From an uncultured Acidimicrobiales bacterium (GTDB taxonomy: Bacteria > Actinomycetota > Acidimicrobiia > Acidimicrobiales > SZUA-35), in assembly GCA_937922785.1 (NCBI GenBank), contig CALAJQ010000016.1:158003-222002 (forward strand): a stretch of DNA of 64,000 nucleotides. The letters are read 5' to 3'. The position numbers and the translations under genes were made by a program. This document shows, piece after piece, positions 1 to 64,000 of this stretch. Every line of letters begins with the position of its first letter. The first letter of the stretch is position 1. The notes under the pieces are model-generated. The model did no database searches, was not told where the DNA came from, and saw nothing but the letters and a program-made list of their open reading frames with translations.

Positions 1-882
1 TGGACCAGCCCCACCGACCGCAACAATGGCCCCGTCTGGCATCGCGGCCACGTGATCTGCGATTAACGAATGCCCAATTCCTGACGCAGTAATGACAAAG
101 TCAGCGCTAGTGACAGCTTCGATAATTGTTGCCACATTCAGTCCGTCGTGATGGGCGGCGAGTGCCTCAACCGGGTCAATCTCGGTGACGGTGACCCGCG
201 CTCCGAGACCCCGGGCCGCAGCAGCGATACCGCGCCCAACTTTGCCGTAGCCAACCACGACAACCGACTTGCCTTGCATCTGAAGGTTAGTTGAATCGAG
301 GATCGCCATCACGACCGATTGCCCAGTGCCATAGACGTTGTCAAACATCAACTTGGTTCGGGCGTCGTTAACGGCAACGCATGGAACTTCAAGCTGGCCT
401 GCCGCAGCCATGTTTCGCAAGGGGCGCACGCCGCTGGTTGTTTCCTCCGCCACGCCGTCTAGTGATTCAAGTGCGTCGCGCCGGCCTGTGTGAATTCGCC
501 GGACGTTAAAGGCACCGTCGTCAATAAGTAGCTCTGGTTTGTGATCGATGAATAGCTCGCGAAGCTCGGCCGAACGCTCGGGCGTGCTGCCAGCTTCGGC
601 AAACACCTTTACGCCGCTATCGGCAAGAGCGTTGGCAACAGCAGGCTTGGTGGAGTTGGACGAGCCCAGAACCGCTACTTCGGCTCCCAGCGAAGCGATG
701 GCCTCAACCAGACAAGCGGTCTTAGGTTCCAGAGTTAGTGCTACTCCAACTCGTTTGCCTTGAAGAGTTCCGCCTTGGGCAACCTTGGCTTTTGCTGCTT
801 GCAGTGCGGGCATGAAGTCAGCAGCGAAGTCGATCATGTCTCGACCAACTGCCGGGTCGGCGTGGTGGGCATCAGAGCTCAT
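1..882 (-). CDS. adenosylhomocysteinase-like protein, divergent paralog (partial; C-terminus runs off window start)
   Basis: Absent from the ORF track because it is open at the window edge. Manual reverse translation from ATG 882..880 gives MSSDAHHADPAVGRDMIDF...GKRVGVALTLEPKTA...LIDDGAFN...AEETTSG...TKLMFDNVYGTGQS...VVVVGYGKVGRGIA...TEIDPVEALAAHHDG...AIVAVGGAGP. AHCY fold and NAD motifs are present. The positions of two catalytic His are substituted (TLE for HLE; VGGAGP for NAGHHD). ATGA overlap with the upstream gene stop (879..882). Confidence 0.75.
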   Translation of the reverse strand, partial: MSSDAHHADPAVGRDMIDFAADFMPALQAAKAKVAQGGTLQGKRVGVALTLEPKTACLVEAIASLGAEVAVLGSSNSTKPAVANALADSGVKVFAEAGSTPERSAELRELFIDHKPELLIDDGAFNVRRIHTGRRDALESLDGVAEETTSGVRPLRNMAAAGQLEVPCVAVNDARTKLMFDNVYGTGQSVVMAILDSTNLQMQGKSVVVVGYGKVGRGIAAAARGLGARVTVTEIDPVEALAAHHDGLNVATIIEAVTSADFVITASGIGHSLIADHVAAMPDGAIVAVGGAGP

Positions 883-2165
883 TCGTTGCCCCAAGATTGG
901 TAGGTGTCAGCATCGAGAATTTCGCTGAGTGTGTCAGTTTGATCTTCATCAAGGTGATCAAGGGTTATGCCCCGTGAGGCCAGCTTCGCTGTGGCGATGG
1001 CCTTGTCCAACTCCAGCGGGAACTGATGAATACCCGGGCTGAGGTCGTTGCTGGCTAGATAGTGACAACCGAGGGCCTGAACTGAGAATGAAAGATCCAT
1101 GATCTCTACCGGGTGGCCAAGACCGCCAGCAATATTCACGAGGGCGCCTTCTGACAGCACGTACACGGGCTTCGAACCAAGTCGGTAGCGGGTGACTCCA
1201 GGGCGAACTTCGTCAACCGAGTCGGCCTGCCCAATAAGAGCGGGCACATCCACCTCGTGGTCGTGGTGCCCGGCGTTGGCTAGAACCACGTGGGGTTTCA
1301 GTGCGTCGAAATGTCTTGATGTGATTGCCCTGATCCCGCCGGTCGCGGTGATGGCGATGTCTGCGGTGGAAAGCGCCGTGGTCATGTCGGCCACTTCGTG
1401 TCCATCACTATGGGCTTCAAGTGCGCGGATCGGATCCACCTCGACCGCAGTGACTCGGGCCCCAAGGGCGTGGGCGTACGCAGCAATGCCCCGACCTACC
1501 CAGCCGTAGCCAACAACGACAAACCGCTTGCCCGCCATTCGCAGGTTGGTCAAGGCCAACACGGCCTGCACAGTTGATTGACCGGTACCGAAACGATTGT
1601 CAAACATGTGCTTTAAGGCTGCATCGTTAGCGGCAACGACTGGCATCGGCAGGCGGCCAAGACGTTCTAACTCTCTAAGTCTGACCACTCCGGTAGTGGT
1701 CTCTTCCGAGACCCCTTTCAGTTGTGCATAGAGCTTTGGTTTGTCACGGGCCATACGAATTGTCAGCTCGCCGCCGTCGTCGATCACATAGTCAGGGCTG
1801 GTGTCACCGACCCGGCTTAAGTCGGCTTCCCACATCTCGTTTGTTGAGCCTCGAGTTGAATGAACTTCGATGCCGCGCTCTACCAGAGCCGCTGCAACGT
1901 TGTCTCGGGTAGACCAGGGGTTCGAGCCAGCGGCTACGACGTGCGCACCGGCGTCGGCTAGCACCGTGGCCAAGAACGCGGTCTTAGCTTCCAAGTGCAC
2001 CACTACGGCAACCCGTTTACCTCTCAGCGAACCGTCGTTTACCTTCTTGCGCACGAATCCATCCAGTACCGGCGAATTCCGCCGAGCCCATTCGATGGCT
2101 TGGTGGCCTGATGGGGCCTGTGATGGATCCTTGATTCGGGACCTGCTGGCGACGGTCTCGCTCAC
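879..2165 (-). CDS. ahcY: adenosylhomocysteinase (archaeal-type, short form)
   Basis: ORF 879..2282. Motifs VHLEAKTA, SNPWSTRD, DDGGEL, SEETTTG, KHMFDNRFGTGQS, VVGYGWVGRG, EVDPIRALEA, NAGHHDHE, GHPVEIMD. Start placed at GTG 2165 (GTGA overlap with the ABC ATPase stop). The conserved IEWARRNSPVL begins about 20 aa later. The Arg-rich 39-aa extension of the track ORF overlaps the upstream gene. Confidence 0.85.
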   Translation of the reverse strand: MSETVASRSRIKDPSQAPSGHQAIEWARRNSPVLDGFVRKKVNDGSLRGKRVAVVVHLEAKTAFLATVLADAGAHVVAAGSNPWSTRDNVAAALVERGIEVHSTRGSTNEMWEADLSRVGDTSPDYVIDDGGELTIRMARDKPKLYAQLKGVSEETTTGVVRLRELERLGRLPMPVVAANDAALKHMFDNRFGTGQSTVQAVLALTNLRMAGKRFVVVGYGWVGRGIAAYAHALGARVTAVEVDPIRALEAHSDGHEVADMTTALSTADIAITATGGIRAITSRHFDALKPHVVLANAGHHDHEVDVPALIGQADSVDEVRPGVTRYRLGSKPVYVLSEGALVNIAGGLGHPVEIMDLSFSVQALGCHYLASNDLSPGIHQFPLELDKAIATAKLASRGITLDHLDEDQTDTLSEILDADTYQSWGNE

Positions 2166-2911
2166 AGTCGACCGGCCTCGATGATGCGCTGGAGGAACTG
2201 TTGAGTTCTTGGTTCTTTGGGGTCGCTGAAAAGTTCGGCGGGCGGAGCTTCTTCTACGATCCTTCCCTCGTCTAGAAAGCAAACCCGATCTGCCACTTCT
2301 TTGGCAAAGCCCATTTCGTGGGTGACGATCATCATGGTCATCCCGCTTGCCTTTAAGTCGCTGATTACCTTCAACACCCCGCCAATGAGCTCTGGGTCCA
2401 GTGCAGCGGTAACTTCATCCAACAGAAGCACGTCAGGGTTGGTGGCCATAGCCCTAACAATCGCAACTCGTTGTTGTTGACCACCCGAGAGGCGATCTGG
2501 ATAGGCGTCAGCGAACTCGTCCATCTCCAACAGTTCCAGAAGTTCGCGGGCTCGTGATTCGGCCACTGCCCTGTCAGTCTTGTGGACTTTTCGCGGAGCC
2601 AGCGTGACGTTGTCCAGCACCGTCATTGTGGGGAACAAGTTGTAGGACTGGAAGACGATTCCGACCCGGCGGCGAAGCTCTGCTTCGGGCATTTCCTCGC
2701 TGGCAATGTCGACTCCGTCAAGAAGTATCTGTCCGTGGTCATATTCGACCAGTCGACCGGCACACCGCAGCATCGTTGACTTTCCTGAACCGGACGCGCC
2801 AATTAGGCAGACAACCTCGTGTTCGGCAATATCTAGGTCGATTGAGTGAAGCACTAACGTCTGGCCGTAATACTTGGTGAGTGACTTAACTTGCAGTCTG
2901 GGAACGGTCAT
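2162..2911 (-). CDS. polar amino acid ABC transporter, ATP-binding protein
   Basis: Walker A GASGSGKST, ABC signature LSGGQQQR, Walker B LLLDEVT. About 250 aa, typical of the GlnQ/HisP class. 4-nt overlap with the permease stop. Confidence 0.92.
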   Translation of the reverse strand: MTVPRLQVKSLTKYYGQTLVLHSIDLDIAEHEVVCLIGASGSGKSTMLRCAGRLVEYDHGQILLDGVDIASEEMPEAELRRRVGIVFQSYNLFPTMTVLDNVTLAPRKVHKTDRAVAESRARELLELLEMDEFADAYPDRLSGGQQQRVAIVRAMATNPDVLLLDEVTAALDPELIGGVLKVISDLKASGMTMMIVTHEMGFAKEVADRVCFLDEGRIVEEAPPAELFSDPKEPRTQQFLQRIIEAGRL

Positions 2912-3759
2912 CGGGTCTGCTGCAATCTTCTTTCAGCGTCGCGGGCCGAGTACCAGTCGGTGAAGCGGGCAAGGGGAATGCTGGCAATCAGGAACAAGAT
3001 GGCGGCCACCATGAAAGACGAATAGTTGAACGTCCGGTCTTTGATGATTTGCGCTTCCCGAACTGCGTCACGAATGCCGATAACACTAAGAAGCGCAACG
3101 TCTTTCTGAAGCGAGACGGCGCCGTTTAGAAGCGCTGGCATTACGTTGCGGATCGCCTGTGGGATTACCGCGTATCGCAGAGTCTGAAACTGGTTGAGAC
3201 CTAGTGCCTTTGCGGCGGCGCGTTGACCGTCGTGCACCGAGGTCATGCCGGCGCGATAGACCTCGGCGGTGTAGGCCGAGTAGCTGATCACAAGGGCAAC
3301 GGTTCCCCAGAACAGCGCACTCTTAGGGAACCCTGGAAGCTGAAGCGCAGGAAGGCCGAAGCCCAAAAGTAACACCAGCAACAGGCCAGGCACTCCTCGG
3401 AAGATGTCAATAAACAGAACCGAGAAGAACCGCAGAGGAGCGAAGATCGGGCCCGTCAAAGAGCGCATCACGGCGAAGGCCAGCGAAACCGCAAGGATGA
3501 CGATTTCCGCTATTACCCAGATCCGCATATTTAGCCAGAAGCCGCTTCGGACCTTGGGGAACGAGTCCTTCATGACTTGCCAGTTAAAGAACTGGCGTTG
3601 GACCGCTGGCCATTGCTCACTTGAGCGGACTAACAGCACAACCGCAGCAACGACCACGCCGGTACTGATCGCACTGATCAGTACCGGCCTTAGTCGTTCA
3701 CTTGTGCTTGGTTTCAGCGGCGCCGGAGGGGGCGGAGCGTCATGATCTTGTACTGCCAC
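2908..3759 (-). CDS. amino acid ABC transporter permease (His/Glu/Gln/Arg/opine family)
   Basis: Multi-TM protein with an EAA-type loop AAKALGLNQFQTLRYAVIPQAIRNVMPAL. Lies between the SBP and ATPase genes. Confidence 0.88.
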   Translation of the reverse strand: MAVQDHDAPPPPAPLKPSTSERLRPVLISAISTGVVVAAVVLLVRSSEQWPAVQRQFFNWQVMKDSFPKVRSGFWLNMRIWVIAEIVILAVSLAFAVMRSLTGPIFAPLRFFSVLFIDIFRGVPGLLLVLLLGFGLPALQLPGFPKSALFWGTVALVISYSAYTAEVYRAGMTSVHDGQRAAAKALGLNQFQTLRYAVIPQAIRNVMPALLNGAVSLQKDVALLSVIGIRDAVREAQIIKDRTFNYSSFMVAAILFLIASIPLARFTDWYSARDAERRLQQTR

Positions 3760-3802
3760 TCGCTTATGTTCTCCGACTGCTCGGTTAGTTACTTAGTGAT
3801 GG

Positions 3803-4687
3803 CTACTTGCTAATGCTTGGAATTGATTCGCCCTGTAGCCATTCCTGGCCGAGAGCATCAAGCGTGCCAGCGTCGCTGAGCGCCGCTAGTCCGACGTTTA
3901 CACAATCACGAAGCGGGTTGCCTTCAGTGAACAGAAGCGCCATGCCATCTGAACCAACGCCGGTTGAAGGTAGAACGCCGGCGATCACGCCACCGTCGAG
4001 CTCAACAGCTGACAGGAAATACGCAGTTGGAAGACCAACAACTGTTGAGTCGATCTGGCCGGCAACCATTGCTGCAACTACGTCGGACTGGGTGTCGAAT
4101 ACGGCTACGTCTTCGATTCCTAGTTCGTTCTCGATGTAGTCAAGGTCGGTTGTGCCAATGGTTGCTCCCCAAGTGCCGCCTTGAAGGTCGGCAAAGGTGG
4201 TTGCGCCGTCGGTCGGTGAACCTTCGAAGGTAAGCACTGACTTCTGCACGTTGTAGTACGGGTCAGAGAAGTCAACTACCTCGTCCCGTTCTGGAAGTGG
4301 TGAGTACTGCTGCATGTTGAAGTCGTACTCTTTGTCTCCAGGCGCAATGGCAACGTCAAAGTCGGTACGGGTCCAAACAACGTCGGCCTCGGCAAAACCC
4401 ATTTCTGCAGCTAGTGCGTAAGCAACAGCGCTTTCGAAGCCTTGTCCGTTGGTTGGGTCATCGTCGATCATCCATGGCGGGAAGACGGGTTCGCCGGTAG
4501 CGATGGTTAGCTTGCCGTCGGTGAACAGGTTCAGGTTCTCAACTGCACAGTCGAGCTCACCAGAACCCTCGTCGCCACCTTCGGCAGCGGTCGTTTCCGT
4601 CGAGTCTTCGGAGTCACCCCCGCACGCAGCGGCCACCAGAGTGAATGCAAATAGTAGGGACAGCAGTTTCGCAAAGCGGGTTTTCAT
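3803..4687 (-). CDS. amino acid ABC transporter substrate-binding lipoprotein (family 3 SBP)
   Basis: Signal peptide plus lipobox LVAAAC followed by a low-complexity linker. SBP-3-like core (GKLTIATGEPVFPPW...). GGAGGG Shine-Dalgarno 6 nt upstream of the ATG. Confidence 0.85.
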   Translation of the reverse strand: MKTRFAKLLSLLFAFTLVAAACGGDSEDSTETTAAEGGDEGSGELDCAVENLNLFTDGKLTIATGEPVFPPWMIDDDPTNGQGFESAVAYALAAEMGFAEADVVWTRTDFDVAIAPGDKEYDFNMQQYSPLPERDEVVDFSDPYYNVQKSVLTFEGSPTDGATTFADLQGGTWGATIGTTDLDYIENELGIEDVAVFDTQSDVVAAMVAGQIDSTVVGLPTAYFLSAVELDGGVIAGVLPSTGVGSDGMALLFTEGNPLRDCVNVGLAALSDAGTLDALGQEWLQGESIPSISK

Positions 4688-4786
4688 AGGACCCTCCGGG
4701 GTCAGCGGGGTTAAGATTTCTTTCTACCACAGCGCAGTTTGACTCATCTAAATCATTTTCGGTTAGAGGTCACGTTCTTGTCCGGG

Positions 4787-5578
4787 TCAGGTACCTGGTC
4801 TCGCTACCAGCGCTTCTTGGTAGGTGTGAATGTCCTGGTAGCCGAGTTGTGTATAGATACGGCGGGCGGCTGAGTTCGACGACATCACATTCAAGCCGAT
4901 TGTCTTAATGCCCCGTTCGATAAGCGCCCGGCTGACAGCTGCGGTTGTGGCCGTAGCGAGTCCTTGGCCTCTGTAGTCGTTGCGAGTTAGGACACCGCCA
5001 ACCGCAGCGACGCCGAACTCATCGTCGCAGACGTGTACCCCCGCCATCGCTACCAGCCGTTCGCCTTCGAAAACTCCCACGTATGGACCCACGTCAAGCA
5101 GAGCTGGCGAAAAGAACGCGCTTTCCACGGGATCGGCCTGGTGGAGGTCTCCGATTGCCGCTAGGTCATCCTGATTAAGTGGTCGAGTTGAGTGTGGCGA
5201 AGCTTGGGTTTGGAGTGCGTTGGGGTTGGCCAGGATCATCTTTGTGTGCGGGCCCAAGTCTGATTCGACTGTTCTGCCGTTGGCCGCCAGCACATCGGCA
5301 AACCCCGAAACACCAGTTGCGAAGTAACGGTCAGGGAGTTCGGTGTCAACATCGGCCCAAAGCGAGAAGGCCTCGTCGGGGTTGCCGGTGTTGATGCCAT
5401 AGACAGTTATGTCGGCGGGGTCGTCCGATAAACCTATTTCGCCAATGGCCACGCCGTTTCTGACCCACCATCGTGATCGGTTCCAGAACGCGTCAGCAAG
5501 GTCGCCTAACCCATAGAAGTGAACCTCGCGGTCAGCTTCAAGCAGCTCTCGCACTTGTGACTTGGTCGCTGGCTTCAT
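4787..5578 (-). CDS. GNAT family N-acetyltransferase
   Basis: C-terminal acetyl-CoA binding motif RGQGLATATTAAVSRALIERG, then a YTQLGY-type terminal strand. Confidence 0.75.
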   Translation of the reverse strand: MKPATKSQVRELLEADREVHFYGLGDLADAFWNRSRWWVRNGVAIGEIGLSDDPADITVYGINTGNPDEAFSLWADVDTELPDRYFATGVSGFADVLAANGRTVESDLGPHTKMILANPNALQTQASPHSTRPLNQDDLAAIGDLHQADPVESAFFSPALLDVGPYVGVFEGERLVAMAGVHVCDDEFGVAAVGGVLTRNDYRGQGLATATTAAVSRALIERGIKTIGLNVMSSNSAARRIYTQLGYQDIHTYQEALVARPGT

Positions 5579-5623
5579 CAGCCGACTTTAACGCCGGAGC
5601 TGCTGGTCGCTAGGATCGCCAGC

Positions 5624-6535
5624 ATGCAATTCTCCGTATGGCCATCACCAGCCCGCCCAACCGCTGAGACTCTTGATCTTGCTCGCAAGGCAGACGCCCT
5701 TGGCTACTACGGCTTCTGGTTTGCCGATCACTACATGCCAGATACCAGCAGTGAAGAGGTCAAGTCTGGCGATGTGCACGAGGTCTGGTCGGTTCTGCCT
5801 GCAGTAGCGGCTGTAACGGATTCGATACGAGTGGGGCCGTTGGTCTCTCCAACTTCGGTTCATCATCCGGCAGTTCTAGCCAACCGAGCGGCAACCCTTG
5901 ACCACATCTCGAATGGGCGCATGGTTCTTGGGTTGGGCGCGGGCTGGCAGATCAATGAGCACAAGGCCTATGGCATCGAGCTGGAGCCAGCCAAGCGTCG
6001 AGTTGATCGTTTCGAAGAAGCGATTCAAATCGTTCGATCCTTGCTCGATGAGGAGCGAACAACATTCGACGGTGAGATCTACCAATTGAATGGCGCACCT
6101 TCTGACCCCAGTCCGGTGCAGGCCAAGCTGCCAATTCTTGTAGGAACCAGCGGTCCACGGATGTGTGGCATTACGGCCCGCCACGCTCAGGAGTGGAACA
6201 CGTGGGGCGCTCCAGATCTGGCTGCAGACAACTTGAAGACTTTCACGGCGGCATGCGAGAAGACGGGAGTCGATCCTGGGTCCATTCAGAAGTCGGTGCA
6301 GTCTTTGTTCGTGCTCAGCGACGATCAGGAAAAGATCGACAAGGCCATGAGCGGACCGATGGCGACTCGAACAATCGCTGGATCGAACGATCAGGTCGTC
6401 GAGGCGCTAGGGCAGTACGCAGAGTTGGGGTTCGAAGAAGTGATCGTTCCCGACTTCACCCTCGGCAAAACCGCCGATCAAAGGTTCGAGGCGTACGAAA
6501 AGTTCAAAGCCGAAATCGCCCCCCAGTTCTCCTAA
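5624..6535 (+). CDS. LLM-class (luciferase-like) oxidoreductase, possibly F420-dependent
   Basis: 303 aa with typical LLM pattern: FADHYM, GRMVLGLGAGW, ILVGTSGPRM, and a C-terminal region matching the F420-type LLM architecture. Confidence 0.8.
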   Translation: MQFSVWPSPARPTAETLDLARKADALGYYGFWFADHYMPDTSSEEVKSGDVHEVWSVLPAVAAVTDSIRVGPLVSPTSVHHPAVLANRAATLDHISNGRMVLGLGAGWQINEHKAYGIELEPAKRRVDRFEEAIQIVRSLLDEERTTFDGEIYQLNGAPSDPSPVQAKLPILVGTSGPRMCGITARHAQEWNTWGAPDLAADNLKTFTAACEKTGVDPGSIQKSVQSLFVLSDDQEKIDKAMSGPMATRTIAGSNDQVVEALGQYAELGFEEVIVPDFTLGKTADQRFEAYEKFKAEIAPQFS

Positions 6536-6603
6536 AAATCGATTCTGGCGGTGCCCGGGCCCGTAAACGGGTGTGGGTACAGCCGGTTCGGGTAAACAAG
6601 CGA

Positions 6604-6650
6604 GTTATCCACAGATTTTGTGACCTAGCTACTTTTGAGACTTGACCCCC
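6604..6650 (+). repeat. 47-bp dispersed element, copy A (GTTATCCACAG..CCTAG..TTTTGAGACTTGACCCCC)
   Basis: gttatccacagattttgtgacctagctacttttgagacttgaccccc. Matches copies at 19455, 62421 and 55099 (reverse). The last C is the first base (plus strand) of the selD stop codon. Confidence 0.9.
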
Positions 6651-7693
6651 TAAGAGAGCTTGATGGCTCCATTGCCTGTGGTGGTGGTGCCGACTTGAGC
6701 TGCGGTGTGGCCGGAATCGGCTAGTTGGGACAGGACGTCTTCGGCCTGGCCAGGGTCTACTCCAAAGATTAGGCCGCCTGAAGTTTGGGCGTCGGCGAAC
6801 AGCAGCACTGTTGTGTCGTCGTGAGATCCTTGGTCGATGCGATCTTCCATCCAGCTCAGATTGCGTCTTGTGCCGCCCGGAATCATGCCTGCCGCAGCGA
6901 GGTCTTTGGCGCCGGGTAAGAACGGCATTGCTTCAACGTCGAGGGTGACGTTCACGCCCGATTCCAGCGCCATGCGGCCTAGGTGACCAAGTAAGCCAAA
7001 GCCCGTCACGTCGGTGCAGCCAGTTGCTCCTGCCGCCACGGCGATGGCCGAAGCCTTGTCGTTCAGCTTGGTCATCGACTCAATCGCAGCCGCGGCAACC
7101 TCGGCAGAAGCTTTGTCATTCTTGATGGCGGTAGTTATTACGCCGACGCCTAGAGGCTTTGTGATAATCAGCGTTTGCTCTGGCTTAAGGCCAGCGTTGG
7201 TAAGCATCTTGTCGGGGTGAACTTCGCCCACAACACACATGCCGTACTTGGGCTCTGGGTCATCAATCGTATGACCACCGACTACCAGGAAACCGCCGGC
7301 TTCAGCAACATCGGACCCGCCGGCCATTACTTCGCTTAGCAATTCGGTGGACAACTCGTCTACGTTCCAACCCACGAGGTTCAGGGCGATCAGAGGCTTG
7401 GCGCCCATGGCGTAGATGTCAGAAACACTGTTCGCAGCGGCAACTCGGCCCCATGCTCTAGCGTCATCAACCACAGGAGTGATGAAGTCTGCGGTTAGAA
7501 CCAGGGCGCGGTCATCAGACATCTTGTAGACAGCGGCATCATCACCGGTCTCGGTGCCAACAAGAAGGTTTGTGTCCGGGCTTGGGCTTAGGCGACGCAC
7601 CACGTGCGCCAACTCACTAGGAGCGAGTTTGCAGCCTCAACCGGCACCATGACTGAACTGAGTTAGACGAGCTGGATTGGGGGTGTTCGCCAT
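6650..7693 (-). CDS. selD: selenide, water dikinase (selenophosphate synthetase), selenocysteine-containing
   Basis: Track ORF 6650..7612 matches SelD (GDDAAVY..., VSDIYAMGAKP, GGHTIDD). Extending upstream in frame gives MANTPNPARLTQFSHGAG-TGA-GCKLAPSELAHVV. This is the conserved SelD N-terminal loop, with TGA (7639..7637) at the Cys/Sec catalytic position. ATG at 7693..7691. Confidence 0.88.
7594..7633 (-). promoter_or_regulatory. candidate bacterial SECIS hairpin(s) just 3' of the selD UGA
   Basis: mRNA UGAGGCUGCAAACUCGCUCCUAGUGAGUUGGCGCACGUGGUGCGUCGCC. Hairpin 1 is AACUC/GAGUU with a 9-nt loop, plus a lower GC/GC extension starting 4 nt after the UGA. Hairpin 2 is an overlapping 7-bp stem GCGCAC..GUGCGU with loop GUG. 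Confidence 0.45.
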
Positions 7694-7782
7694 GTGTTGA
7701 CGCTACCTGGCTCTCGGTCGAAGGCGGACGCACCCGGGGGCCGTGGAACCGATTTGTTCCGGTCACCGGCCACAATGGCAAA

Positions 7783-8493
7783 GTGATTCTGTTTGTGGAC
7801 TATGAACATGTGAATGGTTACGCCTCTGAATGGGGTGAGAAACTGCTGGCGGCCCGGACCAGAATCACTTATCGCCTGGAAGACATCTCAGGTCACCATT
7901 GCATGCTGGTTCGCTACAACAAGCTCACCCACGACCTGCTGGCCACGCTTGATCCCCAAGCTGTGTTCATTAGCGGCAACGGCACAGACCCGACCCGCTA
8001 CAACCAGAACGACCTAGAGACCTTGGGTGAAGTTGTGACTGCGGGCGAGTTGCCAATCTTTGGTTTTTGCGGAGGCTTCCAGTTTCTGGCCGGAGCCCTT
8101 GGCAGCGAACTGAAATCGATCGATCCAAACGTCGAAGCATCTGCCACACACCGGTTGAAGCCGTTCTCAGACGGCAAACTTGGCGAGATGGGTTATCACC
8201 CGGTTCAGCTAACCGCTGACCACGAGCTGCTGGAGGGGATCGACCCTGACCCAGTGTTTCGTCACGCTCATCACCTTGAGGTCCCAGAGCCTCCCGCCGG
8301 GTTCGAGCTGCTTGCGTCGTCACCGGTTACGACAGTACAGATGGCGGTAAATGCCGAGCGGCGGATCGTTGGCACACAGTTTCATCCCGAGTACTACACC
8401 GATGAACACCCTGCCGGACGAACTCTTATCGCCAACTTTTTGTCTTGGGCCGGCGTCCAGCCCGAATCCACAGCGCAGCCCCAGTCCAAATGA
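7783..8493 (+). CDS. class I glutamine amidotransferase-like protein
   Basis: Nucleophile elbow GFCGGFQF and the downstream QFHPE motif of GATase1 domains. GTG start. Confidence 0.75.
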   Translation: MILFVDYEHVNGYASEWGEKLLAARTRITYRLEDISGHHCMLVRYNKLTHDLLATLDPQAVFISGNGTDPTRYNQNDLETLGEVVTAGELPIFGFCGGFQFLAGALGSELKSIDPNVEASATHRLKPFSDGKLGEMGYHPVQLTADHELLEGIDPDPVFRHAHHLEVPEPPAGFELLASSPVTTVQMAVNAERRIVGTQFHPEYYTDEHPAGRTLIANFLSWAGVQPESTAQPQSK

Positions 8494-9239
8494 GCTCTCC
8501 AGATATTAACTATCAGCCCGAGCTCGTTGCTCTGTTTGAGACGCTTGTGAACGTCATGTTCTGTATCAAGAGTGTCGATGGGACCTATCTCGAAGTAAAC
8601 AGCGCCTTCGTTCGCCGTTCAGGCCGGACCTCAAAGCGGGAAGTGATCGGGCGTACGGTCACCGAGATCTTCCACGAAGATCTCGCCGAACGATACGAAG
8701 AGCAAGACAAGTTGGTGTTCGAATCGGGCGAACCCTTACGGGATCAGCTCGAATTGATATGGCGCCCTGACGGATCCTTGGGTTGGTATCTCACCACCAA
8801 GCTTCCAGTGTTCGACAAAACCAACAGCCAAAAGGTTGTGGCGTTGGCCAGCGTCAGCCGTGACCTTCTCATTCCGACCACAGAAAACATCGAACTTGAA
8901 GGCCTTCAACTTTTGGTCGGTTATGTAAAAAGCCATGTGGCCGAGAACATCAAGGTGGCCGATCTCGCCGAAGTTGCCGGTTGTAGTGTTGACCAGCTGG
9001 ACCGACGCATCCGCAAGGTCTTTGGGCTGACACCCAAGCAATATGTGCTCCGAGTCCGAGTGGGCAGAGCGGCTGCGTTGCTGTCAGAAACCGATTTGCC
9101 CCTGTCAGAAGTTGGAGCCACGGTCGGCTTCTACGACCAGTCAGACTTCACCAGACGATTTGCCCGCCTGACCAACCAAACTCCAGCCCAGTTCCGCACG
9201 GCAAGTCGATCAACTAGGGCTGTTTCGCCTAACAACTAG
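8490..9239 (+). CDS. PAS domain-containing AraC family transcriptional regulator
   Basis: The start ATG overlaps the stop of the upstream gene (ATGA at 8490..8493). PAS-like N-terminus (FCIKSVDGTYLEVNSAFVRRSG). C-terminal AraC dual HTH (QYVLRVRVGRAAALL...GFYDQSDFTRRFARL). Confidence 0.85.
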   Translation: MSSPDINYQPELVALFETLVNVMFCIKSVDGTYLEVNSAFVRRSGRTSKREVIGRTVTEIFHEDLAERYEEQDKLVFESGEPLRDQLELIWRPDGSLGWYLTTKLPVFDKTNSQKVVALASVSRDLLIPTTENIELEGLQLLVGYVKSHVAENIKVADLAEVAGCSVDQLDRRIRKVFGLTPKQYVLRVRVGRAAALLSETDLPLSEVGATVGFYDQSDFTRRFARLTNQTPAQFRTASRSTRAVSPNN

Positions 9240-9338
9240 ACAGCTGACCAGCTCATACAGGCCGTTTGGTAGAAAACTGGCTGCCAGCGGCCAGTATCTA
9301 CACAAGACGGATTTGTCCGAATAGGGCAAAATTGAGCC

Positions 9339-12300
9339 ATGTCTGATTTTCCTGGGTCTGATCAGTTCATCGAACCAGCTATTGCCCTGGTCGATGAATG
9401 GTTGCGTAAAGCTGAAGATCTAGAAACACGCCAGGATCGGGCCACGATGTCCCAGTTGGGCGACCTCGTAGCCGACGAAGAGGGCGTCGGCTTTGTGATG
9501 AAGTTTGTTGACCGGGTTGCTAGACCCGATGACAACAAAGTGGCGGCTTCGCAGTTAGCGGCAATCGTGGCCAGCGAGGATCGACTCCCGAAGTTCTTGT
9601 CGCCGATTGACAAGGCGATGTTGACTGTTGGCGCAAAAATCGCTCCTCTGCTTCCCGCAGTTGTTATTCCTCTAGCTCAGCGTCGCATGCGTTCCATCGT
9701 CGGCCATCTTGTTGCACCTGCGGACCCGGTAGCGCTGGGTAAACATCTCGGCACACAACGTGAAGACGGATATGACCTAAACGTAAACATGTTGGGCGAG
9801 GCTGTCTTGGGTGAGAAAGAAGCGAATGCTCGCCTGCAACAACTGATTGGGGTCCTTGAGGTTCCCGACGTTGACTACGTATCGGTCAAATTGTCGGCGA
9901 TCGCCTCGCAGATTAACCACTGGTCTTACCAGTCAAGCCTTGAAAGGGTGAGCCGTCGCCTGGCCGATCTTGTGGATGCAGCAAGCGCTGTTTCGCCTCC
10001 GACGTTTATCAACTTCGATATGGAGGAATACCACGACCTTGAACTCACTGTGGACGCCTTCAAACGAGTCCTCGATGAACCGAACCGCCAGCACCTCGAC
10101 GCCGGCATCGTCCTTCAGGCCTATCTGCCAGATGTCTTCGCCATTCTGCAAGACCTAGTCTCGTGGTCAAACGCTCGAAACGCAGTCGGGGGAGGCACCG
10201 TCAAAATACGCCTGGTTAAGGGCGCAAACCTTGCCATGGAAAAAGTTGACGCCGCCATGCACGGGTGGCCTCAAGCGCCGTTCAGTTCAAAGATCGAATC
10301 CGATGCCAGCTATCGACGGTGTCTTGACTGGGTCCTTACCGAAGAGAATTTGTCCGGGACTCGCCTTGGTCTTGCCAGCCACAATCTGTTCGACGTGGCG
10401 TGGGCCAAGTTGGTGGCCGATTCACGTGACGTAGCAGACCGAGTTCAGTTCGAGATGCTTCAAGGCATGGCGCCGGGTCAAGCCAAAGCCGTCAACTTGG
10501 CAACCGCTTCAGACGCTGCAGGTTCCATGCTCCTCTACACACCGGCTGTAAGTGATGACGACTTCGACGTAGCTATCGGCTACCTGTTCCGACGGTTGGA
10601 AGAGAACGCTGCGCCAGAGAACTTCATGCGCAAACTGTTTGACCTCAAACCAGGTTCTAAGGCCTTTGATGACGAGGCCGCATTCTTCCGTAAGGGGGCA
10701 GAGCTTCGGCACAGTGTCGACCTTTCAGTCCGCAGAACTCAAAACCGAAGTGCACCAAGCCCGCCTCACGACATCAGCCAGCGGTTCAGAAACGAACCCG
10801 ACACTGATCCAAACCTTCCGGCCAATCGGGCGTGGATCGAGTCGCTTCCTAACGCGCCTTTCCAACCTTGCCGAACTGAACTGACCGAAACAGTCCAGGC
10901 TCTTCAGTTCAAGATTGACCAAGGTCGAAGCGGGGCCGCAAAGTGGGCGGCCGTTGACCCTGCCGAACGCCGAGTGATTCTTCACCGAGTTGGCGACGAG
11001 CTGGCCAAGCGTCGTGGCGATTTCATCTCAACAATGATGCACGAAGCCTCAAAGACAATTTCCGAAGGTGACAACGAGGTCTCTGAGGCGATCGACTTTG
11101 CCCGTTGGTATGCCGACCGAGGAGTTGAACTGAACCAAGTTGATGGTGCTTCTTTTGATCCGCACGGACTTGTCGCAGTTGTTCCGCCGTGGAACTTCCC
11201 AACTGCAATTGTGGCCGGAGGTGTGCTTTCGTCCCTCGCAGCAGGCAACGGCGTGATTCTGAAACCAGCCCCGGAAACTCCTCGGACTGCCGAAATCGTT
11301 GCCGAGGCTTGTTGGGCCGGGGGAGTGCCCGTTGACGCTATGCAGTTCGTACGAACCCCTGACAACGAAGTTGGTCAACACCTGGTTGAATCGGCCGACG
11401 CGGTGATCCTTACAGGATCAACTGAGACTGCGGACCTCTTCCGTTCCTGGAACCCGAAGCTCAAGCTATATGCCGAGACTTCGGGCAAGAACGCTTTGAT
11501 TATCACCCCCAGTGCTGATCTAGACCTTGCAGCGGAGCATCTAGTCCGGTCCGCATTTGGGCACGCCGGACAGAAATGCTCTGCAGCCAGCCTGGCAATT
11601 TTGGTTGGCGACGTTGCGACCTCAGACCGATTCCGCCGCCAACTTCGTGACGCTGTGACCAGCCTGGGTGTTGGCTCGCCTACAGACCTTGACACTGACA
11701 TCGCACCTCTTGTTGGCGGTGTGAACGATCGCCTTGGCAGAGCCTCAGAAACTCTGGAGCCCGGGGAGTCTTGGTTGGTCGAACCAAAGCTCGTAGACGG
11801 CGCGATGTCGCCTGGTGTTCGCGACGGCGTGAAGGTCGGGTCTTGGTTCCATCAGACCGAGTGCTTCGGCCCCGTGCTAGGGCTTATGGCCGCTGAAAGT
11901 CTGGATGACGCAATCGGTATCGCCAACTCCAGCTCGTTCGGTCTGACAGGAGGCATTCACACCTTGGACCCGAACGAGGCCATCCACTGGGCCGAGCGAA
12001 TCGAGATTGGCAACGGCTACGTCAATCGGCCTATCACCGGAGCCATTGTCCAACGCCAACCTTTCGGAGGTTGGAAGCGAAGCTCGGTCGGGCCGGGGGC
12101 AAAAGCGGGTGGCCCCAACTATCTAATGCAACTGGGAATCTGGACTGCAGACGAGTCCCTTGACGATGACTATCAGCAGCAGTGGAACACCCATTTCTCA
12201 AGATCACACGACGACACGGCCTTGTTCTGCGAGGCAAATATCTTCCGGTACCGCGCCCTGCCTGCGGTCGGCGTCTGCCTCAACGAAGAGTCAGACCCGG

Positions 12301-12620
12301 CCGAGGTTGCGCTGGTACGCAAAGCCGCAGCAATTGCGGGCGTGCCGGTTACCGAGATCAGACCCGAATCCAGCACGAGCACTTCTTGGGTCAAATCGAT
12401 GCGGACTGCTGGTATCGAGCGAGTGCGAATGGTCGGGGTAGAAGTGACGCCGGAAATGGCTTCGGCTGCAAACGAGCTGGGCGTGAGATTGGCCGACGAG
12501 GCAGTAACACCGGCGGGTCGTGTGGAGCTTCAGCACTACGTTCGTGAGCAGGCTATGTCTGTAACCTTGCACAGGTTTGGCAACCTGGTAGGAGCCGAAA
12601 AGCTAGCCAACTTGCCCTAA
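9339..12620 (+). CDS. putA: bifunctional proline dehydrogenase / L-glutamate gamma-semialdehyde dehydrogenase
   Basis: 1093 aa. PRODH barrel motifs (VSVKLSAI, NFDMEEY, GIVLQAYL, IRLVKGAN) followed by an ALDH domain with FGHAGQKCSAAS and ETSGKNA. Confidence 0.9.
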   Translation: MSDFPGSDQFIEPAIALVDEWLRKAEDLETRQDRATMSQLGDLVADEEGVGFVMKFVDRVARPDDNKVAASQLAAIVASEDRLPKFLSPIDKAMLTVGAKIAPLLPAVVIPLAQRRMRSIVGHLVAPADPVALGKHLGTQREDGYDLNVNMLGEAVLGEKEANARLQQLIGVLEVPDVDYVSVKLSAIASQINHWSYQSSLERVSRRLADLVDAASAVSPPTFINFDMEEYHDLELTVDAFKRVLDEPNRQHLDAGIVLQAYLPDVFAILQDLVSWSNARNAVGGGTVKIRLVKGANLAMEKVDAAMHGWPQAPFSSKIESDASYRRCLDWVLTEENLSGTRLGLASHNLFDVAWAKLVADSRDVADRVQFEMLQGMAPGQAKAVNLATASDAAGSMLLYTPAVSDDDFDVAIGYLFRRLEENAAPENFMRKLFDLKPGSKAFDDEAAFFRKGAELRHSVDLSVRRTQNRSAPSPPHDISQRFRNEPDTDPNLPANRAWIESLPNAPFQPCRTELTETVQALQFKIDQGRSGAAKWAAVDPAERRVILHRVGDELAKRRGDFISTMMHEASKTISEGDNEVSEAIDFARWYADRGVELNQVDGASFDPHGLVAVVPPWNFPTAIVAGGVLSSLAAGNGVILKPAPETPRTAEIVAEACWAGGVPVDAMQFVRTPDNEVGQHLVESADAVILTGSTETADLFRSWNPKLKLYAETSGKNALIITPSADLDLAAEHLVRSAFGHAGQKCSAASLAILVGDVATSDRFRRQLRDAVTSLGVGSPTDLDTDIAPLVGGVNDRLGRASETLEPGESWLVEPKLVDGAMSPGVRDGVKVGSWFHQTECFGPVLGLMAAESLDDAIGIANSSSFGLTGGIHTLDPNEAIHWAERIEIGNGYVNRPITGAIVQRQPFGGWKRSSVGPGAKAGGPNYLMQLGIWTADESLDDDYQQQWNTHFSRSHDDTALFCEANIFRYRALPAVGVCLNEESDPAEVALVRKAAAIAGVPVTEIRPESSTSTSWVKSMRTAGIERVRMVGVEVTPEMASAANELGVRLADEAVTPAGRVELQHYVREQAMSVTLHRFGNLVGAEKLANLP

Positions 12621-12636
12621 CCGACAGCTCTCAGGG

Positions 12637-12666
12637 TCGACATGGCCACAACCTGTGGTCGGTCGA
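12637..12666 (+). terminator. interrupted hairpin downstream of putA
   Basis: TCGAC-AT-GGCCACA-ACC-TGTGGTC-G-GTCGA (5 + 7 bp), 17 nt after the putA stop. No U-tract. Confidence 0.35.
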
Positions 12667-12706
12667 ATTATCCTGGCTCAGATCGCTTCGCTAATAAGGA
12701 TGTTTG

Positions 12707-13657
12707 ATGGCCGGTGGACTAGTTGGATTGCTCGATGATATTGCTGCGCTTGCCAAGCTTGCCGCGGCCTCAATCGACGATGTTGGAGCGGCCGCTGGAC
12801 GAGCCAGCGCAAAGGCTGCGGGCGTCGTAGTCGACGACACGGCGGTAACCCCGGCCTACGTGCAGGGTCTTGCCGCCGATCGTGAGCTGCCGATCATCAA
12901 GAAGATTGCGATCGGTTCTCTGCGTAACAAGCTGGTGTTCATCATCCCGATCGCTTTGATACTGAGTGAGATTTCACTGACGCTTATCGAAGTGATCTTG
13001 ATGTTCGGCGGAACCTATCTGTGTTTCGAGGGCGCGGAGAAGATCTATCACAAGCTCAAAGGCGGCGATCACTCTCACGACGTGCCCGTTGTAGTGCAAG
13101 GTCCGGAGGCAGAGAAGAAAGTGATTGCCGGCGCCGTGCGGACTGACCTGATCCTGTCAGCGGAGATCATGGTGATTTCACTGAAGGAAGTCATCGAGGA
13201 GGGTCTGCTTTCCCGAACCGTGATTCTGATTGTGGTTGCACTGATGATCACAGCGATTGTTTACGGCGTAGTCGCTTTGATCGTAAAGATGGACGACATC
13301 GGATTGTCCCTGGCCGATAACGAGTCGGAATCGTCCCAAAAATTTGGCCGCTCATTGGTTTGGGCGATGCCGGTACTGCTGAAGTGGCTGACCATCATCG
13401 GAACTGCCGCAATGCTTTGGGTGGGCGGCCACATTCTGGTGGTTGGCAGTCATGAGCTTGGTTGGGACGGGCTCTATGACATCGTGCACGGAGCCGAAGA
13501 GGCAGTGGCCGATGTCGGCGGAATCGGTGGGGTCTTGGCCTGGCTTGTTAACACCGCATTGTCGGCGGTGGTTGGTCTGATTGTGGGCTTCATCGTGGTA
13601 GCGATAGTGTCGCGGCTCCACGGCGACTCACACGAAGAGGTCGCCGCCGCTCACTGA
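12707..13657 (+). CDS. DUF808 (YedI-like) inner membrane protein
   Basis: N-terminus M(M)AGGLVGLLDDIAALAKLAAASIDDV is characteristic of DUF808. Several TM helices. The track ORF starts one codon earlier (TTG 12704). Confidence 0.75.
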   Translation: MAGGLVGLLDDIAALAKLAAASIDDVGAAAGRASAKAAGVVVDDTAVTPAYVQGLAADRELPIIKKIAIGSLRNKLVFIIPIALILSEISLTLIEVILMFGGTYLCFEGAEKIYHKLKGGDHSHDVPVVVQGPEAEKKVIAGAVRTDLILSAEIMVISLKEVIEEGLLSRTVILIVVALMITAIVYGVVALIVKMDDIGLSLADNESESSQKFGRSLVWAMPVLLKWLTIIGTAAMLWVGGHILVVGSHELGWDGLYDIVHGAEEAVADVGGIGGVLAWLVNTALSAVVGLIVGFIVVAIVSRLHGDSHEEVAAAH

Positions 13658-13713
13658 TTGGTTAACACTGATCAGTTGATACGGGTTAGTTGACAAACTA
13701 GGGAAGCGACACC

Positions 13714-14646
13714 ATGGGTCAGAAAATGCGAGCCGCAGTAATTGGCTCTGGGAACATCGGCACGGATCTGCTGATCAAGTCGAAACGCACCACCGACCAG
13801 ATCGAGATCATCGCAATGGTTGGTATCGACCCAGAGTCCGATGGGCTCGCCCGGGCCGAACGCCTTGGTGTCGCCACCACTTCTGACGGCATCGATGGGC
13901 TGGTTGCCATGGATGAGTTCGCTGACGTTGAGTTGGTCTTTGATGCAACCTCGGCTGGCGCGCATGAGCGTCACAACGAAGTCCTCCAAGCTGCGGGCAA
14001 ACGGATTCTGGATCTGACCCCGGCTGCGATCGGACCTTACGTAGTTCCGCCGGTCAACGGCGCCGATCATCTAGACGCTCCGAACATCAACATGGTCACC
14101 TGCGGAGGGCAGGCAACTGTTCCGATGATCGCTGCGGTTAACCGGGTCGCCCCGGTTGTTTACGGAGAGATCGTCTCGTCAATTTCGTCCCGCTCAGCCG
14201 GCCCTGGAACCCGGGCCAATATTGACGAGTTCACCGAAACAACATCCAAGGCAATCACTGCGGTTGGCGGAGCTCAGATGGGTAAGGCAATCATCGTGCT
14301 TAACCCGGCCGAGCCGCCGCTGATAATGCGCAACACGGTGTTCACCTTGATTGAAGGCGGGGAGCCCGAAGAGATTGACCTTTCAATCAAAGAGATGGTC
14401 GCTTCAGTTAACTCTTACGTGCCTGGATATCGCTTAAAGCAGGAAGTTCAGTTCGAACCAATTGACGACAAGTCGCCGGTTCGAATCCCCGAACTTGACC
14501 GTAAGTTCACGGGCTGGAAGGTGAGCATCTTCCTTGAAGTGGAGGGTGCTGGTCATTACCTGCCCAATTACGCTGGAAATCTAGACATCATGACAAGTGC
14601 GGCCCTCAAGACGGCTGAAGCAATTCACACCGGCGGTGTGTCATGA
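13714..14646 (+). CDS. mhpF: acetaldehyde dehydrogenase (acetylating)
   Basis: [16 protein letters not shown] Rossmann N-terminus, catalytic region [12 protein letters not shown], about 310 aa. 4-nt overlap with the aldolase gene. Confidence 0.92.
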
Positions 14647-15659
14647 CCAAGATCTATGTTCAAGACGTGACCTTGCGTGATGGGATGCATGCCATCCGTC
14701 ATCAATACGGCCTGGAAAGTGTTCGTGAGATCGCTAAAGCGATCGAAGCAGCGGGGTGTGATGCGATAGAAGTTGCACACGGTGACGGCCTCTCTGGATC
14801 GTCGTTTAACTACGGCTTTGGTGCCTTTACCGACTGGCAGTGGCTGGAAGAAGTTGCCGACGTCTTAGACAAGTGCATCCTCACCACACTGTTGTTGCCT
14901 GGTATCGGAACGATTGAAGACCTTGAGCGAGCACACGATCTAGGGGTGAAGTCGGTCCGGGTCGCAACCCATTGCACCGAAGCCGATGTGGCCATTCAGC
15001 ACATCGGCAAGGCCAGAGATCTTGGCATGGATGTGGCGGGATTCTTGATGATGTCTCACCTAAATGAACCCGAGCCTTTGGCCCAACAAGCCAAGATTAT
15101 GGAAGACGCTGGCGCTCACTGTGTTTACATCACTGACTCTGGCGGACGGCTCACCATGGGTGACGTTCGGGCCCGCATGCGCGCGTACAAAGAAGTGCTC
15201 AAACCTGAAACTCAGATCGGCATTCATGCCCACCACAACCTCACGTTTGGCGTGGCCAACTCTGTGGTGGCGGTGGAGGAAGGCTGTTACCGGGTTGACG
15301 CCTCGCTTGCCGGAATGGGTGCAGGCGCTGGCAACTGTCCAATCGAGGCGTTCATCGCGGTAGCCAACCTCGAAGGGTGGGAGCATGGTTGCGATGTCTC
15401 GATGCTTATGGATGCGGCAGAAGACATCGTGCGTCCGCTGCAGGATCGGCCCGTCAGGGTTGACCGGGAAACGCTTAGTCTTGGTTACGCCGGGGTGTAC
15501 AGCAGCTTCCTGCGCCATGCTGAAAGCGCCGCCGAGCGGTACGGCCTCGACACACGTGACATTCTGATGGAATTGGGCGCCCGCAAGATGGTGGGCGGTC
15601 AAGAAGACATGATCGTAGACGTTGCCCTAGACATGACAAAGGCCCGAGACGCCAGCTAG
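14643..15659 (+). CDS. mhpE: 4-hydroxy-2-oxovalerate aldolase
   Basis: [36 protein letters not shown] motifs of the DmpG/MhpE family. Coupled to mhpF. Confidence 0.92.
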
Positions 15660-15665
15660 TTGACC

Positions 15666-15697
15666 GCACTTAGTTAACACTGCACTTAGTTAACACT
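15666..15697. repeat. 16-nt perfect tandem duplication (GCACTTAGTTAACACT x2)
   Basis: Lies in the 26-nt gap between the convergent mhpE and acyl-CoA ligase genes, and the second unit covers the ligase stop codon. GTTAACACTG also occurs at 13661..13670 upstream of mhpF. Confidence 0.85.
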
Positions 15698-17290
15698 GCG
15701 CTCTTTACCTTCCCAGTAGGGCGCTCGCAGCTCTGTCTTGAGGATCTTGCCTGATGGGTTCCGAGGGAGAGCGTCAACCCAGTCCACCGACTTAGGGCAC
15801 TTGTATGACGCCAGGTTCTCACGGGCGTAGCTGTGCAGATCCGCCTCGGTCAGATCACCGCCGGCCTTCACGATGATCGCCTTAACTGACTCGCCCCACT
15901 TCTCATCGGGCACGCCGATTACTGCAACATCGGCGATTGCAGGGTGCTTCATCAAGGCGTTCTCTATCTCTGCGGGGTAGATGTTCTCGCCGCCTGAGAT
16001 AATCATGTCTTTGACCCGATCATGTATGAACAGGTAGCCGTCGTTCATGTAGCCAGCGTCACCTGTTCGGAACCAGCCGTCTTCACTAATAGCGGCGGCG
16101 GTGGCTTCGGGGTTCTTCCAGTAACCCTTCATAACTTGGGCAGAACGCACCCAGACTTCGCCCACTTCCCCTTCGGCTACGTCCTTTAAAGACGCCGTGT
16201 CAACGATGCGAAGTTCAACGTCACCCCAAGGCTTTCCTGCGGCTCGCAGCAGATGGGCTTTGCCACCGGCAGGGTCGTGATCGATCGGGTCGAGTTGAGC
16301 CACACCTCCGGTTGTCTCAGTGAGACCATAGGCCTGAACAAAATCGCATTTGAACATTTCCATCGATCCGACCAGAACTTGTTCGGTGATGGGCGACGCT
16401 CCATAGACAACAGCTTCCATCGAGCTGAAATCGGCCTCAGCTGCGGCAGGGACAGCCAAAATGAACTGCAGGACTGCTGGCACAAGAAGCGCGTGGGTGA
16501 TCGAGTGTTTCTGAATCAGTTCCACAATCTCAGCCGGATCCACCTCACGAGCGATGACGGTTTGGGCGCCGCTGAACATGCCTGCCAGTCCCCAGCCGCT
16601 CCCGGCAATATGGAATAGCGGCATGGCTACCAAGTTCACTGCGTTCTGGTGAAGCTGCCATCCCTCTACGCCGATCCTCATCGTCCAAGTAAAGTTGCGG
16701 TTTGTGATCTCGACGCCCTTGGGAAGGCCGGTGGTGCCCGAGGTATAGAGCTGGTAGCACGTGTCTTCGGGGCCAATCTCTGGCGGATCAGCTAACGGCT
16801 CTGCCGGGTTTTGGGCGACCCACTGTGCGTACTTGGGATGTTCGGCACCGCTGGTTTCAGTTGTGGTTTCATCGGTGGCTTCACCTTGCACGTGTTCATC
16901 AATAACCACAACAAGCTTGGTCGTGGTGAGGTTCATCTTTGTTAGGTGACTGAGGAACTCGGCGCCTACGAACAAAGCCTTGGCCTCTGAGTTATTAATG
17001 ATGAACTCCATCTCTGGCGGAGCGAGTCTCCAGTTGACCGCAACAGACACGGCATTCAGCTTGGCGCCACCAAAAAGCAGCGGGAAGTACTCGGGAACGT
17101 TCCGATCCAGGAAGGCCACCCTGTCACCGGGGCCGATGCCGGCCGCTCGAAGCCCGTGGGCCACTTGCATTGATTCGCCTTCGATTTCACTGAAGGTCCA
17201 CTGCCTGTCTCCAGCGATCATTGCCACTTTGTCAGGAGTCTTGCCTGCCCAGTGGCTAGCAAAGTCGGCTAGTACGTTGATGCCTTCCAT
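15686..17290 (-). CDS. AMP-dependent synthetase/ligase (acyl-CoA ligase, FadD-like)
   Basis: AMP-binding signature LYTSGTTGLPKGV, TGDAGYMNDGYLFIHDRVKDMI, and a C-terminal K in PSGKILK. Confidence 0.88.
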   Translation of the reverse strand: MEGINVLADFASHWAGKTPDKVAMIAGDRQWTFSEIEGESMQVAHGLRAAGIGPGDRVAFLDRNVPEYFPLLFGGAKLNAVSVAVNWRLAPPEMEFIINNSEAKALFVGAEFLSHLTKMNLTTTKLVVVIDEHVQGEATDETTTETSGAEHPKYAQWVAQNPAEPLADPPEIGPEDTCYQLYTSGTTGLPKGVEITNRNFTWTMRIGVEGWQLHQNAVNLVAMPLFHIAGSGWGLAGMFSGAQTVIAREVDPAEIVELIQKHSITHALLVPAVLQFILAVPAAAEADFSSMEAVVYGASPITEQVLVGSMEMFKCDFVQAYGLTETTGGVAQLDPIDHDPAGGKAHLLRAAGKPWGDVELRIVDTASLKDVAEGEVGEVWVRSAQVMKGYWKNPEATAAAISEDGWFRTGDAGYMNDGYLFIHDRVKDMIISGGENIYPAEIENALMKHPAIADVAVIGVPDEKWGESVKAIIVKAGGDLTEADLHSYARENLASYKCPKSVDWVDALPRNPSGKILKTELRAPYWEGKERSVN

Positions 17291-17316
17291 CGGCCAAAGC
17301 TAGTTGGCGCGAAGTC

Positions 17317-17979
17317 CTAGTAAAAACGCAACGCCGCGGTTAGCCGGGATACCCATTCCAAGTCGGCGGTGGAGTTCTGATGTGTGTAGATAAATCGTAG
17401 GTTGTTAAGCATGCGGCCCAGGATCGCCTTGGGGCCGACTGTTTGTAGGTGTTCTGGCATCAACACTGCGGCATCTCCGTGGAGCTGGTGAAAGAACTGG
17501 TCGATGTCATCGTGGTGTCGAATCGCGCCAGCGTGAAACGGGTCGAACCAAACACCACGCGCTTCAGGGCTAGACAGCAAGAAGTGGCCCGGCATCGAAA
17601 CCCCTTCTAGCGCGATGTCTAAGCGTTGTCCGATTGCGATCGCCAGGGTCGACAAAGTTATTGGATTGCCACGATGGTGTTTCAACACAGACGGAAGCAG
17701 CGAGTTGTCAGGGTCGTAGTAGTTGCCGATGTTGCCCGAGAATTCGCCCGACCCGAACAACGCAAGCATCAGCTCGTGTGGCGTTTCCGCCTCCACAGCG
17801 GCGGCCACTTCGTTAAGTCGTTCCTCGGTTGCGTATACAAGCTCCATGCCGTCGAGATCGTCAGCGTCCTCCGTCGCAGTAATGATTGCCATCGCTCCGA
17901 TTACGAGGGCTCCGGTCTCAACCGCTTGTGGCCCCTCGCCCCGGCCCGCCTCAGCGAAAGCTCCAATCAGATCATTCAA
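17317..17979 (-). CDS. SirB1/transglutaminase-like family protein
   Basis: GNIGNYYDPDNSLLPSVLKHHRGNPITLSTL...GVSMPGHFLL...DPFHAG, a pattern typical of the SirB1 N-terminal / transglutaminase-like family. Confidence 0.6.
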   Translation of the reverse strand: MNDLIGAFAEAGRGEGPQAVETGALVIGAMAIITATEDADDLDGMELVYATEERLNEVAAAVEAETPHELMLALFGSGEFSGNIGNYYDPDNSLLPSVLKHHRGNPITLSTLAIAIGQRLDIALEGVSMPGHFLLSSPEARGVWFDPFHAGAIRHHDDIDQFFHQLHGDAAVLMPEHLQTVGPKAILGRMLNNLRFIYTHQNSTADLEWVSRLTAALRFY

Positions 17980-18105
17980 AATTCGCTCTCATTCTTGTGA
18001 CATCTAGGTTCGCGTGCGACCGCGCCGCTTGCGTGCAACGGTAGCTGGCCAGAACGATCAGCTAAGCGCTCGACACGGATATCTTGAGCCGACTACGTTG
18101 CCGAT

Positions 18106-19431
18106 GTGACCAATACTGACACCAAAAATCTCTCTGCTGACGTCGTAATTATTGGTGCTGGCGTAATTGGCTGCGCACTGGCATTGGAACTGGCAAGGCG
18201 GGGCCACAAGACCATCAACGTTGATAAGGCAAGCGCCGCCGGGGCTGGGTCGACAATCAACTCGTGCGCCATTGTGAGGTTCAGCTACTCCACCGAGCAC
18301 GGAGTCAACTTCGCGTGGGAAGGCGGTCACTACTGGGCCAATTGGGCCCAATACATCGGGGCCGAGGACGAACTGGGTCTCATCGAGTTTCACGAGGTCG
18401 GCCAGCTGGTTCTCACAATGGACGGAGACCAACACGCAACCCGGGTTACCGAGTTGTGGGAGAAGTTGGACATTCCTCACGAGAAGCTAACTGTGGAACA
18501 AATCGCTGAGCAGTACCCCTGGCTCGACCTCGGTCTGTACGGCCCGCCCGCTCGACCTGAAGATCCTGACTTCTGGCGTGAATCAGGCGGTCAGCTGACT
18601 GGCGGCGTGCGGACCAAGAACGGAGGCTATGTTTCCGATCCGCAGCTTTCCTGTCACAACCTACAACGCGGTGCTGAGGCAGAAGGTGGTGAGTTCAGAT
18701 TCAACACTACGGTTAGTGGAATCGTTCAGGCCGATGGCCGAGTCGCTGGCGTCGAGCTTTCTGATGGTTCGGTAATTGGCGCGAAAGTTGTTGTAAATGT
18801 GGCTGGTCCACATAGTTCGATCATCAACAAGATGGCGGGCGTCTATGACTCAATGAACATCAAGACTGCGGCTCTGCGCCACGAAGTCCATCACGTCCCA
18901 GCACCTCCCGAGGTCGACTTCTTGGCCAACGGAGTTGTCGCCGCTGACAACGACACCGGAATCTACTTCCGACCAGAGGTTGGCAACAACGTTCTCATCG
19001 GGAGCGGTGATCCGGAGTGTGACGTGAAGGAATACGTAGACCCCGATAACTATGACAACGCCGTGTCTGAGGCCCAGTGGAATGCCCAGGTGCTGCGAGC
19101 CAATCGGCGTATTCCAACTTTGGGTGTGCCCCATGAAAAGAAGGGCATCGTTGATCTCTATGACGTCTCCGACGATTGGCTGCCCATCTATGACCGCACC
19201 GATCTTGATGGTTTCTACGTAGCCATTGGCACCAGCGGCAATCAGTACAAGAATGCGGGGGTTGCCGGCCAGGTGATGGCGGATCTGATCGAGGCAGTGG
19301 AGGCCGGGCACGACCACGACAACGAGCCGTTGCAACTAACAGGCCGCTACACCGGTCGGGACATCGACATGTCTGCCTACAGCCGAAACCGAGAGATCAA
19401 CAGCGAGTCCTCGATGTCGGTCCACGGCTAA
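18106..19431 (+). CDS. FAD-dependent oxidoreductase (DAO/sarcosine-oxidase-beta-like)
   Basis: N-terminal ADVVIIGAGVIGCALALELARRG dinucleotide fold. 441 aa. Confidence 0.75.
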   Translation: MTNTDTKNLSADVVIIGAGVIGCALALELARRGHKTINVDKASAAGAGSTINSCAIVRFSYSTEHGVNFAWEGGHYWANWAQYIGAEDELGLIEFHEVGQLVLTMDGDQHATRVTELWEKLDIPHEKLTVEQIAEQYPWLDLGLYGPPARPEDPDFWRESGGQLTGGVRTKNGGYVSDPQLSCHNLQRGAEAEGGEFRFNTTVSGIVQADGRVAGVELSDGSVIGAKVVVNVAGPHSSIINKMAGVYDSMNIKTAALRHEVHHVPAPPEVDFLANGVVAADNDTGIYFRPEVGNNVLIGSGDPECDVKEYVDPDNYDNAVSEAQWNAQVLRANRRIPTLGVPHEKKGIVDLYDVSDDWLPIYDRTDLDGFYVAIGTSGNQYKNAGVAGQVMADLIEAVEAGHDHDNEPLQLTGRYTGRDIDMSAYSRNREINSESSMSVHG

Positions 19432-19454
19432 TTTGCGAGCCACCGGCCGCATCG

Positions 19455-19501
19455 GTTATCCACAGATCAGACAACCTAGACAGTTTTGAGACTTGACCCC
19501 C
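19455..19501 (+). repeat. 47-bp dispersed element, copy B
   Basis: gttatccacagatcagacaacctagacagttttgagacttgaccccc. Ends 1 nt before the ATG of the 1063-aa BNR protein gene. Confidence 0.9.
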
Positions 19502-19502
19502 T

Positions 19503-22500
19503 ATGAAGAAGACTGAATCGCCAGTAGCTAACGCCATCGCTTGCATCGGTCTGCGCAGTATCGGACCAGCATTTATGGGCGGGCGGATCGCCGATATTGC
19601 GATTCACCCCGGCCGCCCATCGGTTTGGTACGTCGCAGTCGGGTCGGGCGGTGTTTGGAAAACCCCGAACGCTGGCATCACTTGGGAGCCATTGTTTGAC
19701 GATCAGGCCTCTTATTCAATTGGTTGTGTGCGCATCGATCCTCAGCGCCCAGAGGTGATTTGGGTCGGCACTGGCGAAGACGTCAGCGGCCGTCACGTCG
19801 CCTGGGGCGACGGGGTTTACCGCAGTCCCGATGGGGGCAAAACCTGGACGCACATGGGCTTAGAGAAGTCCGAGCACATCAGCGACATCCTCATTGACCC
19901 TCGAAGCTCCGATGTTGTGTTTGTTGCCGCCGAAGGCCCTTTGTGGAGTTCGGGCGGCGAGCGCGGTCTCTATCGGACCAAAGATGGCGGCCAGACATGG
20001 GAAGCTGTTCTTTCAATCGACGAAGACACCGGTGTTACTAGCGCGGCGTTTGCACCTGATGACCCGGACACGATCTACGCGGCCACATACCAGCGTCGCC
20101 GGCGGGTCTGGTCGTTTCAGGCCGGCGGCCCGGGCTCTGGAATCCATCGTTCAACCGATGGCGGAACAACTTGGACCAAGATCACCGAAGGTCTACCCGA
20201 AGGCGACATGGGCCGCATCGGTCTTGCCGTCACCGCTGCTGCCCCCGAGGTGGTTTATGCAACCATCGAGGCGGCTGAAGAGAAAGAACGCGGCTTCTAC
20301 CGGTCAACCACAAAGGGTGCCTCGTGGGAGCGTCGCAGTGAATATCTGTCGGGTGGCACTGGCCCGCACTACTACCAAAAGATCTTTGCCTCGCCAGTTG
20401 ATCCGCAACGGGTCTACGCGGCCGATGTGTTTGTTCACGCCACCAGCGACGGCGGTAAGACCTTTGCCAACATCGAAACAGGCAAGGGCAAGCACAGCGA
20501 CAATCACGTCGTTTGGATCGACCCCACCAACACCGACCATCTCATTGTTGGCAGCGACGCTGGGCTTTATGAGTCCTTCGACCAAGGTAGCTTCTGGCGC
20601 CACGTCTCGAACATGCCAATATCTCAGTTCTACAAGGTGGCAGTAGACAACTCACTGCCGTTCACAAACATATTGGCTGGAGCCCAAGATCTTGGAACGC
20701 TTCGGGGCCCATTAAGAACGTTGCAGCTAGACGGCGTGCGGAATCAGGACTGGTGGGCGCCACTTGGGGCTGACGGCTACCACGTCGCCTTTGATCCCGA
20801 AGACAATGACATCAGCTACATGGAGTGGCAGGTCGGGAATGTGATGCGCCACAACGGTAAGACCATGGAGCTCACCGACATCCAGCCTCAAGCCGGGCCC
20901 GATGATCCTCCCGAGCGTTGGAACTGGGAAGTTCCGATCGTCATCAGTCCGCACAAGGCCAGCCGAATTTACCTGGGTTCCCAGCGCCTTTGGCGCAGCG
21001 AAGACCGTGGTGACTCATGGAGTGCGATCAGCCCCGACCTCACCACAAACGTCAACCGATACGAGTTGCCGGTTGCAGACCGAGTTCTTAGTGTTGACTC
21101 GCTATATGACCATGAAGCAATGTCGCTCTATTGCAGCATCACCGCCATTGCCGAGTCGCCTGTCGATCCGGGTGTGCTTTATGTCGGTACCGACGACGGG
21201 CGGATCCAAGTAAGCGAAGACGGTGGGGTCAATTGGCGTGAGGCCACTCGGCCCGAGGGTCTACCCGAGGCAGCCTTCATCAACGATTTTGAGGCGTCAG
21301 CACACGACGGCGACGCAGTCATCGTTGCTGCCGATGACCACAAGAGCGGTGACTATCGGCCGTACTTGTTTGAAAGTCTTGACCGCGGTCGGTCTTGGCG
21401 GAACATCAGCTCCAACGTGCCGGACAGCGTTGTTGTTTGGTCGATCGAGCAAGACCACATCGTCGAGAACCTTTTGTTTCTCGGGGCCGAAAATGGCGTG
21501 TACGTAAGTGTTGATAGGGGAGCGGAATGGCACAAGTTGTCCAAAGACGTTCCCACCATCTCGTTCCGTGACCTGGCCATTCAGCGCCGGGATAGTGACT
21601 TGGTCTGTGGCAGCTTCGGTAGAGGGATCTACGTCTTGGACGACTACGGGCCGCTTCGAGAACTGGCTGCCAATCGCGTCAGCTTGGACGATGAAGCTGT
21701 TTTGCTGGCTCCCCGTGACGCTTGGTGGTACGTGCCGTATCAGCCGATGCAAGCCGTAGGGCAGTCGACCTTGGGGGCGACTGCGTTTAGAACTGCCAAC
21801 CCACAGTTCGGCGCAACCTTCACCTATCACCTCAACGCCGACATCGAGTCGCCAAAGGCGAAACGCAAGACCCAAGAACTCGACATCGAGGGTGATGTCG
21901 AGTTCCCTGGTTGGGATCGCCTCCAACACGAACACATTGCCCCCGAGCCCGCCATGGTGATTCGCATAAGCGACTCGAACCGAAATCCTGTTGCCAACGT
22001 CATTGGTAAAACAACGTCTGGTCTGCATCAGGCCACCTGGGATTTGCGCCTGAATGCTCCCGAGCCGGTGCGACTAAAGCCTCCGGACTTCGAACCTCCG
22101 TGGGCTTCGGCTCGCAAGGGTCCTCTGGTGGACCCAGGCCGCTACCAGGCTGAGTTGGTCTCGTTTAACGACGGCCAAACCCGAGTGCTGGCCGGTCCGC
22201 AAGAGTTCAACGTGGTGCCGATTCCGGCAGTTGAAGCAAGCGCAGTCTCAGCCGATGCCCAAGCATTCCGCCAGGCCAGCGTTGACCTCTCTCGCAGACA
22301 TGCAAGCGCCAGCAAGCGGATTGAAACAGCCCGAGATCGCGTGAAGCACCTTCGGCTCGCAATTGTGGCCACCGCATCGGCAAACGATCTGTATGGCCGC
22401 CTTGAAGCTGCTAACCGTCAGCTCGAGGAGTTGGCAGCCTTAATAGTTGGCGACCCCGTTCGCTTAAAGCTTGCTGAGGCGCCGACCCCTTCTGTTGGTG

Positions 22501-22694
22501 AACTAATTGATCGAATCAAGTACTTCCAATGGGACAACACAAGTTCGCCAACGGCCACCCAGCAGGCAAGCCTTGATCGGGCGCTTAGCCAGTTCGGCCC
22601 CGCCGAGGCTGAGCTTGTTGATCTGATTGATTCCGAGATGGCATCAATCACCGCTGCGGTAGACGCTGCTGGCGGCTCCTACACCCCCAGATAG
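19503..22694 (+). CDS. BNR/Asp-box repeat (Vps10/sortilin-like) beta-propeller protein
   Basis: At least 9 Asp-box-like SxDxGxxW motifs (SPDGGKTWTH, TKDGGQTWEA, STDGGTTWTK, TSDGGKTFAN, SEDRGDSWSA, SEDGGVNWRE, SLDRGRSWRN, SVDRGAEWHK). N-terminus LRSIGPAFMGGRI is typical of this family. No obvious signal peptide. Confidence 0.8.
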   Translation: MKKTESPVANAIACIGLRSIGPAFMGGRIADIAIHPGRPSVWYVAVGSGGVWKTPNAGITWEPLFDDQASYSIGCVRIDPQRPEVIWVGTGEDVSGRHVAWGDGVYRSPDGGKTWTHMGLEKSEHISDILIDPRSSDVVFVAAEGPLWSSGGERGLYRTKDGGQTWEAVLSIDEDTGVTSAAFAPDDPDTIYAATYQRRRRVWSFQAGGPGSGIHRSTDGGTTWTKITEGLPEGDMGRIGLAVTAAAPEVVYATIEAAEEKERGFYRSTTKGASWERRSEYLSGGTGPHYYQKIFASPVDPQRVYAADVFVHATSDGGKTFANIETGKGKHSDNHVVWIDPTNTDHLIVGSDAGLYESFDQGSFWRHVSNMPISQFYKVAVDNSLPFTNILAGAQDLGTLRGPLRTLQLDGVRNQDWWAPLGADGYHVAFDPEDNDISYMEWQVGNVMRHNGKTMELTDIQPQAGPDDPPERWNWEVPIVISPHKASRIYLGSQRLWRSEDRGDSWSAISPDLTTNVNRYELPVADRVLSVDSLYDHEAMSLYCSITAIAESPVDPGVLYVGTDDGRIQVSEDGGVNWREATRPEGLPEAAFINDFEASAHDGDAVIVAADDHKSGDYRPYLFESLDRGRSWRNISSNVPDSVVVWSIEQDHIVENLLFLGAENGVYVSVDRGAEWHKLSKDVPTISFRDLAIQRRDSDLVCGSFGRGIYVLDDYGPLRELAANRVSLDDEAVLLAPRDAWWYVPYQPMQAVGQSTLGATAFRTANPQFGATFTYHLNADIESPKAKRKTQELDIEGDVEFPGWDRLQHEHIAPEPAMVIRISDSNRNPVANVIGKTTSGLHQATWDLRLNAPEPVRLKPPDFEPPWASARKGPLVDPGRYQAELVSFNDGQTRVLAGPQEFNVVPIPAVEASAVSADAQAFRQASVDLSRRHASASKRIETARDRVKHLRLAIVATASANDLYGRLEAANRQLEELAALIVGDPVRLKLAEAPTPSVGELIDRIKYFQWDNTSSPTATQQASLDRALSQFGPAEAELVDLIDSEMASITAAVDAAGGSYTPR

Positions 22695-22731
22695 CGCTCA
22701 ATTTGAAGCCTGATCGGCCGACTATGACTGT

Positions 22732-24009
22732 ATGGCCACCGAACTGTCTGCGATCGATCGCGCCCAAAGCGTTGCGGTCGAAAACTCAGCAATTCGATGG
22801 AGCTCACGCAGGCTTTTCTCGGTCGTATTTGGCGCTGCGTTTCTGGTCTATTGCACAACTGCACTAGTTGTTGCCACCCATTCAATTGACGCGTTAACGA
22901 ACTCAATCAGCAGTTGGTCCATCGTCCGAACTGGCTCGCCGGTTGTGCCCGAGTTCGAACAGGTCGCAACTCCGCCCGGAGTTTTTGTGCCGCACACGCC
23001 CTGGATCGTCGAGTCACCCCGTGGGCCAATCTCTCAGTATCCGCCGGGGGCCGTCATCACCGCGATCCCGGCCTATGCCGTTGCCAACGTTGTCGGAGTT
23101 GAATCGATTCCGCTGTCGTTTCCGACCGCTGACGGCTCAGGCGACATTGACGTCTTGGTGGCGCCTCTGTGGGTTGGTTCGCTGATTGGGGCTGAGGTAA
23201 CTGCACTGGCCTTGGCGGTAATCGCCCTGACCGTGCACGAACAGCACAATACAAACACTGCTCTGTGGTCTGCTGCGGTGTTTGGACTAGGAACCTCAGC
23301 TTGGATGGTGGCTGGCATGGACATCTGGCAGCACGGCCCGGCCATGCTGTGGGTTGGGATCGGAGTATTGATGAGCCAGCGGGCCGGCTACTCAAGATCG
23401 GGTCTTGCGTTTGCGGTGGCCATTCTTACCCGCCCTCATTTAGCTGCGGTAGCGGCGGGTGTGGGTATAGCGGCCGGGCTGAAGGATCGATCGGTAAAAC
23501 CGGTGTTGGCCGTTGGCGCCTTTTCCGCAATCGGCCTGGCTGGCCTGATCGGATACAACTACTGGATCTATGGCGAATTGACTTTGTCTGGTGGCTACGG
23601 GGCTGCGTTTTCAGAACAGCTAGCTTCATCGGAAGAGTCCCAGCTCCTTTGGTACGTGAAGAACGTCATCGGTGGTCTCATCAACCCGGGCAAAGGACTG
23701 CTGGTCTATTCGCCATTCATCATCGTCCTGGCTGCCAAGCTGGGAAGTGGGTGGCGCAACACTGAACTAATTGGACGGGGCGCCGCCATCGGTGGAGTCA
23801 TTTATCTACTGGTGCAGTGGAAGGCGAACCGATTCTCAGGCGGCGACACCTTCTGGGGTTATCGGTACCCGCTGGAACCGCTGGTGGCACTAGTCCTGTT
23901 GGGTGTCGGAGCCTGGGAAAGCGTCAAGGCCGACGAAAAGCTCCAGAGGGCCTTTAAGGCGCTGGTAGTAACCGCCGTGCTTGTACAGCTGCTGGGAGCT
24001 TTTGCTTAA
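22732..24009 (+). CDS. polytopic membrane protein, possible GT-C-type glycosyltransferase
   Basis: About 10 predicted TM helices with an early extracytoplasmic loop. No diagnostic motif recognised. Confidence 0.45.
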   Translation: MATELSAIDRAQSVAVENSAIRWSSRRLFSVVFGAAFLVYCTTALVVATHSIDALTNSISSWSIVRTGSPVVPEFEQVATPPGVFVPHTPWIVESPRGPISQYPPGAVITAIPAYAVANVVGVESIPLSFPTADGSGDIDVLVAPLWVGSLIGAEVTALALAVIALTVHEQHNTNTALWSAAVFGLGTSAWMVAGMDIWQHGPAMLWVGIGVLMSQRAGYSRSGLAFAVAILTRPHLAAVAAGVGIAAGLKDRSVKPVLAVGAFSAIGLAGLIGYNYWIYGELTLSGGYGAAFSEQLASSEESQLLWYVKNVIGGLINPGKGLLVYSPFIIVLAAKLGSGWRNTELIGRGAAIGGVIYLLVQWKANRFSGGDTFWGYRYPLEPLVALVLLGVGAWESVKADEKLQRAFKALVVTAVLVQLLGAFA

Positions 24010-24068
24010 CTGCCCAATCGCCGAACAGGCGACGGGACGGCGTCAAGTTTGGCCTCTAGGCTGAGCGC

Positions 24069-24461
24069 ATGGGTGGCGAAACCAATTTGGCAACGATGTT
24101 GGCGACGATTCAAGTTCGAAGGCGTGAGGGATCAGTAACTTTGGTCTCGATTGACGGACCAATCGAACTTGGCAACGGTATCGAAGCCTTGATGATGGAA
24201 TCTGAGGGAACCACCGTTGTTGCCACCTTGGAAGAGGCCGAACGGCGAGGTTGGCCAATTGGATTTGAGGCGGCCTGGCTGACAATCGAAATCCACAGCT
24301 CGCTTGAAGCTGTCGGGTTGACAGCAGCGATGTCGGCGGTCCTTACCGAACACGGTATTTCTTGCAACGTCTTGGCGGGTTACTACCATGACCACCTCTT
24401 GGTCCCGGTCGACAGAGCTGATGAGGCCATGAAAGTCTTGGAGTCTCTTCGAGATAGTTAA
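24069..24461 (+). CDS. ACT domain-containing protein
   Basis: 130 aa. C-terminal LTAAMSAVLTEHGISCNVLAGYYHDHLLVP matches the ACT_7-type small regulatory domain. Confidence 0.6.
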   Translation: MGGETNLATMLATIQVRRREGSVTLVSIDGPIELGNGIEALMMESEGTTVVATLEEAERRGWPIGFEAAWLTIEIHSSLEAVGLTAAMSAVLTEHGISCNVLAGYYHDHLLVPVDRADEAMKVLESLRDS

Positions 24462-24479
24462 GGGGCCTAAAGTGGGCGG

Positions 24480-25445
24480 GTGACCGTTCCCGTAATTGAT
24501 CTTTCTGGCTTTTCCGAAGGCGATGAGTCACATCGGGCCCGCATCGCCAGCGATGTTAATGAGGCCTGTAGGTCAATTGGATTCTTCTCCGTTGTAGGTC
24601 ACGGTGTGGACCCTGAGATTGTCGAAACGGCGCACCGGACTGCCCTTGAGTTCTTTGCTTTGCCGCTGGCAGATCGTATGGATGCTGTGGTGCCCGAGCC
24701 TTCATACCCCTACGGTTATCGACCTTTCACAGCTGAGGCGTTGAACAAATCGATTGGTGGCGCCGGTCGGCCCGATCTGAAAGAAACTTTCAACATGGGG
24801 CCACTCAGTGCCGCTCCGGATTCCTATTCTCCAGCGTCAGATTCTGCCGAACGGGGAGTATGGGCCCCGACTCCGTGGCCCTCGGTCATGCCCGAGCTGC
24901 GCACCGCCCTAGAGGCTTACTACCAAGTGATGGCCGACTTGTCAGCCACGCTGATGAACACCTTCGCCTATGCGCTTAACCTGGGCTCCGGTTGGTTTGA
25001 ACCCTTCATTGACAACCACCCTTCCGCCATGCGGCTTGCGTACTATCCGGCGCTTGAGCAGCCGCCAGAAGCTGAGGACCTTAGGGCCGGCGCCCACACC
25101 GATTACGGAACTCTGACGATCCTGCGGCTGGATGCTGAACCTGGCTTACAAGTTCAAGGCGCAGACGGAAACTGGGCCGATGTAAGTGCTCCGGCCGGTG
25201 CCTTAGTTGTGAACCTTGGAGACCTAACCCAGCGTTGGAGCAACGATCGCTGGCGTTCAACCATGCACCGGGTTGTCGTGCCCGAAGGGCATCACGATCG
25301 TGCCCGAATGACAATGCCTTTCTTCCATAACGCAAACTGGGATGCCTTGGTTGAGTGCATAGTTGCCGAAGGTGAAGAACCCAAGCACGAACCGGTTCGG
25401 GCAGGTGCGTATCTAATGGACAAGTTCCGCTCCACAGTCGAATAG
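24480..25445 (+). CDS. 2-oxoglutarate/Fe(II)-dependent oxygenase (isopenicillin N synthase family)
   Basis: HxD...H facial triad (GAHTDYGTLTIL ... STMHRV) and an N-terminal DIOX_N-like VPVIDLS. Confidence 0.85.
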   Translation: MTVPVIDLSGFSEGDESHRARIASDVNEACRSIGFFSVVGHGVDPEIVETAHRTALEFFALPLADRMDAVVPEPSYPYGYRPFTAEALNKSIGGAGRPDLKETFNMGPLSAAPDSYSPASDSAERGVWAPTPWPSVMPELRTALEAYYQVMADLSATLMNTFAYALNLGSGWFEPFIDNHPSAMRLAYYPALEQPPEAEDLRAGAHTDYGTLTILRLDAEPGLQVQGADGNWADVSAPAGALVVNLGDLTQRWSNDRWRSTMHRVVVPEGHHDRARMTMPFFHNANWDALVECIVAEGEEPKHEPVRAGAYLMDKFRSTVE

Positions 25446-25460
25446 CCAACCCTCTCCCCG

Positions 25461-25509
25461 TTCTGTCTGGGCGTAACGCTCGATGGGTGAGCGCTTCGAG
25501 CAGACAGAT
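25461..25509 (+). repeat. structured ~50-nt hairpin element, copy 1 (terminator-like)
   Basis: tTCTGTCTGggcgtaaCGCTCgatgggtGAGCGcttcgagCAGACAGAt. Outer 8-bp stem and inner 5-bp stem. 16 nt after the oxygenase stop. Confidence 0.85.
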
Positions 25510-25552
25510 TGGGGAGTTGTGTCGCTTTATAAGTATGTGCTAATCATAAGCA

Positions 25553-25900
25553 ATGGCTAATGATCCAGTGCCTCATGAAGCAGTGTCTCATGAAAGAATG
25601 GCTGCGGCAGCACTTGACGTGTTGCATGATCCAACGCGCAGACAAGTGCTTGAACTGCTGAGAGACGGTGAGCAAAGTGTCCAGCAGCTCACCGACCAGA
25701 CCACAGTCACTCAGCCAGCAGTCTCTCAGCACCTGAAAGTCCTACGGGAAGCCGGCCTGGTACTGGCCCGACCCGATGGGGCAAGACGCATTTATCGGGT
25801 CAATCCCGATGGGTTTAGTGGTGTTAGAGCTTGGGTTGACTCATTTTGGGACGACGCGCTTACCGCCTTTGTCACTTACGCAGAAGGAGAATCAAAATGA
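25553..25900 (+). CDS. ArsR/SmtB family transcriptional regulator
   Basis: LHDPTRRQVLELL...QQLTDQTTVTQPAVSQHLKVLREAGLV winged-helix motif. Confidence 0.9.
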   Translation: MANDPVPHEAVSHERMAAAALDVLHDPTRRQVLELLRDGEQSVQQLTDQTTVTQPAVSQHLKVLREAGLVLARPDGARRIYRVNPDGFSGVRAWVDSFWDDALTAFVTYAEGESK

Positions 25901-26811
25901 CAGTCCCACCAGTAGTGAGGTCCGCCTGGGTCAATCGGCCACTCGAAGAAGCGTTTGCCGTCTTCACAGATCAGATCGGCGCTTGGTGGCCGTTGCCAAC
26001 TCACGGATTGGCTTCAGTCGCTGGAAGTGTTGGGTTCAGCGATGGTGCGCTCATCGAACAAGCAGCGTATGGAACCCAAATCACGTGGGGCGAGGTGCTC
26101 GAGTGGGATGCTCCAAACCAGGTTGTTCTCGCCTGGCATCCCGGCCAAGAACGCTCCGAAGCCTCTGAGGTCGAGGTGGCATTTGTACCTGATGGTGAAG
26201 GTACCCGCGTGGTCATAGAGCATCGCGGTTGGGACGGCTTTGGCGCAGACGCCATGAAACGGCGAAAGGGTTACGCAGGTCCGAATGCGTGGGGTCATGT
26301 GTTGGATCACTACGCAGATTTGGCTGATGTGCGGCCTGACGCCGCTGATCTTTCCGGCCTGGCTGCTTCATATGAGCAGTTCTTTGCCGAGGCCGACAAG
26401 GGCGGCTTCGGTTCGGCTCCAGAGGGGGAGTGGAACGCTGAGCAGGTTGTTGCTCACGTAGCGCTGAACGACGCAGGGATGCTTGGCGTATGCCAGGCCT
26501 TGGTGCACCAGACCGAAGCTCGGTTTGAGAATCTGATCTGTCAGGATCTCGGGGTTCTGGCTAACTACATCGAGCGTCACGATGGGATGGCGGGCCTCAT
26601 CGAGAGTGGCCGCAAGATGGCCGATCTTGTTCTGGCTGCGCTTTCCAGGCTTTCGCCTGAGCAGCTCCAAACACCGGTCGCTTGTTACCTGATGCACTAT
26701 GACGACGTGATGGTTGACGCCGACATGCCCTGGGAGACTGTTGCGATCAACATTCAGGCTGGCCGTCACCTGCCTGCTCACGTGGAGCAGCTACAAAATC
26801 TCAGAACCTGA
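25897..26811 (+). CDS. SRPBCC (AHSA1-like) domain protein fused to a DinB/mycothiol-dependent-enzyme-like domain
   Basis: The ATG overlaps the arsR stop (ATGA 25897..25900), with AAGGAGA 7 nt upstream. The N-terminal half (VRSAWVNRPLEEAFAVFTDQIGAWWP) is the classic ArsR-partner SRPBCC fold. The C-terminal half (EWNAEQVVAHVALND...) resembles DinB_2. The track ORF start 25846 is probably too long. Confidence 0.75.
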   Translation: MTVPPVVRSAWVNRPLEEAFAVFTDQIGAWWPLPTHGLASVAGSVGFSDGALIEQAAYGTQITWGEVLEWDAPNQVVLAWHPGQERSEASEVEVAFVPDGEGTRVVIEHRGWDGFGADAMKRRKGYAGPNAWGHVLDHYADLADVRPDAADLSGLAASYEQFFAEADKGGFGSAPEGEWNAEQVVAHVALNDAGMLGVCQALVHQTEARFENLICQDLGVLANYIERHDGMAGLIESGRKMADLVLAALSRLSPEQLQTPVACYLMHYDDVMVDADMPWETVAINIQAGRHLPAHVEQLQNLRT

Positions 26812-26861
26812 CATCTGTCTGGGCGTAACGCTCGGTGGGTGGGTGCTTCGAGCAGACAGAT
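26811..26861 (+). repeat. structured ~50-nt hairpin element, copy 2 (terminator-like, between convergent genes)
   Basis: CATCTGTCTGggcgtaaCGCTCggtgggtGGGTGcttcgagCAGACAGATG. 10-bp outer stem. The inner-stem changes relative to copy 1 give G.U wobbles. Confidence 0.85.
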
Positions 26862-26866
26862 GTGGA

Positions 26867-28096
26867 CTAGTGGTGCTCTTGTACGATTGAGGAGTCAGCA
26901 TCTGCTATCGATCCAACCCCAGACAACGCCATGGTGTGCTCCAAACCGGTTTGAAAGAAGTTCAAAAGGTGGTCAACTCCCTGCTCGCCGCCAGCGGCCA
27001 AGGCATACAGGTGGGGCCTGCCAATCATGCAAGCGTTGGCACCAAGTGCCACAGCCTTAAGGACGTCGCTGCCGCGCCTTACGCCCCCGTCGCAATAGAT
27101 CTCGGTTTGTCCGCCAACAGCGTCAGCAACCGGGGCAACCAGGTCGATGATCGCTGGAGAAGCGTCAAGTTGGCGGCCGCCGTGGTTGGACAGAGCGATC
27201 GCCTCGATGCCCTCGCTTGCAGCGATCTTCGCATCCGCGACTGACTGTATGCCCTTCAGGATTACGGGTCCGCCCCATTCCGAGCGCAGCCACGCAACAT
27301 CGTCCCAGGAAAGCCTTGGATCGAACTGTGAGTTGATGTATTCGGCCAGCGTTACCGCCGACGATCCATCGGCAGTGCCGTTCGAGAGCCGCTCTGTGCT
27401 GACGGCCACATTTGAAAACACGATTGGGTCAGAGCGAAGAAAGTCCCAAACCCACTCGGGCCTCAGCGCACCTTCGATGAAGGTGTCGAGTCCGAGCTTG
27501 GGTGGCAGCGTCATACCCCGACGAACATCGCGTTCGCGGCGGCCAAGAACTGCAGTGTCAACTGTGATGTAGAGGGCTTCGAAGCCGCTTTCCTTGCAGC
27601 GAGCCAGCATGTCTTTGGTCAGTTCCCGATCGCGCCAGACATAAACCTGGAACCACTTACGACCGTCGCTTACTTGGGTGATCTCCTCGATGGAGCGGGT
27701 ACCCATCGTTGAAAGCGAGAACGGGATGCCCGCCTTCGCGGCGGCCTTTGCCGTTGCTAGCTCTCCATCGGGGTGCGCAATTCGCGGAAAGCCGGTTGGC
27801 GCAATGATCAAGGGCATGGGTGCCTTGTGGCCAAGAATTGTGGTGGAGGCATCGATGCTTGAAACGTCGCGCAGCACACGTGGCACGAGGTTGCGGTCGG
27901 AGAATCTGCTGGCGTTGCGGCCCATTGCTGACTCGTCTTCGGCGGCTCCGTCGATGTAGTCAAAGACTCCGGCTGGCAGCCGCCTCTTGGCGATGGCTCG
28001 TAGGTCATCCACGTTTGCTGCCGATTGCAAGCGTCTTGCTACTCGGTCCCGCTCGATTGGTTTTAGGCGTACGACCGACCTCAACGACTCCAACAT
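26867..28096 (-). CDS. FMN-dependent alpha-hydroxy acid dehydrogenase/oxidase (L-lactate dehydrogenase-like)
   Basis: SNHGGRQLD, GGVRRGSDVLKA and GRPHLYALA motifs of the LldD/glycolate oxidase family. Confidence 0.88.
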   Translation of the reverse strand: MLESLRSVVRLKPIERDRVARRLQSAANVDDLRAIAKRRLPAGVFDYIDGAAEDESAMGRNASRFSDRNLVPRVLRDVSSIDASTTILGHKAPMPLIIAPTGFPRIAHPDGELATAKAAAKAGIPFSLSTMGTRSIEEITQVSDGRKWFQVYVWRDRELTKDMLARCKESGFEALYITVDTAVLGRRERDVRRGMTLPPKLGLDTFIEGALRPEWVWDFLRSDPIVFSNVAVSTERLSNGTADGSSAVTLAEYINSQFDPRLSWDDVAWLRSEWGGPVILKGIQSVADAKIAASEGIEAIALSNHGGRQLDASPAIIDLVAPVADAVGGQTEIYCDGGVRRGSDVLKAVALGANACMIGRPHLYALAAGGEQGVDHLLNFFQTGLEHTMALSGVGSIADADSSIVQEHH

Positions 28097-28162
28097 GGAG
28101 CCAATCTAGCGCTGGTCCTTAGGTGACGATTCTCCGGTGACATTCCGACCTAAATTTGATCT

Positions 28163-29416
28163 GTGCCAAGACTCGCCCGACCTGCTTCCTTTGTTTCGGC
28201 CCTAGTCAGCGCTGGACTTCTCCTGGCAGCCTGCGCCTCGCCGTCCGATTCCTCCGATCAAGCCTCAACTACGGCTGTGCCCGACAGCACCACGAGTCTT
28301 GCGATCTCGACCACGGTGCCTCCCACCACAGAACCTCAGAGCACTGAACCAGTAACAACATCGGTAACAACAACAGAGCCGGTGGTAGAGATTGAGGCAC
28401 CCGAACCGATCGAGATTCTAGACATGCGTCCTGGGATGTTCCTGGAGAGTGCGGTTATGGGTGACCGCCTGGTGCTGTTCGGGGCCGATGCAAAAGGTGG
28501 CGGCGGGGTATTCTGGGCAACTGATCAGCCCTTCGAATCGGCGATCAACATCTATGACTTGGTTGACCCAGACATTGACCCGGGTTCGATCCACCAGATG
28601 GTCTATCTCGATGGCCGCTATTACGGGTTCCCGATATGGGCTGAGGCAGAAGACAAACTCTCGCCAACCATGTATGTGTCAAGCGATGGAAGCACTTGGG
28701 AGAAGACCAACTTTGGTTCGATTACCAAGCAAGCAAGCCTGCGGCTAACCCCAGACCAGCCATCAGCGGCAGGAGGGGCAGGCGTCGCTACCGCGATAGT
28801 TGTTAACGGCCAGATCGAAGCCACGGGCTGGATAACCGAAAACGATCTGCGGGTCCCAGTGCTGTGGGTTGGCGACGGAACTAATTGGGTTCAGACATAT
28901 CTTCCAACTGTTGAGGGCGCTACCCAAGGTGGCTACCTTGCTTCATCGAAGTTGGGGCGTTTGGCCAGTCTGGAAGGACCCACGTATTTCGGGTTTGGCA
29001 CTTTCGTACAGATGTCGGGTGGGCAATGGCAGACCGTTCCCCACACCCTCGATGCAGACGGCAGCGAGGCTTTCACCCGGTATCTGGGTGCAAGCGACAC
29101 TGCGTTTTATCACCTTGAGTTCATGCACACAGGCGACAGGATCTTAACTACCAGTGTCGATGGAATCGCCTGGACCGAATTGCCTCTGCCAGAACAGCTT
29201 CCCGACTTGCCGGGAATCCATGTGAGCCCCAATAACAAACTGGTCTCCTGGAACCGGAGTCTGCTGTCTGAAGAAGAAGGCAGCGCCATGGTTTGGTCAA
29301 AGTCTGAAGACGGCTGGACCCCAACTACCTACCACGGCAGCACGGTGTTGCTGGTCACTGATGATCACATTGTTACTTCAAGTGACAGCCAGATCTATAT
29401 CTACGAGCGCAGCTAG
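28163..29416 (+). CDS. secreted lipoprotein with BNR-like repeats (hypothetical)
   Basis: Lipobox LLLAACAS and a Thr/Pro-rich linker. Repeated SxDGxxW-like motifs (SSDGSTWEK, GDGTNWVQ, SVDGIAWTE, SEDGWTP). Confidence 0.6.
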   Translation: MPRLARPASFVSALVSAGLLLAACASPSDSSDQASTTAVPDSTTSLAISTTVPPTTEPQSTEPVTTSVTTTEPVVEIEAPEPIEILDMRPGMFLESAVMGDRLVLFGADAKGGGGVFWATDQPFESAINIYDLVDPDIDPGSIHQMVYLDGRYYGFPIWAEAEDKLSPTMYVSSDGSTWEKTNFGSITKQASLRLTPDQPSAAGGAGVATAIVVNGQIEATGWITENDLRVPVLWVGDGTNWVQTYLPTVEGATQGGYLASSKLGRLASLEGPTYFGFGTFVQMSGGQWQTVPHTLDADGSEAFTRYLGASDTAFYHLEFMHTGDRILTTSVDGIAWTELPLPEQLPDLPGIHVSPNNKLVSWNRSLLSEEEGSAMVWSKSEDGWTPTTYHGSTVLLVTDDHIVTSSDSQIYIYERS

Positions 29417-30330
29417 CTCATCCAGGTGATCAGCGCAGCGGCGAGATCCTCACCGCAGTCATCTTGAATGAAGTGGCCGCCAGGTGAGAACTCTTGGTGT
29501 GGTTGGCCCGCCGCTCCTGGAACTCGTTCTATGAACTCGTGATGAAGCTGGCCAAGAACCGGATCACCAGGTGCCCACAAGGTGAGAAATGGCTTATCCC
29601 ACTTTTCCAGTACCGACCAAGCCGCCTTATTCTCAGCAACGCTGGCATGATCGGGTGTTATTGGGACGAGCGGGGGAAACTCTCGGGCGCCGGCCATGAA
29701 GGTTTCGTCTGGAAATGGAGCACGATAAGCGTCCATCTCGGCCTCAGTTAGTTCACGAGCAGTCGTGGCGCGCTGAAGGAGTGCTCCACAATCCATGAAC
29801 TTCATGTTCTGCGATGCCGCGCACCACATGTCGAATCCCTCACCGAGCGATTCGCCCACAGGTAGACCTGTGTTGCCGATAGCGACTCGATCGAACTGGC
29901 CGTCCATCTCTGCAACCAGGCGCAGGCCGATAAGGCCACCCCAGTCTTGGGCAAACAGGGTTGCGGCAGGTAGCTCAACCGCTTCGATGAATTCACGCAT
30001 CCAGGCCACATGGCCGTTGTAGGTGTAGGCCGATCTCTCGATTGGCTTGTCGGATCGACCAAATCCAATCAGGTCGGGGGCAACACAGCGATATCCGGCC
30101 TCAACCAGCGCCGGGATCATTCGGCGATAGAGGTAGCTCCAAGTCGGCTCGCCGTGTAGAAGCAGCATGACCGGCCCGTCAGCAGGCCCCACATCTACAT
30201 AAGCCATTCGTAGACCGTCAACCATCACGTAGTTGGGTTCGAAGCCAAAGTCCGAAGAAACATTGGCGAAGCGCTCATCGGGAGTCCGGACAAATTCAAC
30301 TTGGGCGGGGGTCATTCCAACATCAGACAT
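29413..30330 (-). CDS. haloalkane dehalogenase (HLD family alpha/beta hydrolase)
   Basis: LLLHGEPTWSYLYRRMIPALVEAGYRCVAPDLIGFGRSDKP and nucleophile elbow AQDWGGLIGL, which closely resemble DhlA-type dehalogenases. Confidence 0.85.
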   Translation of the reverse strand: MSDVGMTPAQVEFVRTPDERFANVSSDFGFEPNYVMVDGLRMAYVDVGPADGPVMLLLHGEPTWSYLYRRMIPALVEAGYRCVAPDLIGFGRSDKPIERSAYTYNGHVAWMREFIEAVELPAATLFAQDWGGLIGLRLVAEMDGQFDRVAIGNTGLPVGESLGEGFDMWCAASQNMKFMDCGALLQRATTARELTEAEMDAYRAPFPDETFMAGAREFPPLVPITPDHASVAENKAAWSVLEKWDKPFLTLWAPGDPVLGQLHHEFIERVPGAAGQPHQEFSPGGHFIQDDCGEDLAAALITWMS

Positions 30331-30351
30331 GCGCCACGCTAACGCAGGACG

Positions 30352-31074
30352 CTAAGAATTGGCAGTTAGGAATGCCATGATTGCGTCGTGCGCTTGAGGA
30401 ACAGCCGATGGGTCCTTCCATCGCTCAAGCAACTCTGCGTTGGGCGCCAGCTCGGCCATTTGGCGTGAAGTCCATTCTGGGTGGTAGTTGTCGTCGCCCA
30501 TCAATATCAACATCTGTGTTTGCATGGCGGCAACATCTTCTGCGGTTGCGGTTAATAGGAAGTCTCCTCCCCACATGTTCTGGATGTATGACTCGAACGC
30601 TTCAGCTGACACGTCCGGGTGGGTTGTGGCGGCGAGGTTCTGGGTGAACGGTGTTGAGATGTCCCAGAAGTCGTCCCGATTCTCGTTGTCGATGCCAACC
30701 GGCTGCAGCAAAACCGCACTCAGTACGCGCTCGGGTGCCTGCTTCATGATGTTCGCTATGTACGGTCCGCCTATGCACATGCCAAGAAAATGAGCTTGGT
30801 CGACATTGAGATGATCCAGCAGGCCAAGCTGATCGGCCATGTGATCGTTCCAGCCATGGGTAGCCGAAATTGGGCCGTAACTTCCACCCGAGTTGCGCTG
30901 GTCCATAGCAATGACGGTGAAATCTGAATGCAGCTGGTCGATTGGGTTCCACGGCGACATCGCCCACATAGAAATGTTCGAGTTCAGACCGCCAGGGGCG
31001 ATCAGTAACACCGGCGGGCCGTCACCACTTATCTCATAGTTAATGCGAACATCGTCAGTTTCGAAAAGAGCCAT
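30352..31074 (-). CDS. alpha/beta hydrolase with a Cys nucleophile elbow
   Basis: 240 aa. The elbow reads GMCIGG (G-x-C-x-G) instead of G-x-S-x-G. Candidate acid in LILMGDD and His in PQAHDAIMAFL. Confidence 0.65.
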   Translation of the reverse strand: MALFETDDVRINYEISGDGPPVLLIAPGGLNSNISMWAMSPWNPIDQLHSDFTVIAMDQRNSGGSYGPISATHGWNDHMADQLGLLDHLNVDQAHFLGMCIGGPYIANIMKQAPERVLSAVLLQPVGIDNENRDDFWDISTPFTQNLAATTHPDVSAEAFESYIQNMWGGDFLLTATAEDVAAMQTQMLILMGDDNYHPEWTSRQMAELAPNAELLERWKDPSAVPQAHDAIMAFLTANS

Positions 31075-31099
31075 GTGATCACCGTAGATTAGTTAACTG

Positions 31100-33820
31100 T
31101 CAGCCAGTGTTTCGGAGCCCAGCAGCCACACCGTTGATGCTTAGCAAAAGGGCTCGGCGAATCCGGCGGGCATTCTCGGGATCATTGCCTTCGGCCCTTG
31201 CCCGTTTCAACAATTCAACCTGGAGCACGTTGATTGGGTCCAGGTAAGCGTCTCTAACCGCAAGGGTTCGTTTCAACAGCGGTAAGTCGCTAAGCAGATC
31301 GCTGCCGGTCAACTCTCGAATCTGACTTACGGTCAGATCGTGTTCAGCCACAACGGTGTCAAAAAAGTGGTGTAGCTCGGGCCGGACCAAAGACGTCACA
31401 TAGTGCTGGGCGATGTCGATGTCTGTCTTGGACAAGGTCATCTCAACGTTGGAAATGAACGTTTTGAAGAACTGCCAGTCCTGGAACATTGCGGCAAGAT
31501 CGGATTCGTGCCCGAGCCGGCGGGCCTCTGCCAGTGCAGAGCCGACGCCGAACCAACCAGGAAGAATCTGGCGCGATTGGGTCCACCCAAAGACCCACGG
31601 GATTGCCCGGAGGTCGCTGATGCCCGACGACGAACCTGACCGTCGGGCCGGACGCGAACCAATGTTCATCTCGCCCAGTTCTTCCACAGGGGTAGAGGTG
31701 TTGAAGTACTCAACCATGTCTGGCGTTTCAAGGAACGAGCGATAGGTGAGGTAGGCCTCGTCAGACATCAAGGTCATCACTTGGTTCCAGCGTTCCATGG
31801 TGGCTGGTTCGGTACGGGCCTTCCGGTGCGACAGTGAAGCCTCGAGCACTGCAGCCACGGCGAGGTCAAGGTTGCGGTGGGCCAGTTGAGGCAGACCGTA
31901 TTTGTCGGCGATCACTTCGCCTTGCTCAGTGATCTTGACTGCACCGTTGATCACGCCCGCTGGTTGGCTGAGGATCGAAGCGTTAGTTGGTCCTCCGCCC
32001 CGGCCGATTGTTCCGCCGCGTCCGTGGAATACAACAATGGAGATCCCGGTCTCTTTCGACACCTTGGCGATCTCACGCAGGGCCTTGTGGATCTCCCACT
32101 GGGAGGTCATGATGCCGCCGTCTTTGTTCGAATCGGAATAGCCGACCATCACCTCTTGCTTGTCGCCTCGCAGCTCGACGATCCGGCGGTAGCCCTCATC
32201 AGCCAGCAGTGCCCGCAAGACCACGCCGATGCTTCGAAGGTCGCCAATTGTTTCGAACAGAGGCACAAACCCGATGCGGGCGACGTTTGCCGGCAGATCG
32301 ATTAGGCCAACATCGCGGGCCAAGACCGCTGGCGCAAGAACGTCGTCGACGCCCTCGGTCATCGAAATGATGTAGCTCTGGATGACTTCGTCGCCGGCCT
32401 CGTCCATAACGTCACGAAGTTCTCTGAACAGGTTCAGCGCTTTTGGCCCGTTGGCTCCAGCAGGTGGAGCGAAGGGTCGACGGCTTAACAGTTCTTCGGA
32501 AAGAAGCGCAGTTCGTTCCTCGCGGTTGAGGTCGCCGTAAGCGACGCCAAGAGGAGCAAAGAGTTCGGTTAGCGAAGCGTGGTGGACGTCGGTGTGCTGG
32601 CGGATGTCGAGCATGGCCAGGTGAAACCCGATCATCGCCGTCATTCGCCGGACTCGGGCCAGTCTGCCTTGGGCCAGTAGTTCGCCATGGTTGGATTCCA
32701 ACGAATCAGCCATGACTGCGAGGTCGGCGGCGAACTCCTGAGGCGATGCATATGCCCTCGGACCCGGCGGTTGCTCGGCCGTTTCCTGGAGGCGTTGGTG
32801 AATCACTGCGCATCGCAGACGGTATGGCTCGCCAGCACTGATTTTGAAGAACCGAGCCAGCACGCCGGGGAAAGCTTCAGCATCGGCTGCTAACTGTTCT
32901 GTGAGCTCGGGGCTCACCTGGCTGATGACCTGACTGACCGAAAGCTCCGATGACAGTTCTTCAACTTCTGCAATCAGTAGACGTAGAGCACGGCCCCGTT
33001 GGAAATCTAGAACGTCACGGGTGGTGTCAGGGGTGACGTTTGGGTTGCCGTCACGGTCGCCGCCAACCCAAGATCCGAACCGAATCGGCACATTGTCCGG
33101 ATTCAGACCGCCCCCGACGGGCTCCAGCGCTGCGTCAATGTCGGCTAACAGTTCTGGGACCCCTGATGCAGCGATCTCCACCAGGAAATAGAGGATCGAG
33201 CGCGCTTCATCTACCGGGTCGGGCTGTTCTCGTCGAAGCTCGTCGGTTTGCCAGATGGCGTCAATCAATTCGTCGACTCGACGATCAATTCGTGCCTGCT
33301 CAGTGGTGCCGACCGCTCGCTCGTTTCGCCGCTCAATCAGCAGCGAGATCTCAGCGAGCTTGTCCAAGATGGAACGGCGTGAGGCTTCGGTGGGGTGCGC
33401 AGTAAAGACCGGTCGCAGATCCAACGTTTGAGCAGCCTCAACGATGTCAGCGTCTGAGATCCCGGCCGTCTGCATCTTTTCGACCGTGGCCGCGAAGCGA
33501 TTCCTGTTTGCGGGAGCCTTCTCGTTCAGCTCCTCGATGCGATGAACTTGCTCGGCAGTGTTTGCCAGGTGGAAGTACACAGTAAAGGCCCGAACCAGAA
33601 GAATTGCGTCCTGAACGCTTACGTCGCCCAACAGAGAGGCAAGACTCGAACTGGAGTCATCATCACGGCGCAGGCCCCGAGCCATCGCCCTGACTTGTTC
33701 CACTCGTTCTAGCAGTTCAGGACCGTTCTGGCGCACTAGGGCATCGCCTAGTTGGCTGCCCAGGCGCCGGATATCGTTCCGGAGGGCAGAGTCGATCTCG
33801 TCGATGTAATCAGCGTTCAC
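31100..33820 (-). CDS. ppc: phosphoenolpyruvate carboxylase
   Basis: VFTAHPTE, VMVGYSDSNKDGG, FHGRGGTIGRGGGP and C-terminal ...GLRNTG. The track ORF extends to ATG 33946, but that would overlap the divergent SDR start by 12 nt and would read through a 23-nt-period DNA repeat. GTG 33820 (VNADYIDEIDSALRNDIRRLG) is the preferred start. The start remains uncertain. Confidence 0.9.
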   Translation of the reverse strand: MNADYIDEIDSALRNDIRRLGSQLGDALVRQNGPELLERVEQVRAMARGLRRDDDSSSSLASLLGDVSVQDAILLVRAFTVYFHLANTAEQVHRIEELNEKAPANRNRFAATVEKMQTAGISDADIVEAAQTLDLRPVFTAHPTEASRRSILDKLAEISLLIERRNERAVGTTEQARIDRRVDELIDAIWQTDELRREQPDPVDEARSILYFLVEIAASGVPELLADIDAALEPVGGGLNPDNVPIRFGSWVGGDRDGNPNVTPDTTRDVLDFQRGRALRLLIAEVEELSSELSVSQVISQVSPELTEQLAADAEAFPGVLARFFKISAGEPYRLRCAVIHQRLQETAEQPPGPRAYASPQEFAADLAVMADSLESNHGELLAQGRLARVRRMTAMIGFHLAMLDIRQHTDVHHASLTELFAPLGVAYGDLNREERTALLSEELLSRRPFAPPAGANGPKALNLFRELRDVMDEAGDEVIQSYIISMTEGVDDVLAPAVLARDVGLIDLPANVARIGFVPLFETIGDLRSIGVVLRALLADEGYRRIVELRGDKQEVMVGYSDSNKDGGIMTSQWEIHKALREIAKVSKETGISIVVFHGRGGTIGRGGGPTNASILSQPAGVINGAVKITEQGEVIADKYGLPQLAHRNLDLAVAAVLEASLSHRKARTEPATMERWNQVMTLMSDEAYLTYRSFLETPDMVEYFNTSTPVEELGEMNIGSRPARRSGSSSGISDLRAIPWVFGWTQSRQILPGWFGVGSALAEARRLGHESDLAAMFQDWQFFKTFISNVEMTLSKTDIDIAQHYVTSLVRPELHHFFDTVVAEHDLTVSQIRELTGSDLLSDLPLLKRTLAVRDAYLDPINVLQVELLKRARAEGNDPENARRIRRALLLSINGVAAGLRNTG

Positions 33821-33865
33821 TGAACCAAACCTATCCAGACATGCCCTGTCATGGACCGAATCCAA

Positions 33866-33906
33866 TTCCTCCGACTGAGAGTCAGTGTTTCCTCCGACTG
33901 AGAGTC
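33866..33906. repeat. perfect 18-nt direct repeat x2 (TTCCTCCGACTGAGAGTC), 23-nt period, in the ppc/SDR divergent region
   Basis: Units at 33866..33883 and 33889..33906, spacer AGTGT. Each unit contains GACTgagAGTC. On the ppc strand each unit carries GGAGGAA. Confidence 0.85.
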
Positions 33907-33934
33907 GGGGTTCCTGAACTAGTAGCTTCGCAGA

Positions 33935-34603
33935 ATGAACGGACAATCAGTCTTGATCGCAGGTGCAACAGGTGGGTTGGGATGTGCCATCGCCCGGAAT
34001 TTGGCGGCCCGAGGGGCCACACTGACGTTGGTGTCACGCCAGGCTGACAAGCTTGAAGCGTTGGACATTCCAGGTGACCGAATCGCCCTCGACTTGCGAG
34101 ACCCGGCAGCTTGCCAACAAGCGGTGGACTTTGCCCTAGGCCAAACCGGCAAGCTTGATGTTTTGGTCAACGCAGTAGGCGTTGTCGCTTTTGGTCCTGT
34201 TGATGAGTTGTCGGTTGACGCCTTAGAAGAGCTGTTTATGGTCAACACCTTTGTTCCGGTCTTACTGGCCAAGGCCGCTCTTGGTGCGATGGCGGACGGG
34301 GGAGTGATCGTCAACATTTCGGGCGTTATCGCAGAGCAAAATCTTCCGGGCATGGCCGCCTATGGAGCATCCAAGTCAGCCACCCGATCCTTCGATGAGG
34401 CTTTGACCCGTGAGGCGCGGCGCCGCAAGATCAGAGTCATCGACGCCCGGCCCCCACACACAGAAACAGGTTTGGCCACCCGGCCGGTGGAGGGCGAAGC
34501 GCCCAAAATGGGAGAAGGTCTGGCTCCTGACGCCGTTGCTGGAATCATCTGCGACGCAATCGCTGGCACCGCCAAAGATCTGCCCAGCAGCGCATTCTCT
34601 TAG
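33935..34603 (+). CDS. short-chain dehydrogenase/reductase (SDR)
   Basis: GATGGLG cofactor motif and YGASKSA (YxxxK) catalytic motif. 222 aa. Confidence 0.85.
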   Translation: MNGQSVLIAGATGGLGCAIARNLAARGATLTLVSRQADKLEALDIPGDRIALDLRDPAACQQAVDFALGQTGKLDVLVNAVGVVAFGPVDELSVDALEELFMVNTFVPVLLAKAALGAMADGGVIVNISGVIAEQNLPGMAAYGASKSATRSFDEALTREARRRKIRVIDARPPHTETGLATRPVEGEAPKMGEGLAPDAVAGIICDAIAGTAKDLPSSAFS

Positions 34604-34618
34604 GCAAAGGTGACGGTG

Positions 34619-34645
34619 CTAACACAACCCTAACGGTCTCCTAAC
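34619..34645 (+). promoter_or_regulatory. three CTAAC boxes phased at exactly 11 nt upstream of the peroxidase gene
   Basis: gCTAAC (34619), cCTAAC (34630), cCTAAC (34641). Lies 53 to 79 nt upstream of GTG 34698. Confidence 0.35.
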
Positions 34646-34697
34646 GATCGGCTCCGATAGAGCAAGCACGCTCTAAAGAAGCGACCGAAAGGAAATT

Positions 34698-36356
34698 GTG
34701 ACCAACTCACACACCAACGAACCCAAGCCCAACGAACCTAGCGAAACTTCTGGCGGTTCAGGAACATTCGAGACCCCGAGCCGACGGCGATTCTTGGCTG
34801 GCGGACTAGCGGCAGGAGCAATCCTTGGGGCTCCGACTGCCGTCGGTGCAGCTTCCCGGCGACGCCGTGACCGCGACGGACAACGTCCACCCCGACCCGA
34901 CAGATCAATCTCAACCTCGGTTGATGACGGCACTGGCTCGTTTGTGCGCATGTTTGACGGCCCACCGTTTGCCCAGCCAAGTGAACAACTGACTGTGGCA
35001 TTGATTGAGATAGGTAGGCCGGGCGGGATTATGGATGCCGGTGACCCGTTGGAAGTTGGACCAATTCGGCTGATTACCGAACCTGAGCTGAGCCCGAATA
35101 ACAGAGACAACCCAACCCACACTGCTGGCTCTACCTTTATCGGGCAGTTCTTGGACCACGACATCACCAGCGATGCTGGTTCAACTTTGGATGTTCCCCA
35201 GCCGGTTACAGCAAGTCGCAACCTCAGATCCGCTCGGTTCGACCTGGACAGTGTCTACGGCGGCGGCCCGTCAGTCTCGCCGCATCTCTATCACTCCGAT
35301 TCAAACCGCGATGGCCAGTTTCTCATTGAATCCGGTGGCCTGTTTGAAGATCTTCCCCGAGCCGCAGACGGTTCGGCAATAGTGGCCGAGGGCCGAAACG
35401 ACGAGAACCTCATCATCTCCGGTCTCCAAGTAGCTTTCCTGAAGTTCCACAACCAAGTGCTTTCCGAAGAAGTCAGAGGTCGTAGAGACCGACGAGGTTC
35501 CAGCCGTTTCGAACAAGCTCAACAGATTTGTCGGTGGCATTATCAGTGGCTAATCATGAACCAATTTCTGCCCCAGTACGTGGGCCAAGCCATGGTTGAT
35601 GACGTTCTGGCCAACGGCCGCCGTTGGTTCACCAGTGACATTGGCCGCATCCCGCTTGAGTTCCAAGGAGCCGCCTACCGTTTCGGCCACTCGATGATTA
35701 GACCGTCCTACCGAGCGAACCTCGCAGGAGACAACGGCGAACCATTCTTCGCATTTGTGTTCGACCGTGACGAGATGGGCAAAGCCGACCCGGACGACCT
35801 CACCGGCCGCGTTAGAGCACCACGGCGCTTCATCGGATGGCAGACGTTCTTCGATTTCGATGACGGCGAGGTAAAGCCGAACAAGCGCGTGGACACCTCG
35901 ATATCGACACCGATGTTCAATCTGCCAACCTCAACCATTTCCTCGCCAAGCGGTCAACCTCTAGGTCCACTTTCGCTGCCGACTCGGAACCTGTTGCGCC
36001 ATGTCACCTGGGCCCTACCGTCAGGTCAACATATTGCTAGTCAAATGAATGAGGCGGTGTTATCAGCTGGTGACCTGGCCGATATTGGCACTATCGATGC
36101 TGGTCTGGCGACGAGTACTCCGCTTTGGTTCTACATCCTGCGGGAGGCCGATGTAATCGCCGATGGTCTGCACCTGGGTCCTGTCGGTGGACGCATAGTG
36201 GCGGAGGTATTCATCGCCCTGCTTCAGAACGATCCAACCTCGTACTTAAACGCAGAACGTGCGTGGCGGCCGACGCTGGAGTCAAAGACAGGCGAGTTCA
36301 CAATGTCTGATCTCCTTACCGTTGCCGGAGTGGATCCGACATCGCGAGGTCAGTGA
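34698..36356 (+). CDS. Tat-exported heme peroxidase of the animal peroxidase-cyclooxygenase superfamily
   Basis: Twin-arginine signal SRRRFLAGGLAAGAILGAP. Distal-His motif FIGQFLDHDIT. RFGHSMIRP proximal region. Confidence 0.85.
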   Translation: MTNSHTNEPKPNEPSETSGGSGTFETPSRRRFLAGGLAAGAILGAPTAVGAASRRRRDRDGQRPPRPDRSISTSVDDGTGSFVRMFDGPPFAQPSEQLTVALIEIGRPGGIMDAGDPLEVGPIRLITEPELSPNNRDNPTHTAGSTFIGQFLDHDITSDAGSTLDVPQPVTASRNLRSARFDLDSVYGGGPSVSPHLYHSDSNRDGQFLIESGGLFEDLPRAADGSAIVAEGRNDENLIISGLQVAFLKFHNQVLSEEVRGRRDRRGSSRFEQAQQICRWHYQWLIMNQFLPQYVGQAMVDDVLANGRRWFTSDIGRIPLEFQGAAYRFGHSMIRPSYRANLAGDNGEPFFAFVFDRDEMGKADPDDLTGRVRAPRRFIGWQTFFDFDDGEVKPNKRVDTSISTPMFNLPTSTISSPSGQPLGPLSLPTRNLLRHVTWALPSGQHIASQMNEAVLSAGDLADIGTIDAGLATSTPLWFYILREADVIADGLHLGPVGGRIVAEVFIALLQNDPTSYLNAERAWRPTLESKTGEFTMSDLLTVAGVDPTSRGQ

Positions 36357-36386
36357 CCTAAGCGTTTACGTAGGCTCGGCCAGAGA

Positions 36387-36737
36387 CTAAAGAGCGTCGA
36401 TGATCTTAGAGCGTTTCTGCTGATACTCGGCCTTGGTTATTAGACCGTCGGTGTAGAGGTCAGTCAGGCGCTCGAGTGCAGCTTTGGCATCAGTGGTACC
36501 TGATCCGCCCCGAGACTGGCCCGCCGGTCTCCCTGATGATGACCCGGCCCCCGGCGTGCCGCCACCGGTCCGGATTGCCTTCCCGCGGTACATCAGGACT
36601 CGTTCGTCCTTGGGGCGAGGAGAGCCTGGTGCACCAGAGGAGCGCCGTGGCGTCTCAGCGTTGCGGTCGGTGAGCTCCTGGCTGTCCAGGGAAGCTCGCG
36701 CTTTGCGAAGCAGGTCGAGTTTGTTTTCTGAAGGCAT
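36387..36737 (-). CDS. SHOCT domain protein with a Gly/Ser/Arg-rich disordered region
   Basis: The C-terminal LERLTDLYTDGLITKAEYQQKRSKIIDAL matches the SHOCT short C-terminal domain. 35 nt downstream of amt on the same strand. Confidence 0.7.
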   Translation of the reverse strand: MPSENKLDLLRKARASLDSQELTDRNAETPRRSSGAPGSPRPKDERVLMYRGKAIRTGGGTPGAGSSSGRPAGQSRGGSGTTDAKAALERLTDLYTDGLITKAEYQQKRSKIIDAL

Positions 36738-36772
36738 GGTTTAGGTTCCGATCCGGCTATTGCCGGGTTGTC

Positions 36773-38236
36773 CTAGTCGACGTAGGTAAGTTCTTCGAGG
36801 AAGTCATCAAACTCGTCGCGTTCATCGGTTTGTACATCGGTGTAGTCGACGTAGTCATCGTTGTATGCAGGCGTTGCGTGCTCGGCAATGTCGAGGCCGA
36901 GCATTTCTTCGGTTGCTGTCACTCGAAGAACTCCGAGGCTCTTCATGATCAGGAACAGTGTTCCTGTTGCAAGTGCCGAGAAGCCAAAGATCGCAACTGT
37001 GCCTGTGATCTGGTTGATCAGCAGACTGGGTGTTCCGCCGTAAAGGAGCCCTGCGGGACCGTCGCCGCCCAGCGTTGCGTTAGGTGTAGCGAAGATGCCA
37101 ACAGCAATCGTTCCCCAAACACCGCACATGAGGTGCACGGGAATAGCGCCCACTGGGTCATCGATTCGAACCCGGTCAAGAAGTAGCACACCGTTGGTTG
37201 CGATCACTCCGGCGACAAAGCCGACGATGATTGCCCCGAAGTAGGAGATGTTGGCAGCGCCAGCAGTTACACCAACCAAGCCGCCAAGTACACCGTTACC
37301 AATAAGGGTTACATCAGGAGTTTTAAGTGTGAGCCATGAAGCGACAGTAGCGCCTAGGCCGCCAGCACCCGCACCCAGTGCGGTCATTGCAATGACCCAG
37401 CCTACTGATAGGTCCGCAGCCAATACGGAGCCACCGTTAAATCCAAACCACCCGATGAGGAGAATGAACACTCCGAGGATCGCTAGTGGAATGTTGTGGC
37501 CCGGAATCGGTAGGGAGTTTCCGTCTGTGTCGAAGCGCCCGATTCGTGGCCCAAGAATGAGGGCACCCATGAGAGCAGCGGCGCCACCTGTGACGTGAAC
37601 CACGCTAGATCCAGCGAAATCGATGAAGCCTAGCTGAGTGAGCCAGCCGCCACCCCAAACCCAACTCACAACAATTGGGTAGACCAGGGCTGAAATGACG
37701 AAGGCGTAGATGAAGTAGGCCTTGAACTGAACTCGTTCGGCTACCGCACCCGACACAATGGTTGCTGCCGCTGCGGCGAAACCAAGGTTGAACACCAGGT
37801 GAGTTGCCATTGTCAGGTTTGGCGCTACCCCTGCCGCTTCGGTTGGACCGGCCCAGAGCCAGGTGAAACCTACATAGTCGCCACCGCTAAAGGCTATGTG
37901 ATAGCCAACTAGCGAGAAACCGGTTGCACCAACCACGAAGTCCAAGAGGTTCTTAAGCATCATGTGGGCTGCGTTCTTGGCCCGAGTCAGGCCCGCTTCA
38001 ACCATGGCAAAGCCAGCCTGCATGAAGATAACGAGCGCTGCACAGATCAACACGAAAGCGTTGTCGACGAGCACACCGGGCGCCGTTGGATCAACCGTTG
38101 CTGCAGCGACCGGGGACGATGAAGCTAGAAGGACAACTGCGGACATAGCGCCCGCATATGCGATTTTACGTTTCATTCTGACTGGCTTTCGTTGTGAGCG
38201 AGATTGTGTGAGATGGGTAGGGCTTAGAGAGGACAT
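36773..38236 (-). CDS. amt: ammonium transporter (Amt family)
   Basis: FVLICAALVIFMQAGFAMVEAG, the twin-His region and about 11 TM helices. ATG 38236..38234 shares one base with the cvnD stop (TGATG). An alternative start at 38176 (MKRKIAYAG..., signal-peptide-like) is possible. Confidence 0.92.
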   Translation of the reverse strand: MSSLSPTHLTQSRSQRKPVRMKRKIAYAGAMSAVVLLASSSPVAAATVDPTAPGVLVDNAFVLICAALVIFMQAGFAMVEAGLTRAKNAAHMMLKNLLDFVVGATGFSLVGYHIAFSGGDYVGFTWLWAGPTEAAGVAPNLTMATHLVFNLGFAAAAATIVSGAVAERVQFKAYFIYAFVISALVYPIVVSWVWGGGWLTQLGFIDFAGSSVVHVTGGAAALMGALILGPRIGRFDTDGNSLPIPGHNIPLAILGVFILLIGWFGFNGGSVLAADLSVGWVIAMTALGAGAGGLGATVASWLTLKTPDVTLIGNGVLGGLVGVTAGAANISYFGAIIVGFVAGVIATNGVLLLDRVRIDDPVGAIPVHLMCGVWGTIAVGIFATPNATLGGDGPAGLLYGGTPSLLINQITGTVAIFGFSALATGTLFLIMKSLGVLRVTATEEMLGLDIAEHATPAYNDDYVDYTDVQTDERDEFDDFLEELTYVD

Positions 38237-38808
38237 CAGGCTTGACCTGCGTCGGCCATCATTCGGTTCAAGATGACATCGAATAGGTTGAGCAACACAC
38301 CCTTGACCGATTGACGGTCACGGGCATCGCAATGGATGACCTTGACTTCGGGTCGCAGCTGCAACGCAGCCGCTACTTCTTCGGGACTGTGAGATGTCTG
38401 TCCATTGAACGTGTTGAGAGCAACAACAAACGGCAAGTTGCGGGCTTCGAAATAGTCGACGGCGAAGAAGCTGTCCTCGAGCCGGCGAGAGTCGACAAGG
38501 ACCACGGCGCCCAGAGCACCATTCACCAAGTCATCCCACATGAAACCGAACCGATCTTGGCCGGGAGTCCCGAACAGGTAGAGGACCAGGTTGTTCTCGA
38601 TGGTGATTCGACCGAAATCCATAGCCACAGTGGTCGTGGTTTTGGTTTGCACTTTGGACGTGTCATCGATGCCTACGCTTGCTGCAGTCATTGACGCTTC
38701 TGTGCGAAGAGGGTCGATTTCTGAAACTGACCCTACGAGCGTTGTCTTTCCGACGCCGAAACCTCCGGCGACTACGAACTTGGCGGAAATGGGATTGGGA
38801 CTACTCAT
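38236..38808 (-). CDS. cvnD: conservon GTPase-like protein (ATP/GTP-binding, CvnD family)
   Basis: KFVVAGGFGVGKTTLVG P-loop, LFGTPGQDRF switch II, about 190 aa. Start at ATG 38808 (ATGA overlap with the cvnC stop). The 61-aa extension of the track ORF is a shadow of cvnC. Confidence 0.85.
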   Translation of the reverse strand: MSSPNPISAKFVVAGGFGVGKTTLVGSVSEIDPLRTEASMTAASVGIDDTSKVQTKTTTTVAMDFGRITIENNLVLYLFGTPGQDRFGFMWDDLVNGALGAVVLVDSRRLEDSFFAVDYFEARNLPFVVALNTFNGQTSHSPEEVAAALQLRPEVKVIHCDARDRQSVKGVLLNLFDVILNRMMADAGQA

Positions 38809-39164
38809 AGCGCTCTCACTCCAGCGATAAGTCGCTGAATCATGTTCAGGTCTTGCAGTTGATGGGTATCGATTGTCTGATGGGTCTTGAGATGGCCAAG
38901 GGAGATCAGGTCTCCGACAAGAACCTTGGCGGTCCCAATTGGGATTCGGAGGTGGGCTGAAACCTCGGCGATAGAGATAGCAGAGGTACACAGTGTCATT
39001 ACGCGGCCGGCTTCGAACCGAAGCCTTGAAGTGTCGCTACCGGTCTGTTCAACCATTGTTTCCATGCGCAGATCGCCAACCGAACTTCGCGTCCGTCCAG
39101 CTGTTACTAGGAAGGGTCGGACAAAGTCGTCTTCGCTTTCCATGAACACCTCATCATCAGCCAT
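38805..39164 (-). CDS. cvnC: DUF742 protein (CvnC family)
   Basis: VRPFLVTAGRTR motif and an HTH-like SIAEVSAHLRIPIGTAKVLVGDL. Confidence 0.85.
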   Translation of the reverse strand: MADDEVFMESEDDFVRPFLVTAGRTRSSVGDLRMETMVEQTGSDTSRLRFEAGRVMTLCTSAISIAEVSAHLRIPIGTAKVLVGDLISLGHLKTHQTIDTHQLQDLNMIQRLIAGVRAL

Positions 39165-39177
39165 CGTGGATCTCCGA

Positions 39178-39594
39178 CTAAACGCTTAGCGTGTTCTTGA
39201 GTTGGCTGATTAGGTCTGGGGTTAGCACCCGGCCCGCTCGCTCTGCGAACAGTGTCATCTCATATGCGACGGCGCCAATGTCGGTGTCCTTGCGAGCAAG
39301 CACGCCGAGTACTGACCCGAAAGCAATGTTGGCAATGAGCAAGTAGCTACGATCCATTTCGATCACGATGCGCTGTACGCCGTCTTCGGCAAAGCATCGG
39401 GCTGCACCAAGGGTGAGGCTGGCCAAGCCTGATGCGATAGCACCAAATTGGTCAGCAGTTTCAGTGGGTAGGCCGGCGGAGGCCGCAAGCTTGATTCCGT
39501 CTGCAGACACTGCGATAGCGTCTTCGACGCCTGAAGTGGCGCTAACGAAGTTATTCAGGAGAAAGGCGAACTGGTCGCCCCCGGATTGGCTCAT
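39178..39594 (-). CDS. cvnB: Roadblock/LC7 domain protein (CvnB family)
   Basis: 138 aa. AVSADGIKLA...IVIEMDRSYLLIANI pattern of Roadblock/LC7/MglB. ATGA overlap with the cvnA stop. Confidence 0.85.
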   Translation of the reverse strand: MSQSGGDQFAFLLNNFVSATSGVEDAIAVSADGIKLAASAGLPTETADQFGAIASGLASLTLGAARCFAEDGVQRIVIEMDRSYLLIANIAFGSVLGVLARKDTDIGAVAYEMTLFAERAGRVLTPDLISQLKNTLSV

Positions 39595-42029
39595 TGTGCT
39601 CTTCTTTCTGGGTGTTGATCATCGGTGCTGTCTTGGAGTCCCTTGGAGACTCCGGTGCTGAATGCCGACATCAGTGACGAGAATTGGCTGGCCTGAGCTT
39701 CAGTGCTTTCAGGTTGGCCCACAGGTTGTGGTGCGGCACCTGTCGGTGGAGCCACTAAGCCACCGGGGTTCCTTACCGGCAGCTGATTTGCCGGTGCTCC
39801 GCCTCGGGTCGGTAGGGGAGAATTGCTAAGGGTTTTTCCTGCAACCCGCTGAGCTGGCATACGAACAGGTAACTGTTGTTCGGGAGCAGCCTGCACTGGT
39901 TGTGCTGGCATGCGCACAGGTAACTGTTGTGCCGGGAATGCCTGAACCGGCTGAGCCGCCACCGGGGTGTCCCAACCTTGAATTGGGGGAGAAGTCAGCT
40001 CCTCGAACTCGGAGTCAATGTCGTGTTGCTGTTCGAGAGGGCTTGTCGCTGGCGCCTCGTCGAAGTCATGCTGGGTGTAGTCAAAGATCTGCGGTTCGGG
40101 CTGGACCTGAACTGGAGCAGCTGGCTCTTGGCTAACGGGAGGTTGAGCTGCTGGTGGTTCCTGCGCAACTTCGAGTTCTTCAAAGCGGGGTTCGGCAGCG
40201 GCCGCGGGCTGCAAGGGTTGGTTTGCCTCGGAGTCGAGCACGAGAATTTCTTGCGGTATCTCGATTCGTGCAACGGTTCCTTGGCGAGCGCCTGGCACGA
40301 GCTTCACCTTGATTTCGTGTCGTTCAGCCAAGCGGCCAACAACGAAGAGACCCAGTCGACGAGTGGGAGCTTGGTCGAGGGGAGGAGGACTGCTGATGCG
40401 TAGGTTGTTTTCGACAATGTCATCGTCGTCGAGACCGATGCCTTGATCGGTAACGCTCAGCAAGTAAACGCCCTGACCCATCTCACCATTGATGTGAACT
40501 GGCAGAGACGGATCTGAATAGGCAAGCGCATTCTCGATGAGCTCAGCGAGGAGGTGCGTCACGTCGGCAACAACTGAACCCTGGATGAAAATGGGGTCGA
40601 GCCAGGCGACTTCGACTCGCTTGTAATCCTCAACTTCAGCAATTGAACCGCGAACTGCGTTCTCAACCGAGATTGGTTTACTCCACTGACGAGGTGCCTG
40701 CGTGCCGGCTAGAACCAAGAGGCTTTCTGCGTTTCGACGCATTCTGGTAACCAGCTGATCTAAGGCGAAGAGAGACTCCAAGGTGTCAGGGTTAGCCTCG
40801 TCCTGCTCCAGTTCGGTAACCATTCCCAGCATTCGCTGCAGTAGCCGCTGGTTCCGGCGACCGAGGTTAATGAACATGTCGCTGACGTTTCGGCGACTAA
40901 TGGCCTGTTCGGTTGCGAGTGTGTGAGCAGTTGTTTGCATCCGGTTAAACGCATGCACCAGGTCGCCAATTTCATCGGAGGACTCGGTTGGAATCTGAGG
41001 TGGATCTGGCAACAGCTCGGCGCTTGATGTGGTTCTCAGCTTCTTCACCAATGCTGGAAGCTGAACGTTGGCGATGTGGTCTGCGCGGTCCAAAAGGCTC
41101 GTTAGTGGGCTTGTGATCGATCGGTAGATCACGAAGACCAGGCCGCCCAGAACCACCGCTCCGATGATGCCGAGCAAGCTGTAAAGCTGTCGTTGAGCGG
41201 TGCTGGATCGGGTGCCGTCAGCGGCAGCCTCGGTCAGATCTTGGTCTAGCTGAGCCAGCGTGGCGGACAAGCTGTCTCTGTTGTTAGTCAGGGCAGAGGT
41301 CATTTCCTGGGGTTCAACTGAGAAGGAACCATTGCGGAGGTCACTCACTGCCTGGTTTTCCAGGCTCCGGACTGCTAGGGCACTTTCGTCTGCCCGGATG
41401 GCTTCTAGGAGGCTACGGTCAGACCCCGAAGCCAGCTGGATGGCTTGAGCCTGGGCACGGTCGGCAAGCGCAAAGCTTGTGACAACAGAAGCGGTGTTCG
41501 GGGTGATCTGCAATTCCTCGGCGAAGTAGTTAACCCAAGCTTGTTCTCTCGCTTCGAACGCTTCGGATGTGAGGGTGGAAACAATCCAGCTGTTTAGAAG
41601 ATCTGCATCGGCGATGTCTGCTGCCCCGCCCTGGTTCTGAGCGAGGAGGCTGCTGTTGGCTTCAGAATAGAACTGTGCGGCCTGCCATGGTTCGGTGGTG
41701 GCCCGAGCCTGGTTGACAGCACTGTTAGTAGCACCAAGTTGGTCGGCACTAATCGTGGAGGCGAGGACCTCTAGTGCGGCCAGCTTGGAGTCGGTGGTGC
41801 TCTGCATCTCACTGATTTCAGCGTCACTGCTGGATCCAATGCGGGCCAATCGTTCAATCGCTATAGCCGTGGTTGCTTCGTTAATAGCAACGGTCTGAGC
41901 AACTCGGGCTTCACTTAATGCAGCAGCGGTTGCGTCAACGCTTTGAGATCTAAACCCGAGCGTAGCTATGGCGCCCAATGCCATGAGGGGCACTGCCATA
42001 AGCACTAACAGTTTCGACTTGATGCTCAC
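39591..42029 (-). CDS. cvnA: conservon sensor histidine-kinase-like protein (CvnA family) with a P/Q-rich C-terminal tail
   Basis: N-terminal TM, long helical extracytoplasmic region (NIT-like, not verifiable by eye), second TM plus HAMP, HATPase region (ELIENAL, VTDQGIGLDD, RRLGLFVVGRLAERH). The tail carries a 16-aa tandem duplication (QQLPVRMPAQ x2). Confidence 0.85.
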   Translation of the reverse strand: MSIKSKLLVLMAVPLMALGAIATLGFRSQSVDATAAALSEARVAQTVAINEATTAIAIERLARIGSSSDAEISEMQSTTDSKLAALEVLASTISADQLGATNSAVNQARATTEPWQAAQFYSEANSSLLAQNQGGAADIADADLLNSWIVSTLTSEAFEAREQAWVNYFAEELQITPNTASVVTSFALADRAQAQAIQLASGSDRSLLEAIRADESALAVRSLENQAVSDLRNGSFSVEPQEMTSALTNNRDSLSATLAQLDQDLTEAAADGTRSSTAQRQLYSLLGIIGAVVLGGLVFVIYRSITSPLTSLLDRADHIANVQLPALVKKLRTTSSAELLPDPPQIPTESSDEIGDLVHAFNRMQTTAHTLATEQAISRRNVSDMFINLGRRNQRLLQRMLGMVTELEQDEANPDTLESLFALDQLVTRMRRNAESLLVLAGTQAPRQWSKPISVENAVRGSIAEVEDYKRVEVAWLDPIFIQGSVVADVTHLLAELIENALAYSDPSLPVHINGEMGQGVYLLSVTDQGIGLDDDDIVENNLRISSPPPLDQAPTRRLGLFVVGRLAERHEIKVKLVPGARQGTVARIEIPQEILVLDSEANQPLQPAAAAEPRFEELEVAQEPPAAQPPVSQEPAAPVQVQPEPQIFDYTQHDFDEAPATSPLEQQHDIDSEFEELTSPPIQGWDTPVAAQPVQAFPAQQLPVRMPAQPVQAAPEQQLPVRMPAQRVAGKTLSNSPLPTRGGAPANQLPVRNPGGLVAPPTGAAPQPVGQPESTEAQASQFSSLMSAFSTGVSKGLQDSTDDQHPERRAQ

Positions 42030-42116
42030 AATTCACCTTTTCCCGCAACGCTCAGTTGGGCTCTTCGCTCCCGCTGTCGCCACATAATGTTCGGCGCATT
42101 TAGGAAGAACGTTTAG

Positions 42117-43598
42117 ATGTTTCTATGTGACAATTCGGTTGCCGATTGTTGCTCACAGCTCAAGTGGCAGGTACTCGGCTCCGATACATCTCGCACAGGC
42201 GAAACAGGCCCCCGTACCAGGCCAGCAAGGCGAGCGATGACCGAACAACTCAGCTACAGAGGCCAGCGAGGAATGATGCGCCAGCTGAAGGCTGGACTAC
42301 CGCTTGAGGCAGGGTTCGGATCCGGACATGAGCCTGGCGAACTAAGAGGGATTGACCAGCTCAGATCGCTATTGGAAGTGGCTATCGCTGACGCGCTAGA
42401 CAGAGAACATACGGTTCTTGTTTTCCGAGTTCAGCACGAGTCTTTTGCGTCGTCAGACGACGTCGATTTCTTCCAATACCTCCCACTTCACCCAGCACTC
42501 AAGGAACGACTCGAAGCAGTTGCGGTTGACATCCAGGTAATCGGCTCGGCCGCAGGTGGGCTGATTGGCTTCATCCCAGACCTTCGTCGTAGAACCGACG
42601 GTGAGGATTTGTTGAATCTAATCACGGCGGAGTTAGCCAGGCCAATAACAATCGACGGATTACCTGTGTTGCTCGGAGCTCACACTGGCGGAGCGATACT
42701 AAGTAATGACAATACGACGGTCGACGATTTGTTCGAGGCCAGCAAACTGGCGCTATGTGAGGCGGACGCATCCAGAGTCGCCGTGATGTTCCACCCCTAC
42801 CAACGGGTTCGTGACACTCGAGCGTCGGACCTTGCCAGGGATTTCCGTACTGCCCTGATCAACCGAGACCTGACCGTCGCCTATCAACCGGTCGTCAATC
42901 TTCAATCGGGAGCAATCGCCGGGATCAAGGCTTATGTGGTTTGGGACCGCCAAGGAGCGCTTGTGCCGAGCAATGAGGTCGTGGAGATTGCTGAACGGTG
43001 GGCTCTGTCAGTTCCGGTTGGTCAACACGTTCTCGGCGAGAGTTTCGCTGCAGTTGCCGGTTGGGTGCGGGTGGGACTGATCGAGTCGACCACTCTGTGG
43101 TTGCAAGTTCACCCCAGAGAAGTCCTAAACCCCGGCTTTGCGCCGGGAGTTACTCAGGCAATCAAGTTCGATCCCCGCGTCCAGGTAGGCATAGAGCTGA
43201 CAGAGAATCCCAGCGAAAACCAGCCATACACCCACAGCACGATTAGGTCTCTCGTAGCCCAAGGTGCACGTGCGTCACTTGGCGACCTTGGTAAAGGTCC
43301 GCTCGACTTGGCCGAAGCTCAGCAAATGCCGTTTACAGCCGGCCGGGTGAACTCAACGCTTACCCGCCAGCTCGGTTCGAGTGGAGCAGCGCTGCCGATC
43401 CTGAAACTGTTGTTGGAATTAGCTCAGGTTCTGAGCTGGGAAACAACCGTTGAGGGAATCGACACTGCTGATCAGCTCGAGGCCGCCCTGGCAGCCGGAG
43501 CTTCATTTGGCCAGGGAAACTACTTCTCAAGTCCGCTTTTGGCTGGTGACATGATCCAGCTACTACAAGAGGCTAAATCCGGCCGGTCGCTGCTTTAG
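42117..43598 (+). CDS. EAL-domain protein with a degenerate signature (KAY for EAL); N-terminal region unclear
   Basis: TVAYQPVVNLQSGAIAGIKAYVVW aligns with the YQPIV...G.EALxRW motif. Later motifs are partly kept (ELTEN, EGID, GQGNYF) or lost (GDLGKG for DDFGTG). The true start may be downstream (e.g. MTEQLSY at 42237). Confidence 0.7.
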   Translation: MFLCDNSVADCCSQLKWQVLGSDTSRTGETGPRTRPARRAMTEQLSYRGQRGMMRQLKAGLPLEAGFGSGHEPGELRGIDQLRSLLEVAIADALDREHTVLVFRVQHESFASSDDVDFFQYLPLHPALKERLEAVAVDIQVIGSAAGGLIGFIPDLRRRTDGEDLLNLITAELARPITIDGLPVLLGAHTGGAILSNDNTTVDDLFEASKLALCEADASRVAVMFHPYQRVRDTRASDLARDFRTALINRDLTVAYQPVVNLQSGAIAGIKAYVVWDRQGALVPSNEVVEIAERWALSVPVGQHVLGESFAAVAGWVRVGLIESTTLWLQVHPREVLNPGFAPGVTQAIKFDPRVQVGIELTENPSENQPYTHSTIRSLVAQGARASLGDLGKGPLDLAEAQQMPFTAGRVNSTLTRQLGSSGAALPILKLLLELAQVLSWETTVEGIDTADQLEAALAAGASFGQGNYFSSPLLAGDMIQLLQEAKSGRSLL

Positions 43599-44077
43599 GC
43601 GTTCACGTAGGCTCGGCCAATAAAGAAGGCCATTGTGGCCGATAGCAGGCCGACGGCGAGCAGTACCGCAAGCCATCGGCTGCTTCGGCCGGTGTCTCCG
43701 CGGAAGAACCAGCCACCAACGGCGAACACGCCCAGCGGTACTAGTCCGCCGATGTAGTGGATATAGAGCTGAAATATTCCTTGCCCCTGATCGAGCAGCT
43801 TGATTCCGATTAGTACTTGGGCAGCTAAAACCAGCGCAGCCAAACCCATGGCCAGCTGGGTGCGGCTACCGATTGGCCGGTTGTTGATTGCGTCAACTAC
43901 GACCAGGCCGGTGGCCAAAGTTAACGATGCCAAAACGAGCGCACCGAGGAGTAAGTGAACCGACGTGGAGACGATCAGGTTGTCTAAGACACCGTCGCCT
44001 AGATCTGAAGCTTGTCCGAAAATCATTTGCTGCGATTCATTTGTTGGCTGACCCGTTCGGTGAGATTGCGCTGCCAC
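43595..44077 (-). CDS. small integral membrane protein (hypothetical)
   Basis: Four hydrophobic helices. No recognisable family. Confidence 0.5.
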   Translation of the reverse strand: MAAQSHRTGQPTNESQQMIFGQASDLGDGVLDNLIVSTSVHLLLGALVLASLTLATGLVVVDAINNRPIGSRTQLAMGLAALVLAAQVLIGIKLLDQGQGIFQLYIHYIGGLVPLGVFAVGGWFFRGDTGRSSRWLAVLLAVGLLSATMAFFIGRAYVNA

Positions 44078-44086
44078 AATAGCTAA

Positions 44087-44626
44087 GTGCAGAACATTAG
44101 ACCCGCTGGAAGTGGCGCCATGTCCGATTGTGGTGCCTTTTTAAGACCGCAGTTATCTCCATTTGCGGCGCTCACCTTTGCTGTTGCTGACGGAATTGAC
44201 CCGGCCGATTGGCCAACGGCTGACGGAAGTCGGGTTGCTGATAGCCAGCTGGGCCATGCGGCCGGTTGGGGGTGTGAAGTCAGAGCCGAACACATCATCC
44301 TGCTTGACCCACTTGGCGAAGGAATACTCAAGGCTGATCGGCCGGAGCTAAGCGAAGCGTGGGTGCACCAGGTTCGTTCCACCAACAGCGCAGCGGTATT
44401 CTTAGTGCCGGAGACAGTAGCTTCTGAACGAGCTGGCGACGCGCTCAAACAAACCAGCGAGTGGGCGATGGCGGCGCTAGCAGGCAACGATCTGGCTCTT
44501 CGAGCAGCAACAGTTCGCACGTCGATTGCTGACGGGGCGTTTGATCCACCCAAGGTCGGGCGTAACGATCCTTGCCATTGCGGGTCAGGCAAGAAGTTCA
44601 AGCATTGCCATGGCCGGAAGGTCTAG
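44087..44626 (+). CDS. SEC-C motif domain protein
   Basis: The C-terminal [19 protein letters not shown] is the SecA-type metal-binding SEC-C motif. The antisense ORF 44083..44601 is rejected. Confidence 0.75.
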
Positions 44627-44642
44627 GTATTAGGTTGGTCAA

Positions 44643-45158
44643 ATGGCGTTAACAGCACTATTAGGTTCGGTACTCGGAGCACGAAGCGGTCGAAAGCTTG
44701 GTCGGCTCTTGGGTGGAAGTACAGGCGCAATGATTGGCGGAATGGCTGGCTCAATGTTCGGCGGCCGCAACCTATCTCGCATCAGCAAATTGCTTCCAGG
44801 CAGGGGCGACGACGACGGAGGAGACGATGTTGAGCCAATCAATGAGGACGAGGCTCGAGTAATCATCCGGGCGATGTGTAACTCGGCCAAAGCTGACGGT
44901 GTGATTGATGATGCCGAGATGGACTCAATCATGGGGCAACTCGAGGGGCTTGACGGAGACGATGAAGCGTTTTTCCGAGGCGAAATGAGGTCTCCCTTTG
45001 TCAGCGCTCAAGAGATCGCCGATGACACACCGGCAAACCTGAGCGTTGAGGTCTACGCAGTTTCGACGATGTCAATTAATGTCGATAACGAGGCTGAGGC
45101 CACTTACCTGCGAGAGCTCGCTGACGCGCTGGGTGTGGATCCGGAACAGTTCGTATAA
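44643..45158 (+). CDS. TerB-like (DUF533/YebE-type) protein
   Basis: Gly-rich N-terminus, acidic linker, then a TerB-fold pattern IIRAMCNSAKADGVIDDAEMDSIMGQL...YLRELADALGV. Confidence 0.7.
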   Translation: MALTALLGSVLGARSGRKLGRLLGGSTGAMIGGMAGSMFGGRNLSRISKLLPGRGDDDGGDDVEPINEDEARVIIRAMCNSAKADGVIDDAEMDSIMGQLEGLDGDDEAFFRGEMRSPFVSAQEIADDTPANLSVEVYAVSTMSINVDNEAEATYLRELADALGVDPEQFV

Positions 45159-45289
45159 CAATTCCGAATTACCATTTCTGACGCATCACCCAGGCAGAGG
45201 GTACTAATGGGCGGACCGTACTAATAGGTCCAAAAGTCGCGAAGATAATCCGCGTCGGAGTCAGATAATTCGGGCAGAATCGACGGTCG

Positions 45290-46951
45290 ATGTCACGTCA
45301 AGGTTCTTCTTCCCGCCGCACGCTTAAGTTGCGTCCGTGGCAAAGAAAAGCCCTAGATGCGTACCAGGAATCACGGGAGCCAAACTTCTTGGCCGTGGCT
45401 ACCCCTGGTGCTGGAAAAACAACCTTTGCACTTACTGCGGCACGTCTAACTTTGCCGAGGCTCAGTGGCAGGTTGGTTGTTGTTGCGCCCACTCGGCACC
45501 TCAAGCACCAGTGGGCAAACGCTGCTGAAGAATTTGGCATCCACCTCGATACAGATTGGTCTCCGCTTCAGGGCTTACCGGCTGACTTGCACGGAATCGT
45601 GACCACCTACCAACAAGTTGCCACTTCGGCGCATGAGATCTCACAGATTGTCCGTGGAGGAATGGTAATTCTTGACGAAGTGCATCACGCTGGTGACGAA
45701 CTGGCTTGGGGCGACGGAGTCACTGCAGCCTTCAGCGAAGCGGCCAGACGTTTGACCTTGTCAGGCACGCCCTTCCGGAGCGACACCGCCAAGATTCCGT
45801 TTCTTACCTACGTCGGGGCTCAGGTGGTTCCCGATGTTGAGTACGGATACGGCGACGCCTTGGGTGATGGACGTGTGGTGCGGCCGGTTTTCTTTCCCAG
45901 ATACGGCGGACATATGGAGTGGACTGCGCCTGATGGTTCTGAAGTTGCCGCATCATTTGACGACGCTCTACCTCGAACGCTGGCCAACCAACGACTGAGA
46001 GCCGCATTGAGTCTTGAGGGCGAATGGCTGCCTACTGTTCTGCGCCACGCTCATGAACAGCTACTGCAGATCCGTCAGTCTCAACCTGATGCCGGGGGAC
46101 TGGTGATTGCGTCAGATCAGGATCACGCTCAGGCCATCGCTCGCTTGCTGAGAACGCGCTTTCACTCAAGGGCAACAGTTGCAGTGAGCGAAGACAGCGA
46201 CGCGTCCAACAAGATCACTCAGTTCTCCAACAGTTCTGATCCATGGATTGTCGCGGTCCGAATGGTTTCAGAAGGTGTGGATATTCCGAGACTTCGGGTG
46301 GGCGTGCACGCCACCACGACCACAACCGAGCTCTTCTTCCGCCAAGCTGTCGGGCGAATCGTTCGGTACACCGGCGGTCGAGGTAAGGCCTATATGTTCG
46401 TGCCTGACGATCCTCGGCTGAGACACTTCGCCAGCTCTATCGCTGAGACCCGACGACACAGGTTGGAGACGGCGCTGGATGATCGCGAGGAACGTGAGGC
46501 GCCAGAGCAACCAGTTGAAGACGATCAGCAACTATCGCTGTTTGCTGTTCACTCAGCTACGGCAATCGAAACCGATGTCGAAGACTTCGATCCGGAGGAC
46601 ATATTTGCTGACCATGAAGAGGGCGGCTTCGATGACGCTCCTCCGGTCGATGAGGACGATGCGGCCCTGATGATTGACCTGACTCTTTTGCCGCCGGTGG
46701 CCATTGCTGACCAGCAAAGTGGGCCAGTAAACAGCCGGGCCGAACGGGAAAGGTTGCGCAGTGTCAATTCTCAATGGGTCCGTGACCTGGTCACCGTTAC
46801 CGGATTGGGGCACGCCCAGATCAATGCGGAGTTGAATCGAATCTCAGGTGTCAAGAAGGTGTCAGAAGCTACCGTCCAGCAACTGGCGAGGCGGGCAAAG
46901 GGCGCTCAAGACTGGTTCGATAAGGAACGCAGACGCAGCTCCGTCCGCTAA
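45290..46951 (+). CDS. DEAD/DEAH-box superfamily 2 helicase
   Basis: LRPWQRKAL (Q-like), Walker A ATPGAGKT, DEVHH, LSGTPFRSD, VSEGVDIP, FRQAVGRIVR. Acidic linker and a basic C-terminal tail. Confidence 0.85.
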   Translation: MSRQGSSSRRTLKLRPWQRKALDAYQESREPNFLAVATPGAGKTTFALTAARLTLPRLSGRLVVVAPTRHLKHQWANAAEEFGIHLDTDWSPLQGLPADLHGIVTTYQQVATSAHEISQIVRGGMVILDEVHHAGDELAWGDGVTAAFSEAARRLTLSGTPFRSDTAKIPFLTYVGAQVVPDVEYGYGDALGDGRVVRPVFFPRYGGHMEWTAPDGSEVAASFDDALPRTLANQRLRAALSLEGEWLPTVLRHAHEQLLQIRQSQPDAGGLVIASDQDHAQAIARLLRTRFHSRATVAVSEDSDASNKITQFSNSSDPWIVAVRMVSEGVDIPRLRVGVHATTTTTELFFRQAVGRIVRYTGGRGKAYMFVPDDPRLRHFASSIAETRRHRLETALDDREEREAPEQPVEDDQQLSLFAVHSATAIETDVEDFDPEDIFADHEEGGFDDAPPVDEDDAALMIDLTLLPPVAIADQQSGPVNSRAERERLRSVNSQWVRDLVTVTGLGHAQINAELNRISGVKKVSEATVQQLARRAKGAQDWFDKERRRSSVR

Positions 46952-46971
46952 CGCCGTTCGACACCCCCATT

Positions 46972-47043
46972 CTGACCTGGGAAACCGCCACCAAATCTGT
47001 ACTGGCGGTGTAGCCAGTCAAACCCGGCGGTTTCCCAGGTCAG
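46972..47043. terminator. 18-bp perfect inverted repeat (bidirectional terminator candidate) between convergent genes
   Basis: CTGACCTGGGAAACCGCC (46972..46989) and GGCGGTTTCCCAGGTCAG (47026..47043) with a 36-nt loop that contains an alternative CCGCCA/TGGCGG stem. Confidence 0.6.
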
Positions 47044-47048
47044 TTGCA

Positions 47049-47101
47049 AATTGGTGACTGGTAGCCAGGTCGGTTCGGAATTGGTGGCTGGTAGCCAGGT
47101 C
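47049..47101. repeat. 23-nt unit repeated at a 30-nt period (AATTGGTGRCTGGTAGCCAGGTC)
   Basis: Units at 47049..47071 and 47079..47101 with one mismatch. The second overlaps the stop of the NadX-like gene. CCAGGTC(A/G)G recurs at 47035, 47065 and 47095, and inverted at 46972. Confidence 0.8.
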
Positions 47102-47915
47102 AGATCACGATGGGGGCTACGCGGTTTGTGATGCACCGGGCCAGACTGAGCGCGGCTAGCGCTGAAGTCTTGGGGTTGGCCGGCAATGGACTGTTGGCAA
47201 TTACTACTTCCATCTGGCCGAAGGGTCCCTTTGCCTTTAGTTCGTGCCGGTTGGTTGTTGCGTCCGGGTCAGCGACAAGAGTGATCTTGGTGGCTTGGGG
47301 GCCGATGCCAGCCAAAGCAGTGGTCATCGCAACGTTGGCGTTCTTGGGAAAGGCCGAGGCTGTTTCAGAAGCGTTAGCTGAATAGAAGGCGTCAGGCCTG
47401 CTTAGGGAATCCAAGTCACACAAATCTTCACCCAACGTGCCAAGCCAAGCTTTGGGCGGCTTAACGATTCGGTGTTCGACCGTGTCCACCCCCATCAGCT
47501 TCGCGGCGGCCAGCGCTTCAACTCCGGCTAAGGCTCCGGGCTGAATGATCACGCTGGAGTCGCCAACGATTGCATCATGGCGAAGTAATCGAAGTAGGTC
47601 GGCGTCGGCAAAGGCTGAAACTGAGGAGACTATGAAGTCGACACCGGCCGCCGCCGAGGCCTTGCCCCAGGGCTCAACACTGTCTCGGCCAGCAGCCTCA
47701 GCCACGACGTCTGGTCTACACGACACAAGCTCGGCCGGATCTGAAAGTAGTCGGGCACTGGCGGGCATGGCTGGTCGCTTAGCAGCGACATCTCGAACGG
47801 CAACCCCCACTATCTCAACCATTGAGGGGTCAAGCAGCCCGGCGACGGTCTGAGAAATTGCGCCCCAGCCGACCAATACCAAACGAGTGGGGGCGTCGGT
47901 CCGGCTAGCTGACAT
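47100..47915 (-). CDS. aspartate dehydrogenase (NadX) family protein
   Basis: VLVGWGAISQ N-terminal Rossmann. FPKNANVAMTTALAG...ADPDATTNRHEL..GPFG...NPKTSALAALS matches NadX C-terminal domain motifs. Confidence 0.75.
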   Translation of the reverse strand: MSASRTDAPTRLVLVGWGAISQTVAGLLDPSMVEIVGVAVRDVAAKRPAMPASARLLSDPAELVSCRPDVVAEAAGRDSVEPWGKASAAAGVDFIVSSVSAFADADLLRLLRHDAIVGDSSVIIQPGALAGVEALAAAKLMGVDTVEHRIVKPPKAWLGTLGEDLCDLDSLSRPDAFYSANASETASAFPKNANVAMTTALAGIGPQATKITLVADPDATTNRHELKAKGPFGQMEVVIANSPLPANPKTSALAALSLARCITNRVAPIVI

Positions 47916-47918
47916 GGG

Positions 47919-48872
47919 TCAGACCTGAAGACCGCATTGTTCAAACGCCTCGCGGGTAGTCGCTTTTTCTTGGTCCGTGAGCTCCAACAGTGGGAAGCGA
48001 ACTGCACCTCCTACTTGGCCGAGGAGCTCTTGCCAATATTTCTGGTGCGAGTGAGGTTTCTCGGCAGGTCGAGTTCCCCAAAGCGCCTCACGGACGGGGT
48101 CGAGACTGCGGCTTATTGCCTTGGCCTCATCGGCGTTGCCGGCAAAGGCAGCTTGGGTGTAGTCGTGCATCCGTCGATCCTTGGCGCTTTGTAACAAGAA
48201 CGGCGGAGACGAACACAAGTAGAGCTTCCAATTGAGTTCAAGGATGTTGTCAAGCCATTCTGGTTCTGACGCTGTGCTTACCTGGATGCGGTCAGAAGCC
48301 AGCCTGGTTAGCTCTGAATACATCGAACGTTCAACGCTGTACTTGATTGCCACAACGTTCTCAAGGTCGGCGAGCCGGTTGCATAGCTCGGGTGTCATCA
48401 GATAGCCGCTTGCGGGATGGCTCCAAAGAGCAATTCCGATGTCGACACTGTCGGAGATCTTCTTGTAGTAGCGAAGTAGGGTCTCGTCATATTCGGTGAA
48501 AAAGTGAAGCGCCGGAGCGTGAACCACTATGTAATCTGCTCCACACGTTTCAGCGTGGCGAGCTAGATCGATGACCACATCCAGATTCTGGTCTGAGCAT
48601 GACATGATCGTGTGGCCGTGATCGCCGGTGGCTTCAACGGCCAGTTCGAATGAGCGTTTGCGTTCTTCGATGCTCATCGAGAAGAACTCGCCCTGTTTGC
48701 CAGACACAAACAGGCCTTCGATTCCCAGTTCTTGAGTCCAGTGCCGGACGTTCTCGGCAAAGCCTTCTTCGTCGATTCGATGGTCCTGGGTAAAGGGCAT
48801 AAGCGCCGCCGCCCAGATGCCTTTCATATTCTCGCGGGCGTAATCTTTCGCACCGCTTCGGGTGTAGTCCAT
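47919..48872 (-). CDS. dihydrodipicolinate synthase/N-acetylneuraminate lyase family (class I aldolase/dehydratase)
   Basis: DapA-family layout with the Schiff-base Lys context VVAIKYS and GLFVSGKQGEF. Confidence 0.75.
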   Translation of the reverse strand: MDYTRSGAKDYARENMKGIWAAALMPFTQDHRIDEEGFAENVRHWTQELGIEGLFVSGKQGEFFSMSIEERKRSFELAVEATGDHGHTIMSCSDQNLDVVIDLARHAETCGADYIVVHAPALHFFTEYDETLLRYYKKISDSVDIGIALWSHPASGYLMTPELCNRLADLENVVAIKYSVERSMYSELTRLASDRIQVSTASEPEWLDNILELNWKLYLCSSPPFLLQSAKDRRMHDYTQAAFAGNADEAKAISRSLDPVREALWGTRPAEKPHSHQKYWQELLGQVGGAVRFPLLELTDQEKATTREAFEQCGLQV

Positions 48873-48902
48873 TAGAGGTCCTTACTCCTTAATAAGTACT
48901 GG

Positions 48903-50339
48903 TCAAACGATCGAGACGCTGTGGGACACGTTTTTTACAACTGTGTAGTGGGCAAGGCCCTCGGCTCCGCCTTCGCGGCCATAGCCGCTTGACTTGACAC
49001 CGCCGAAGGGCGTCTCCGGAAGTGACGCTTCCAAGGTGTTAATAGACAGGTTGCCTGCCTCGACCTTGTCAACCATTCGGTCGGCGTAGTCGGCCCTGTT
49101 GGTGAAGCCATAGGCAGCCAGGCCATATGGCACAGAGTTAGCCCGCTCGATCGCCGTGTCTAGGGAGTCCACCGAGTTGACGATTGCAAGAGGTCCGAAC
49201 GGCTCCTCTTGCATGACTCGCGCATGGTCCGGGACGTTGGCCAACACGGTTGGTTCAAAGAAATATCCGGTTGAGCCGATTCGGTGGCCGCCGGTCATCA
49301 GGTCTGCTCCGCATTCGGTGGCGTCGTTTACCAGCGCCGACATCGCGGCGAGCCTTCGCTCATTTGCCACTGGCCCCATCTCAATACCTGACTCCATGCC
49401 ATCACCCACGATGGTTTCGGCCGCTCGTTTTGTGAAGACATCAAGAAACTGTTCAAAGATGCTGTCGTGCACAAAGAACCGTGTGGGCGACGTGCACACC
49501 TGCCCTGCATTGCGCATTTTGCGGATCGCCGAAGAGATAGCAGCGGCTTCGACGTCTGTGTCTTCACAGACAATCACCGGGGCGTGTCCACCCAGCTCCA
49601 TGAGGACGGGCGTCATGTGGTTTGAAGCAAGCCCGGTCAGGTGTCGTCCGACAGCTGTGGAACCAGTGAAGGCCACAAGTTTCACTTCGTCAGCAGGAAT
49701 CAGGTGGTCAGAGATGTCCGCCGGTATTCCGAACACGAGGTTAAGTACACCGGGAGGAAGTCCAACGTCGTGGAACGCCTGAACGATGTGCATTGCTCCA
49801 GCCGGGGTCTCCTCGGCCGCTTTCAAGATGATCGAACAACCCGATGCCACCGCACCGGCAATCTTTCGCGCTGGCTGGCTCATCGGGAAGTTCCAAGGGG
49901 AGAATGCCGCCACCGGACCGATTGGCTGATGATGAACTATGTACTTCACGCCTGGAGCGCTCGGGATAACCCGTCCGTAAGTGCGGGTTGCTTCGCCGGC
50001 ATCCCATTCGAAGAACTCACACCCGCGGATTACTTCAAGCTGCGCCTGACTGAAAGGCTTGCCGTGTTCGAGTGTTATCGAGTGTGCAATTTCGTCCTGG
50101 CGTTGACGAAGAAGGGCGGATGCCTCGCGAACTAAATCGGCCCGATGCTTCGGTGAGGTCTGGCTCCAGACGCCGAACCCTTCGTGGGCAGCGGCTAGCG
50201 CGTCTTCCAAGTCTTGGGGCTGGGCAATTGGGAAGCGGCCGATTTCTTTCTCGGTGGCTGGGTTGATGACAGGGCCGTCACTTGCGGCGGTCCGCCAAGA
50301 ACCGTTGATGTACATCTTTAGTTCGGGGTATCGCATCAT
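48903..50339 (-). CDS. NAD(P)-dependent aldehyde dehydrogenase
   Basis: FSPWNFP, FTGSTAVG, ELGGHAP and catalytic Cys in NAGQVCTSP. Start placed at MMRYPELKMYINGSW (AAAGGA 8 nt upstream). The track ORF start 50399 overlaps the TDO gene. Confidence 0.88.
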   Translation of the reverse strand: MMRYPELKMYINGSWRTAASDGPVINPATEKEIGRFPIAQPQDLEDALAAAHEGFGVWSQTSPKHRADLVREASALLRQRQDEIAHSITLEHGKPFSQAQLEVIRGCEFFEWDAGEATRTYGRVIPSAPGVKYIVHHQPIGPVAAFSPWNFPMSQPARKIAGAVASGCSIILKAAEETPAGAMHIVQAFHDVGLPPGVLNLVFGIPADISDHLIPADEVKLVAFTGSTAVGRHLTGLASNHMTPVLMELGGHAPVIVCEDTDVEAAAISSAIRKMRNAGQVCTSPTRFFVHDSIFEQFLDVFTKRAAETIVGDGMESGIEMGPVANERRLAAMSALVNDATECGADLMTGGHRIGSTGYFFEPTVLANVPDHARVMQEEPFGPLAIVNSVDSLDTAIERANSVPYGLAAYGFTNRADYADRMVDKVEAGNLSINTLEASLPETPFGGVKSSGYGREGGAEGLAHYTVVKNVSHSVSIV

Positions 50340-50374
50340 TGGTAACAGCTGTCCTTTCGGGGGAGGGGCATGAA

Positions 50375-51187
50375 TTAGAAGGCCGTCCGGATGGCCCAAA
50401 GGTCGGGGAATGCAGGTCGGAAGAGTGTGGTTTGCAGGTAGGCCGCTCCGTCGGAGCCGCCGGTGCCGGGCTTAGTTCCGATAGTGCGGCGCACCATCAT
50501 CACGTGTCGGTAACGCCACTCTTGGAGACCTTCGTCGAGGTCAGTCAAGGTCTCACAAAGGCCAGCGAAAGCTTCGTCGCTGTATCGCTCGACGATGCTG
50601 GCTTGGACTACTGGGTTCGGGGTTATTGGCTCACGAACATCGCGGTCTAGAACCTCGTTGGGCACCGCAAAGCCCTCACGGTGCATCAGGTGTACAAACG
50701 CGTCCCACAAGGTTGGTTCTTCGTATCGTCGTGTGAGTCGTTCACCCTCGTCACCCACAAACCACTCGATCTGAATTCGGTCCTTTATCCCTAGAACAAA
50801 TTCCAGTTCGCGGAATTGAGCCGATTGAAATCCACTTGCGTTGGCGAGAAAGTTGCGAAAGCTTGCAAACTCAGCAGGGGTCATGGTCTCCAGAACATCA
50901 AGCTGGCCAACTAGAGTTTTCATGATCTTTAGAACACGCTTCAGGTGGCTTTGAGCCGCACCGATCTTGTGGTCGTTGAGCATCCCAACGATGTAGTCGA
51001 CCTCGTGCAGAATTTGCTTGAACCAGAGTTCGTACACCTGGTGGATGATTATGAAGAGCGTTTCGTCGTGTTCTGGCTTGTTGCTGTCTGGGTCTAATGA
51101 GACGCACTGTTGAAGTGACAGCAGTTCGCCAATTCTGAGATAGCTGCCGTACGTGAAGTCGTCTTTGTTTTCGAATGGAAGGCTCAT
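50375..51187 (-). CDS. kynA: tryptophan 2,3-dioxygenase
   Basis: TYGSYLRIGELLSLQQ, HDETLFIIIHQVYELWFKQILHE, RRTIGTKPGTGGS. Start at MSLPFEN. A longer start at 51250 would overlap the KMO gene by 41 nt. Confidence 0.9.
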   Translation of the reverse strand: MSLPFENKDDFTYGSYLRIGELLSLQQCVSLDPDSNKPEHDETLFIIIHQVYELWFKQILHEVDYIVGMLNDHKIGAAQSHLKRVLKIMKTLVGQLDVLETMTPAEFASFRNFLANASGFQSAQFRELEFVLGIKDRIQIEWFVGDEGERLTRRYEEPTLWDAFVHLMHREGFAVPNEVLDRDVREPITPNPVVQASIVERYSDEAFAGLCETLTDLDEGLQEWRYRHVMMVRRTIGTKPGTGGSDGAAYLQTTLFRPAFPDLWAIRTAF

Positions 51188-51209
51188 AGTTTTTCTCGGG
51201 ATGGATTGA

Positions 51210-52559
51210 TCATGAGGTTGAAAGGGCTTCGGGATCGGCCAGAGGGTCAAGCTGAGGAAGGACAGGCAGCCCCGAAACCAGCTGGTCGACGTCGAGTGTG
51301 GGATCAGCGATTGTGTCGGCGATGAGCTTGGCTTGGGCTTCTGCTCGGGACTGGGCTTCGGAGTAAGGCATTGTCGAAAACATCACCATGTTGTAGCGAG
51401 GGCTTAGATGCTCGGGGTGGCGTTGTTCCAGCTCGAGGGCTAAAGCTCGCTTAGTCAAATAGTCTGGATCAATCACCCCGGAGCGCATCTCGACGTAGTT
51501 CTGTAGCGCCATGGCGGCGATTGCGTCGGCGTCGGGTTTGCGCTGGGCCTCATAGCGCTGGAACGCGCCGGCGATGTCACCTGGAGTTTCGGCGAGGTGA
51601 CGGTGAAGTAGCCGAGCCGATTCCATGGCAGCATTCATGCCTTGCCCGTGGAACGGAACTATTGCGTGGGCGGCGTCACCGACCAACACAGCTTTGTCCT
51701 GGTAGCTCCAGCCGGTGGCCCGCATCGTGCCCAGCGGGCCTGTTGGGTTCTCTAGAAACTGGTCAGCCAGGTCGGGAACGAGGGCAGCAAAGTCGGCGAA
51801 CTCGCCACCAAAGAATGAGTTGATCTGATCGTGGTTTGTCAGGTCATCGAATGTGGGTGTGGGGGCGAAGAGCGTAACTGTGAAGTCGCCTTCGGGATTA
51901 GCGAGAGCGATCAGCATGAACTCTCCACGAGGCCAGATATGGAGCGCATGCGGATCAAGCATGTGGCCGCCGTCAGTTGCTGGAGGCAGCGTCAGTTCTT
52001 TGTAGGAATGATCCAGCCATTCGGTCTCGAACTCACAAGCACCTTTTGCTGCGATCGCCTTGCGCACTCGGGACCCAGCTCCATCTGCCCCGTAGATAAC
52101 ATAAAATGGCTCAGTCCGACCGCCGACGAAATGGATGATTGACTGGTCAAGATCAACCGATTCAATACGGGCCTCGAACTCAATGGTGACTTGCCCAGTT
52201 GCCTCCGCTGCATCTAACAAGATGGCGTTGAGGTCGGTTCGAGACACGGAATGAATTACTTCATGAGTCTTGGTGCCGTAAGGCTGGAGATCCGGCGTTG
52301 GGTCGCCAACGGCGTGGACCATTCGCCCCTTCATTGGGATGGTTATGGCATCAACCTGTTCGATCACTCCAACGTCGATGAGGGGGACTATGCCCCTAGT
52401 TGCGAGCGCCAGGTTGATTGAGCGGCCGGCGTCGATATCGGTGCGGCGCAGATCCGGTCGGCTTTCATACATCGTCACTTCGTGGCCTTGGCGGGCAAGG
52501 TAGATAGCAAGCAGTGAACCGGCCTGTCCTGCGCCAGCAACAACAATCGGCCCGCTCAT
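51210..52559 (-). CDS. kmo: kynurenine 3-monooxygenase (FAD-dependent)
   Basis: VVAGAGQAGSLLA, GRSINLALATRG, PMKGRMVH, GDAAHAIVPFHGQGMN. ATGA overlap with the kynureninase stop. Confidence 0.88.
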   Translation of the reverse strand: MSGPIVVAGAGQAGSLLAIYLARQGHEVTMYESRPDLRRTDIDAGRSINLALATRGIVPLIDVGVIEQVDAITIPMKGRMVHAVGDPTPDLQPYGTKTHEVIHSVSRTDLNAILLDAAEATGQVTIEFEARIESVDLDQSIIHFVGGRTEPFYVIYGADGAGSRVRKAIAAKGACEFETEWLDHSYKELTLPPATDGGHMLDPHALHIWPRGEFMLIALANPEGDFTVTLFAPTPTFDDLTNHDQINSFFGGEFADFAALVPDLADQFLENPTGPLGTMRATGWSYQDKAVLVGDAAHAIVPFHGQGMNAAMESARLLHRHLAETPGDIAGAFQRYEAQRKPDADAIAAMALQNYVEMRSGVIDPDYLTKRALALELEQRHPEHLSPRYNMVMFSTMPYSEAQSRAEAQAKLIADTIADPTLDVDQLVSGLPVLPQLDPLADPEALSTS

Positions 52560-53800
52560 ATGACTATCTCGTCAAGGATTTGAACGAAGCGTTCGATATC
52601 GGCGAAAGAGTTGTACAAAGGCACAGGTGCCACACGGATGACGTCGGGCTCTCGCCAATCACAAAGAACACGAGCTTCTGCCAATTCCTCATAGACACGT
52701 TTGCCGTCGCCATTGGTGACCCGAAGTGCGTATTGGCAGCCCCTTTGGTTCATCGCACTTGGGGTGATGTTCTGAACTCGGGCTCCAAGGGTTTCAGCCA
52801 AGATGCGGTCGAAGTAGGTGATCTGTAGTTCCGACTTTTGCCGCATCGCAGGTACGCCGCCCGCTGCAGTGATGATGTCTAGGGAGGCCCGCAACGCCGC
52901 CATCGGAAGGATTGGTGCGTTCGAAAGTTGCCACGACTCGACCGTCTGAATGGCCTCAAAGGTAGTGGCCATCTCGAACCGGCTGGAGGCTTCGGTGCCC
53001 CACCAACCCAAGAACTTGGGGAGTTCCTGATCTGCGATGTGGCGTTCGTGAACAAACGCTCCCGCCACTCCTCCCGGTCCGCTGTTGAGGTATTTGTAGG
53101 TGCACCAGGCGGCGAAGTCAACGTCCCAATCGTGAAGGGAGAGTTCAACGTTTCCGACCGCGTGTGCCAGATCGAAACCGACTACTGCGCCTACGTCGTG
53201 GCCGGCCTGGACAATGTCGGCCATCGGCAAGACTTGGCCTGTGTAGTACTGCACACCCGGAAGCAAAACCAGCGCCAGCTCATCACCGTGGGTCGCAATG
53301 GCACTCAAGATGTCTTCGGGTCTCAGTGTCTCCTCTCGGTCCCTGGGTGAGATCAGCACCAGCGATTCAGATGGATTGAAACCTCTCTGGGCAATTTGAG
53401 ATTCAGCAGCGAAATGATCGGACGGGAAGGCGTGGTCTTCGATCAGGATCTTGTGTCGCTTTGCCGTTGGTCGGTAAAAGCTGACCATCATGAGATGGAG
53501 GTTGACAGTGAGGCCGTTCATAGCAACGACTTCTTCAGACCGGGCGCCAGTAATCGAAGCGAACTGGTCGGTAAGTAACCCGTGGTAGTCCTTCCACGCC
53601 AGCTTGCCAGTGAAGTGGCCTTCAACTCCCAGCGCGGCCCAACGGTCAAGCTCTTCGGTTACGTAGTCTCGAGTGGCCTTGGGCATGGCGCCCAGCGAGT
53701 TGCCGACGAGGTAGATGCCATCGGGTATCTCAAATTCTGATCGAAAGTGTGCCAGCGGGTCAGCAGCGTCTAGTTCGGTGGCGGTCAAAAACTCGGTCAC
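52556..53800 (-). CDS. kynU: kynureninase
   Basis: YLVGNSLGAMPK, NGLTVNLHLMMVSFYRP, WCTYKYLNSGPG (PLP Lys context). GTGA overlap with the HAAO stop. Confidence 0.9.
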   Translation of the reverse strand: MTEFLTATELDAADPLAHFRSEFEIPDGIYLVGNSLGAMPKATRDYVTEELDRWAALGVEGHFTGKLAWKDYHGLLTDQFASITGARSEEVVAMNGLTVNLHLMMVSFYRPTAKRHKILIEDHAFPSDHFAAESQIAQRGFNPSESLVLISPRDREETLRPEDILSAIATHGDELALVLLPGVQYYTGQVLPMADIVQAGHDVGAVVGFDLAHAVGNVELSLHDWDVDFAAWCTYKYLNSGPGGVAGAFVHERHIADQELPKFLGWWGTEASSRFEMATTFEAIQTVESWQLSNAPILPMAALRASLDIITAAGGVPAMRQKSELQITYFDRILAETLGARVQNITPSAMNQRGCQYALRVTNGDGKRVYEELAEARVLCDWREPDVIRVAPVPLYNSFADIERFVQILDEIVI

Positions 53801-54387
53801 AGACGTCCGGCTTTCCCCGGATGCACGGTCTCACAATGTGGACAGGTTCTGGCTGCCTCGTCTGCTTCGAACGCAGCGAATAGAGGTGGCAGATCCCTGT
53901 CTATCGCTTGCACCTGAAGCTCGACCCGATGCACCAAGTTCGAGCAGTTAGGGCATGCCCATTCGAAGCCGTCTAGTTCGCCAATGTCGCGTGCGTATTC
54001 AACAACAAGGCCAATCGAGTCTGGGTCTGGGCGCTGGGGCGAGTGTCGGAGGTGAGGGGGAAGCAGGTAGACCTCACCCTCGCGAATGGGCATGTCGTGA
54101 GGTTCAGAGCCATGGTCGGGCCAGATGACCAAGTTCATGTCGCCCCTTATTTGGAAGAAGAATTCCTCACGCGGATCATCGTGGAAATCGACCCGCTCAT
54201 TGCCGCCGCCAACGATCATGATGATCATGTCGGCCTCGCGCCAGATCTGTTTGTTGGAAACCGGGGGAGTGAGCTCTTCGCGGTGGTCCTCGATCCACTT
54301 CATCAAGTTGAAGGGCCGACGGGCTGCGGGGTCGGCTGGATCGTATTTGGGCATCGCTGGTGTCTCGTTTTGGTGGCTATCCGGCAC
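53797..54387 (-). CDS. nbaC: 3-hydroxyanthranilate 3,4-dioxygenase
   Basis: Cupin core VGGGNERVDFHDDPREEFFFQIRGDM, PPHLRHSPQR and a C-terminal CPNC...CPHC rubredoxin-like site. GTG 54387 is preceded by GAGGAG at 7 nt. Confidence 0.88.
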   Translation of the reverse strand: MPDSHQNETPAMPKYDPADPAARRPFNLMKWIEDHREELTPPVSNKQIWREADMIIMIVGGGNERVDFHDDPREEFFFQIRGDMNLVIWPDHGSEPHDMPIREGEVYLLPPHLRHSPQRPDPDSIGLVVEYARDIGELDGFEWACPNCSNLVHRVELQVQAIDRDLPPLFAAFEADEAARTCPHCETVHPGKAGRL

Positions 54388-54850
54388 GGGTCATCTCCTC
54401 TGCAATGTTGTTTAAGTTGGCTTCGACTCGGGCAGTCAGTTCTTCAAGCTGCTTGATTAGCGCTGAAAGGTCACCGGCGTCGGCTAACGCCCTTGTGGCA
54501 AGTTCTTGGGCCTGAGCGATAAGGGCAAGCGTAAGTTTCTTACCCGCGGGAGTCATCGAAATGAATCGTTGGCGTTTGTCTTCAGTTCCCAAAGTCCTGG
54601 TCGTGAGGTTCCGCTTTTCGAGACGACGCACGGCATGGGTAACTGTGGGTTGGGGGCTTAACGCCTCTCTCGCCAGATCAATGACCGAGAGCTGATCGTG
54701 TTCGTTCAGCACCGCCATCACTCGCCACTCTGAACGTGAGATTCCGTTTTGGTTTAGGACCGCGTAGAACGGGGCCGACAAAGTCTGATCCGCCTTACGT
54801 AAGAGGTAAGGCAGGTAACTGTCTACAAAGGGCGCGGCGTCATGAGCCAT
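54377..54850 (-). CDS. MarR family transcriptional regulator
   Basis: SRSEWRVMAVLNEHDQLSVIDLAREALSPQPTVTHAVRRLEKRNL winged-helix. First gene of the kynurenine operon. Confidence 0.88.
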   Translation of the reverse strand: MAHDAAPFVDSYLPYLLRKADQTLSAPFYAVLNQNGISRSEWRVMAVLNEHDQLSVIDLAREALSPQPTVTHAVRRLEKRNLTTRTLGTEDKRQRFISMTPAGKKLTLALIAQAQELATRALADAGDLSALIKQLEELTARVEANLNNIAEEMTRAG

Positions 54851-54863
54851 GCATCAAAGATAG

Positions 54864-54899
54864 ATTCATATGAATAGGAATTCAAGTATTCATTTGAAT
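54864..54899. promoter_or_regulatory. AT-rich palindromes upstream of marR (candidate MarR operators/promoter)
   Basis: Perfect 12-bp palindrome ATTCATATGAAT (54864..54875) and inverted repeat ATTCAA-N8-TTGAAT (54880..54899), within the 55-nt gap upstream of marR. Confidence 0.5.
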
Positions 54900-54905
54900 C
54901 TAGTT

Positions 54906-55094
54906 TCATCGGACTTCGATGGAGATCTCAATCACGAGCGGGTTGACGTTGTCGAAAAGCACCTCTAGCTCTGCGGTGGTGCCTTCAACTAACGGCTCAG
55001 CTAGGCCGATGCACATAACGTGTAGTCCCGCTGGCTCAAAGACAAGGGTTTTGCCAGCGATCAATATGAGCTGCGCATCAGACGCAGGAGTCAT
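54906..55094 (-). pseudogene. PCu(A)C copper chaperone (DUF461) C-terminal remnant
   Basis: The 62-aa ORF ...KTLVFEPAGLHVMCIGLAEPLVEGTTAELEVLF... matches only the C-terminal HxM half of PCuAC proteins (about 150 aa). The signal peptide and the N-terminal His/Met ligands are missing. The ORF begins 4 nt from the 47-bp element copy D. Confidence 0.65.
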
Positions 55095-55098
55095 TGAA

Positions 55099-55145
55099 GG
55101 GGGTCAAGTCTCAAACTTGGCTAGGTTGGCAAACCTGTGGATAAT
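55099..55145 (-). repeat. 47-bp dispersed element, copy D (inverted orientation)
   Basis: The reverse complement reads attatccacaggtttgccaacctagccaagtttgagacttgaccccc. It overlaps the GTG start (55137) of the DUF1028 gene. Confidence 0.9.
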
Positions 55146-56009
55146 CGTAGGAACCAACGTATAGCTGTAACGGTCCTAGCTGTGGTTGTAGCGACACTTC
55201 TGCCCGCCAATCCAGCGTCGGCGACAATTTCGATTGTCGGCGTTGACTCCGACGCTGGCGAAGTGGGAGTCGCTGTGGCGTCGTGTGTTCCAGCCACCTT
55301 TGTAGAGGCCGAATCGGGTACGAGCGAGATAGTTGCCCTAGTTCCTGGCGTTGGAGCAGGAATCTCCCAAGCCCAGCTCAACTCGAACGCACCCTCGGAA
55401 ATCTCGCGCCTACTAGCCCAGGGCAGCAGCGGCCCCGAGATTATCGAACGGCTTGTCTCTGACGACTTCGACGGCAACTTTGATGCCCGTCAGCATGCAG
55501 TTGTGACTCTCGACGGAAACGCTTCGGGGTTCACCGGGAAGGAGAACACCGATGTGGCGCTGGACATCCAGGACGTCGGGGTAAGCGTTCAGGGCAACAT
55601 TCTTGTTAGTGAAGCGGTGGCACTAGACGCGCTTGCAGCGTTCCATGCCCAAGACGGACCGCTGGCTACGAAGTTAGTTGACGCCCTAGTGGCGGCAGCC
55701 GAACAAGGGGGCGACTCTCGATGCGCCGCTCAGACCGCATTGTTTGCCCACGTAGCGGTTGCGGCCACAGGAGACGACCCTCAGAACCCGTCGGTGTTGC
55801 TGTGGGTAACCGTTGACGAGGGGACCGGTGAGAACCCAATATTGATGCTGGCCCAAGAGTTCAGAGCAGGCAACGACCAGGTAAGTGTTCTGAACGCAAC
55901 GGACTCACTTCTCTTGAAAGCCTTACCCCTAGCCATCGTCGCAGGGATCGTGATAGTTCTCGGACTTTTCTTGCTCCGGATTGTTCGAAGACTCGTTCGA
56001 AGTAAGTAA
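55137..56009 (+). CDS. DUF1028 (Ntn-hydrolase-like) protein, secreted and C-terminally membrane-anchored
   Basis: The signal peptide ends ...PANPASA, followed by TISIVGVDSDAGEVGVAVASCV (DUF1028 N-terminal signature with Thr first). C-terminal TM helix ALPLAIVAGIVIVLGLFLL. Confidence 0.7.
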   Translation: MDNRRNQRIAVTVLAVVVATLLPANPASATISIVGVDSDAGEVGVAVASCVPATFVEAESGTSEIVALVPGVGAGISQAQLNSNAPSEISRLLAQGSSGPEIIERLVSDDFDGNFDARQHAVVTLDGNASGFTGKENTDVALDIQDVGVSVQGNILVSEAVALDALAAFHAQDGPLATKLVDALVAAAEQGGDSRCAAQTALFAHVAVAATGDDPQNPSVLLWVTVDEGTGENPILMLAQEFRAGNDQVSVLNATDSLLLKALPLAIVAGIVIVLGLFLLRIVRRLVRSK

Positions 56010-56017
56010 CGTACGCG

Positions 56018-56047
56018 TTGACAACTGTAATTTGCGTAATCAATAAT
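56018..56047 (+). promoter_or_regulatory. candidate sigma-70-type promoter giving a leaderless or near-leaderless arsR-like transcript
   Basis: TTGACA (56018..56023), 18-nt spacer, AATAAT (56042..56047), ATG at 56054. Confidence 0.45.
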
Positions 56048-56053
56048 GTGAGT

Positions 56054-56716
56054 ATGGAAGAGGTCGATATTGCGCTCGCCGCCCTAGCTGATCCGACCCG
56101 ACGGCAAGTCATCGAGATGCTCATCGACCAACCCCGTCGGACCAATGAGCTTGCCGAAGAAATTGGAGTTAGCGTCCCGGCCGTCAGCCGACATCTGCGG
56201 GTTCTTCGTGAGCGAGAGCTTGTTGAGCGGATGGACGTTGAAGGCGACGGGCGAGGTCGGTTGTACAAACTCAACCCGTCTCGGCTCGCAACTTTGGCCA
56301 AGTGGCTGAGTGGCAACCACTGGACCAGTCAGCTGGCTTCGAAGGCGAGCTCACCAGAGGCCAGCGAGTATCTCCGGCGCGTAGGTGGCTTTCTTGATGG
56401 GTTCGCACAATCAGACGCTGGCTTCTTCGAACGTCACCTGGCTGACGACGTTCAGCTGTGCTTTCCCGGTAGTCCAACCCTTTGGGATAAAGCCTCTACG
56501 GTTGCCAGCGTCTCTAGTCACCCGCCGTATGTAGCGTGGAACATTTTGGAACACAGCTTCACTGTTCTTGGCGCCGGATTGACGCTGGCCGTCATCACTG
56601 TTGAAGTTCAGACAGCAGCCACTGACAGTGCAGCGCCGGTGGTCCAGTCAATGGTGTTTGACGACAGCACTGACCCGTGGACGCTGCGATTCCTGCAACA
56701 ATCCCCAGCCCAGTAG
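56054..56716 (+). CDS. ArsR family regulator fused to a SnoaL/NTF2-like domain
   Basis: LADPTRRQVIEMLIDQPRRTNELAEEIGVSVPAVSRHLRVLRERELV, then a domain of about 110 aa (FFERHLADDVQLCFPG...WTLRFLQ). The track start TTG 56018 coincides with the -35 box, so ATG 56054 is preferred. Confidence 0.78.
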   Translation: MEEVDIALAALADPTRRQVIEMLIDQPRRTNELAEEIGVSVPAVSRHLRVLRERELVERMDVEGDGRGRLYKLNPSRLATLAKWLSGNHWTSQLASKASSPEASEYLRRVGGFLDGFAQSDAGFFERHLADDVQLCFPGSPTLWDKASTVASVSSHPPYVAWNILEHSFTVLGAGLTLAVITVEVQTAATDSAAPVVQSMVFDDSTDPWTLRFLQQSPAQ

Positions 56717-56756
56717 CCCAAAAGCCAGTAGCCCAATAGCCCAAAAGCCAGTAGCC
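56715..56756. repeat. perfect 19-nt direct repeat x2 (AGCCCAAAAGCCAGTAGCC), 23-nt period
   Basis: Units at 56715..56733 and 56738..56756. Begins inside the stop codon of the ArsR-SnoaL gene. Shares GTAGCCAG with the repeats at 47010..47100. Confidence 0.8.
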
Positions 56757-56781
56757 AGTATCAAACCGAAAGAGGATCACC

Positions 56782-57180
56782 ATGTCAGACACAACCTCAA
56801 CAGCTACCGAGCTTGCACCTCGGCTAGTGGTCTCCGACGGAGATGCTGCCTTAAGCTTTTACGCCAACGCGTTTGAGAGTGAGGCCACTGATGTGATGCA
56901 CCACGAAGGCAAGCTGGTTAATGCTCACGTTCTAATCGGTTCCACGCTGGTCGGAGTGACCGAGGAAGATGGCGTCGTTAACACCTCGCCCGAAACGGTT
57001 GGCGGTACACCTGTAATCCTCAGTCTTAGCGTTCCAAGCGCTGACGTCGCAGCCGAACGGTTCGTCGAAGCCGGGGGAGAGGTCGTGATACCAATCGACG
57101 ATCGACCTTATGGGCGCCGCGACGTTCGGCTTCAGGACCCGTTTGGCCATCTGTGGATTGTCGGCCACGAACTGGGTTAG
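56782..57180 (+). CDS. VOC family (glyoxalase/PhnB-like) protein
   Basis: LVVSDGDAALSFYANAF...RDVRLQDPFGHLWIV, typical of PhnB-like VOC proteins. AGAGGA Shine-Dalgarno. Confidence 0.78.
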   Translation: MSDTTSTATELAPRLVVSDGDAALSFYANAFESEATDVMHHEGKLVNAHVLIGSTLVGVTEEDGVVNTSPETVGGTPVILSLSVPSADVAAERFVEAGGEVVIPIDDRPYGRRDVRLQDPFGHLWIVGHELG

Positions 57181-57199
57181 GCCGACCGAGTAACCGATG

Positions 57200-58573
57200 T
57201 TAGGTCCTGAAAGTTGCCCGGAACTCGGCTCCACCGATTGAGGAGTCGCCAACAGTTATTGTGGCGCCGTGGCTATCAGCAATGTGTCTCACAATTGCCA
57301 AACCAAGGCCCGAGCCACCTTCGCCGCGGGCACGAGCTTCATCCAACCTGGTAAATCGTTCGAAGATTCTTTCGCGATTCTCAGTAGCAATCCCCAGGCC
57401 ATCGTCACCAACTATCAGGGTGACCGTGCCCGCATTCTCTTCAATGGCAAGAGAGATTTTTGTGGCAGCGTGACGAACTGCGTTGTCCACCAGGTTGCGG
57501 ACCAGTCGGCCGAGATCGCTGCGTGAGCCCCGAAGCTCGGCTGGCACCACGCCCGACAGATCAACGGTTACCGAGCCTGTTGCCGCCACAAGCTCGGCCT
57601 CGCTAAAGAGCAATTCGTCCAGAGCAATTGTTGACTCGGTCCCAACTGGTCGGCCAGCTTCGGTCGAGGCAAGGAACAGCAGGTTGTCAACGAGGTTCCG
57701 TAGCCTGTCGCTCTCGTTACCAAGCTGCGCCTGAAGCGCTTGCCATCGAGAGTCACTAATTTCGGCAGTATCAACAAGCGCCCGAAGGTTGGCAACCGGA
57801 CTCTTTAACTCGTGAGATGCGTCGGCGGTGAACTGTCGCAGCGAATAGTCGTGCGCCTCAATCCGATCAAGCATTGCGTTAACAGTCACCGCTAGGTCTT
57901 GAATCTCATCGCGTGAGTCTGGGACATTGACTCGGCCACCGAGGTTTGTGCCACTGATTTCAGCCGCTCGAGACCTGATCCCCTCAACCGGTTGGAGCGC
58001 CCGGCCAGTTGTCATCCAGGTGAGTGCAGCAACTAACGCCAGCAGAGGTGGGAGACCTATCAACAGAAGGCGTCCGAGCGCTGTGACTGCTTCGTCGACA
58101 GTTTCGGTTTCGGCGCCGGCCACAACCACAAGCTTCCCGCCGTCCGCCCCGGCCGAAGCTAGCCGTAGCGTCGACAACTCGGTTTCGTTGCGTCCGTGGC
58201 CGGCTTCGATAACCAGAAGTTCAACTACGTCGATTCCTCCAATGGTTTTGGGAACCGGACTATCGACAGGTTGGAGCGCAACACTGGCTGCAACAGTTTG
58301 ACCGCCAGGAGTCCCGATCCAGACCAGGGCCTCCTCATCGTCAAGTAGGGTCACCAATTGCTGCGGGTCGCTGCCTTGATCAATGAGATTCGCTCGATCC
58401 TGAACCTGTTGAAGCAGCGACTGGTCGAGAGTTGCGGTCAGCTGGTTGCGGTACAGCAGCAACAGCAACAGCGAGCCCATGATCATTGCAACTGCGACAA
58501 CGGCGGCCGCCAATGCGGTGGATTGCCCGCGCACTGTTCGCAGTGCTCGCCGCATCGAGGCGAACCTATCCAC
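57200..58573 (-). CDS. sensor histidine kinase (two TM, HAMP, HisKA, HATPase)
   Basis: H-box SHELKSPVANLRAL, N-box LVDNAVRHA, G-boxes GDDGLGI and GGSGLGLAIV. Confidence 0.9.
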   Translation of the reverse strand: MDRFASMRRALRTVRGQSTALAAAVVAVAMIMGSLLLLLLYRNQLTATLDQSLLQQVQDRANLIDQGSDPQQLVTLLDDEEALVWIGTPGGQTVAASVALQPVDSPVPKTIGGIDVVELLVIEAGHGRNETELSTLRLASAGADGGKLVVVAGAETETVDEAVTALGRLLLIGLPPLLALVAALTWMTTGRALQPVEGIRSRAAEISGTNLGGRVNVPDSRDEIQDLAVTVNAMLDRIEAHDYSLRQFTADASHELKSPVANLRALVDTAEISDSRWQALQAQLGNESDRLRNLVDNLLFLASTEAGRPVGTESTIALDELLFSEAELVAATGSVTVDLSGVVPAELRGSRSDLGRLVRNLVDNAVRHAATKISLAIEENAGTVTLIVGDDGLGIATENRERIFERFTRLDEARARGEGGSGLGLAIVRHIADSHGATITVGDSSIGGAEFRATFRT

Positions 58574-59243
58574 CGTCGGAATCCAACATGTAGCCGGCGC
58601 CGCGCACCGTCACGATTGACTGCCTGCCGAACGGCGTATCGATCTTCTTTCGCAACGAGCCTGCGTAGACCTCAACAATGTTTGGCCCTCCGTCGAATGC
58701 GAAGTCCCACACATGAGCCAAGATCTCAGTTTTTGAAACGACTTGACCGACCCGTGACATCATGAATTCCAGGATGGCAAATTCTCGCGCTGTGAGATCA
58801 ATGGCCTCGTCGCCTCGCCGAACCTCCCGAGTTGCGGGATCTAGCGAAAGGTCACCGGCAGTCATTACAACGGGCCGTTCGCTACCTGCCCGACGAAGCA
58901 AAGCTCGCAAGCGAGCAAGTAGGACCTCGAACGCGAACGGCTTAGTCAAATAATCGTCGGCACCGGTGTCTAAGCCTTCTGCCTCATCAAGATGGCCATC
59001 TTTGGCAGTCAACATCAAGATGGGCGTCCAGTCGCCTCGGTCTCGGATGGTCTCACACACCTTGAAACCGTTGATCTTCGGAAGCATGAGATCCAGCACG
59101 ATTGCGTCATAGTCAACCTCGGCGGCGTACCACAGCCCTTCTTCGCCGTCGGCTGCTACGTCTACTGCGAACCCATGGTCTTCCAGGCCTGTTCTTAGCG
59201 ACTGGGCCATGACAGATTCATCTTCTACTACCAGGATCCGCAT
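58566..59243 (-). CDS. OmpR/PhoB family response regulator
   Basis: MRILVVEDE...LDLMLP receiver and a C-terminal winged helix (LTAREFAILEFMM...VEVYAGSLRKKID...TVRGAGY). Confidence 0.92.
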   Translation of the reverse strand: MRILVVEDESVMAQSLRTGLEDHGFAVDVAADGEEGLWYAAEVDYDAIVLDLMLPKINGFKVCETIRDRGDWTPILMLTAKDGHLDEAEGLDTGADDYLTKPFAFEVLLARLRALLRRAGSERPVVMTAGDLSLDPATREVRRGDEAIDLTAREFAILEFMMSRVGQVVSKTEILAHVWDFAFDGGPNIVEVYAGSLRKKIDTPFGRQSIVTVRGAGYMLDSDGG

Positions 59244-59249
59244 TGCCGC

Positions 59250-59852
59250 CTACCCTATATTCGCCCGTTGTGGTTCTACGGGGACCGTTGGCCTGGGTGG
59301 CTTTATTTGAGCCCTGCGGCTGGTCGCAAAGATCCGGTATCCGGTAAGAAAAACAACTAGCAGAGTCATCACGCCGGTTCCGGCAATATAGAACGGGTTT
59401 GCTGCATCTGTTCCGGCTGTTACACCGTGGACCAAGCCAGTCCAGAACAGTAGCCAGCTGGTCATGTGCACACGTTTCCACCAGCGGCGAGGGATTCGTT
59501 TCATGAACACCGAAGTCAGTTGCACTGCAACTAACAGATACATCGACACGATGCCCCATGCCACTGCGCCCGGTTGCCAGTTCGACGCAAAGGGAACAAA
59601 CAGGTCAATCAGACCAAACTCGACGTAGCTGTCAGCAACGAGCGCTGCCATGTGGACGCCGGTGAAAGTTACTGAAAGTCCTCCGAGCCAACGGTGCAAA
59701 GACAGCAACCACTTCGGGGCCGGTGCGCCCTTCATGATCTTGGTTGACAGCGCAAGCCCCCAAATCACTGACAGGCCACAGAGAGCTAAGGCAACTATTC
59801 CGCCCGAGCGCGCCACGTACCACCAGAGTTGTTCGTTGTCTAATAAGTGCAC
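59250..59852 (-). CDS. ferric reductase-like / MsrQ-like transmembrane heme-binding protein
   Basis: 200 aa, 6 TM, conserved His in LHRWLGG and VHM...HG positions, typical of YedZ/MsrQ-like domains. GTG start overlaps the apbE end. Confidence 0.7.
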   Translation of the reverse strand: MHLLDNEQLWWYVARSGGIVALALCGLSVIWGLALSTKIMKGAPAPKWLLSLHRWLGGLSVTFTGVHMAALVADSYVEFGLIDLFVPFASNWQPGAVAWGIVSMYLLVAVQLTSVFMKRIPRRWWKRVHMTSWLLFWTGLVHGVTAGTDAANPFYIAGTGVMTLLVVFLTGYRIFATSRRAQIKPPRPTVPVEPQRANIG

Positions 59853-60814
59853 GTCTCATACCTCTCATATGTCTCGTACCTTTCAAACTCGCAAAGTCGA
59901 TCAATCGACCGGTCGGCAAAAACTCTCAGAGCGGCACATCGTGGAGGGCAGTCGGGCGAGTCTGGCTCTGAACCCAAAGTCTCCGGCTGGCAAACAAGCG
60001 CAGTCGCGGCAGCTTCGGCCCACCAGGCTTCACCGGCAATCACCGAGGCAAGATCGACGCCGGGCACGCAGGAAAGTCCGGTGTCGGGATCTAGGAGGTG
60101 GTGGCGTTCTAGTCCGCCATGATTCCAGCGTCGCTTCTTGGTTGTACTGGTTGCCAGTCCGCAGTCGTTCAGTCGTACCGAGGTGATGGGACTGTCCAAG
60201 ACGGCGGGTTCCCTTATTGCGATTAGCCACGCGTCGCCTGAGGGTGGTGTTCCCCGAACTCGAAGGTCTCCACCGAGATTAACCATCGCGCCCCAGGCCC
60301 CATCGTTCATGAGTTGGGCCGAGATCATGTCGGCTGCTAGACCTTTGCCGATTCCCCCTGGGTCAAAACCGATGCCTTTGGGCAGACGGACGGTTTGGTT
60401 CTCACTATCGACGAGAATCTGCCCGCAACTCTGATCCGGGTTCCAGTCTTCAATTTGTTCCGACAGCTGGCACTGGTCAATCGCTGCGAAGCTTCTGTCA
60501 TATCCGAGCTCAACCATCCTGTTGGCCATTGTCGGATTGAAGCGACCTTGTGACAGCCGCCAAGCCAAAACTGACTTCTGAACAAGGCTGACTGTCTCCG
60601 GCGAGACTTTCATGGATCTGCCGTTTGCGTGACTTAGCTGACTGATCTCGCTACCCGGCCTGAATCGGCTCCACAACAGTTCTAGACGCTCGACAGCCTC
60701 AACGGCTTTGGCAACCTTGGTCGGCCCGCAAGGACCTACTGCCAGAACATGGCAGTAGGTTCCCATAGCGGTGAAGCGGGTTTCTGCCGAAGCCCATTGA
60801 ACTTCAACTGCCAC
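59840..60814 (-). CDS. apbE: FAD:protein FMN transferase (ApbE family)
   Basis: FDPGGIGKGLAADM, GDLRV and HHLLDPDTG motifs of ApbE. Unusual C-terminal tandem ERYETYERYET. Confidence 0.85.
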   Translation of the reverse strand: MAVEVQWASAETRFTAMGTYCHVLAVGPCGPTKVAKAVEAVERLELLWSRFRPGSEISQLSHANGRSMKVSPETVSLVQKSVLAWRLSQGRFNPTMANRMVELGYDRSFAAIDQCQLSEQIEDWNPDQSCGQILVDSENQTVRLPKGIGFDPGGIGKGLAADMISAQLMNDGAWGAMVNLGGDLRVRGTPPSGDAWLIAIREPAVLDSPITSVRLNDCGLATSTTKKRRWNHGGLERHHLLDPDTGLSCVPGVDLASVIAGEAWWAEAAATALVCQPETLGSEPDSPDCPPRCAALRVFADRSIDRLCEFERYETYERYETCTY

Positions 60815-61100
60815 TTGACTCAGTCACAGGTTTTGTTTTGCGCGCTTGTGGTGCAGTAGTAGGCCGTGCGTCGGTGTGGGGTTCGGGCGCTTCGACGACG
60901 ACGATGCGCCGGATTACCGGAGCGGCTGTGGGCTCAGGCTTACTTTCGGCTGCCCCGGCCATAGCGCCGACCATGGCCAAGCTAGACCCAACAGCCGCAC
61001 CAACAGCAACCCAGCGGCTTGCTTTGGCGGCCGGTTTGGGCTTGGCCGATTTTGGCTTGGGAGACGCCGTATCGGCGGGGCGTACTTCGTTAGTCATCAT
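60804..61100 (-). CDS. small single-pass membrane protein (hypothetical)
   Basis: MMTNEVRPADTASPKPK...RWVAVGAAVGSSLAMVGAMAGAA...: basic N-terminus, one TM, Pro-rich tail. Start chosen at the ATG ATG overlapping the upstream stop. The basic extension of the track ORF overlaps the upstream gene. Coding status is uncertain. Confidence 0.4.
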   Translation of the reverse strand: MMTNEVRPADTASPKPKSAKPKPAAKASRWVAVGAAVGSSLAMVGAMAGAAESKPEPTAAPVIRRIVVVEAPEPHTDARPTTAPQARKTKPVTESSGS

Positions 61101-61488
61101 CTTCACCCTCTTCCTCGTTGTGGTCCTCTTCCTCGTAGTCAGCGTCTTCGTCTTCTTCGTACGCTTCAGCCTCATCCTCGTGGTCGTATTCTTCAGACTC
61201 TTCGTTCTCTTCAGACTCATACTCGACTGCCTCTGACGGTGCCTCAGTCATGACAGGTTCGAGTTCGACTTGAGCCCGAGCTTCCTCAGCTGCAATCGTT
61301 GACTCTGGATTTGGTGCTGCAATTGGGTTGCCGTTCTGATCGACGTACTCGACAGCTATGACCGGCGGAGTCGCCGGTTCGCCACTGGCCTGAGTGCCTT
61401 GGCCGACGCTGAGGAACAGAGCCGAGACTCCGCCTGTAACTGTGAGGGCTAACGCTGCTGCAGCCCCAAGTGCTCGTTGTGATTTCAT
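61090..61488 (-). CDS. secreted protein with an extremely acidic Glu/Asp/Tyr-rich C-terminus (hypothetical)
   Basis: Signal peptide MKSQRALGAAAALALTVTGGVSALFL. The C-terminal 45 aa are almost all E/D with spaced Y/H. GAAAGGAA Shine-Dalgarno. Confidence 0.6.
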   Translation of the reverse strand: MKSQRALGAAAALALTVTGGVSALFLSVGQGTQASGEPATPPVIAVEYVDQNGNPIAAPNPESTIAAEEARAQVELEPVMTEAPSEAVEYESEENEESEEYDHEDEAEAYEEDEDADYEEEDHNEEEGEDDD

Positions 61489-61567
61489 TTTGATTCCTTT
61501 CGCCTGTAAGCGATTTGCTTGGAATCAAGATGACATTTGTTTGCTGAAGGATCCCTGAAGGCAGGGC

Positions 61568-62674
61568 TCAGCCGTTTGGTCTTGCCACGATTTCTACCGG
61601 GGCAACAATGCCGTCGCCTAACGCGTGGGACAGGTTGCCAAACATGGTCGGCCAGCCCGAACCCATCAAGTGCGAGAGGTTAACTGGCGGAGGCTGATCC
61701 TTGGCCTTCGAAACGGCGAGGCGGACAAGGTCCAACCGGTTGACAGGTGGCGTGCAGCTAAGTCCCGCAGCTGTTAGCGCGGCAACATAGGCCTGAGGAC
61801 GCTCAACGAAGCTGGTAGCAGGATCTGATGACCAGGGCACTGGGTATGTGATCTCGCCGTCGCTAACGCGCATGATGTCATAAACGTGGATGGTGCCGTG
61901 GCTAGCGACGATCCGCCCCAACTCGGTAAAGAGACCAACCTTGTCTTCGATGTTCATTCCAACGTGCACCAAGGTGACGGCGTCGAAGTAGTCATCTTCA
62001 AAATCGAGGTTTGATGCATCGGCCACGCTGAAGCTGGTCGCAGCGCTCATACCCACCAACTCGCTGAGCTCTGATGCCGTGCTCACGAAGACGGGCGTCA
62101 GGTCGACTCCTGTCACATGGCAACCCATAGTTTGGGCAACGGTCCTGGCAACGCCGCCGATGCCGCAACCAACGTCAAGTACCCGAGAGTCACTGGTTAA
62201 GGAAGCGGAGGTCAACAGTTCAACCGTGGCTAACCGGCCACCAAGGTGAAACTCATCGACACCGGCAAGATCGTCAGGGCCCAGCTCATTGAGATCGTGG
62301 CCCGATTGTTTGAGCTGAGCCAAGATCACCTTGATCGGTTGATCCTGGCCGTAGTGGTCGATGACCGAACCAACCACATTGTCCTTCGGGCCCAATCGAG
62401 AAGAGGCCTCGCCAACTTCGGTTATCCACAGTTCGGGCAACCTAAACAGTTTTGAGACTTGACCCCCTGAGGCGGCGCGGGCAGCGGCTTCTGCGGATGA
62501 GAAACCGGACTCGCCTTGACCAGGCAGAAGGGTCCACCGACCGCCGTCTTCGGGATCGCTGCGAAAGACCGCGAAGCCGAACTGGCCATCGAGGGCATAA
62601 ACGTCGACGCAGTATTGCTGGTCAGGCGAGGAAACGCTGCTTAAGACTTGCCATCCATGACGATTTTTCCGCAC
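61568..62674 (-). CDS. class I SAM-dependent methyltransferase with an N-terminal extra domain; the ORF reads through 47-bp element copy C
   Basis: SAM motif I VLDVGCGIGG, and the methyltransferase core starts near VIDHYGQ. About 70 aa of upstream domain (WQVLSS...FAVFRSDPEDGGRW...) is joined to it by 16 codons encoded by the repeat (GGQVSKLFRLPELWIT). Alternative methyltransferase starts are TTG 62395 and GTG 62377. Confidence 0.7.
   Translation of the reverse strand: MRKNRHGWQVLSSVSSPDQQYCVDVYALDGQFGFAVFRSDPEDGGRWTLLPGQGESGFSSAEAAARAASGGQVSKLFRLPELWITEVGEASSRLGPKDNVVGSVIDHYGQDQPIKVILAQLKQSGHDLNELGPDDLAGVDEFHLGGRLATVELLTSASLTSDSRVLDVGCGIGGVARTVAQTMGCHVTGVDLTPVFVSTASELSELVGMSAATSFSVADASNLDFEDDYFDAVTLVHVGMNIEDKVGLFTELGRIVASHGTIHVYDIMRVSDGEITYPVPWSSDPATSFVERPQAYVAALTAAGLSCTPPVNRLDLVRLAVSKAKDQPPPVNLSHLMGSGWPTMFGNLSHALGDGIVAPVEIVARPNG
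62421..62467 (+). repeat. 47-bp dispersed element, copy C
   Basis: gttatccacagttcgggcaacctaaacagttttgagacttgaccccc, antisense and inside the methyltransferase ORF. Confidence 0.9.
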
Positions 62675-62721
62675 TCGCCGATCTTAGGCTCGTCAGTGTG
62701 TTCGTGTTGCCAAGAAATTGC

Positions 62722-63156
62722 ATGGGGTTTGATTGTGGGCCGGCTGAGGTGACTGCTGGCCGAGATGCCTTTATGCCCTGGTTGCATTCGCTTGGGAACT
62801 CCTTTGAGGGCCAGGTTCGCGTTCAAGAATTGCAATCAAACGTGATTAGGTCCTTTGATGCGTTTGAGCTTGAGGGCCTTGGCCTATGGCTCCTTCACAA
62901 CAAATTCGCCTCGACCGTTGGCGTCGTCCCCGACGCTCCAAAGGCTGGCTTTGCCTATGCCGTGGACCAAGAATTCGTCAGGCTTGACGTGCCTGACTTC
63001 TTAAGAGGTTGGGGACCGATCGTTCCCTCGGCGATTGACCTGAACGCTGATCTCACAGATGCTCACTGGCAGCTAATCACAACAACCGACCGGGCCTATG
63101 CCGACAAGTTCAAGCCGACAAAGCTAAGTCACGTCTTGTTTAACTATTGGGACTGA
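62722..63156 (+). CDS. hypothetical protein
   Basis: The 3' part of track ORF 62452..63156. Start moved to ATG 62722, because the upstream part is antisense to the methyltransferase ORF and begins inside the repeat. No family recognised. Confidence 0.5.
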   Translation: MGFDCGPAEVTAGRDAFMPWLHSLGNSFEGQVRVQELQSNVIRSFDAFELEGLGLWLLHNKFASTVGVVPDAPKAGFAYAVDQEFVRLDVPDFLRGWGPIVPSAIDLNADLTDAHWQLITTTDRAYADKFKPTKLSHVLFNYWD

Positions 63157-63160
63157 CCAA

Positions 63161-63254
63161 CTCAAAAGTCAGCTGGAGGTGACAAAACACCGAAATTCCT
63201 GCTGGGGGTGACAACTATTGTCACCGGGGGCTGACTTTTGGGAGAATTGTCACC
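63161..63254. repeat. nested/interleaved inverted repeats built from four GGTGACAA/TTGTCACC boxes
   Basis: GGTGACAA at 63178 and 63207. TTGTCACC at 63218 and 63247. Central perfect palindrome GGTGACAA-CTA-TTGTCACC. A second 11 to 13-bp inverted repeat, CAAAAGTCAGC (63163) / GCTGACTTTTG (63230), interleaves with them. Confidence 0.85.
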
Positions 63255-63335
63255 TGGGGCAGAAATTTGAGTGGACGGCAGATGGGCGGCTGGGATCGTG
63301 CCGGGTGTCAGTCCGAGTCGGCGGATCAGGGCGGG

Positions 63336-63902
63336 TCAGCCGGTGAGGTTGTTAGACAGCACCCAATATCCCTCGACGTCAACCACGTTCGAGCTTGGCT
63401 TCGGCGGATCTAGCTTCTCACCGATTTCGTTTCGCACTTCAAGTACCCAAGTGTTGTGTTGGTACTCGTGATTAATGACCGCACGCAACAGGCCATCAGC
63501 AATGATCGAAAGCTGAGCTGGCGCGCTAACGTCACCAGAAGCGATTCGCTGAATGATTGACTTCGTCGATTTGGCTACTTCTGCTCGGAACGCAAGAACC
63601 TGTTCCATCGGTGGAAGATCGCCGCGTTGGGGTTCAGTCGTGGCGGAATCAAAGAGTGCATCGAATGACTGGTTAAACGAAGGCTCAGCTGCGGTCAGGT
63701 TTCGCACCATGTAGTGGTTCACAGCTGCCTGATGCCCGAGGTGCCATCCCAGCCCGCTGCTTTGTTCGTTCGGTCGCCACGCACACTGCTCATCGGAAAG
63801 ACCTTCAATGAGACTCTCGGAATAGGAGCGAGCGAGGTCGTACTCATGCAACGTTGCCTGAAGGGTCGAACGAGACGCGTTGGGGTTGGAGCTCATGTTC
63901 AA
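63336..63902 (-). CDS. DinB family protein
   Basis: 188 aa four-helix pattern with GWHLGHQAAVNHYMV and a His-rich metal-site layout typical of DinB_2. Confidence 0.7.
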   Translation of the reverse strand: MNMSSNPNASRSTLQATLHEYDLARSYSESLIEGLSDEQCAWRPNEQSSGLGWHLGHQAAVNHYMVRNLTAAEPSFNQSFDALFDSATTEPQRGDLPPMEQVLAFRAEVAKSTKSIIQRIASGDVSAPAQLSIIADGLLRAVINHEYQHNTWVLEVRNEIGEKLDPPKPSSNVVDVEGYWVLSNNLTG

Positions 63903-63916
63903 TTAGGGTACCGCTG

Positions 63917-64000
63917 GTGACCCAGCACAAGAGTTCCGTCGCCATCATCGGAGCCGGTGTCAGTGGCCTAGCCCTTGCCAATTCGCTTCACGAGATTGGC
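63917..64000 (+). CDS. FAD/NAD(P)-binding oxidoreductase (N-terminal fragment; continues past window end)
   Basis: GTG start, then VTQHKSSVAIIGAGVSGLALANSLHEIG (GxGxxG dinucleotide-binding fold). Confidence 0.6.
   Translation, partial: MTQHKSSVAIIGAGVSGLALANSLHEIG

Follow-up and report, generated by a model that had tools for sequence, protein, structure and literature searches.

In this work we have analysed a short DNA element that recurs along a 64-kb stretch of the genome of an uncultured Acidimicrobiales bacterium; the whole of this stretch is called the window below. Pfam scans of essentially all ORFs in the window identified genes of ordinary metabolism and regulation, namely selD, putA, a kynurenine-pathway operon with a MarR gene, PEP carboxylase and two-component systems, and they revealed no transposase, integrase, recombinase or resolvase in the 64 kb. 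We also found no dnaA, dnaN, parAB or dif-like genes, no GC-skew switch and no tRNA or tmRNA genes in the window. Homologues of an FAD oxidoreductase encoded near the element are annotated as coming from Acidimicrobiales or Actinomycetia MAGs, and the best of them beyond its own 90%-identity cluster is 81% identical. The element is 47–48 bp long and occurs in four copies of fixed length with unrelated flanks, all of which lie where an earlier note on this DNA had reported them:

Copy A, 6604 to 6651 (47-bp core 6604–6650), plus strand: between a convergent luciferase-like gene (stop at 6535) and selD.
Copy B, 19455 to 19502 (47-bp core 19455–19501), plus strand: between the FAD oxidoreductase (DAO-family) gene and a BNR gene.
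Copy C, 62421 to 62468 (47-bp core 62421–62467), plus strand: in frame inside a 368-aa ORF (61568–62674, minus strand).
Copy D, 55098 to 55145 (47-bp core 55099–55145), minus strand: between a PCuAC remnant and a DUF1028 gene.

The dispersed element of 47–48 bp is real, as several counts confirmed. The 17-mer TTTGAGACTTGACCCCC occurs four times in the window versus 0.16 expected, all four perfect TTATCCACAG sites of the window lie within the copies, and the only TTATCCACA sites in the 64 kb are those of the four copies. When the copies were aligned with 60-nt flanks, the similarity ended at the element borders, except for a CG that precedes block 1 in copies B, C and D; a T follows each of the four copies invariantly. 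A profile made from the copies found no additional full, partial or half copy in the 64 kb. The consensus can be written as (CG)-R-TTATCCACAG-N8-ACCTAR-N4-K-TTTGAGACTTGACCCCC-T, and the anatomy it describes is one of three invariant blocks with variable spacers in between, with 34 positions invariant across the paralogues. Block 1 is CG-R-TTATCCACA(G) and has a perfect DnaA box inside it, block 2 is AACCTAG, whose opposite strand contains TAGGTT, and block 3 is (TTT)TGAGACTTGACCCC(CT). In the coordinates of copy B these are:

Block 1 core TTATCCACA, 19456 to 19464, plus strand: invariant in the four copies and in the orthologous copy of the relative L134.
Block 2 AACCTAG, 19473 to 19479, plus strand: the reverse strand reads CTAGGTT, in which TAGGTT is a TAnnnT hexamer of the -10 type.
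Block 3 core TGAGACTTGACCCC, 19487 to 19500, plus strand: invariant in the four copies and in the same orthologue; it contains GAGACT (NAnnnT) and TTGACC.

The earlier note had pointed out the perfect DnaA box, and the 9-mer indeed fits the consensus TTWTNCACA in all four copies and in the L134 orthologue. The note had also described one spacer as having 4 to 5 variable nucleotides; this proved to be a T/G difference with no indel, and the spacing is strictly fixed across the four window copies. Read forward, each copy carries stop codons in three different frames, TAG (TAA in copy C), TGA and TGA, at element positions 22, 32 and 39, and in the reverse orientation two frames are closed, both as had been noted.

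The gene contexts of the copies were checked by Pfam or NCBIfam and with public gene calls, and the contacts described earlier for copies A, B and D were borne out. The last bases of copy A, C and T, form part of the stop codon of selD (6650–6652, minus strand), which is full length. The reverse strand of block 2 in this copy reads TAGGTC, not TAGGTT. Copy B begins 23 nt past the stop of the DAO-family gene; a single nucleotide separates its 47-bp core from the ATG (19503) of the 1063-aa BNR/sortilin-like gene, and its 48-nt end is flush with this ATG. The CCCC end of copy D lies 4 nt from the ATG of a 62-aa PCuAC ORF (54906–55094, minus strand), which covers only positions 62–104 of the 109 positions of the PCuAC profile, that is, the C-terminal part. 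Since the 5′ half of PCuAC was not found in the window, this ORF is a gene remnant that ends at copy D. The opposite end of copy D holds the GTG (55137, within block 1) which is called as the start of DUF1028, and the length of this protein, 290 aa, fits its homologues (the 295-aa protein P0150, 99% coverage).

The setting of copy C proved to be more complex. The claim that it is embedded in frame in a methyltransferase ORF holds as regards the frame, its 48 nt making up 16 codons in the sole open reverse-strand frame, but the 368-aa ORF, publicly called 'methyltransferase', is a read-through of two genes joined by copy C. Residues 1–69 belong to a small separate gene with a leaderless start (TAAGAT, 6 nt, GTG at 62674); this ORF of about 69 codons has no family match, and it passes through copy C into the methyltransferase gene without any stop codon. 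The methyltransferase gene carries start signals of its own, a GAAGGA Shine-Dalgarno site and a GTG near 62380, and its homologues among 1.84 billion representative proteins (HMMER) are stand-alone proteins of about 262–285 aa which align from query residue 101–107 or so. We also asked whether the 368-aa ORF could encode a natural fusion protein into which 16 aa were inserted, and rejected this, because every methyltransferase homologue stands alone and starts near query residue 100.

On the CCCC side of both C and D, the coding sequence joins the element directly and appears to be cut short. The CCCC end is 0–4 nt from coding sequence in 4/4 copies, and on the TTATCC side there are spacers of 23–68 nt or a gene with its own signals. 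Is this contact more than a matter of chance? The earlier note had placed the element always on an ORF boundary; the contacts themselves stand, but they arise partly from very short intergenic regions and leaderless starts. With intergenic gaps as small as those of this genome, one would expect some ORF borders to be touched; even so, the flush contact on the CCCC side exceeds what random placement would produce.

The neighbourhood of copy A has further features. A short GC-rich hairpin (CCCGTAAACGGG) lies in the window at 6545–6600, between the stop of the luciferase-like gene and copy A, and may be a common terminator of the convergent luciferase-like/selD pair, in which case selD transcripts would cross copy A before reaching the hairpin. 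The selD gene (6650–7693, minus strand) has an in-frame TGA at 7637–7639 within the motif SHGAG-U-GCK, and for this reason SelD most likely contains selenocysteine and begins at ATG 7693; gene callers give only the part after the TGA, 317 aa with a start at 7603.

Gene order at copies B, C and D differs from that in relatives. In three relatives, what comes after the DAO gene is not BNR but an MTTB-family gene and a gene for a TetR-like regulator. The kynurenine/NAD operon with MarR (47100–54850) is kept in L135 (GCA_020628865.1) in rearranged surroundings, where DUF1028 stands at the other end of the operon beside purK/purE and an MFS gene follows MarR. Between D and C, at 57200–61220, there are five consecutive minus-strand genes with negative plus-strand GC skew, which encode a histidine kinase, a response regulator, a ferric-reductase-like protein, ApbE and one unknown protein; nearly all other genes of the window, minus-strand ones included, have positive skew. 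This part of the D–C segment could be a recent inversion or foreign DNA. A Ter-like fork trap or an inversion was also considered and set aside: the skew reversal extends only over 57.2–61.2 kb, is not bounded by D and C and amounts to a weak hint.

The earlier note, which saw no internal hairpin and no covariation, had favoured a DNA-level site over a structured RNA, and this view was strengthened. A search of the 64 kb with the covariance models of Rfam 15, which the note had suggested as a check for a known ncRNA, gave nothing at the gathering threshold or at E<=5. None of the eight folds of the four copies on both strands was better than those of shuffled sequences (z from -0.42 to +2.06) and they had no helix in common. 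The strand relative to adjacent transcripts is inconsistent as well: the copies would fall in a 3′UTR, between cistrons on one strand or the other, or within a divergent promoter region. As far as these tools reach, RNA-level explanations are excluded, and since no RNA-like structure was found on either strand, a DNA-level site is the better reading. No hairpin or palindrome is present in any of the four copies, which excludes elements of the IS200/IS605, REP and attC types. There are no terminal inverted repeats, blocks 1 and 3 not being inverted copies of each other, and the flanks of the four copies contain no direct repeat that would represent a target-site duplication.

Searches for further carriers of the element were largely negative. 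The two-block pattern had no match in viral contigs and none in JGI metagenomes, and plasmid BLAST and a literature search found no match and nothing relevant, respectively, in agreement with the earlier note, which did not recognise it as any described element. In 185,579 representative genomes, the 17-mer gave ten single chance matches in unrelated phyla, none of them with block 1. The 16-mer TTGAGACTTGACCCCC had at least 120 matches in metagenomes, none with block 1 or 2; many of these code for the TPR peptide (A)LRLDP or are part of other, unrelated repeats. This 16-mer encodes L-R-L-D-P, as in the TPR motif ALRLDP, which is one reason for its frequency in metagenomes, and among the loci L014–L133 it is found inside unrelated repeat families (for example L014/L023/L035/L049/L065) and in tandem units (L072/L096/L100). 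A longer match, at L082, was rejected as chance since it lies inside an 828-aa ORF of an AT-rich organism.

Evidence for selection on the element came from relatives. In all we compared the four paralogues, one diverged orthologue (L134, Logan SRR31070297) and one near-identical strain (L141, ENA ERZ6863697). L134 has the same DAO–element–BNR arrangement and hence an orthologous copy of B. The DAO genes of the window and L134 share 89% protein identity, and 57% of their fourfold degenerate sites differ. Despite this divergence, TTATCCACA, AACCTAG and TGAGACTTGACCCC are identical in copy B and its orthologue, with 0/29 block positions changed, whereas the remaining positions have accumulated 11 substitutions and one indel (one inserted base). 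The contrast between blocks and spacers has a Fisher p of about 2.5e-5 on a conservative count, and the probability that 30 neutral positions would all be unchanged at the divergence of L134 is about 8e-12. The BNR ATG touches the element in both genomes, following CCCC after 0 nt in the window and 2 nt in L134. This comparison provides strong evidence that the three blocks are under purifying selection at the locus of copy B. In L141, which is about 99% identical to the window, copy C is present with a single substitution (CCCCC to CCCTC).

The spacers tell us about the origin of the copies. At the 19 variable columns the window copies match one another at 9–15 positions (B and C at 15), while each of them matches the L134 orthologue at only 5–7 (copy B itself at 7/19). 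That the spacers of the window copies are more alike than those of B and its orthologue suggests that the element was copied within the lineage. The four window copies also have in common several states that differ in L134: the G after CACA, the TTT before GAGAC, the fifth C and the spacing between blocks 1 and 2, which in L134 are changed from G to A, TTT to AAG, C to A and by an additional 1 nt. A, C and D may derive from the B lineage after the split, by a copy-and-paste process. It is also possible that the sites co-evolve with a lineage-specific binding factor. The best explanation of these observations is that the element is lineage-specific, acts as double-stranded DNA and is kept by purifying selection at the level of the host.

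What could such a site do? A clue is offered by the promoters of this genome. The hexamer TAnnnT stands exactly 6 nt before the start codon of 12/56 genes in the window, versus an expectation of 0.12, and a few more genes have it at a gap of 5–8 nt. We found no consensus -35 in the promoters of the window and few Shine-Dalgarno sites. Together these features indicate a heavy reliance on leaderless mRNAs and -10-only promoters. Examples are:

Leaderless starts, 18088–18108, 44625–44645 and 54850–54868 (minus strand): TAnnnT, 6 nt, then ATG or GTG.

The DAO promoter (TCGACA, 18 nt, TACGTT, 6 nt, GTG) is conserved in L134. The hexamer TAGGTT, which is found on the reverse strand of block 2 and went unremarked in the earlier note, also serves as the -10 of the gene at 44643, and the NAnnnT hexamers CACAAT and GACTAT act as -10 elsewhere in the window. 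In copy D the plus-strand TAGGTT (55122–55127) is the only TAnnnT upstream of DUF1028 and lies 9 nt before the GTG at 55137, versus the genome norm of 6 nt. In copy C the reverse-strand TAGGTT points at the methyltransferase gene. Copy A is the only one without a co-oriented gene on either side, and it is also the only one in which the reverse hexamer no longer ends in T. GAGACT of block 3, on the forward strand, precedes the BNR ATG by 9 nt in the window and by 7 nt in L134; the BNR gene has no Shine-Dalgarno site, as noted earlier, and no other TAnnnT upstream. A scan with the sigma-70 consensus gave a single weak match, in copy D, which relies on spacer bases. TTGACC of block 3 fails as a forward -35, because no TAnnnT is found 16–19 nt downstream in any copy.

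We tentatively propose that the element is a dispersed, selected and portable promoter/operator cassette, a function predicted from its sequence and surroundings which we regard as possible and prefer to the others, while giving it less than an even chance. The cassette would be bound by RNA polymerase and at least one sequence-specific protein, and DnaA would be the obvious candidate for block 1; we infer both the promoter activity and the binding of DnaA. On the reverse strand, TAGGTT of block 2 would serve as the -10, and transcription would start at about the edge of block 1. In this way copy D would give DUF1028 both its -10 and its GTG start, and copy C would drive the methyltransferase gene. 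Block 3, with GAGACT and then TGACCCC on the forward strand, runs right up to the BNR ATG in two genomes, so that BNR would have no upstream DNA other than the element for a start of its own. The firing of the promoter would be regulated through block 1 and the remainder of block 3 as operator sites, and the element would have been copied to several intergenic sites within this Acidimicrobiales lineage. Several observations speak against this proposal. Copy A lies between two convergent gene ends, and the reverse hexamer of copy B, conserved in L134, would direct antisense transcription into DAO, so no single promoter direction explains all copies. The gap between hexamer and start is 9 nt in D and B (7 nt in L134) and not the usual 6, GAGACT is a poor -10, and 34 invariant positions amount to much more information than either a promoter or a usual operator requires. 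The flush CCCC ends, the truncated PCuAC and the lost stop at C look like DNA joining rather than regulation. What lowers our confidence in the cassette is that neither copy A nor the reverse face of copy B has a gene to act on, together with the 9-nt gaps and the number of invariant positions.

None of the described families with which we compared the element fits it, and it can be placed only broadly, among short interspersed intergenic elements or propagated regulatory sequences. Matus-Garcia, Nijveen and van Passel (NAR 2012) reportedly described putative mobile promoters, in which identical 5′ regulatory DNA is found upstream of non-homologous genes. Our element resembles these in that the same non-coding sequence stands directly upstream of the unrelated BNR (B), DUF1028 (D) and methyltransferase (C) genes, has a -10-type hexamer and was seemingly copied within the lineage. 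It differs from them in that copy A has no downstream gene on either strand and in that its invariant part is much longer than a promoter requires. Like MIRU, the element is short, dispersed and intergenic and touches the start and stop codons of flanking genes, and like Correia elements it may supply promoter signals. Unlike MIRU, REP, BIME, ERIC and Correia elements, it has no palindrome, hairpin, terminal inverted repeats, tandem arrays or TA duplication, and it consists of conserved blocks with freely evolving spacers. While MIRU are tandem units of 40–100 bp in operons and contain small ORFs, this element occurs as single units in varying orientation, with the forward strand closed in all frames. 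It lacks the terminal inverted repeats and target-site duplication of a MITE, and no IS or MITE structure was found in association with it.

Could the element instead be one end of a mobile or recombining system, namely its terminal recognition sequence, with the gene for the enzyme located elsewhere in the genome? According to this explanation, which we consider rather unlikely, CCCC(C)T would be the outer terminus joined to the target, the genes on the TTATCC side would be cargo and the conserved blocks would be binding sites of the enzyme; analogues would be one-ended transposition in the Tn3 family, or an HUH or site-specific recombinase system. It best explains the flush CCCC end in all four copies, the loss of the 5′ half of PCuAC beside D, the small ORF that enters C and finds no stop before the methyltransferase gene, whose homologues stand alone, the breaks in gene order at B, C and D and the spacer likeness of 15/19 within the genome versus 7/19 to the orthologue, which implies copying after the lineage split. 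As many as 34 invariant positions are typical of ends bound by a transposase, and D(-) and C(+) flank 7.3 kb as an inverted pair with GGGGG facing outward; part of this segment has reversed GC skew. However, every defining feature of such a system that could be tested is lacking. No transposase, integrase or recombinase was found in the 64 kb, A and B have no partner end in the window, no copy has a hairpin, and plasmid BLAST brought up no related plasmid-borne element. The flanks of D and C read ATTGA and GAGGC, without a target-site duplication, and selD next to copy A is full length. We examined D–C as a transposon inserted in PCuAC and rejected it: the sequences flanking D and C do not make up two halves of a single gene, the ORF beyond C is something other than PCuAC, and the PCuAC score does not rise when the protein sequences are joined. 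The explanation also leaves the conservation of copy B in place without a cause, since nothing would keep a solo end intact at a single locus in two lineages across neutral divergence of about 57%, and strong purifying selection on the orthologous copy conflicts with a dead transposon end. The earlier note had listed a recombination or transposition end, a protein-binding site and a cassette boundary as candidates; the changes of gene order and the truncated PCuAC agree with the list, but it cannot be narrowed to a mobile end because there are no terminal inverted repeats, target-site duplication, hairpin or recombinase gene in the 64 kb.

Comparison with two known kinds of mobile DNA leads to a similar picture. 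The inverted repeats of the Tn3 family are 38–48 bp long and begin with GGGG. Our element resembles them in its length of 47–48 bp, its blocks, its outer end AGGGGG on the reverse strand and the inverted arrangement of D and C, and the outer ends of the solo copies are joined directly to coding DNA, in part truncated, as in one-ended transposition. It differs from them in having no 5-bp target duplication and no inner TAAG motif, no tnpA or resolvase is present in the 64 kb, no sequence in the plasmid collection matches it, and it is held in place by selection. With integron attC sites it shares the location at ORF borders, conserved outer blocks with a variable middle and the junctions of differently arranged gene blocks, but it has no symmetry of inverse core and core and no hairpin, its sites are 7–36 kb apart in mixed orientation, and there is no integrase.

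A further explanation, which we judge unlikely, is that the element is a binding site at the level of the chromosome without a direct role in transcription. Such a site would be asymmetric and possibly polar and would be bound by DnaA and another lineage-specific protein; it could serve in DnaA titration or reactivation (as datA and DARS do), as a landmark for the fork or for segregation (Ter, parS) or as a domain boundary. The perfect high-affinity DnaA box is invariant in all five independent sequences, and a perfect 9-mer under selection in every copy is reminiscent of DnaA boxes outside oriC, in datA, DARS and DnaA-regulated promoters. The very high information content and near identity of the copies are as in parS, Ter and dif, the element is found in every kind of intergenic context, including the convergent one of copy A, and it is conserved at an orthologous locus. 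Three of the four copies are co-oriented with the positive plus-strand GC skew, and four copies in 56 kb could mean regional clustering. The restriction to one lineage and the L134-specific states would fit a binding protein that co-evolves with its sites. On the other hand, the hallmarks of an origin or terminus are absent from the window, and D is opposite in orientation to C only 7 kb away, which misfits a simple fork trap. In contrast to the clusters of boxes in datA, DARS and oriC, each copy has one box in a larger conserved module, and neither an AT-rich unwinding element nor origin genes accompany it. The flush CCCC at ORF borders and the start codons at both ends would also be left unexplained.

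It is very improbable that the element is a functionless selfish repeat of the REP/MITE type or an RNA, structured or cis-regulatory. It shares with such elements its short length, dispersal, intergenic location and restriction to one lineage, but strong block-specific selection at the orthologous locus and the absence of a palindrome, terminal inverted repeat and target-site duplication argue against the former, and the lack of any fold above shuffles, of an Rfam match and of a consistent strand against the latter.

The promoter/operator cassette, the mobile end and the chromosome site are not mutually exclusive, and a mobile sequence which was taken over as a regulatory site would fit most observations. 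We also considered a bolder combination, which is quite improbable: the element might be a new mobile module, without hairpin or terminal inverted repeats, that copies itself, or is copied by an enzyme, to gene borders of a streamlined Acidimicrobiales genome and each time installs a two-faced leaderless promoter controlled by a DnaA box. If this were true, unrelated genes would be coupled to the replication initiator, and gene blocks would be joined at the points of rearrangement.

Short interspersed repeats usually form hairpins (REP), are bounded by inverted repeats (MITE) or are neutral, and this element is none of these. Its three blocks, with one perfect DnaA box, are frozen across a divergence that nearly saturates neutral sites, and apparently it has also spread within its lineage. 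If it is one end of a mobile or recombination system that has so far escaped recognition, it flags truncated genes and the junctions of rearrangements and offers a sequence handle for the enzyme. If it is a portable promoter/operator, as we tentatively prefer, it would mean that a genome with minimal leaderless promoters rewires its genes by moving a 48-bp cassette, and it would point to DnaA, or perhaps another factor, as a regulator in uncultured marine-type Acidimicrobiia.

Follow-up and report, generated by a model that had tools for sequence, protein, structure and literature searches.

Known systems and organization of the locus

Conservons, or actinobacterial G-protein systems (AGPS), occur widely in Actinomycetota, Streptomyces and Mycobacterium among them, and the inputs that they sense are largely unknown. 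Their CvnA typically, although not universally, carries a NIT-type extracytoplasmic sensor. In eukaryotes, the Roadblock/GTPase assembly Ragulator-Rag docks on a nutrient transporter/sensor. Accessory proteins encoded in conservon operons are a known theme (the P450 CvnE, the GAF protein CvnF, and MfpA). CvnE and CvnF exert their effect on CvnA, on the input side, and published accessory proteins go with sensor-less CvnAs (PMC13343842), while in mycobacteria the conservon GTPase MfpB has as its target MfpA, which the last operon gene encodes (PMC11343762, PMC13015309). The ammonium channel AmtB is blocked by Arg47 at the tip of the GlnK T-loop, and GlnK R47A still binds AmtB (PMC4274968). Among the sensor Amts, Ks-Amt5 uses its Amt module to drive a kinase and Sd-Amt1 to drive a HAMP-diguanylate cyclase (PMC11152129, PMC5764959).

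We analyzed a 64-kb stretch of DNA from an uncultured Acidimicrobiales bacterium (the window), which contains the following features:

39591..42029, minus strand: cvnA, 812 aa, membrane sensor kinase-like (Pfam HAMP 5.5e-8, HATPase_c 1.4e-9)
39178..39594, minus strand: cvnB, Roadblock/LC7, MglB-type (Pfam Robl_LC7 1.2e-15); its ATG overlaps the cvnA stop
38805..39164, minus strand: cvnC, DUF742 protein (Pfam DUF742 3e-27)
38236..38808, minus strand: cvnD, small P-loop GTPase (Pfam ATP_bind_1 1.2e-30)
38177..38235, minus strand: 59-nt cvnD-amt spacer, bounded by the stop of cvnD and the likely start of amt
36773..38176, minus strand: amt, Amt-family ammonium channel or receptor with signal peptide (PF00909, Ammonium_transp, 3.4e-113; TIGR00836 7.6e-122)
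36776..36871, minus strand: clade-specific C-terminal extension of Amt, with PAYNDDYVDY ahead of an acidic tail
36387..36737, minus strand: SHOCT protein, partner of Amt (Pfam SHOCT 1.4e-6)
36582..36590, minus strand: codons of partner Tyr50-Arg51-Gly52, invariant in 17 orthologues and 47 family members
42117..43598, plus strand: divergently transcribed EAL-domain protein (Pfam EAL 4.8e-35)

The six ORFs cvnA, cvnB, cvnC, cvnD, amt, and the SHOCT gene all lie on the minus strand between 36387 and 42029, and their coordinates and Pfam matches bear out the domains that a first-pass annotation had assigned to six co-directional genes. By its domains, gene order, and junctions, cvnABCD is a conservon. 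Indeed, it shares with Streptomyces coelicolor Cvn9 and Cvn8 and mycobacterial Mfp the same four core genes, their order, the cvnA/cvnB overlap, and a host within the Actinomycetota. However, it has as accessories an Amt channel together with a YRG-SHOCT protein and a degenerate EAL protein, usually encoded 5' of cvnA. These are not mentioned in two AGPS surveys (PMC13343842, PMC13621833), and a literature search found nothing joining "conservon" and "ammonium transporter." Roadblock-fold regulators and a small GTPase are also found together in MglA/MglB and in Ragulator-Rag on SLC38A9 of the eukaryotic lysosome, which is an analogy only.

All junction sequences and gaps read as annotated: cvnA/cvnB (ATGA, 39591-39594) and cvnC/cvnD (ATGA, 38805-38808) each overlap by 4 nt, cvnB and cvnC are 13 nt apart, the cvnD stop meets an upstream in-frame ATG of amt in TGATG (38234-38238), and 35 nt separate amt from the SHOCT gene. 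However, amt probably does not start at the TGATG overlap. The ATG at 38236 opens the longest amt ORF (38236-36773) and, if used, would add a 20-codon N-terminal extension, while the orthologous Amt proteins, including the closest one (L001), start at the signal-peptide methionine of MK(R/K)K, equivalent to Met21 of the window ORF (MKRK, ATG at 38176). The alignment points to 38176 as the probable start, which leaves a 59-nt spacer and no overlap with cvnD.

This spacer shows no homology, past the start-codon region, to the sequence that natively precedes amt in the closest relative. A consensus scan found neither a terminator nor a sigma-70-type promoter in it, and the scan of 35800-42600 likewise gave 0 promoter-like sites, a consensus of this type being uninformative for actinobacterial promoters. 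The same interval contains six terminator-like sites (5.9 were expected), and no intergenic one is among them. Because the amt-SHOCT cassette is co-directional with cvnABCD and no terminator was detectable between them, the two are probably still cotranscribed in the window. The cvnD-amt junction is present on three independently assembled contigs (L241 to L243) and is thus not an assembly chimera. Rfam gave no matches in the whole 64-kb window, and inspection by eye upstream of amt gave no consistent match to GlnR-box-like motifs. A different palindrome lies upstream of amt in four loci.

CvnA comprises a first transmembrane segment (residues 1-19), a helical extracytoplasmic region of about 255 aa, a second transmembrane segment (residues 280-298), HAMP and HATPase_c domains, and a long Pro/Gln-rich tail. 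Its GTG start is backed by residues I3 and L7, invariant in 13 orthologues. A NIT-type sensor, which the first-pass annotation had suggested looking for, was not detected at E ≤ 1 in these 13 orthologues, and the extracytoplasmic domain is, unlike that of typical conservons, non-NIT; 7 of the 13 gave a weak 4HB_MCP_1 match. Other Acidimicrobiia CvnAs carry dCache_1, NIT, or 4HB domains. The 4-nt cvnA/cvnB overlap is kept in nearly all orthologous loci.

CvnD contains a P-loop (GGFGVGKTT), a G3 motif (GTPGQ), and the G4-equivalent LNTFNG. The latter had been read as a departure from the expected guanine-specificity motif, but it fits the norm of the family, N-x-F-[D/G/N/E]-G in an alignment of 83 sequences, and a degenerate G4 is ruled out. 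TVAMDFG and FGTPGQ.RF are invariant across those of the 83 homologues that cover them. Judged by these alignments, the nucleotide-binding motifs of the window CvnD appear intact, with the P-loop, TVAMDFG, and FGTPGQ.RF at invariant positions and NTFN within the family range. A PDB sequence search with CvnD gave only spurious or weak Ras-family matches.

Conserved linkage of amt, the SHOCT gene, and the conservon

At no fewer than 22 distinct loci, taken from MAGs of Acidimicrobiales and from metagenomes (GC content, 57 to 72%), an Amt of this lineage is accompanied by the SHOCT protein and a conservon. The conservon-amt neighborhood, for which the first-pass annotation had proposed a survey, is therefore not unique to the window genome. 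By comparison, 0 of about 158 other Amt loci have a conservon within 10 kb; the conservon-Amt adjacency is far above chance. Of the loci with the closest cvnD orthologues, all that extend far enough on the flank have amt (63 to 75% identity) and the SHOCT partner gene in the same orientation, and metagenomic contexts agree. The hosts form a group of uncultured marine-type Acidimicrobiales.

Three gene orders are known. The usual one is amt-SHOCT-cvnABCD, with a SHOCT-cvnA gap of 12 to 43 nt in most type I loci. The order of the window, cvnABCD-amt-SHOCT, is a rare permutation: amt was seen directly after cvnD only in the window's own population and at L244 (72% GC), which involves a paralogous conservon. 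At this locus, two conservons flank amt-SHOCT, and the extra one, directly 5' of amt, has a sensor-less CvnA. Since the window order is rare and the overlapping ATG is probably not a start, the cvnD-amt translational coupling proposed earlier does not hold as a conserved property. The survival of the linkage after rearrangement speaks for selection. The loci belong to a single lineage and thus do not count as phylogenetically independent cases.

The EAL protein is a frequent and recurrent seventh member of the module, and its orthologues lie between the SHOCT gene and cvnA at L082, L084 to L089, L096, L161, and L244. Compared with TBD1265, EAL is replaced by KAY, N by Q, DDFGTG by GDLGKG, and EGIE by EGID. 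The catalytic set (E of EAL, N, E-x-x-E, DDFGTG, K, EGVE) thus reads KAY, Q, GDLGKG, R/N, EGID, and the orthologues have GDxGxG in common and mostly ELSP. By these predicted active-site residues, the protein is catalytically degenerate and lacks the residue set of an active c-di-GMP phosphodiesterase.

An Amt channel without an adjacent glnK

Neither tblastn against the whole 64-kb window nor Pfam analysis of the neighboring genes revealed a PII gene, in agreement with the earlier observation that none follows amt. The suspected anticorrelation with glnK was also found: a PII gene lies within 10 kb of amt at 0 of 14 clade loci, compared to glnK alongside amt at 106 of 133 other Amt loci. A contig scan with an Acidimicrobiia-type GlnK query detected PII in other Acidimicrobiia; among the matches listed, 80 loci were kept, none of them from module-bearing MAGs.

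The Amt pore appears intact, with the Trp/Ser vestibule, the Phe gate, and the twin His all present: the corresponding W, S, F, F, H, and H align with W139, S225, F98, F221, H169, and H323 of Sd-Amt1, in which the roles of these residues and of the N1/N2 ligands have been defined (PMC11152129). The N1/N2 ligand set and the Asn constriction are Q53, F56, E60, N76, D79, T139, S142, and N294 (numbered from Met21). The same signature is found in 122 GlnK-adjacent Amts of a control set and thus does not mark the window Amt as a sensor; we dropped it as proof of a receptor role. With regard to the ammonium receptors (AmR; cluster 2 of Pfluger et al. 2024), which bind ammonium without transporting it, the window Amt has the N1/N2 set, but this is common to many GlnK-linked Amts, and the protein may be a channel or a receptor.

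The closest solved structures are Sd-Amt1 and Ks-Amt5 (233 and 228 bits for the Ks-Amt5/Sd-Amt1 pair versus 192 for AmtB). As in these sensor Amts, the full N1/N2 set and the Asn constriction come without a glnK alongside and together with associated transducers of two kinds, a kinase-like HAMP protein and a c-di-GMP-type domain. However, the kinase-like and EAL proteins are encoded by separate genes, and no transducer domain is fused to the Amt C terminus. The window Amt terminates 34 residues past the conserved His, in an acidic tail. The motif PAYN[DE][DE]xV[DE]Y is present in 16/16 clade Amts and 0/188 others, and the median tail is 32 aa long with a charge of -11 in the clade, compared to 14 aa and -1 in the others.

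A YRG-SHOCT protein in the glnK position

As in the AmtB-GlnK system, the gene directly 3' of amt encodes a small cytoplasmic protein, here a previously undescribed one. Its family comprises about 90 clusters among 5.8 billion proteins and adjoins only this Amt lineage in every context examined; among 240 loci, an HMM of the family matches only ORFs directly 3' of clade amt genes. The protein consists of an N-terminal helix, a basic Gly-rich linker with an invariant MYRGxP(V/I), and a C-terminal SHOCT helical hairpin, and only Tyr-Arg-Gly and Pro-Gly are invariant outside the SHOCT domain. The AlphaFold2 model (H3-25, hairpin 47-56, H82-96, H102-115) places Tyr-Arg-Gly at the turn or tip of a predicted beta-hairpin, with moderate confidence (pLDDT about 63-71). 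The basic charge of the linker is opposite to that of the acidic tail found only in the clade Amts.

YRG is also the tip of the PII T-loop (Y46-R47-G48 of Escherichia coli GlnK), being present in 138 of 148 PII T-loops, 13 of which read YRGxP[VIL], and the predicted hairpin tip of the partner resembles the T-loop tip whose Arg47 plugs AmtB. However, the partner is not a PII protein, and only the YRG tripeptide is common to both. Pfam gives SHOCT and no match to the PII fold (PF00543), no ATP/2-oxoglutarate site is recognizable, and the AlphaFold2 model shows a helix, a disordered linker, a hairpin, and the SHOCT helical hairpin but no ferredoxin-like core.

The first-pass annotation had proposed that the Roadblock/GTPase pair takes the place of GlnK. 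The absence of glnK beside amt stands (0/14), but nothing points specifically to the Roadblock protein or the GTPase. The SHOCT protein is the better candidate for a GlnK substitute because it is always encoded directly 3' of amt, as is glnK, and bears an invariant Tyr-Arg-Gly on a predicted hairpin tip.

Candidate wiring of the module

The components co-occur strictly, with tight operon spacing and without an adjacent PII gene. We consider it somewhat probable that the window holds one copy of a conserved, clade-restricted Acidimicrobiales signaling module, made up of a GlnK-less Amt, its YRG-SHOCT partner, and a conservon, which would be ammonium linked with Amt and the partner at the input. 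The nitrogen input suggested earlier for this conservon is a reasonable inference from the clade-conserved Amt linkage in three gene orders and the lack of an adjacent glnK.

In such a module, the Amt trimer would be bound on its cytoplasmic side by the basic partner, which would contact the acidic C-terminal tail and perhaps place its Tyr-Arg-Gly hairpin at the pore exit like the GlnK T-loop. The clade-only tail, the basic linker, and the invariant YRG and PG were counted in favor of docking. Ammonium occupancy or flux would be relayed to the HAMP-HATPase protein CvnA, which, through CvnB (GAP-like) and CvnC (GEF-like), would set the nucleotide state of CvnD. A downstream or c-di-GMP-linked role would be likely for the degenerate EAL protein. 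In the window, the amt-SHOCT cassette would have been relocated from 5' of cvnA to just 3' of cvnD. We infer this direction of signaling from the action of CvnE and CvnF on CvnA and from the kinase and cyclase driven by Ks-Amt5 and Sd-Amt1; the conservon directly 5' of amt at L244, with its sensor-less CvnA, was counted on the same side. However, the CvnA of the module retains its extracytoplasmic domain, unlike accessory-linked CvnAs, and may thus have a ligand of its own. The MfpB-MfpA precedent, in which a conservon GTPase acts on an operon-encoded effector, also runs in the opposite direction. More tentatively, and with rather less likelihood than the module itself, the system could be a split ammonium receptor in which Amt senses and the non-PII partner inserts its GlnK-like hairpin into the pore exit, or docks beside it, coupling the channel to the G-protein cascade.

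The opposite wiring, with the conservon upstream and CvnD and CvnB, alone or via the SHOCT protein, gating Amt instead of GlnK, would follow the mycobacterial precedent and is consistent with the lack of adjacent glnK at all clade loci and with amt lying directly 3' of cvnD in the window and L244. We regard it as unlikely: most loci have amt first and cvnD last, about 4 kb apart, neither CvnB nor CvnD showed an Amt-facing feature, the glnK position is held by the SHOCT partner, and amt probably does not start in the TGATG overlap. It is similarly improbable that Amt and the partner, as a GlnK-like plug, form a self-contained uptake unit and that the conservon is an independent regulator in a shared nitrogen-responsive operon or neighborhood. 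Such coregulation would explain the apparently intact pore and the amt-partner pair that stays joined and moves as a cassette, as well as the loci at which an opposite-strand EAL gene separates the partner gene from cvnA and excludes a single transcript. However, the partner family never occurs without an adjoining conservon in any context with enough sequence, and the linkage persists despite three rearrangements and a change in GC content from 57% to 72%. The restricted occurrence of the exact cvnD-amt order could also suggest a chance juxtaposition or an assembly artifact in this genome only, but the three independent assemblies of the junction and the recurrence of the association refute this reading, which we hold to be extremely improbable.

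Significance for conservons and Amt regulation

Where a lineage has hard-wired its conservon to an ammonium channel, a poorly understood system acquires a concrete input that can be tested. Because all components are of a size suited to heterologous expression, tests of the hypothesis need not wait for the hosts to be cultured. In terms of Amt/PII biology, a small protein in the glnK position with a Tyr-Arg-Gly hairpin, together with a matching acidic Amt tail, suggests a GlnK-independent control or readout of Amt. If the split receptor is true, it would represent the first defined physiological input of a conservon and a new class of Amt regulators replacing GlnK.

Gene content of the conservon-amt region

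The six co-directional minus-strand ORFs described in the first-pass annotation are present, together with a divergent EAL gene:

42117-43598, plus strand: EAL-domain protein, divergent from cvnA, with degenerate catalytic motifs
42029-39591, minus strand: cvnA (Pfam HAMP and HATPase_c)
39594-39178, minus strand: cvnB (Pfam Robl_LC7)
39164-38805, minus strand: cvnC (Pfam DUF742)
38808-38236, minus strand: cvnD (Pfam ATP_bind_1, small GTPase)
38236-36773, minus strand: amt ORF (Pfam Ammonium_transp, 3.4e-113; NCBIfam agrees)
36737-36387, minus strand: SHOCT partner gene (Pfam SHOCT)

The five junctions (ATGA, 13 nt, ATGA, TGATG and 35 nt) likewise match the sequence. The cvnD-amt junction was seen in three independently assembled contigs, which rules out an assembly artefact. 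No PII gene follows amt, as had been claimed, and none was found elsewhere in the window: tblastn with E. coli GlnK and GlnB found none in the 64 kb, and Pfam searches of 30 neighbouring ORFs found no glnA, glnD, glnE or PII. These neighbours include genes for PEP carboxylase, an SDR, a haem-peroxidase-like protein, the EAL protein, PutA and kynureninase. The GC content of the window is about 57%, and the closest relatives of every gene come from uncultured Acidimicrobiales MAGs, with identities of up to 86% for CvnD and 88% for CvnB.

Two other ORFs adjoin the region. A putative coding sequence of 160 aa (43595-44077, minus strand), in which three TM segments are predicted and Pfam finds no match, overlaps the stop codon of the EAL gene and runs in the direction of the conservon. 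On the other side, a gene for a 552-aa protein (34698-36356, plus strand) that matches the animal-haem-peroxidase domain (PF03098, 2.4e-13) lies convergent to the SHOCT gene, 30 nt away. This family is unusual in an actinobacterium.

The conservon, the Amt and its partner are linked across genomes

The window proteins were used to annotate 80 loci, each surrounding one of the closest CvnD homologues in GTDB species representatives. An Amt of the window's lineage (clade Amt, 63-75% identical to the window's) was co-directional with the conservon in 12 of them. In every orthologous conservon locus without amt, the contig breaks off a short way upstream of cvnA, and one MAG carries the amt-SHOCT pair at the end of a separate contig (L001 with L082). 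The SHOCT-partner profile matched 17 loci, each time directly after a clade Amt, and nothing else among 240 loci. Less closely related conservon paralogues whose flanks are complete (L097-L099 and most of L100-L160) have no Amt beside them, and the roughly 158 loci of other Amts, drawn from many phyla, have no conservon. When 5.8 billion proteins were searched with the profile, the partner was confined to about 90 clusters, beyond which the score dropped sharply; all seven contexts inspected for diverse family members showed an Amt, then the partner, then a CvnA or EAL gene. Overall, the proposed survey for conservon-amt adjacency recovered the module in at least 22 distinct loci with GC contents from 57% to 72%, and chance juxtaposition is excluded. 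Module-bearing MAGs include CALAJV01, CALEWY01, CALHFG01, CAKZXA01, CAYGQE01, JAWSVN01, CAYTUB01, CAZLWE01, JAHDDK01, CAZBTI01, CAZMYN01, JAHDEJ01 and CAKZVC01. Since the PEP carboxylases of syntenic loci are only about 55% identical, the clade is deep.

A second, different conservon-Amt proximity occurs in another actinobacterial lineage (L142, 10799-12440; L149, 10599-12210), where a convergent canonical glnK-amt pair lies no more than a few hundred bases beyond a conservon; CvnD is 67% identical to the window's and the Amt only 35%. Two further loci (L245, 10253-13201; L246, 10346-13300) encode an identical partner protein and differ in cvnA, which is intact in L246 (984 aa) and replaced in L245 by short and opposite-strand gene calls, reflecting either a disrupted gene or an assembly error.

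Gene order and the cvnD-amt junction

Most loci have the order amt-SHOCT-cvnABCD, in which a gap of 5-166 nt (mostly 28-78) precedes the partner gene and one of 12-142 nt precedes cvnA, with a conserved -4 overlap between cvnA and cvnB. In a second class, an EAL gene on either strand sits between the partner gene and cvnA. The window represents a third: its EAL gene points away from cvnA, and its amt-SHOCT cassette comes after cvnD. Outside this order, amt follows cvnD only in L244 (5129-16027; 72% GC, 3.6-Mb contig), where amt-SHOCT lies between two conservons: upstream an extra, paralogous one, whose CvnA is short (646 aa) and lacks a sensor, and downstream, behind an EAL gene, one orthologous to that of the window. 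Because the cvnD-amt order is rare and amt comes first in most loci, the translational coupling of the two genes suggested earlier is not a property of the system. Moreover, amt in the window likely starts at ATG 38176, leaving a 59-nt spacer, because its orthologues, including the closest (L001), begin at the signal-peptide Met, MK(R/K)K; three of them lack any upstream in-frame start. Scanning the spacer, which is weak evidence, detected no terminator or sigma-70-type promoter, and co-transcription across the junction is plausible.

A palindrome, AAT(A/G)GGTC-N6-(G/A)ACCATCG, is conserved about 100-110 nt upstream of amt in four amt-first operons (L090, L095, L124 and L152) and may be an operator for some regulator. 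It does not match what we take to be the GlnR and AmtR consensus sequences.

The SHOCT partner is a candidate occupant of the place of GlnK

A PII gene lay within 700 bp in 106 of the 133 non-clade Amt loci with enough flank, whereas none of the 14 clade loci had one within 10 kb, in line with the suspected anticorrelation with glnK. Some Clostridia-type non-clade Amts are natural Amt-PII fusions, in which a linker of about 50-60 aa precedes a complete GlnK-like domain with the T-loop YYRGxP(I/L).

Outside its SHOCT domain, the partner has an invariant Tyr50-Arg51-Gly52 in both alignments (17 and 47 members), in the context (M/L)YRGxP(V/I). Gly63 is also invariant in both, and Pro62 in the larger set. 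The same tripeptide forms the T-loop tip of PII, as Y46-R47-G48 in E. coli GlnK, where Arg47 blocks the AmtB pore, although the R47A variant can still bind AmtB (PMC4274968). It occurs in 138 of the 148 PII genes of the fetched loci, 13 of them with YRGxP[VIL]. In an AlphaFold2 model built with the 47-sequence alignment, the partner begins with a helix, its Gly-rich linkers are disordered and its C-terminal part is a helical hairpin predicted with confidence; residues 47-56 form a beta-hairpin that turns at Arg51-Gly52 (pLDDT about 63-71). Between YRG and the SHOCT domain the protein is basic (median +5). The clade Amts carry an extension, PAYN[DE][DE]xV[DE]Y, and an acidic tail (median 32 aa, charge -11), found in 16/16 of them and 0/188 others. 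The first-pass annotation had suggested that the Roadblock/GTPase module may take the role of GlnK; the short YRG motif, the basic stretch and the clade-only acidic extension, with a model of moderate confidence, point instead to the partner as the candidate occupant.

The Amt channel

The vestibule Trp/Ser, Phe gate and twin His of the window Amt are intact. Among solved structures, the ammonium receptors Sd-Amt1 and Ks-Amt5 are its nearest matches and rank before AmtB. It carries the complete N1/N2 ligand set with the Asn constriction, as defined by Pfluger et al. (PMC11152129), and by sequence belongs to cluster 2 of that study. A control extended the scoring of these nine positions to 203 Amts. 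The signature was identical in 122 GlnK-adjacent Amts and was thus rejected as proof of a sensor role.

Conservon and EAL proteins

In CvnD, the P-loop, switch and G3 motifs agree with positions that show no variation among the homologues that span them. The segment LNTFNG, earlier flagged as departing from the expected motif, is ordinary, because the family G4-equivalent reads N-x-F-[D/G/N/E]-G; even within the module, the variable position is Asp in some members and Asn or Glu in others. The helical extracytoplasmic region of CvnA (about 255 aa) gave no match to the NIT domain that had been suggested as a candidate. The CvnA sensors of 18 other Acidimicrobiia conservons (L098-L158) include dCache_1 (6/18), NIT (3), MCP-like PDC (3) and 4HB_MCP (2), so that sensor domains in this class are modular and broader than the NIT-or-nothing picture from Streptomyces.

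About 10 loci have an EAL orthologue within the module, and the EAL proteins of the module lack several catalytic residues. In the window, EAL is changed to KAY, DDFGTG to GDLGKG and EGIE to EGID, and the N-terminal half resembles a degenerate GGDEF region. This suggests a c-di-GMP receptor or adaptor rather than a phosphodiesterase. L085 and L086 have, downstream of cvnD, EAL genes that are unrelated to these and intact.

A possible ammonium-linked input to the conservon

Recent work on conservon accessories places CvnE and CvnF at the input, where they act on CvnA, and finds them alongside CvnAs that lack a sensor (PMC13343842). Sensor Amts drive a kinase or a HAMP-diguanylate cyclase to which they are fused (PMC5764959, PMC11152129). 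On these analogies, we lean slightly towards the Amt and its partner as an ammonium-linked input. The reverse direction, proposed in the first-pass annotation, in which the conservon would control the channel, has a precedent in MfpB-MfpA; we consider it unlikely. Co-regulation of the Amt and partner with the conservon, and no contact between them, would be similarly improbable.

Our literature search found no publication treating a conservon together with an ammonium transporter, or linking SHOCT to ammonium transport. The conservon and the Amt are of known kinds. Two surveys of these actinobacterial G-protein systems name only CvnE and CvnF as accessories (PMC13343842, PMC13621833). What is new here is an accessory set of a conservon and a partner of an Amt. 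Under the favoured reading, the Amt and its partner would pass an ammonium-linked input to CvnA and from there to the CvnD switch.
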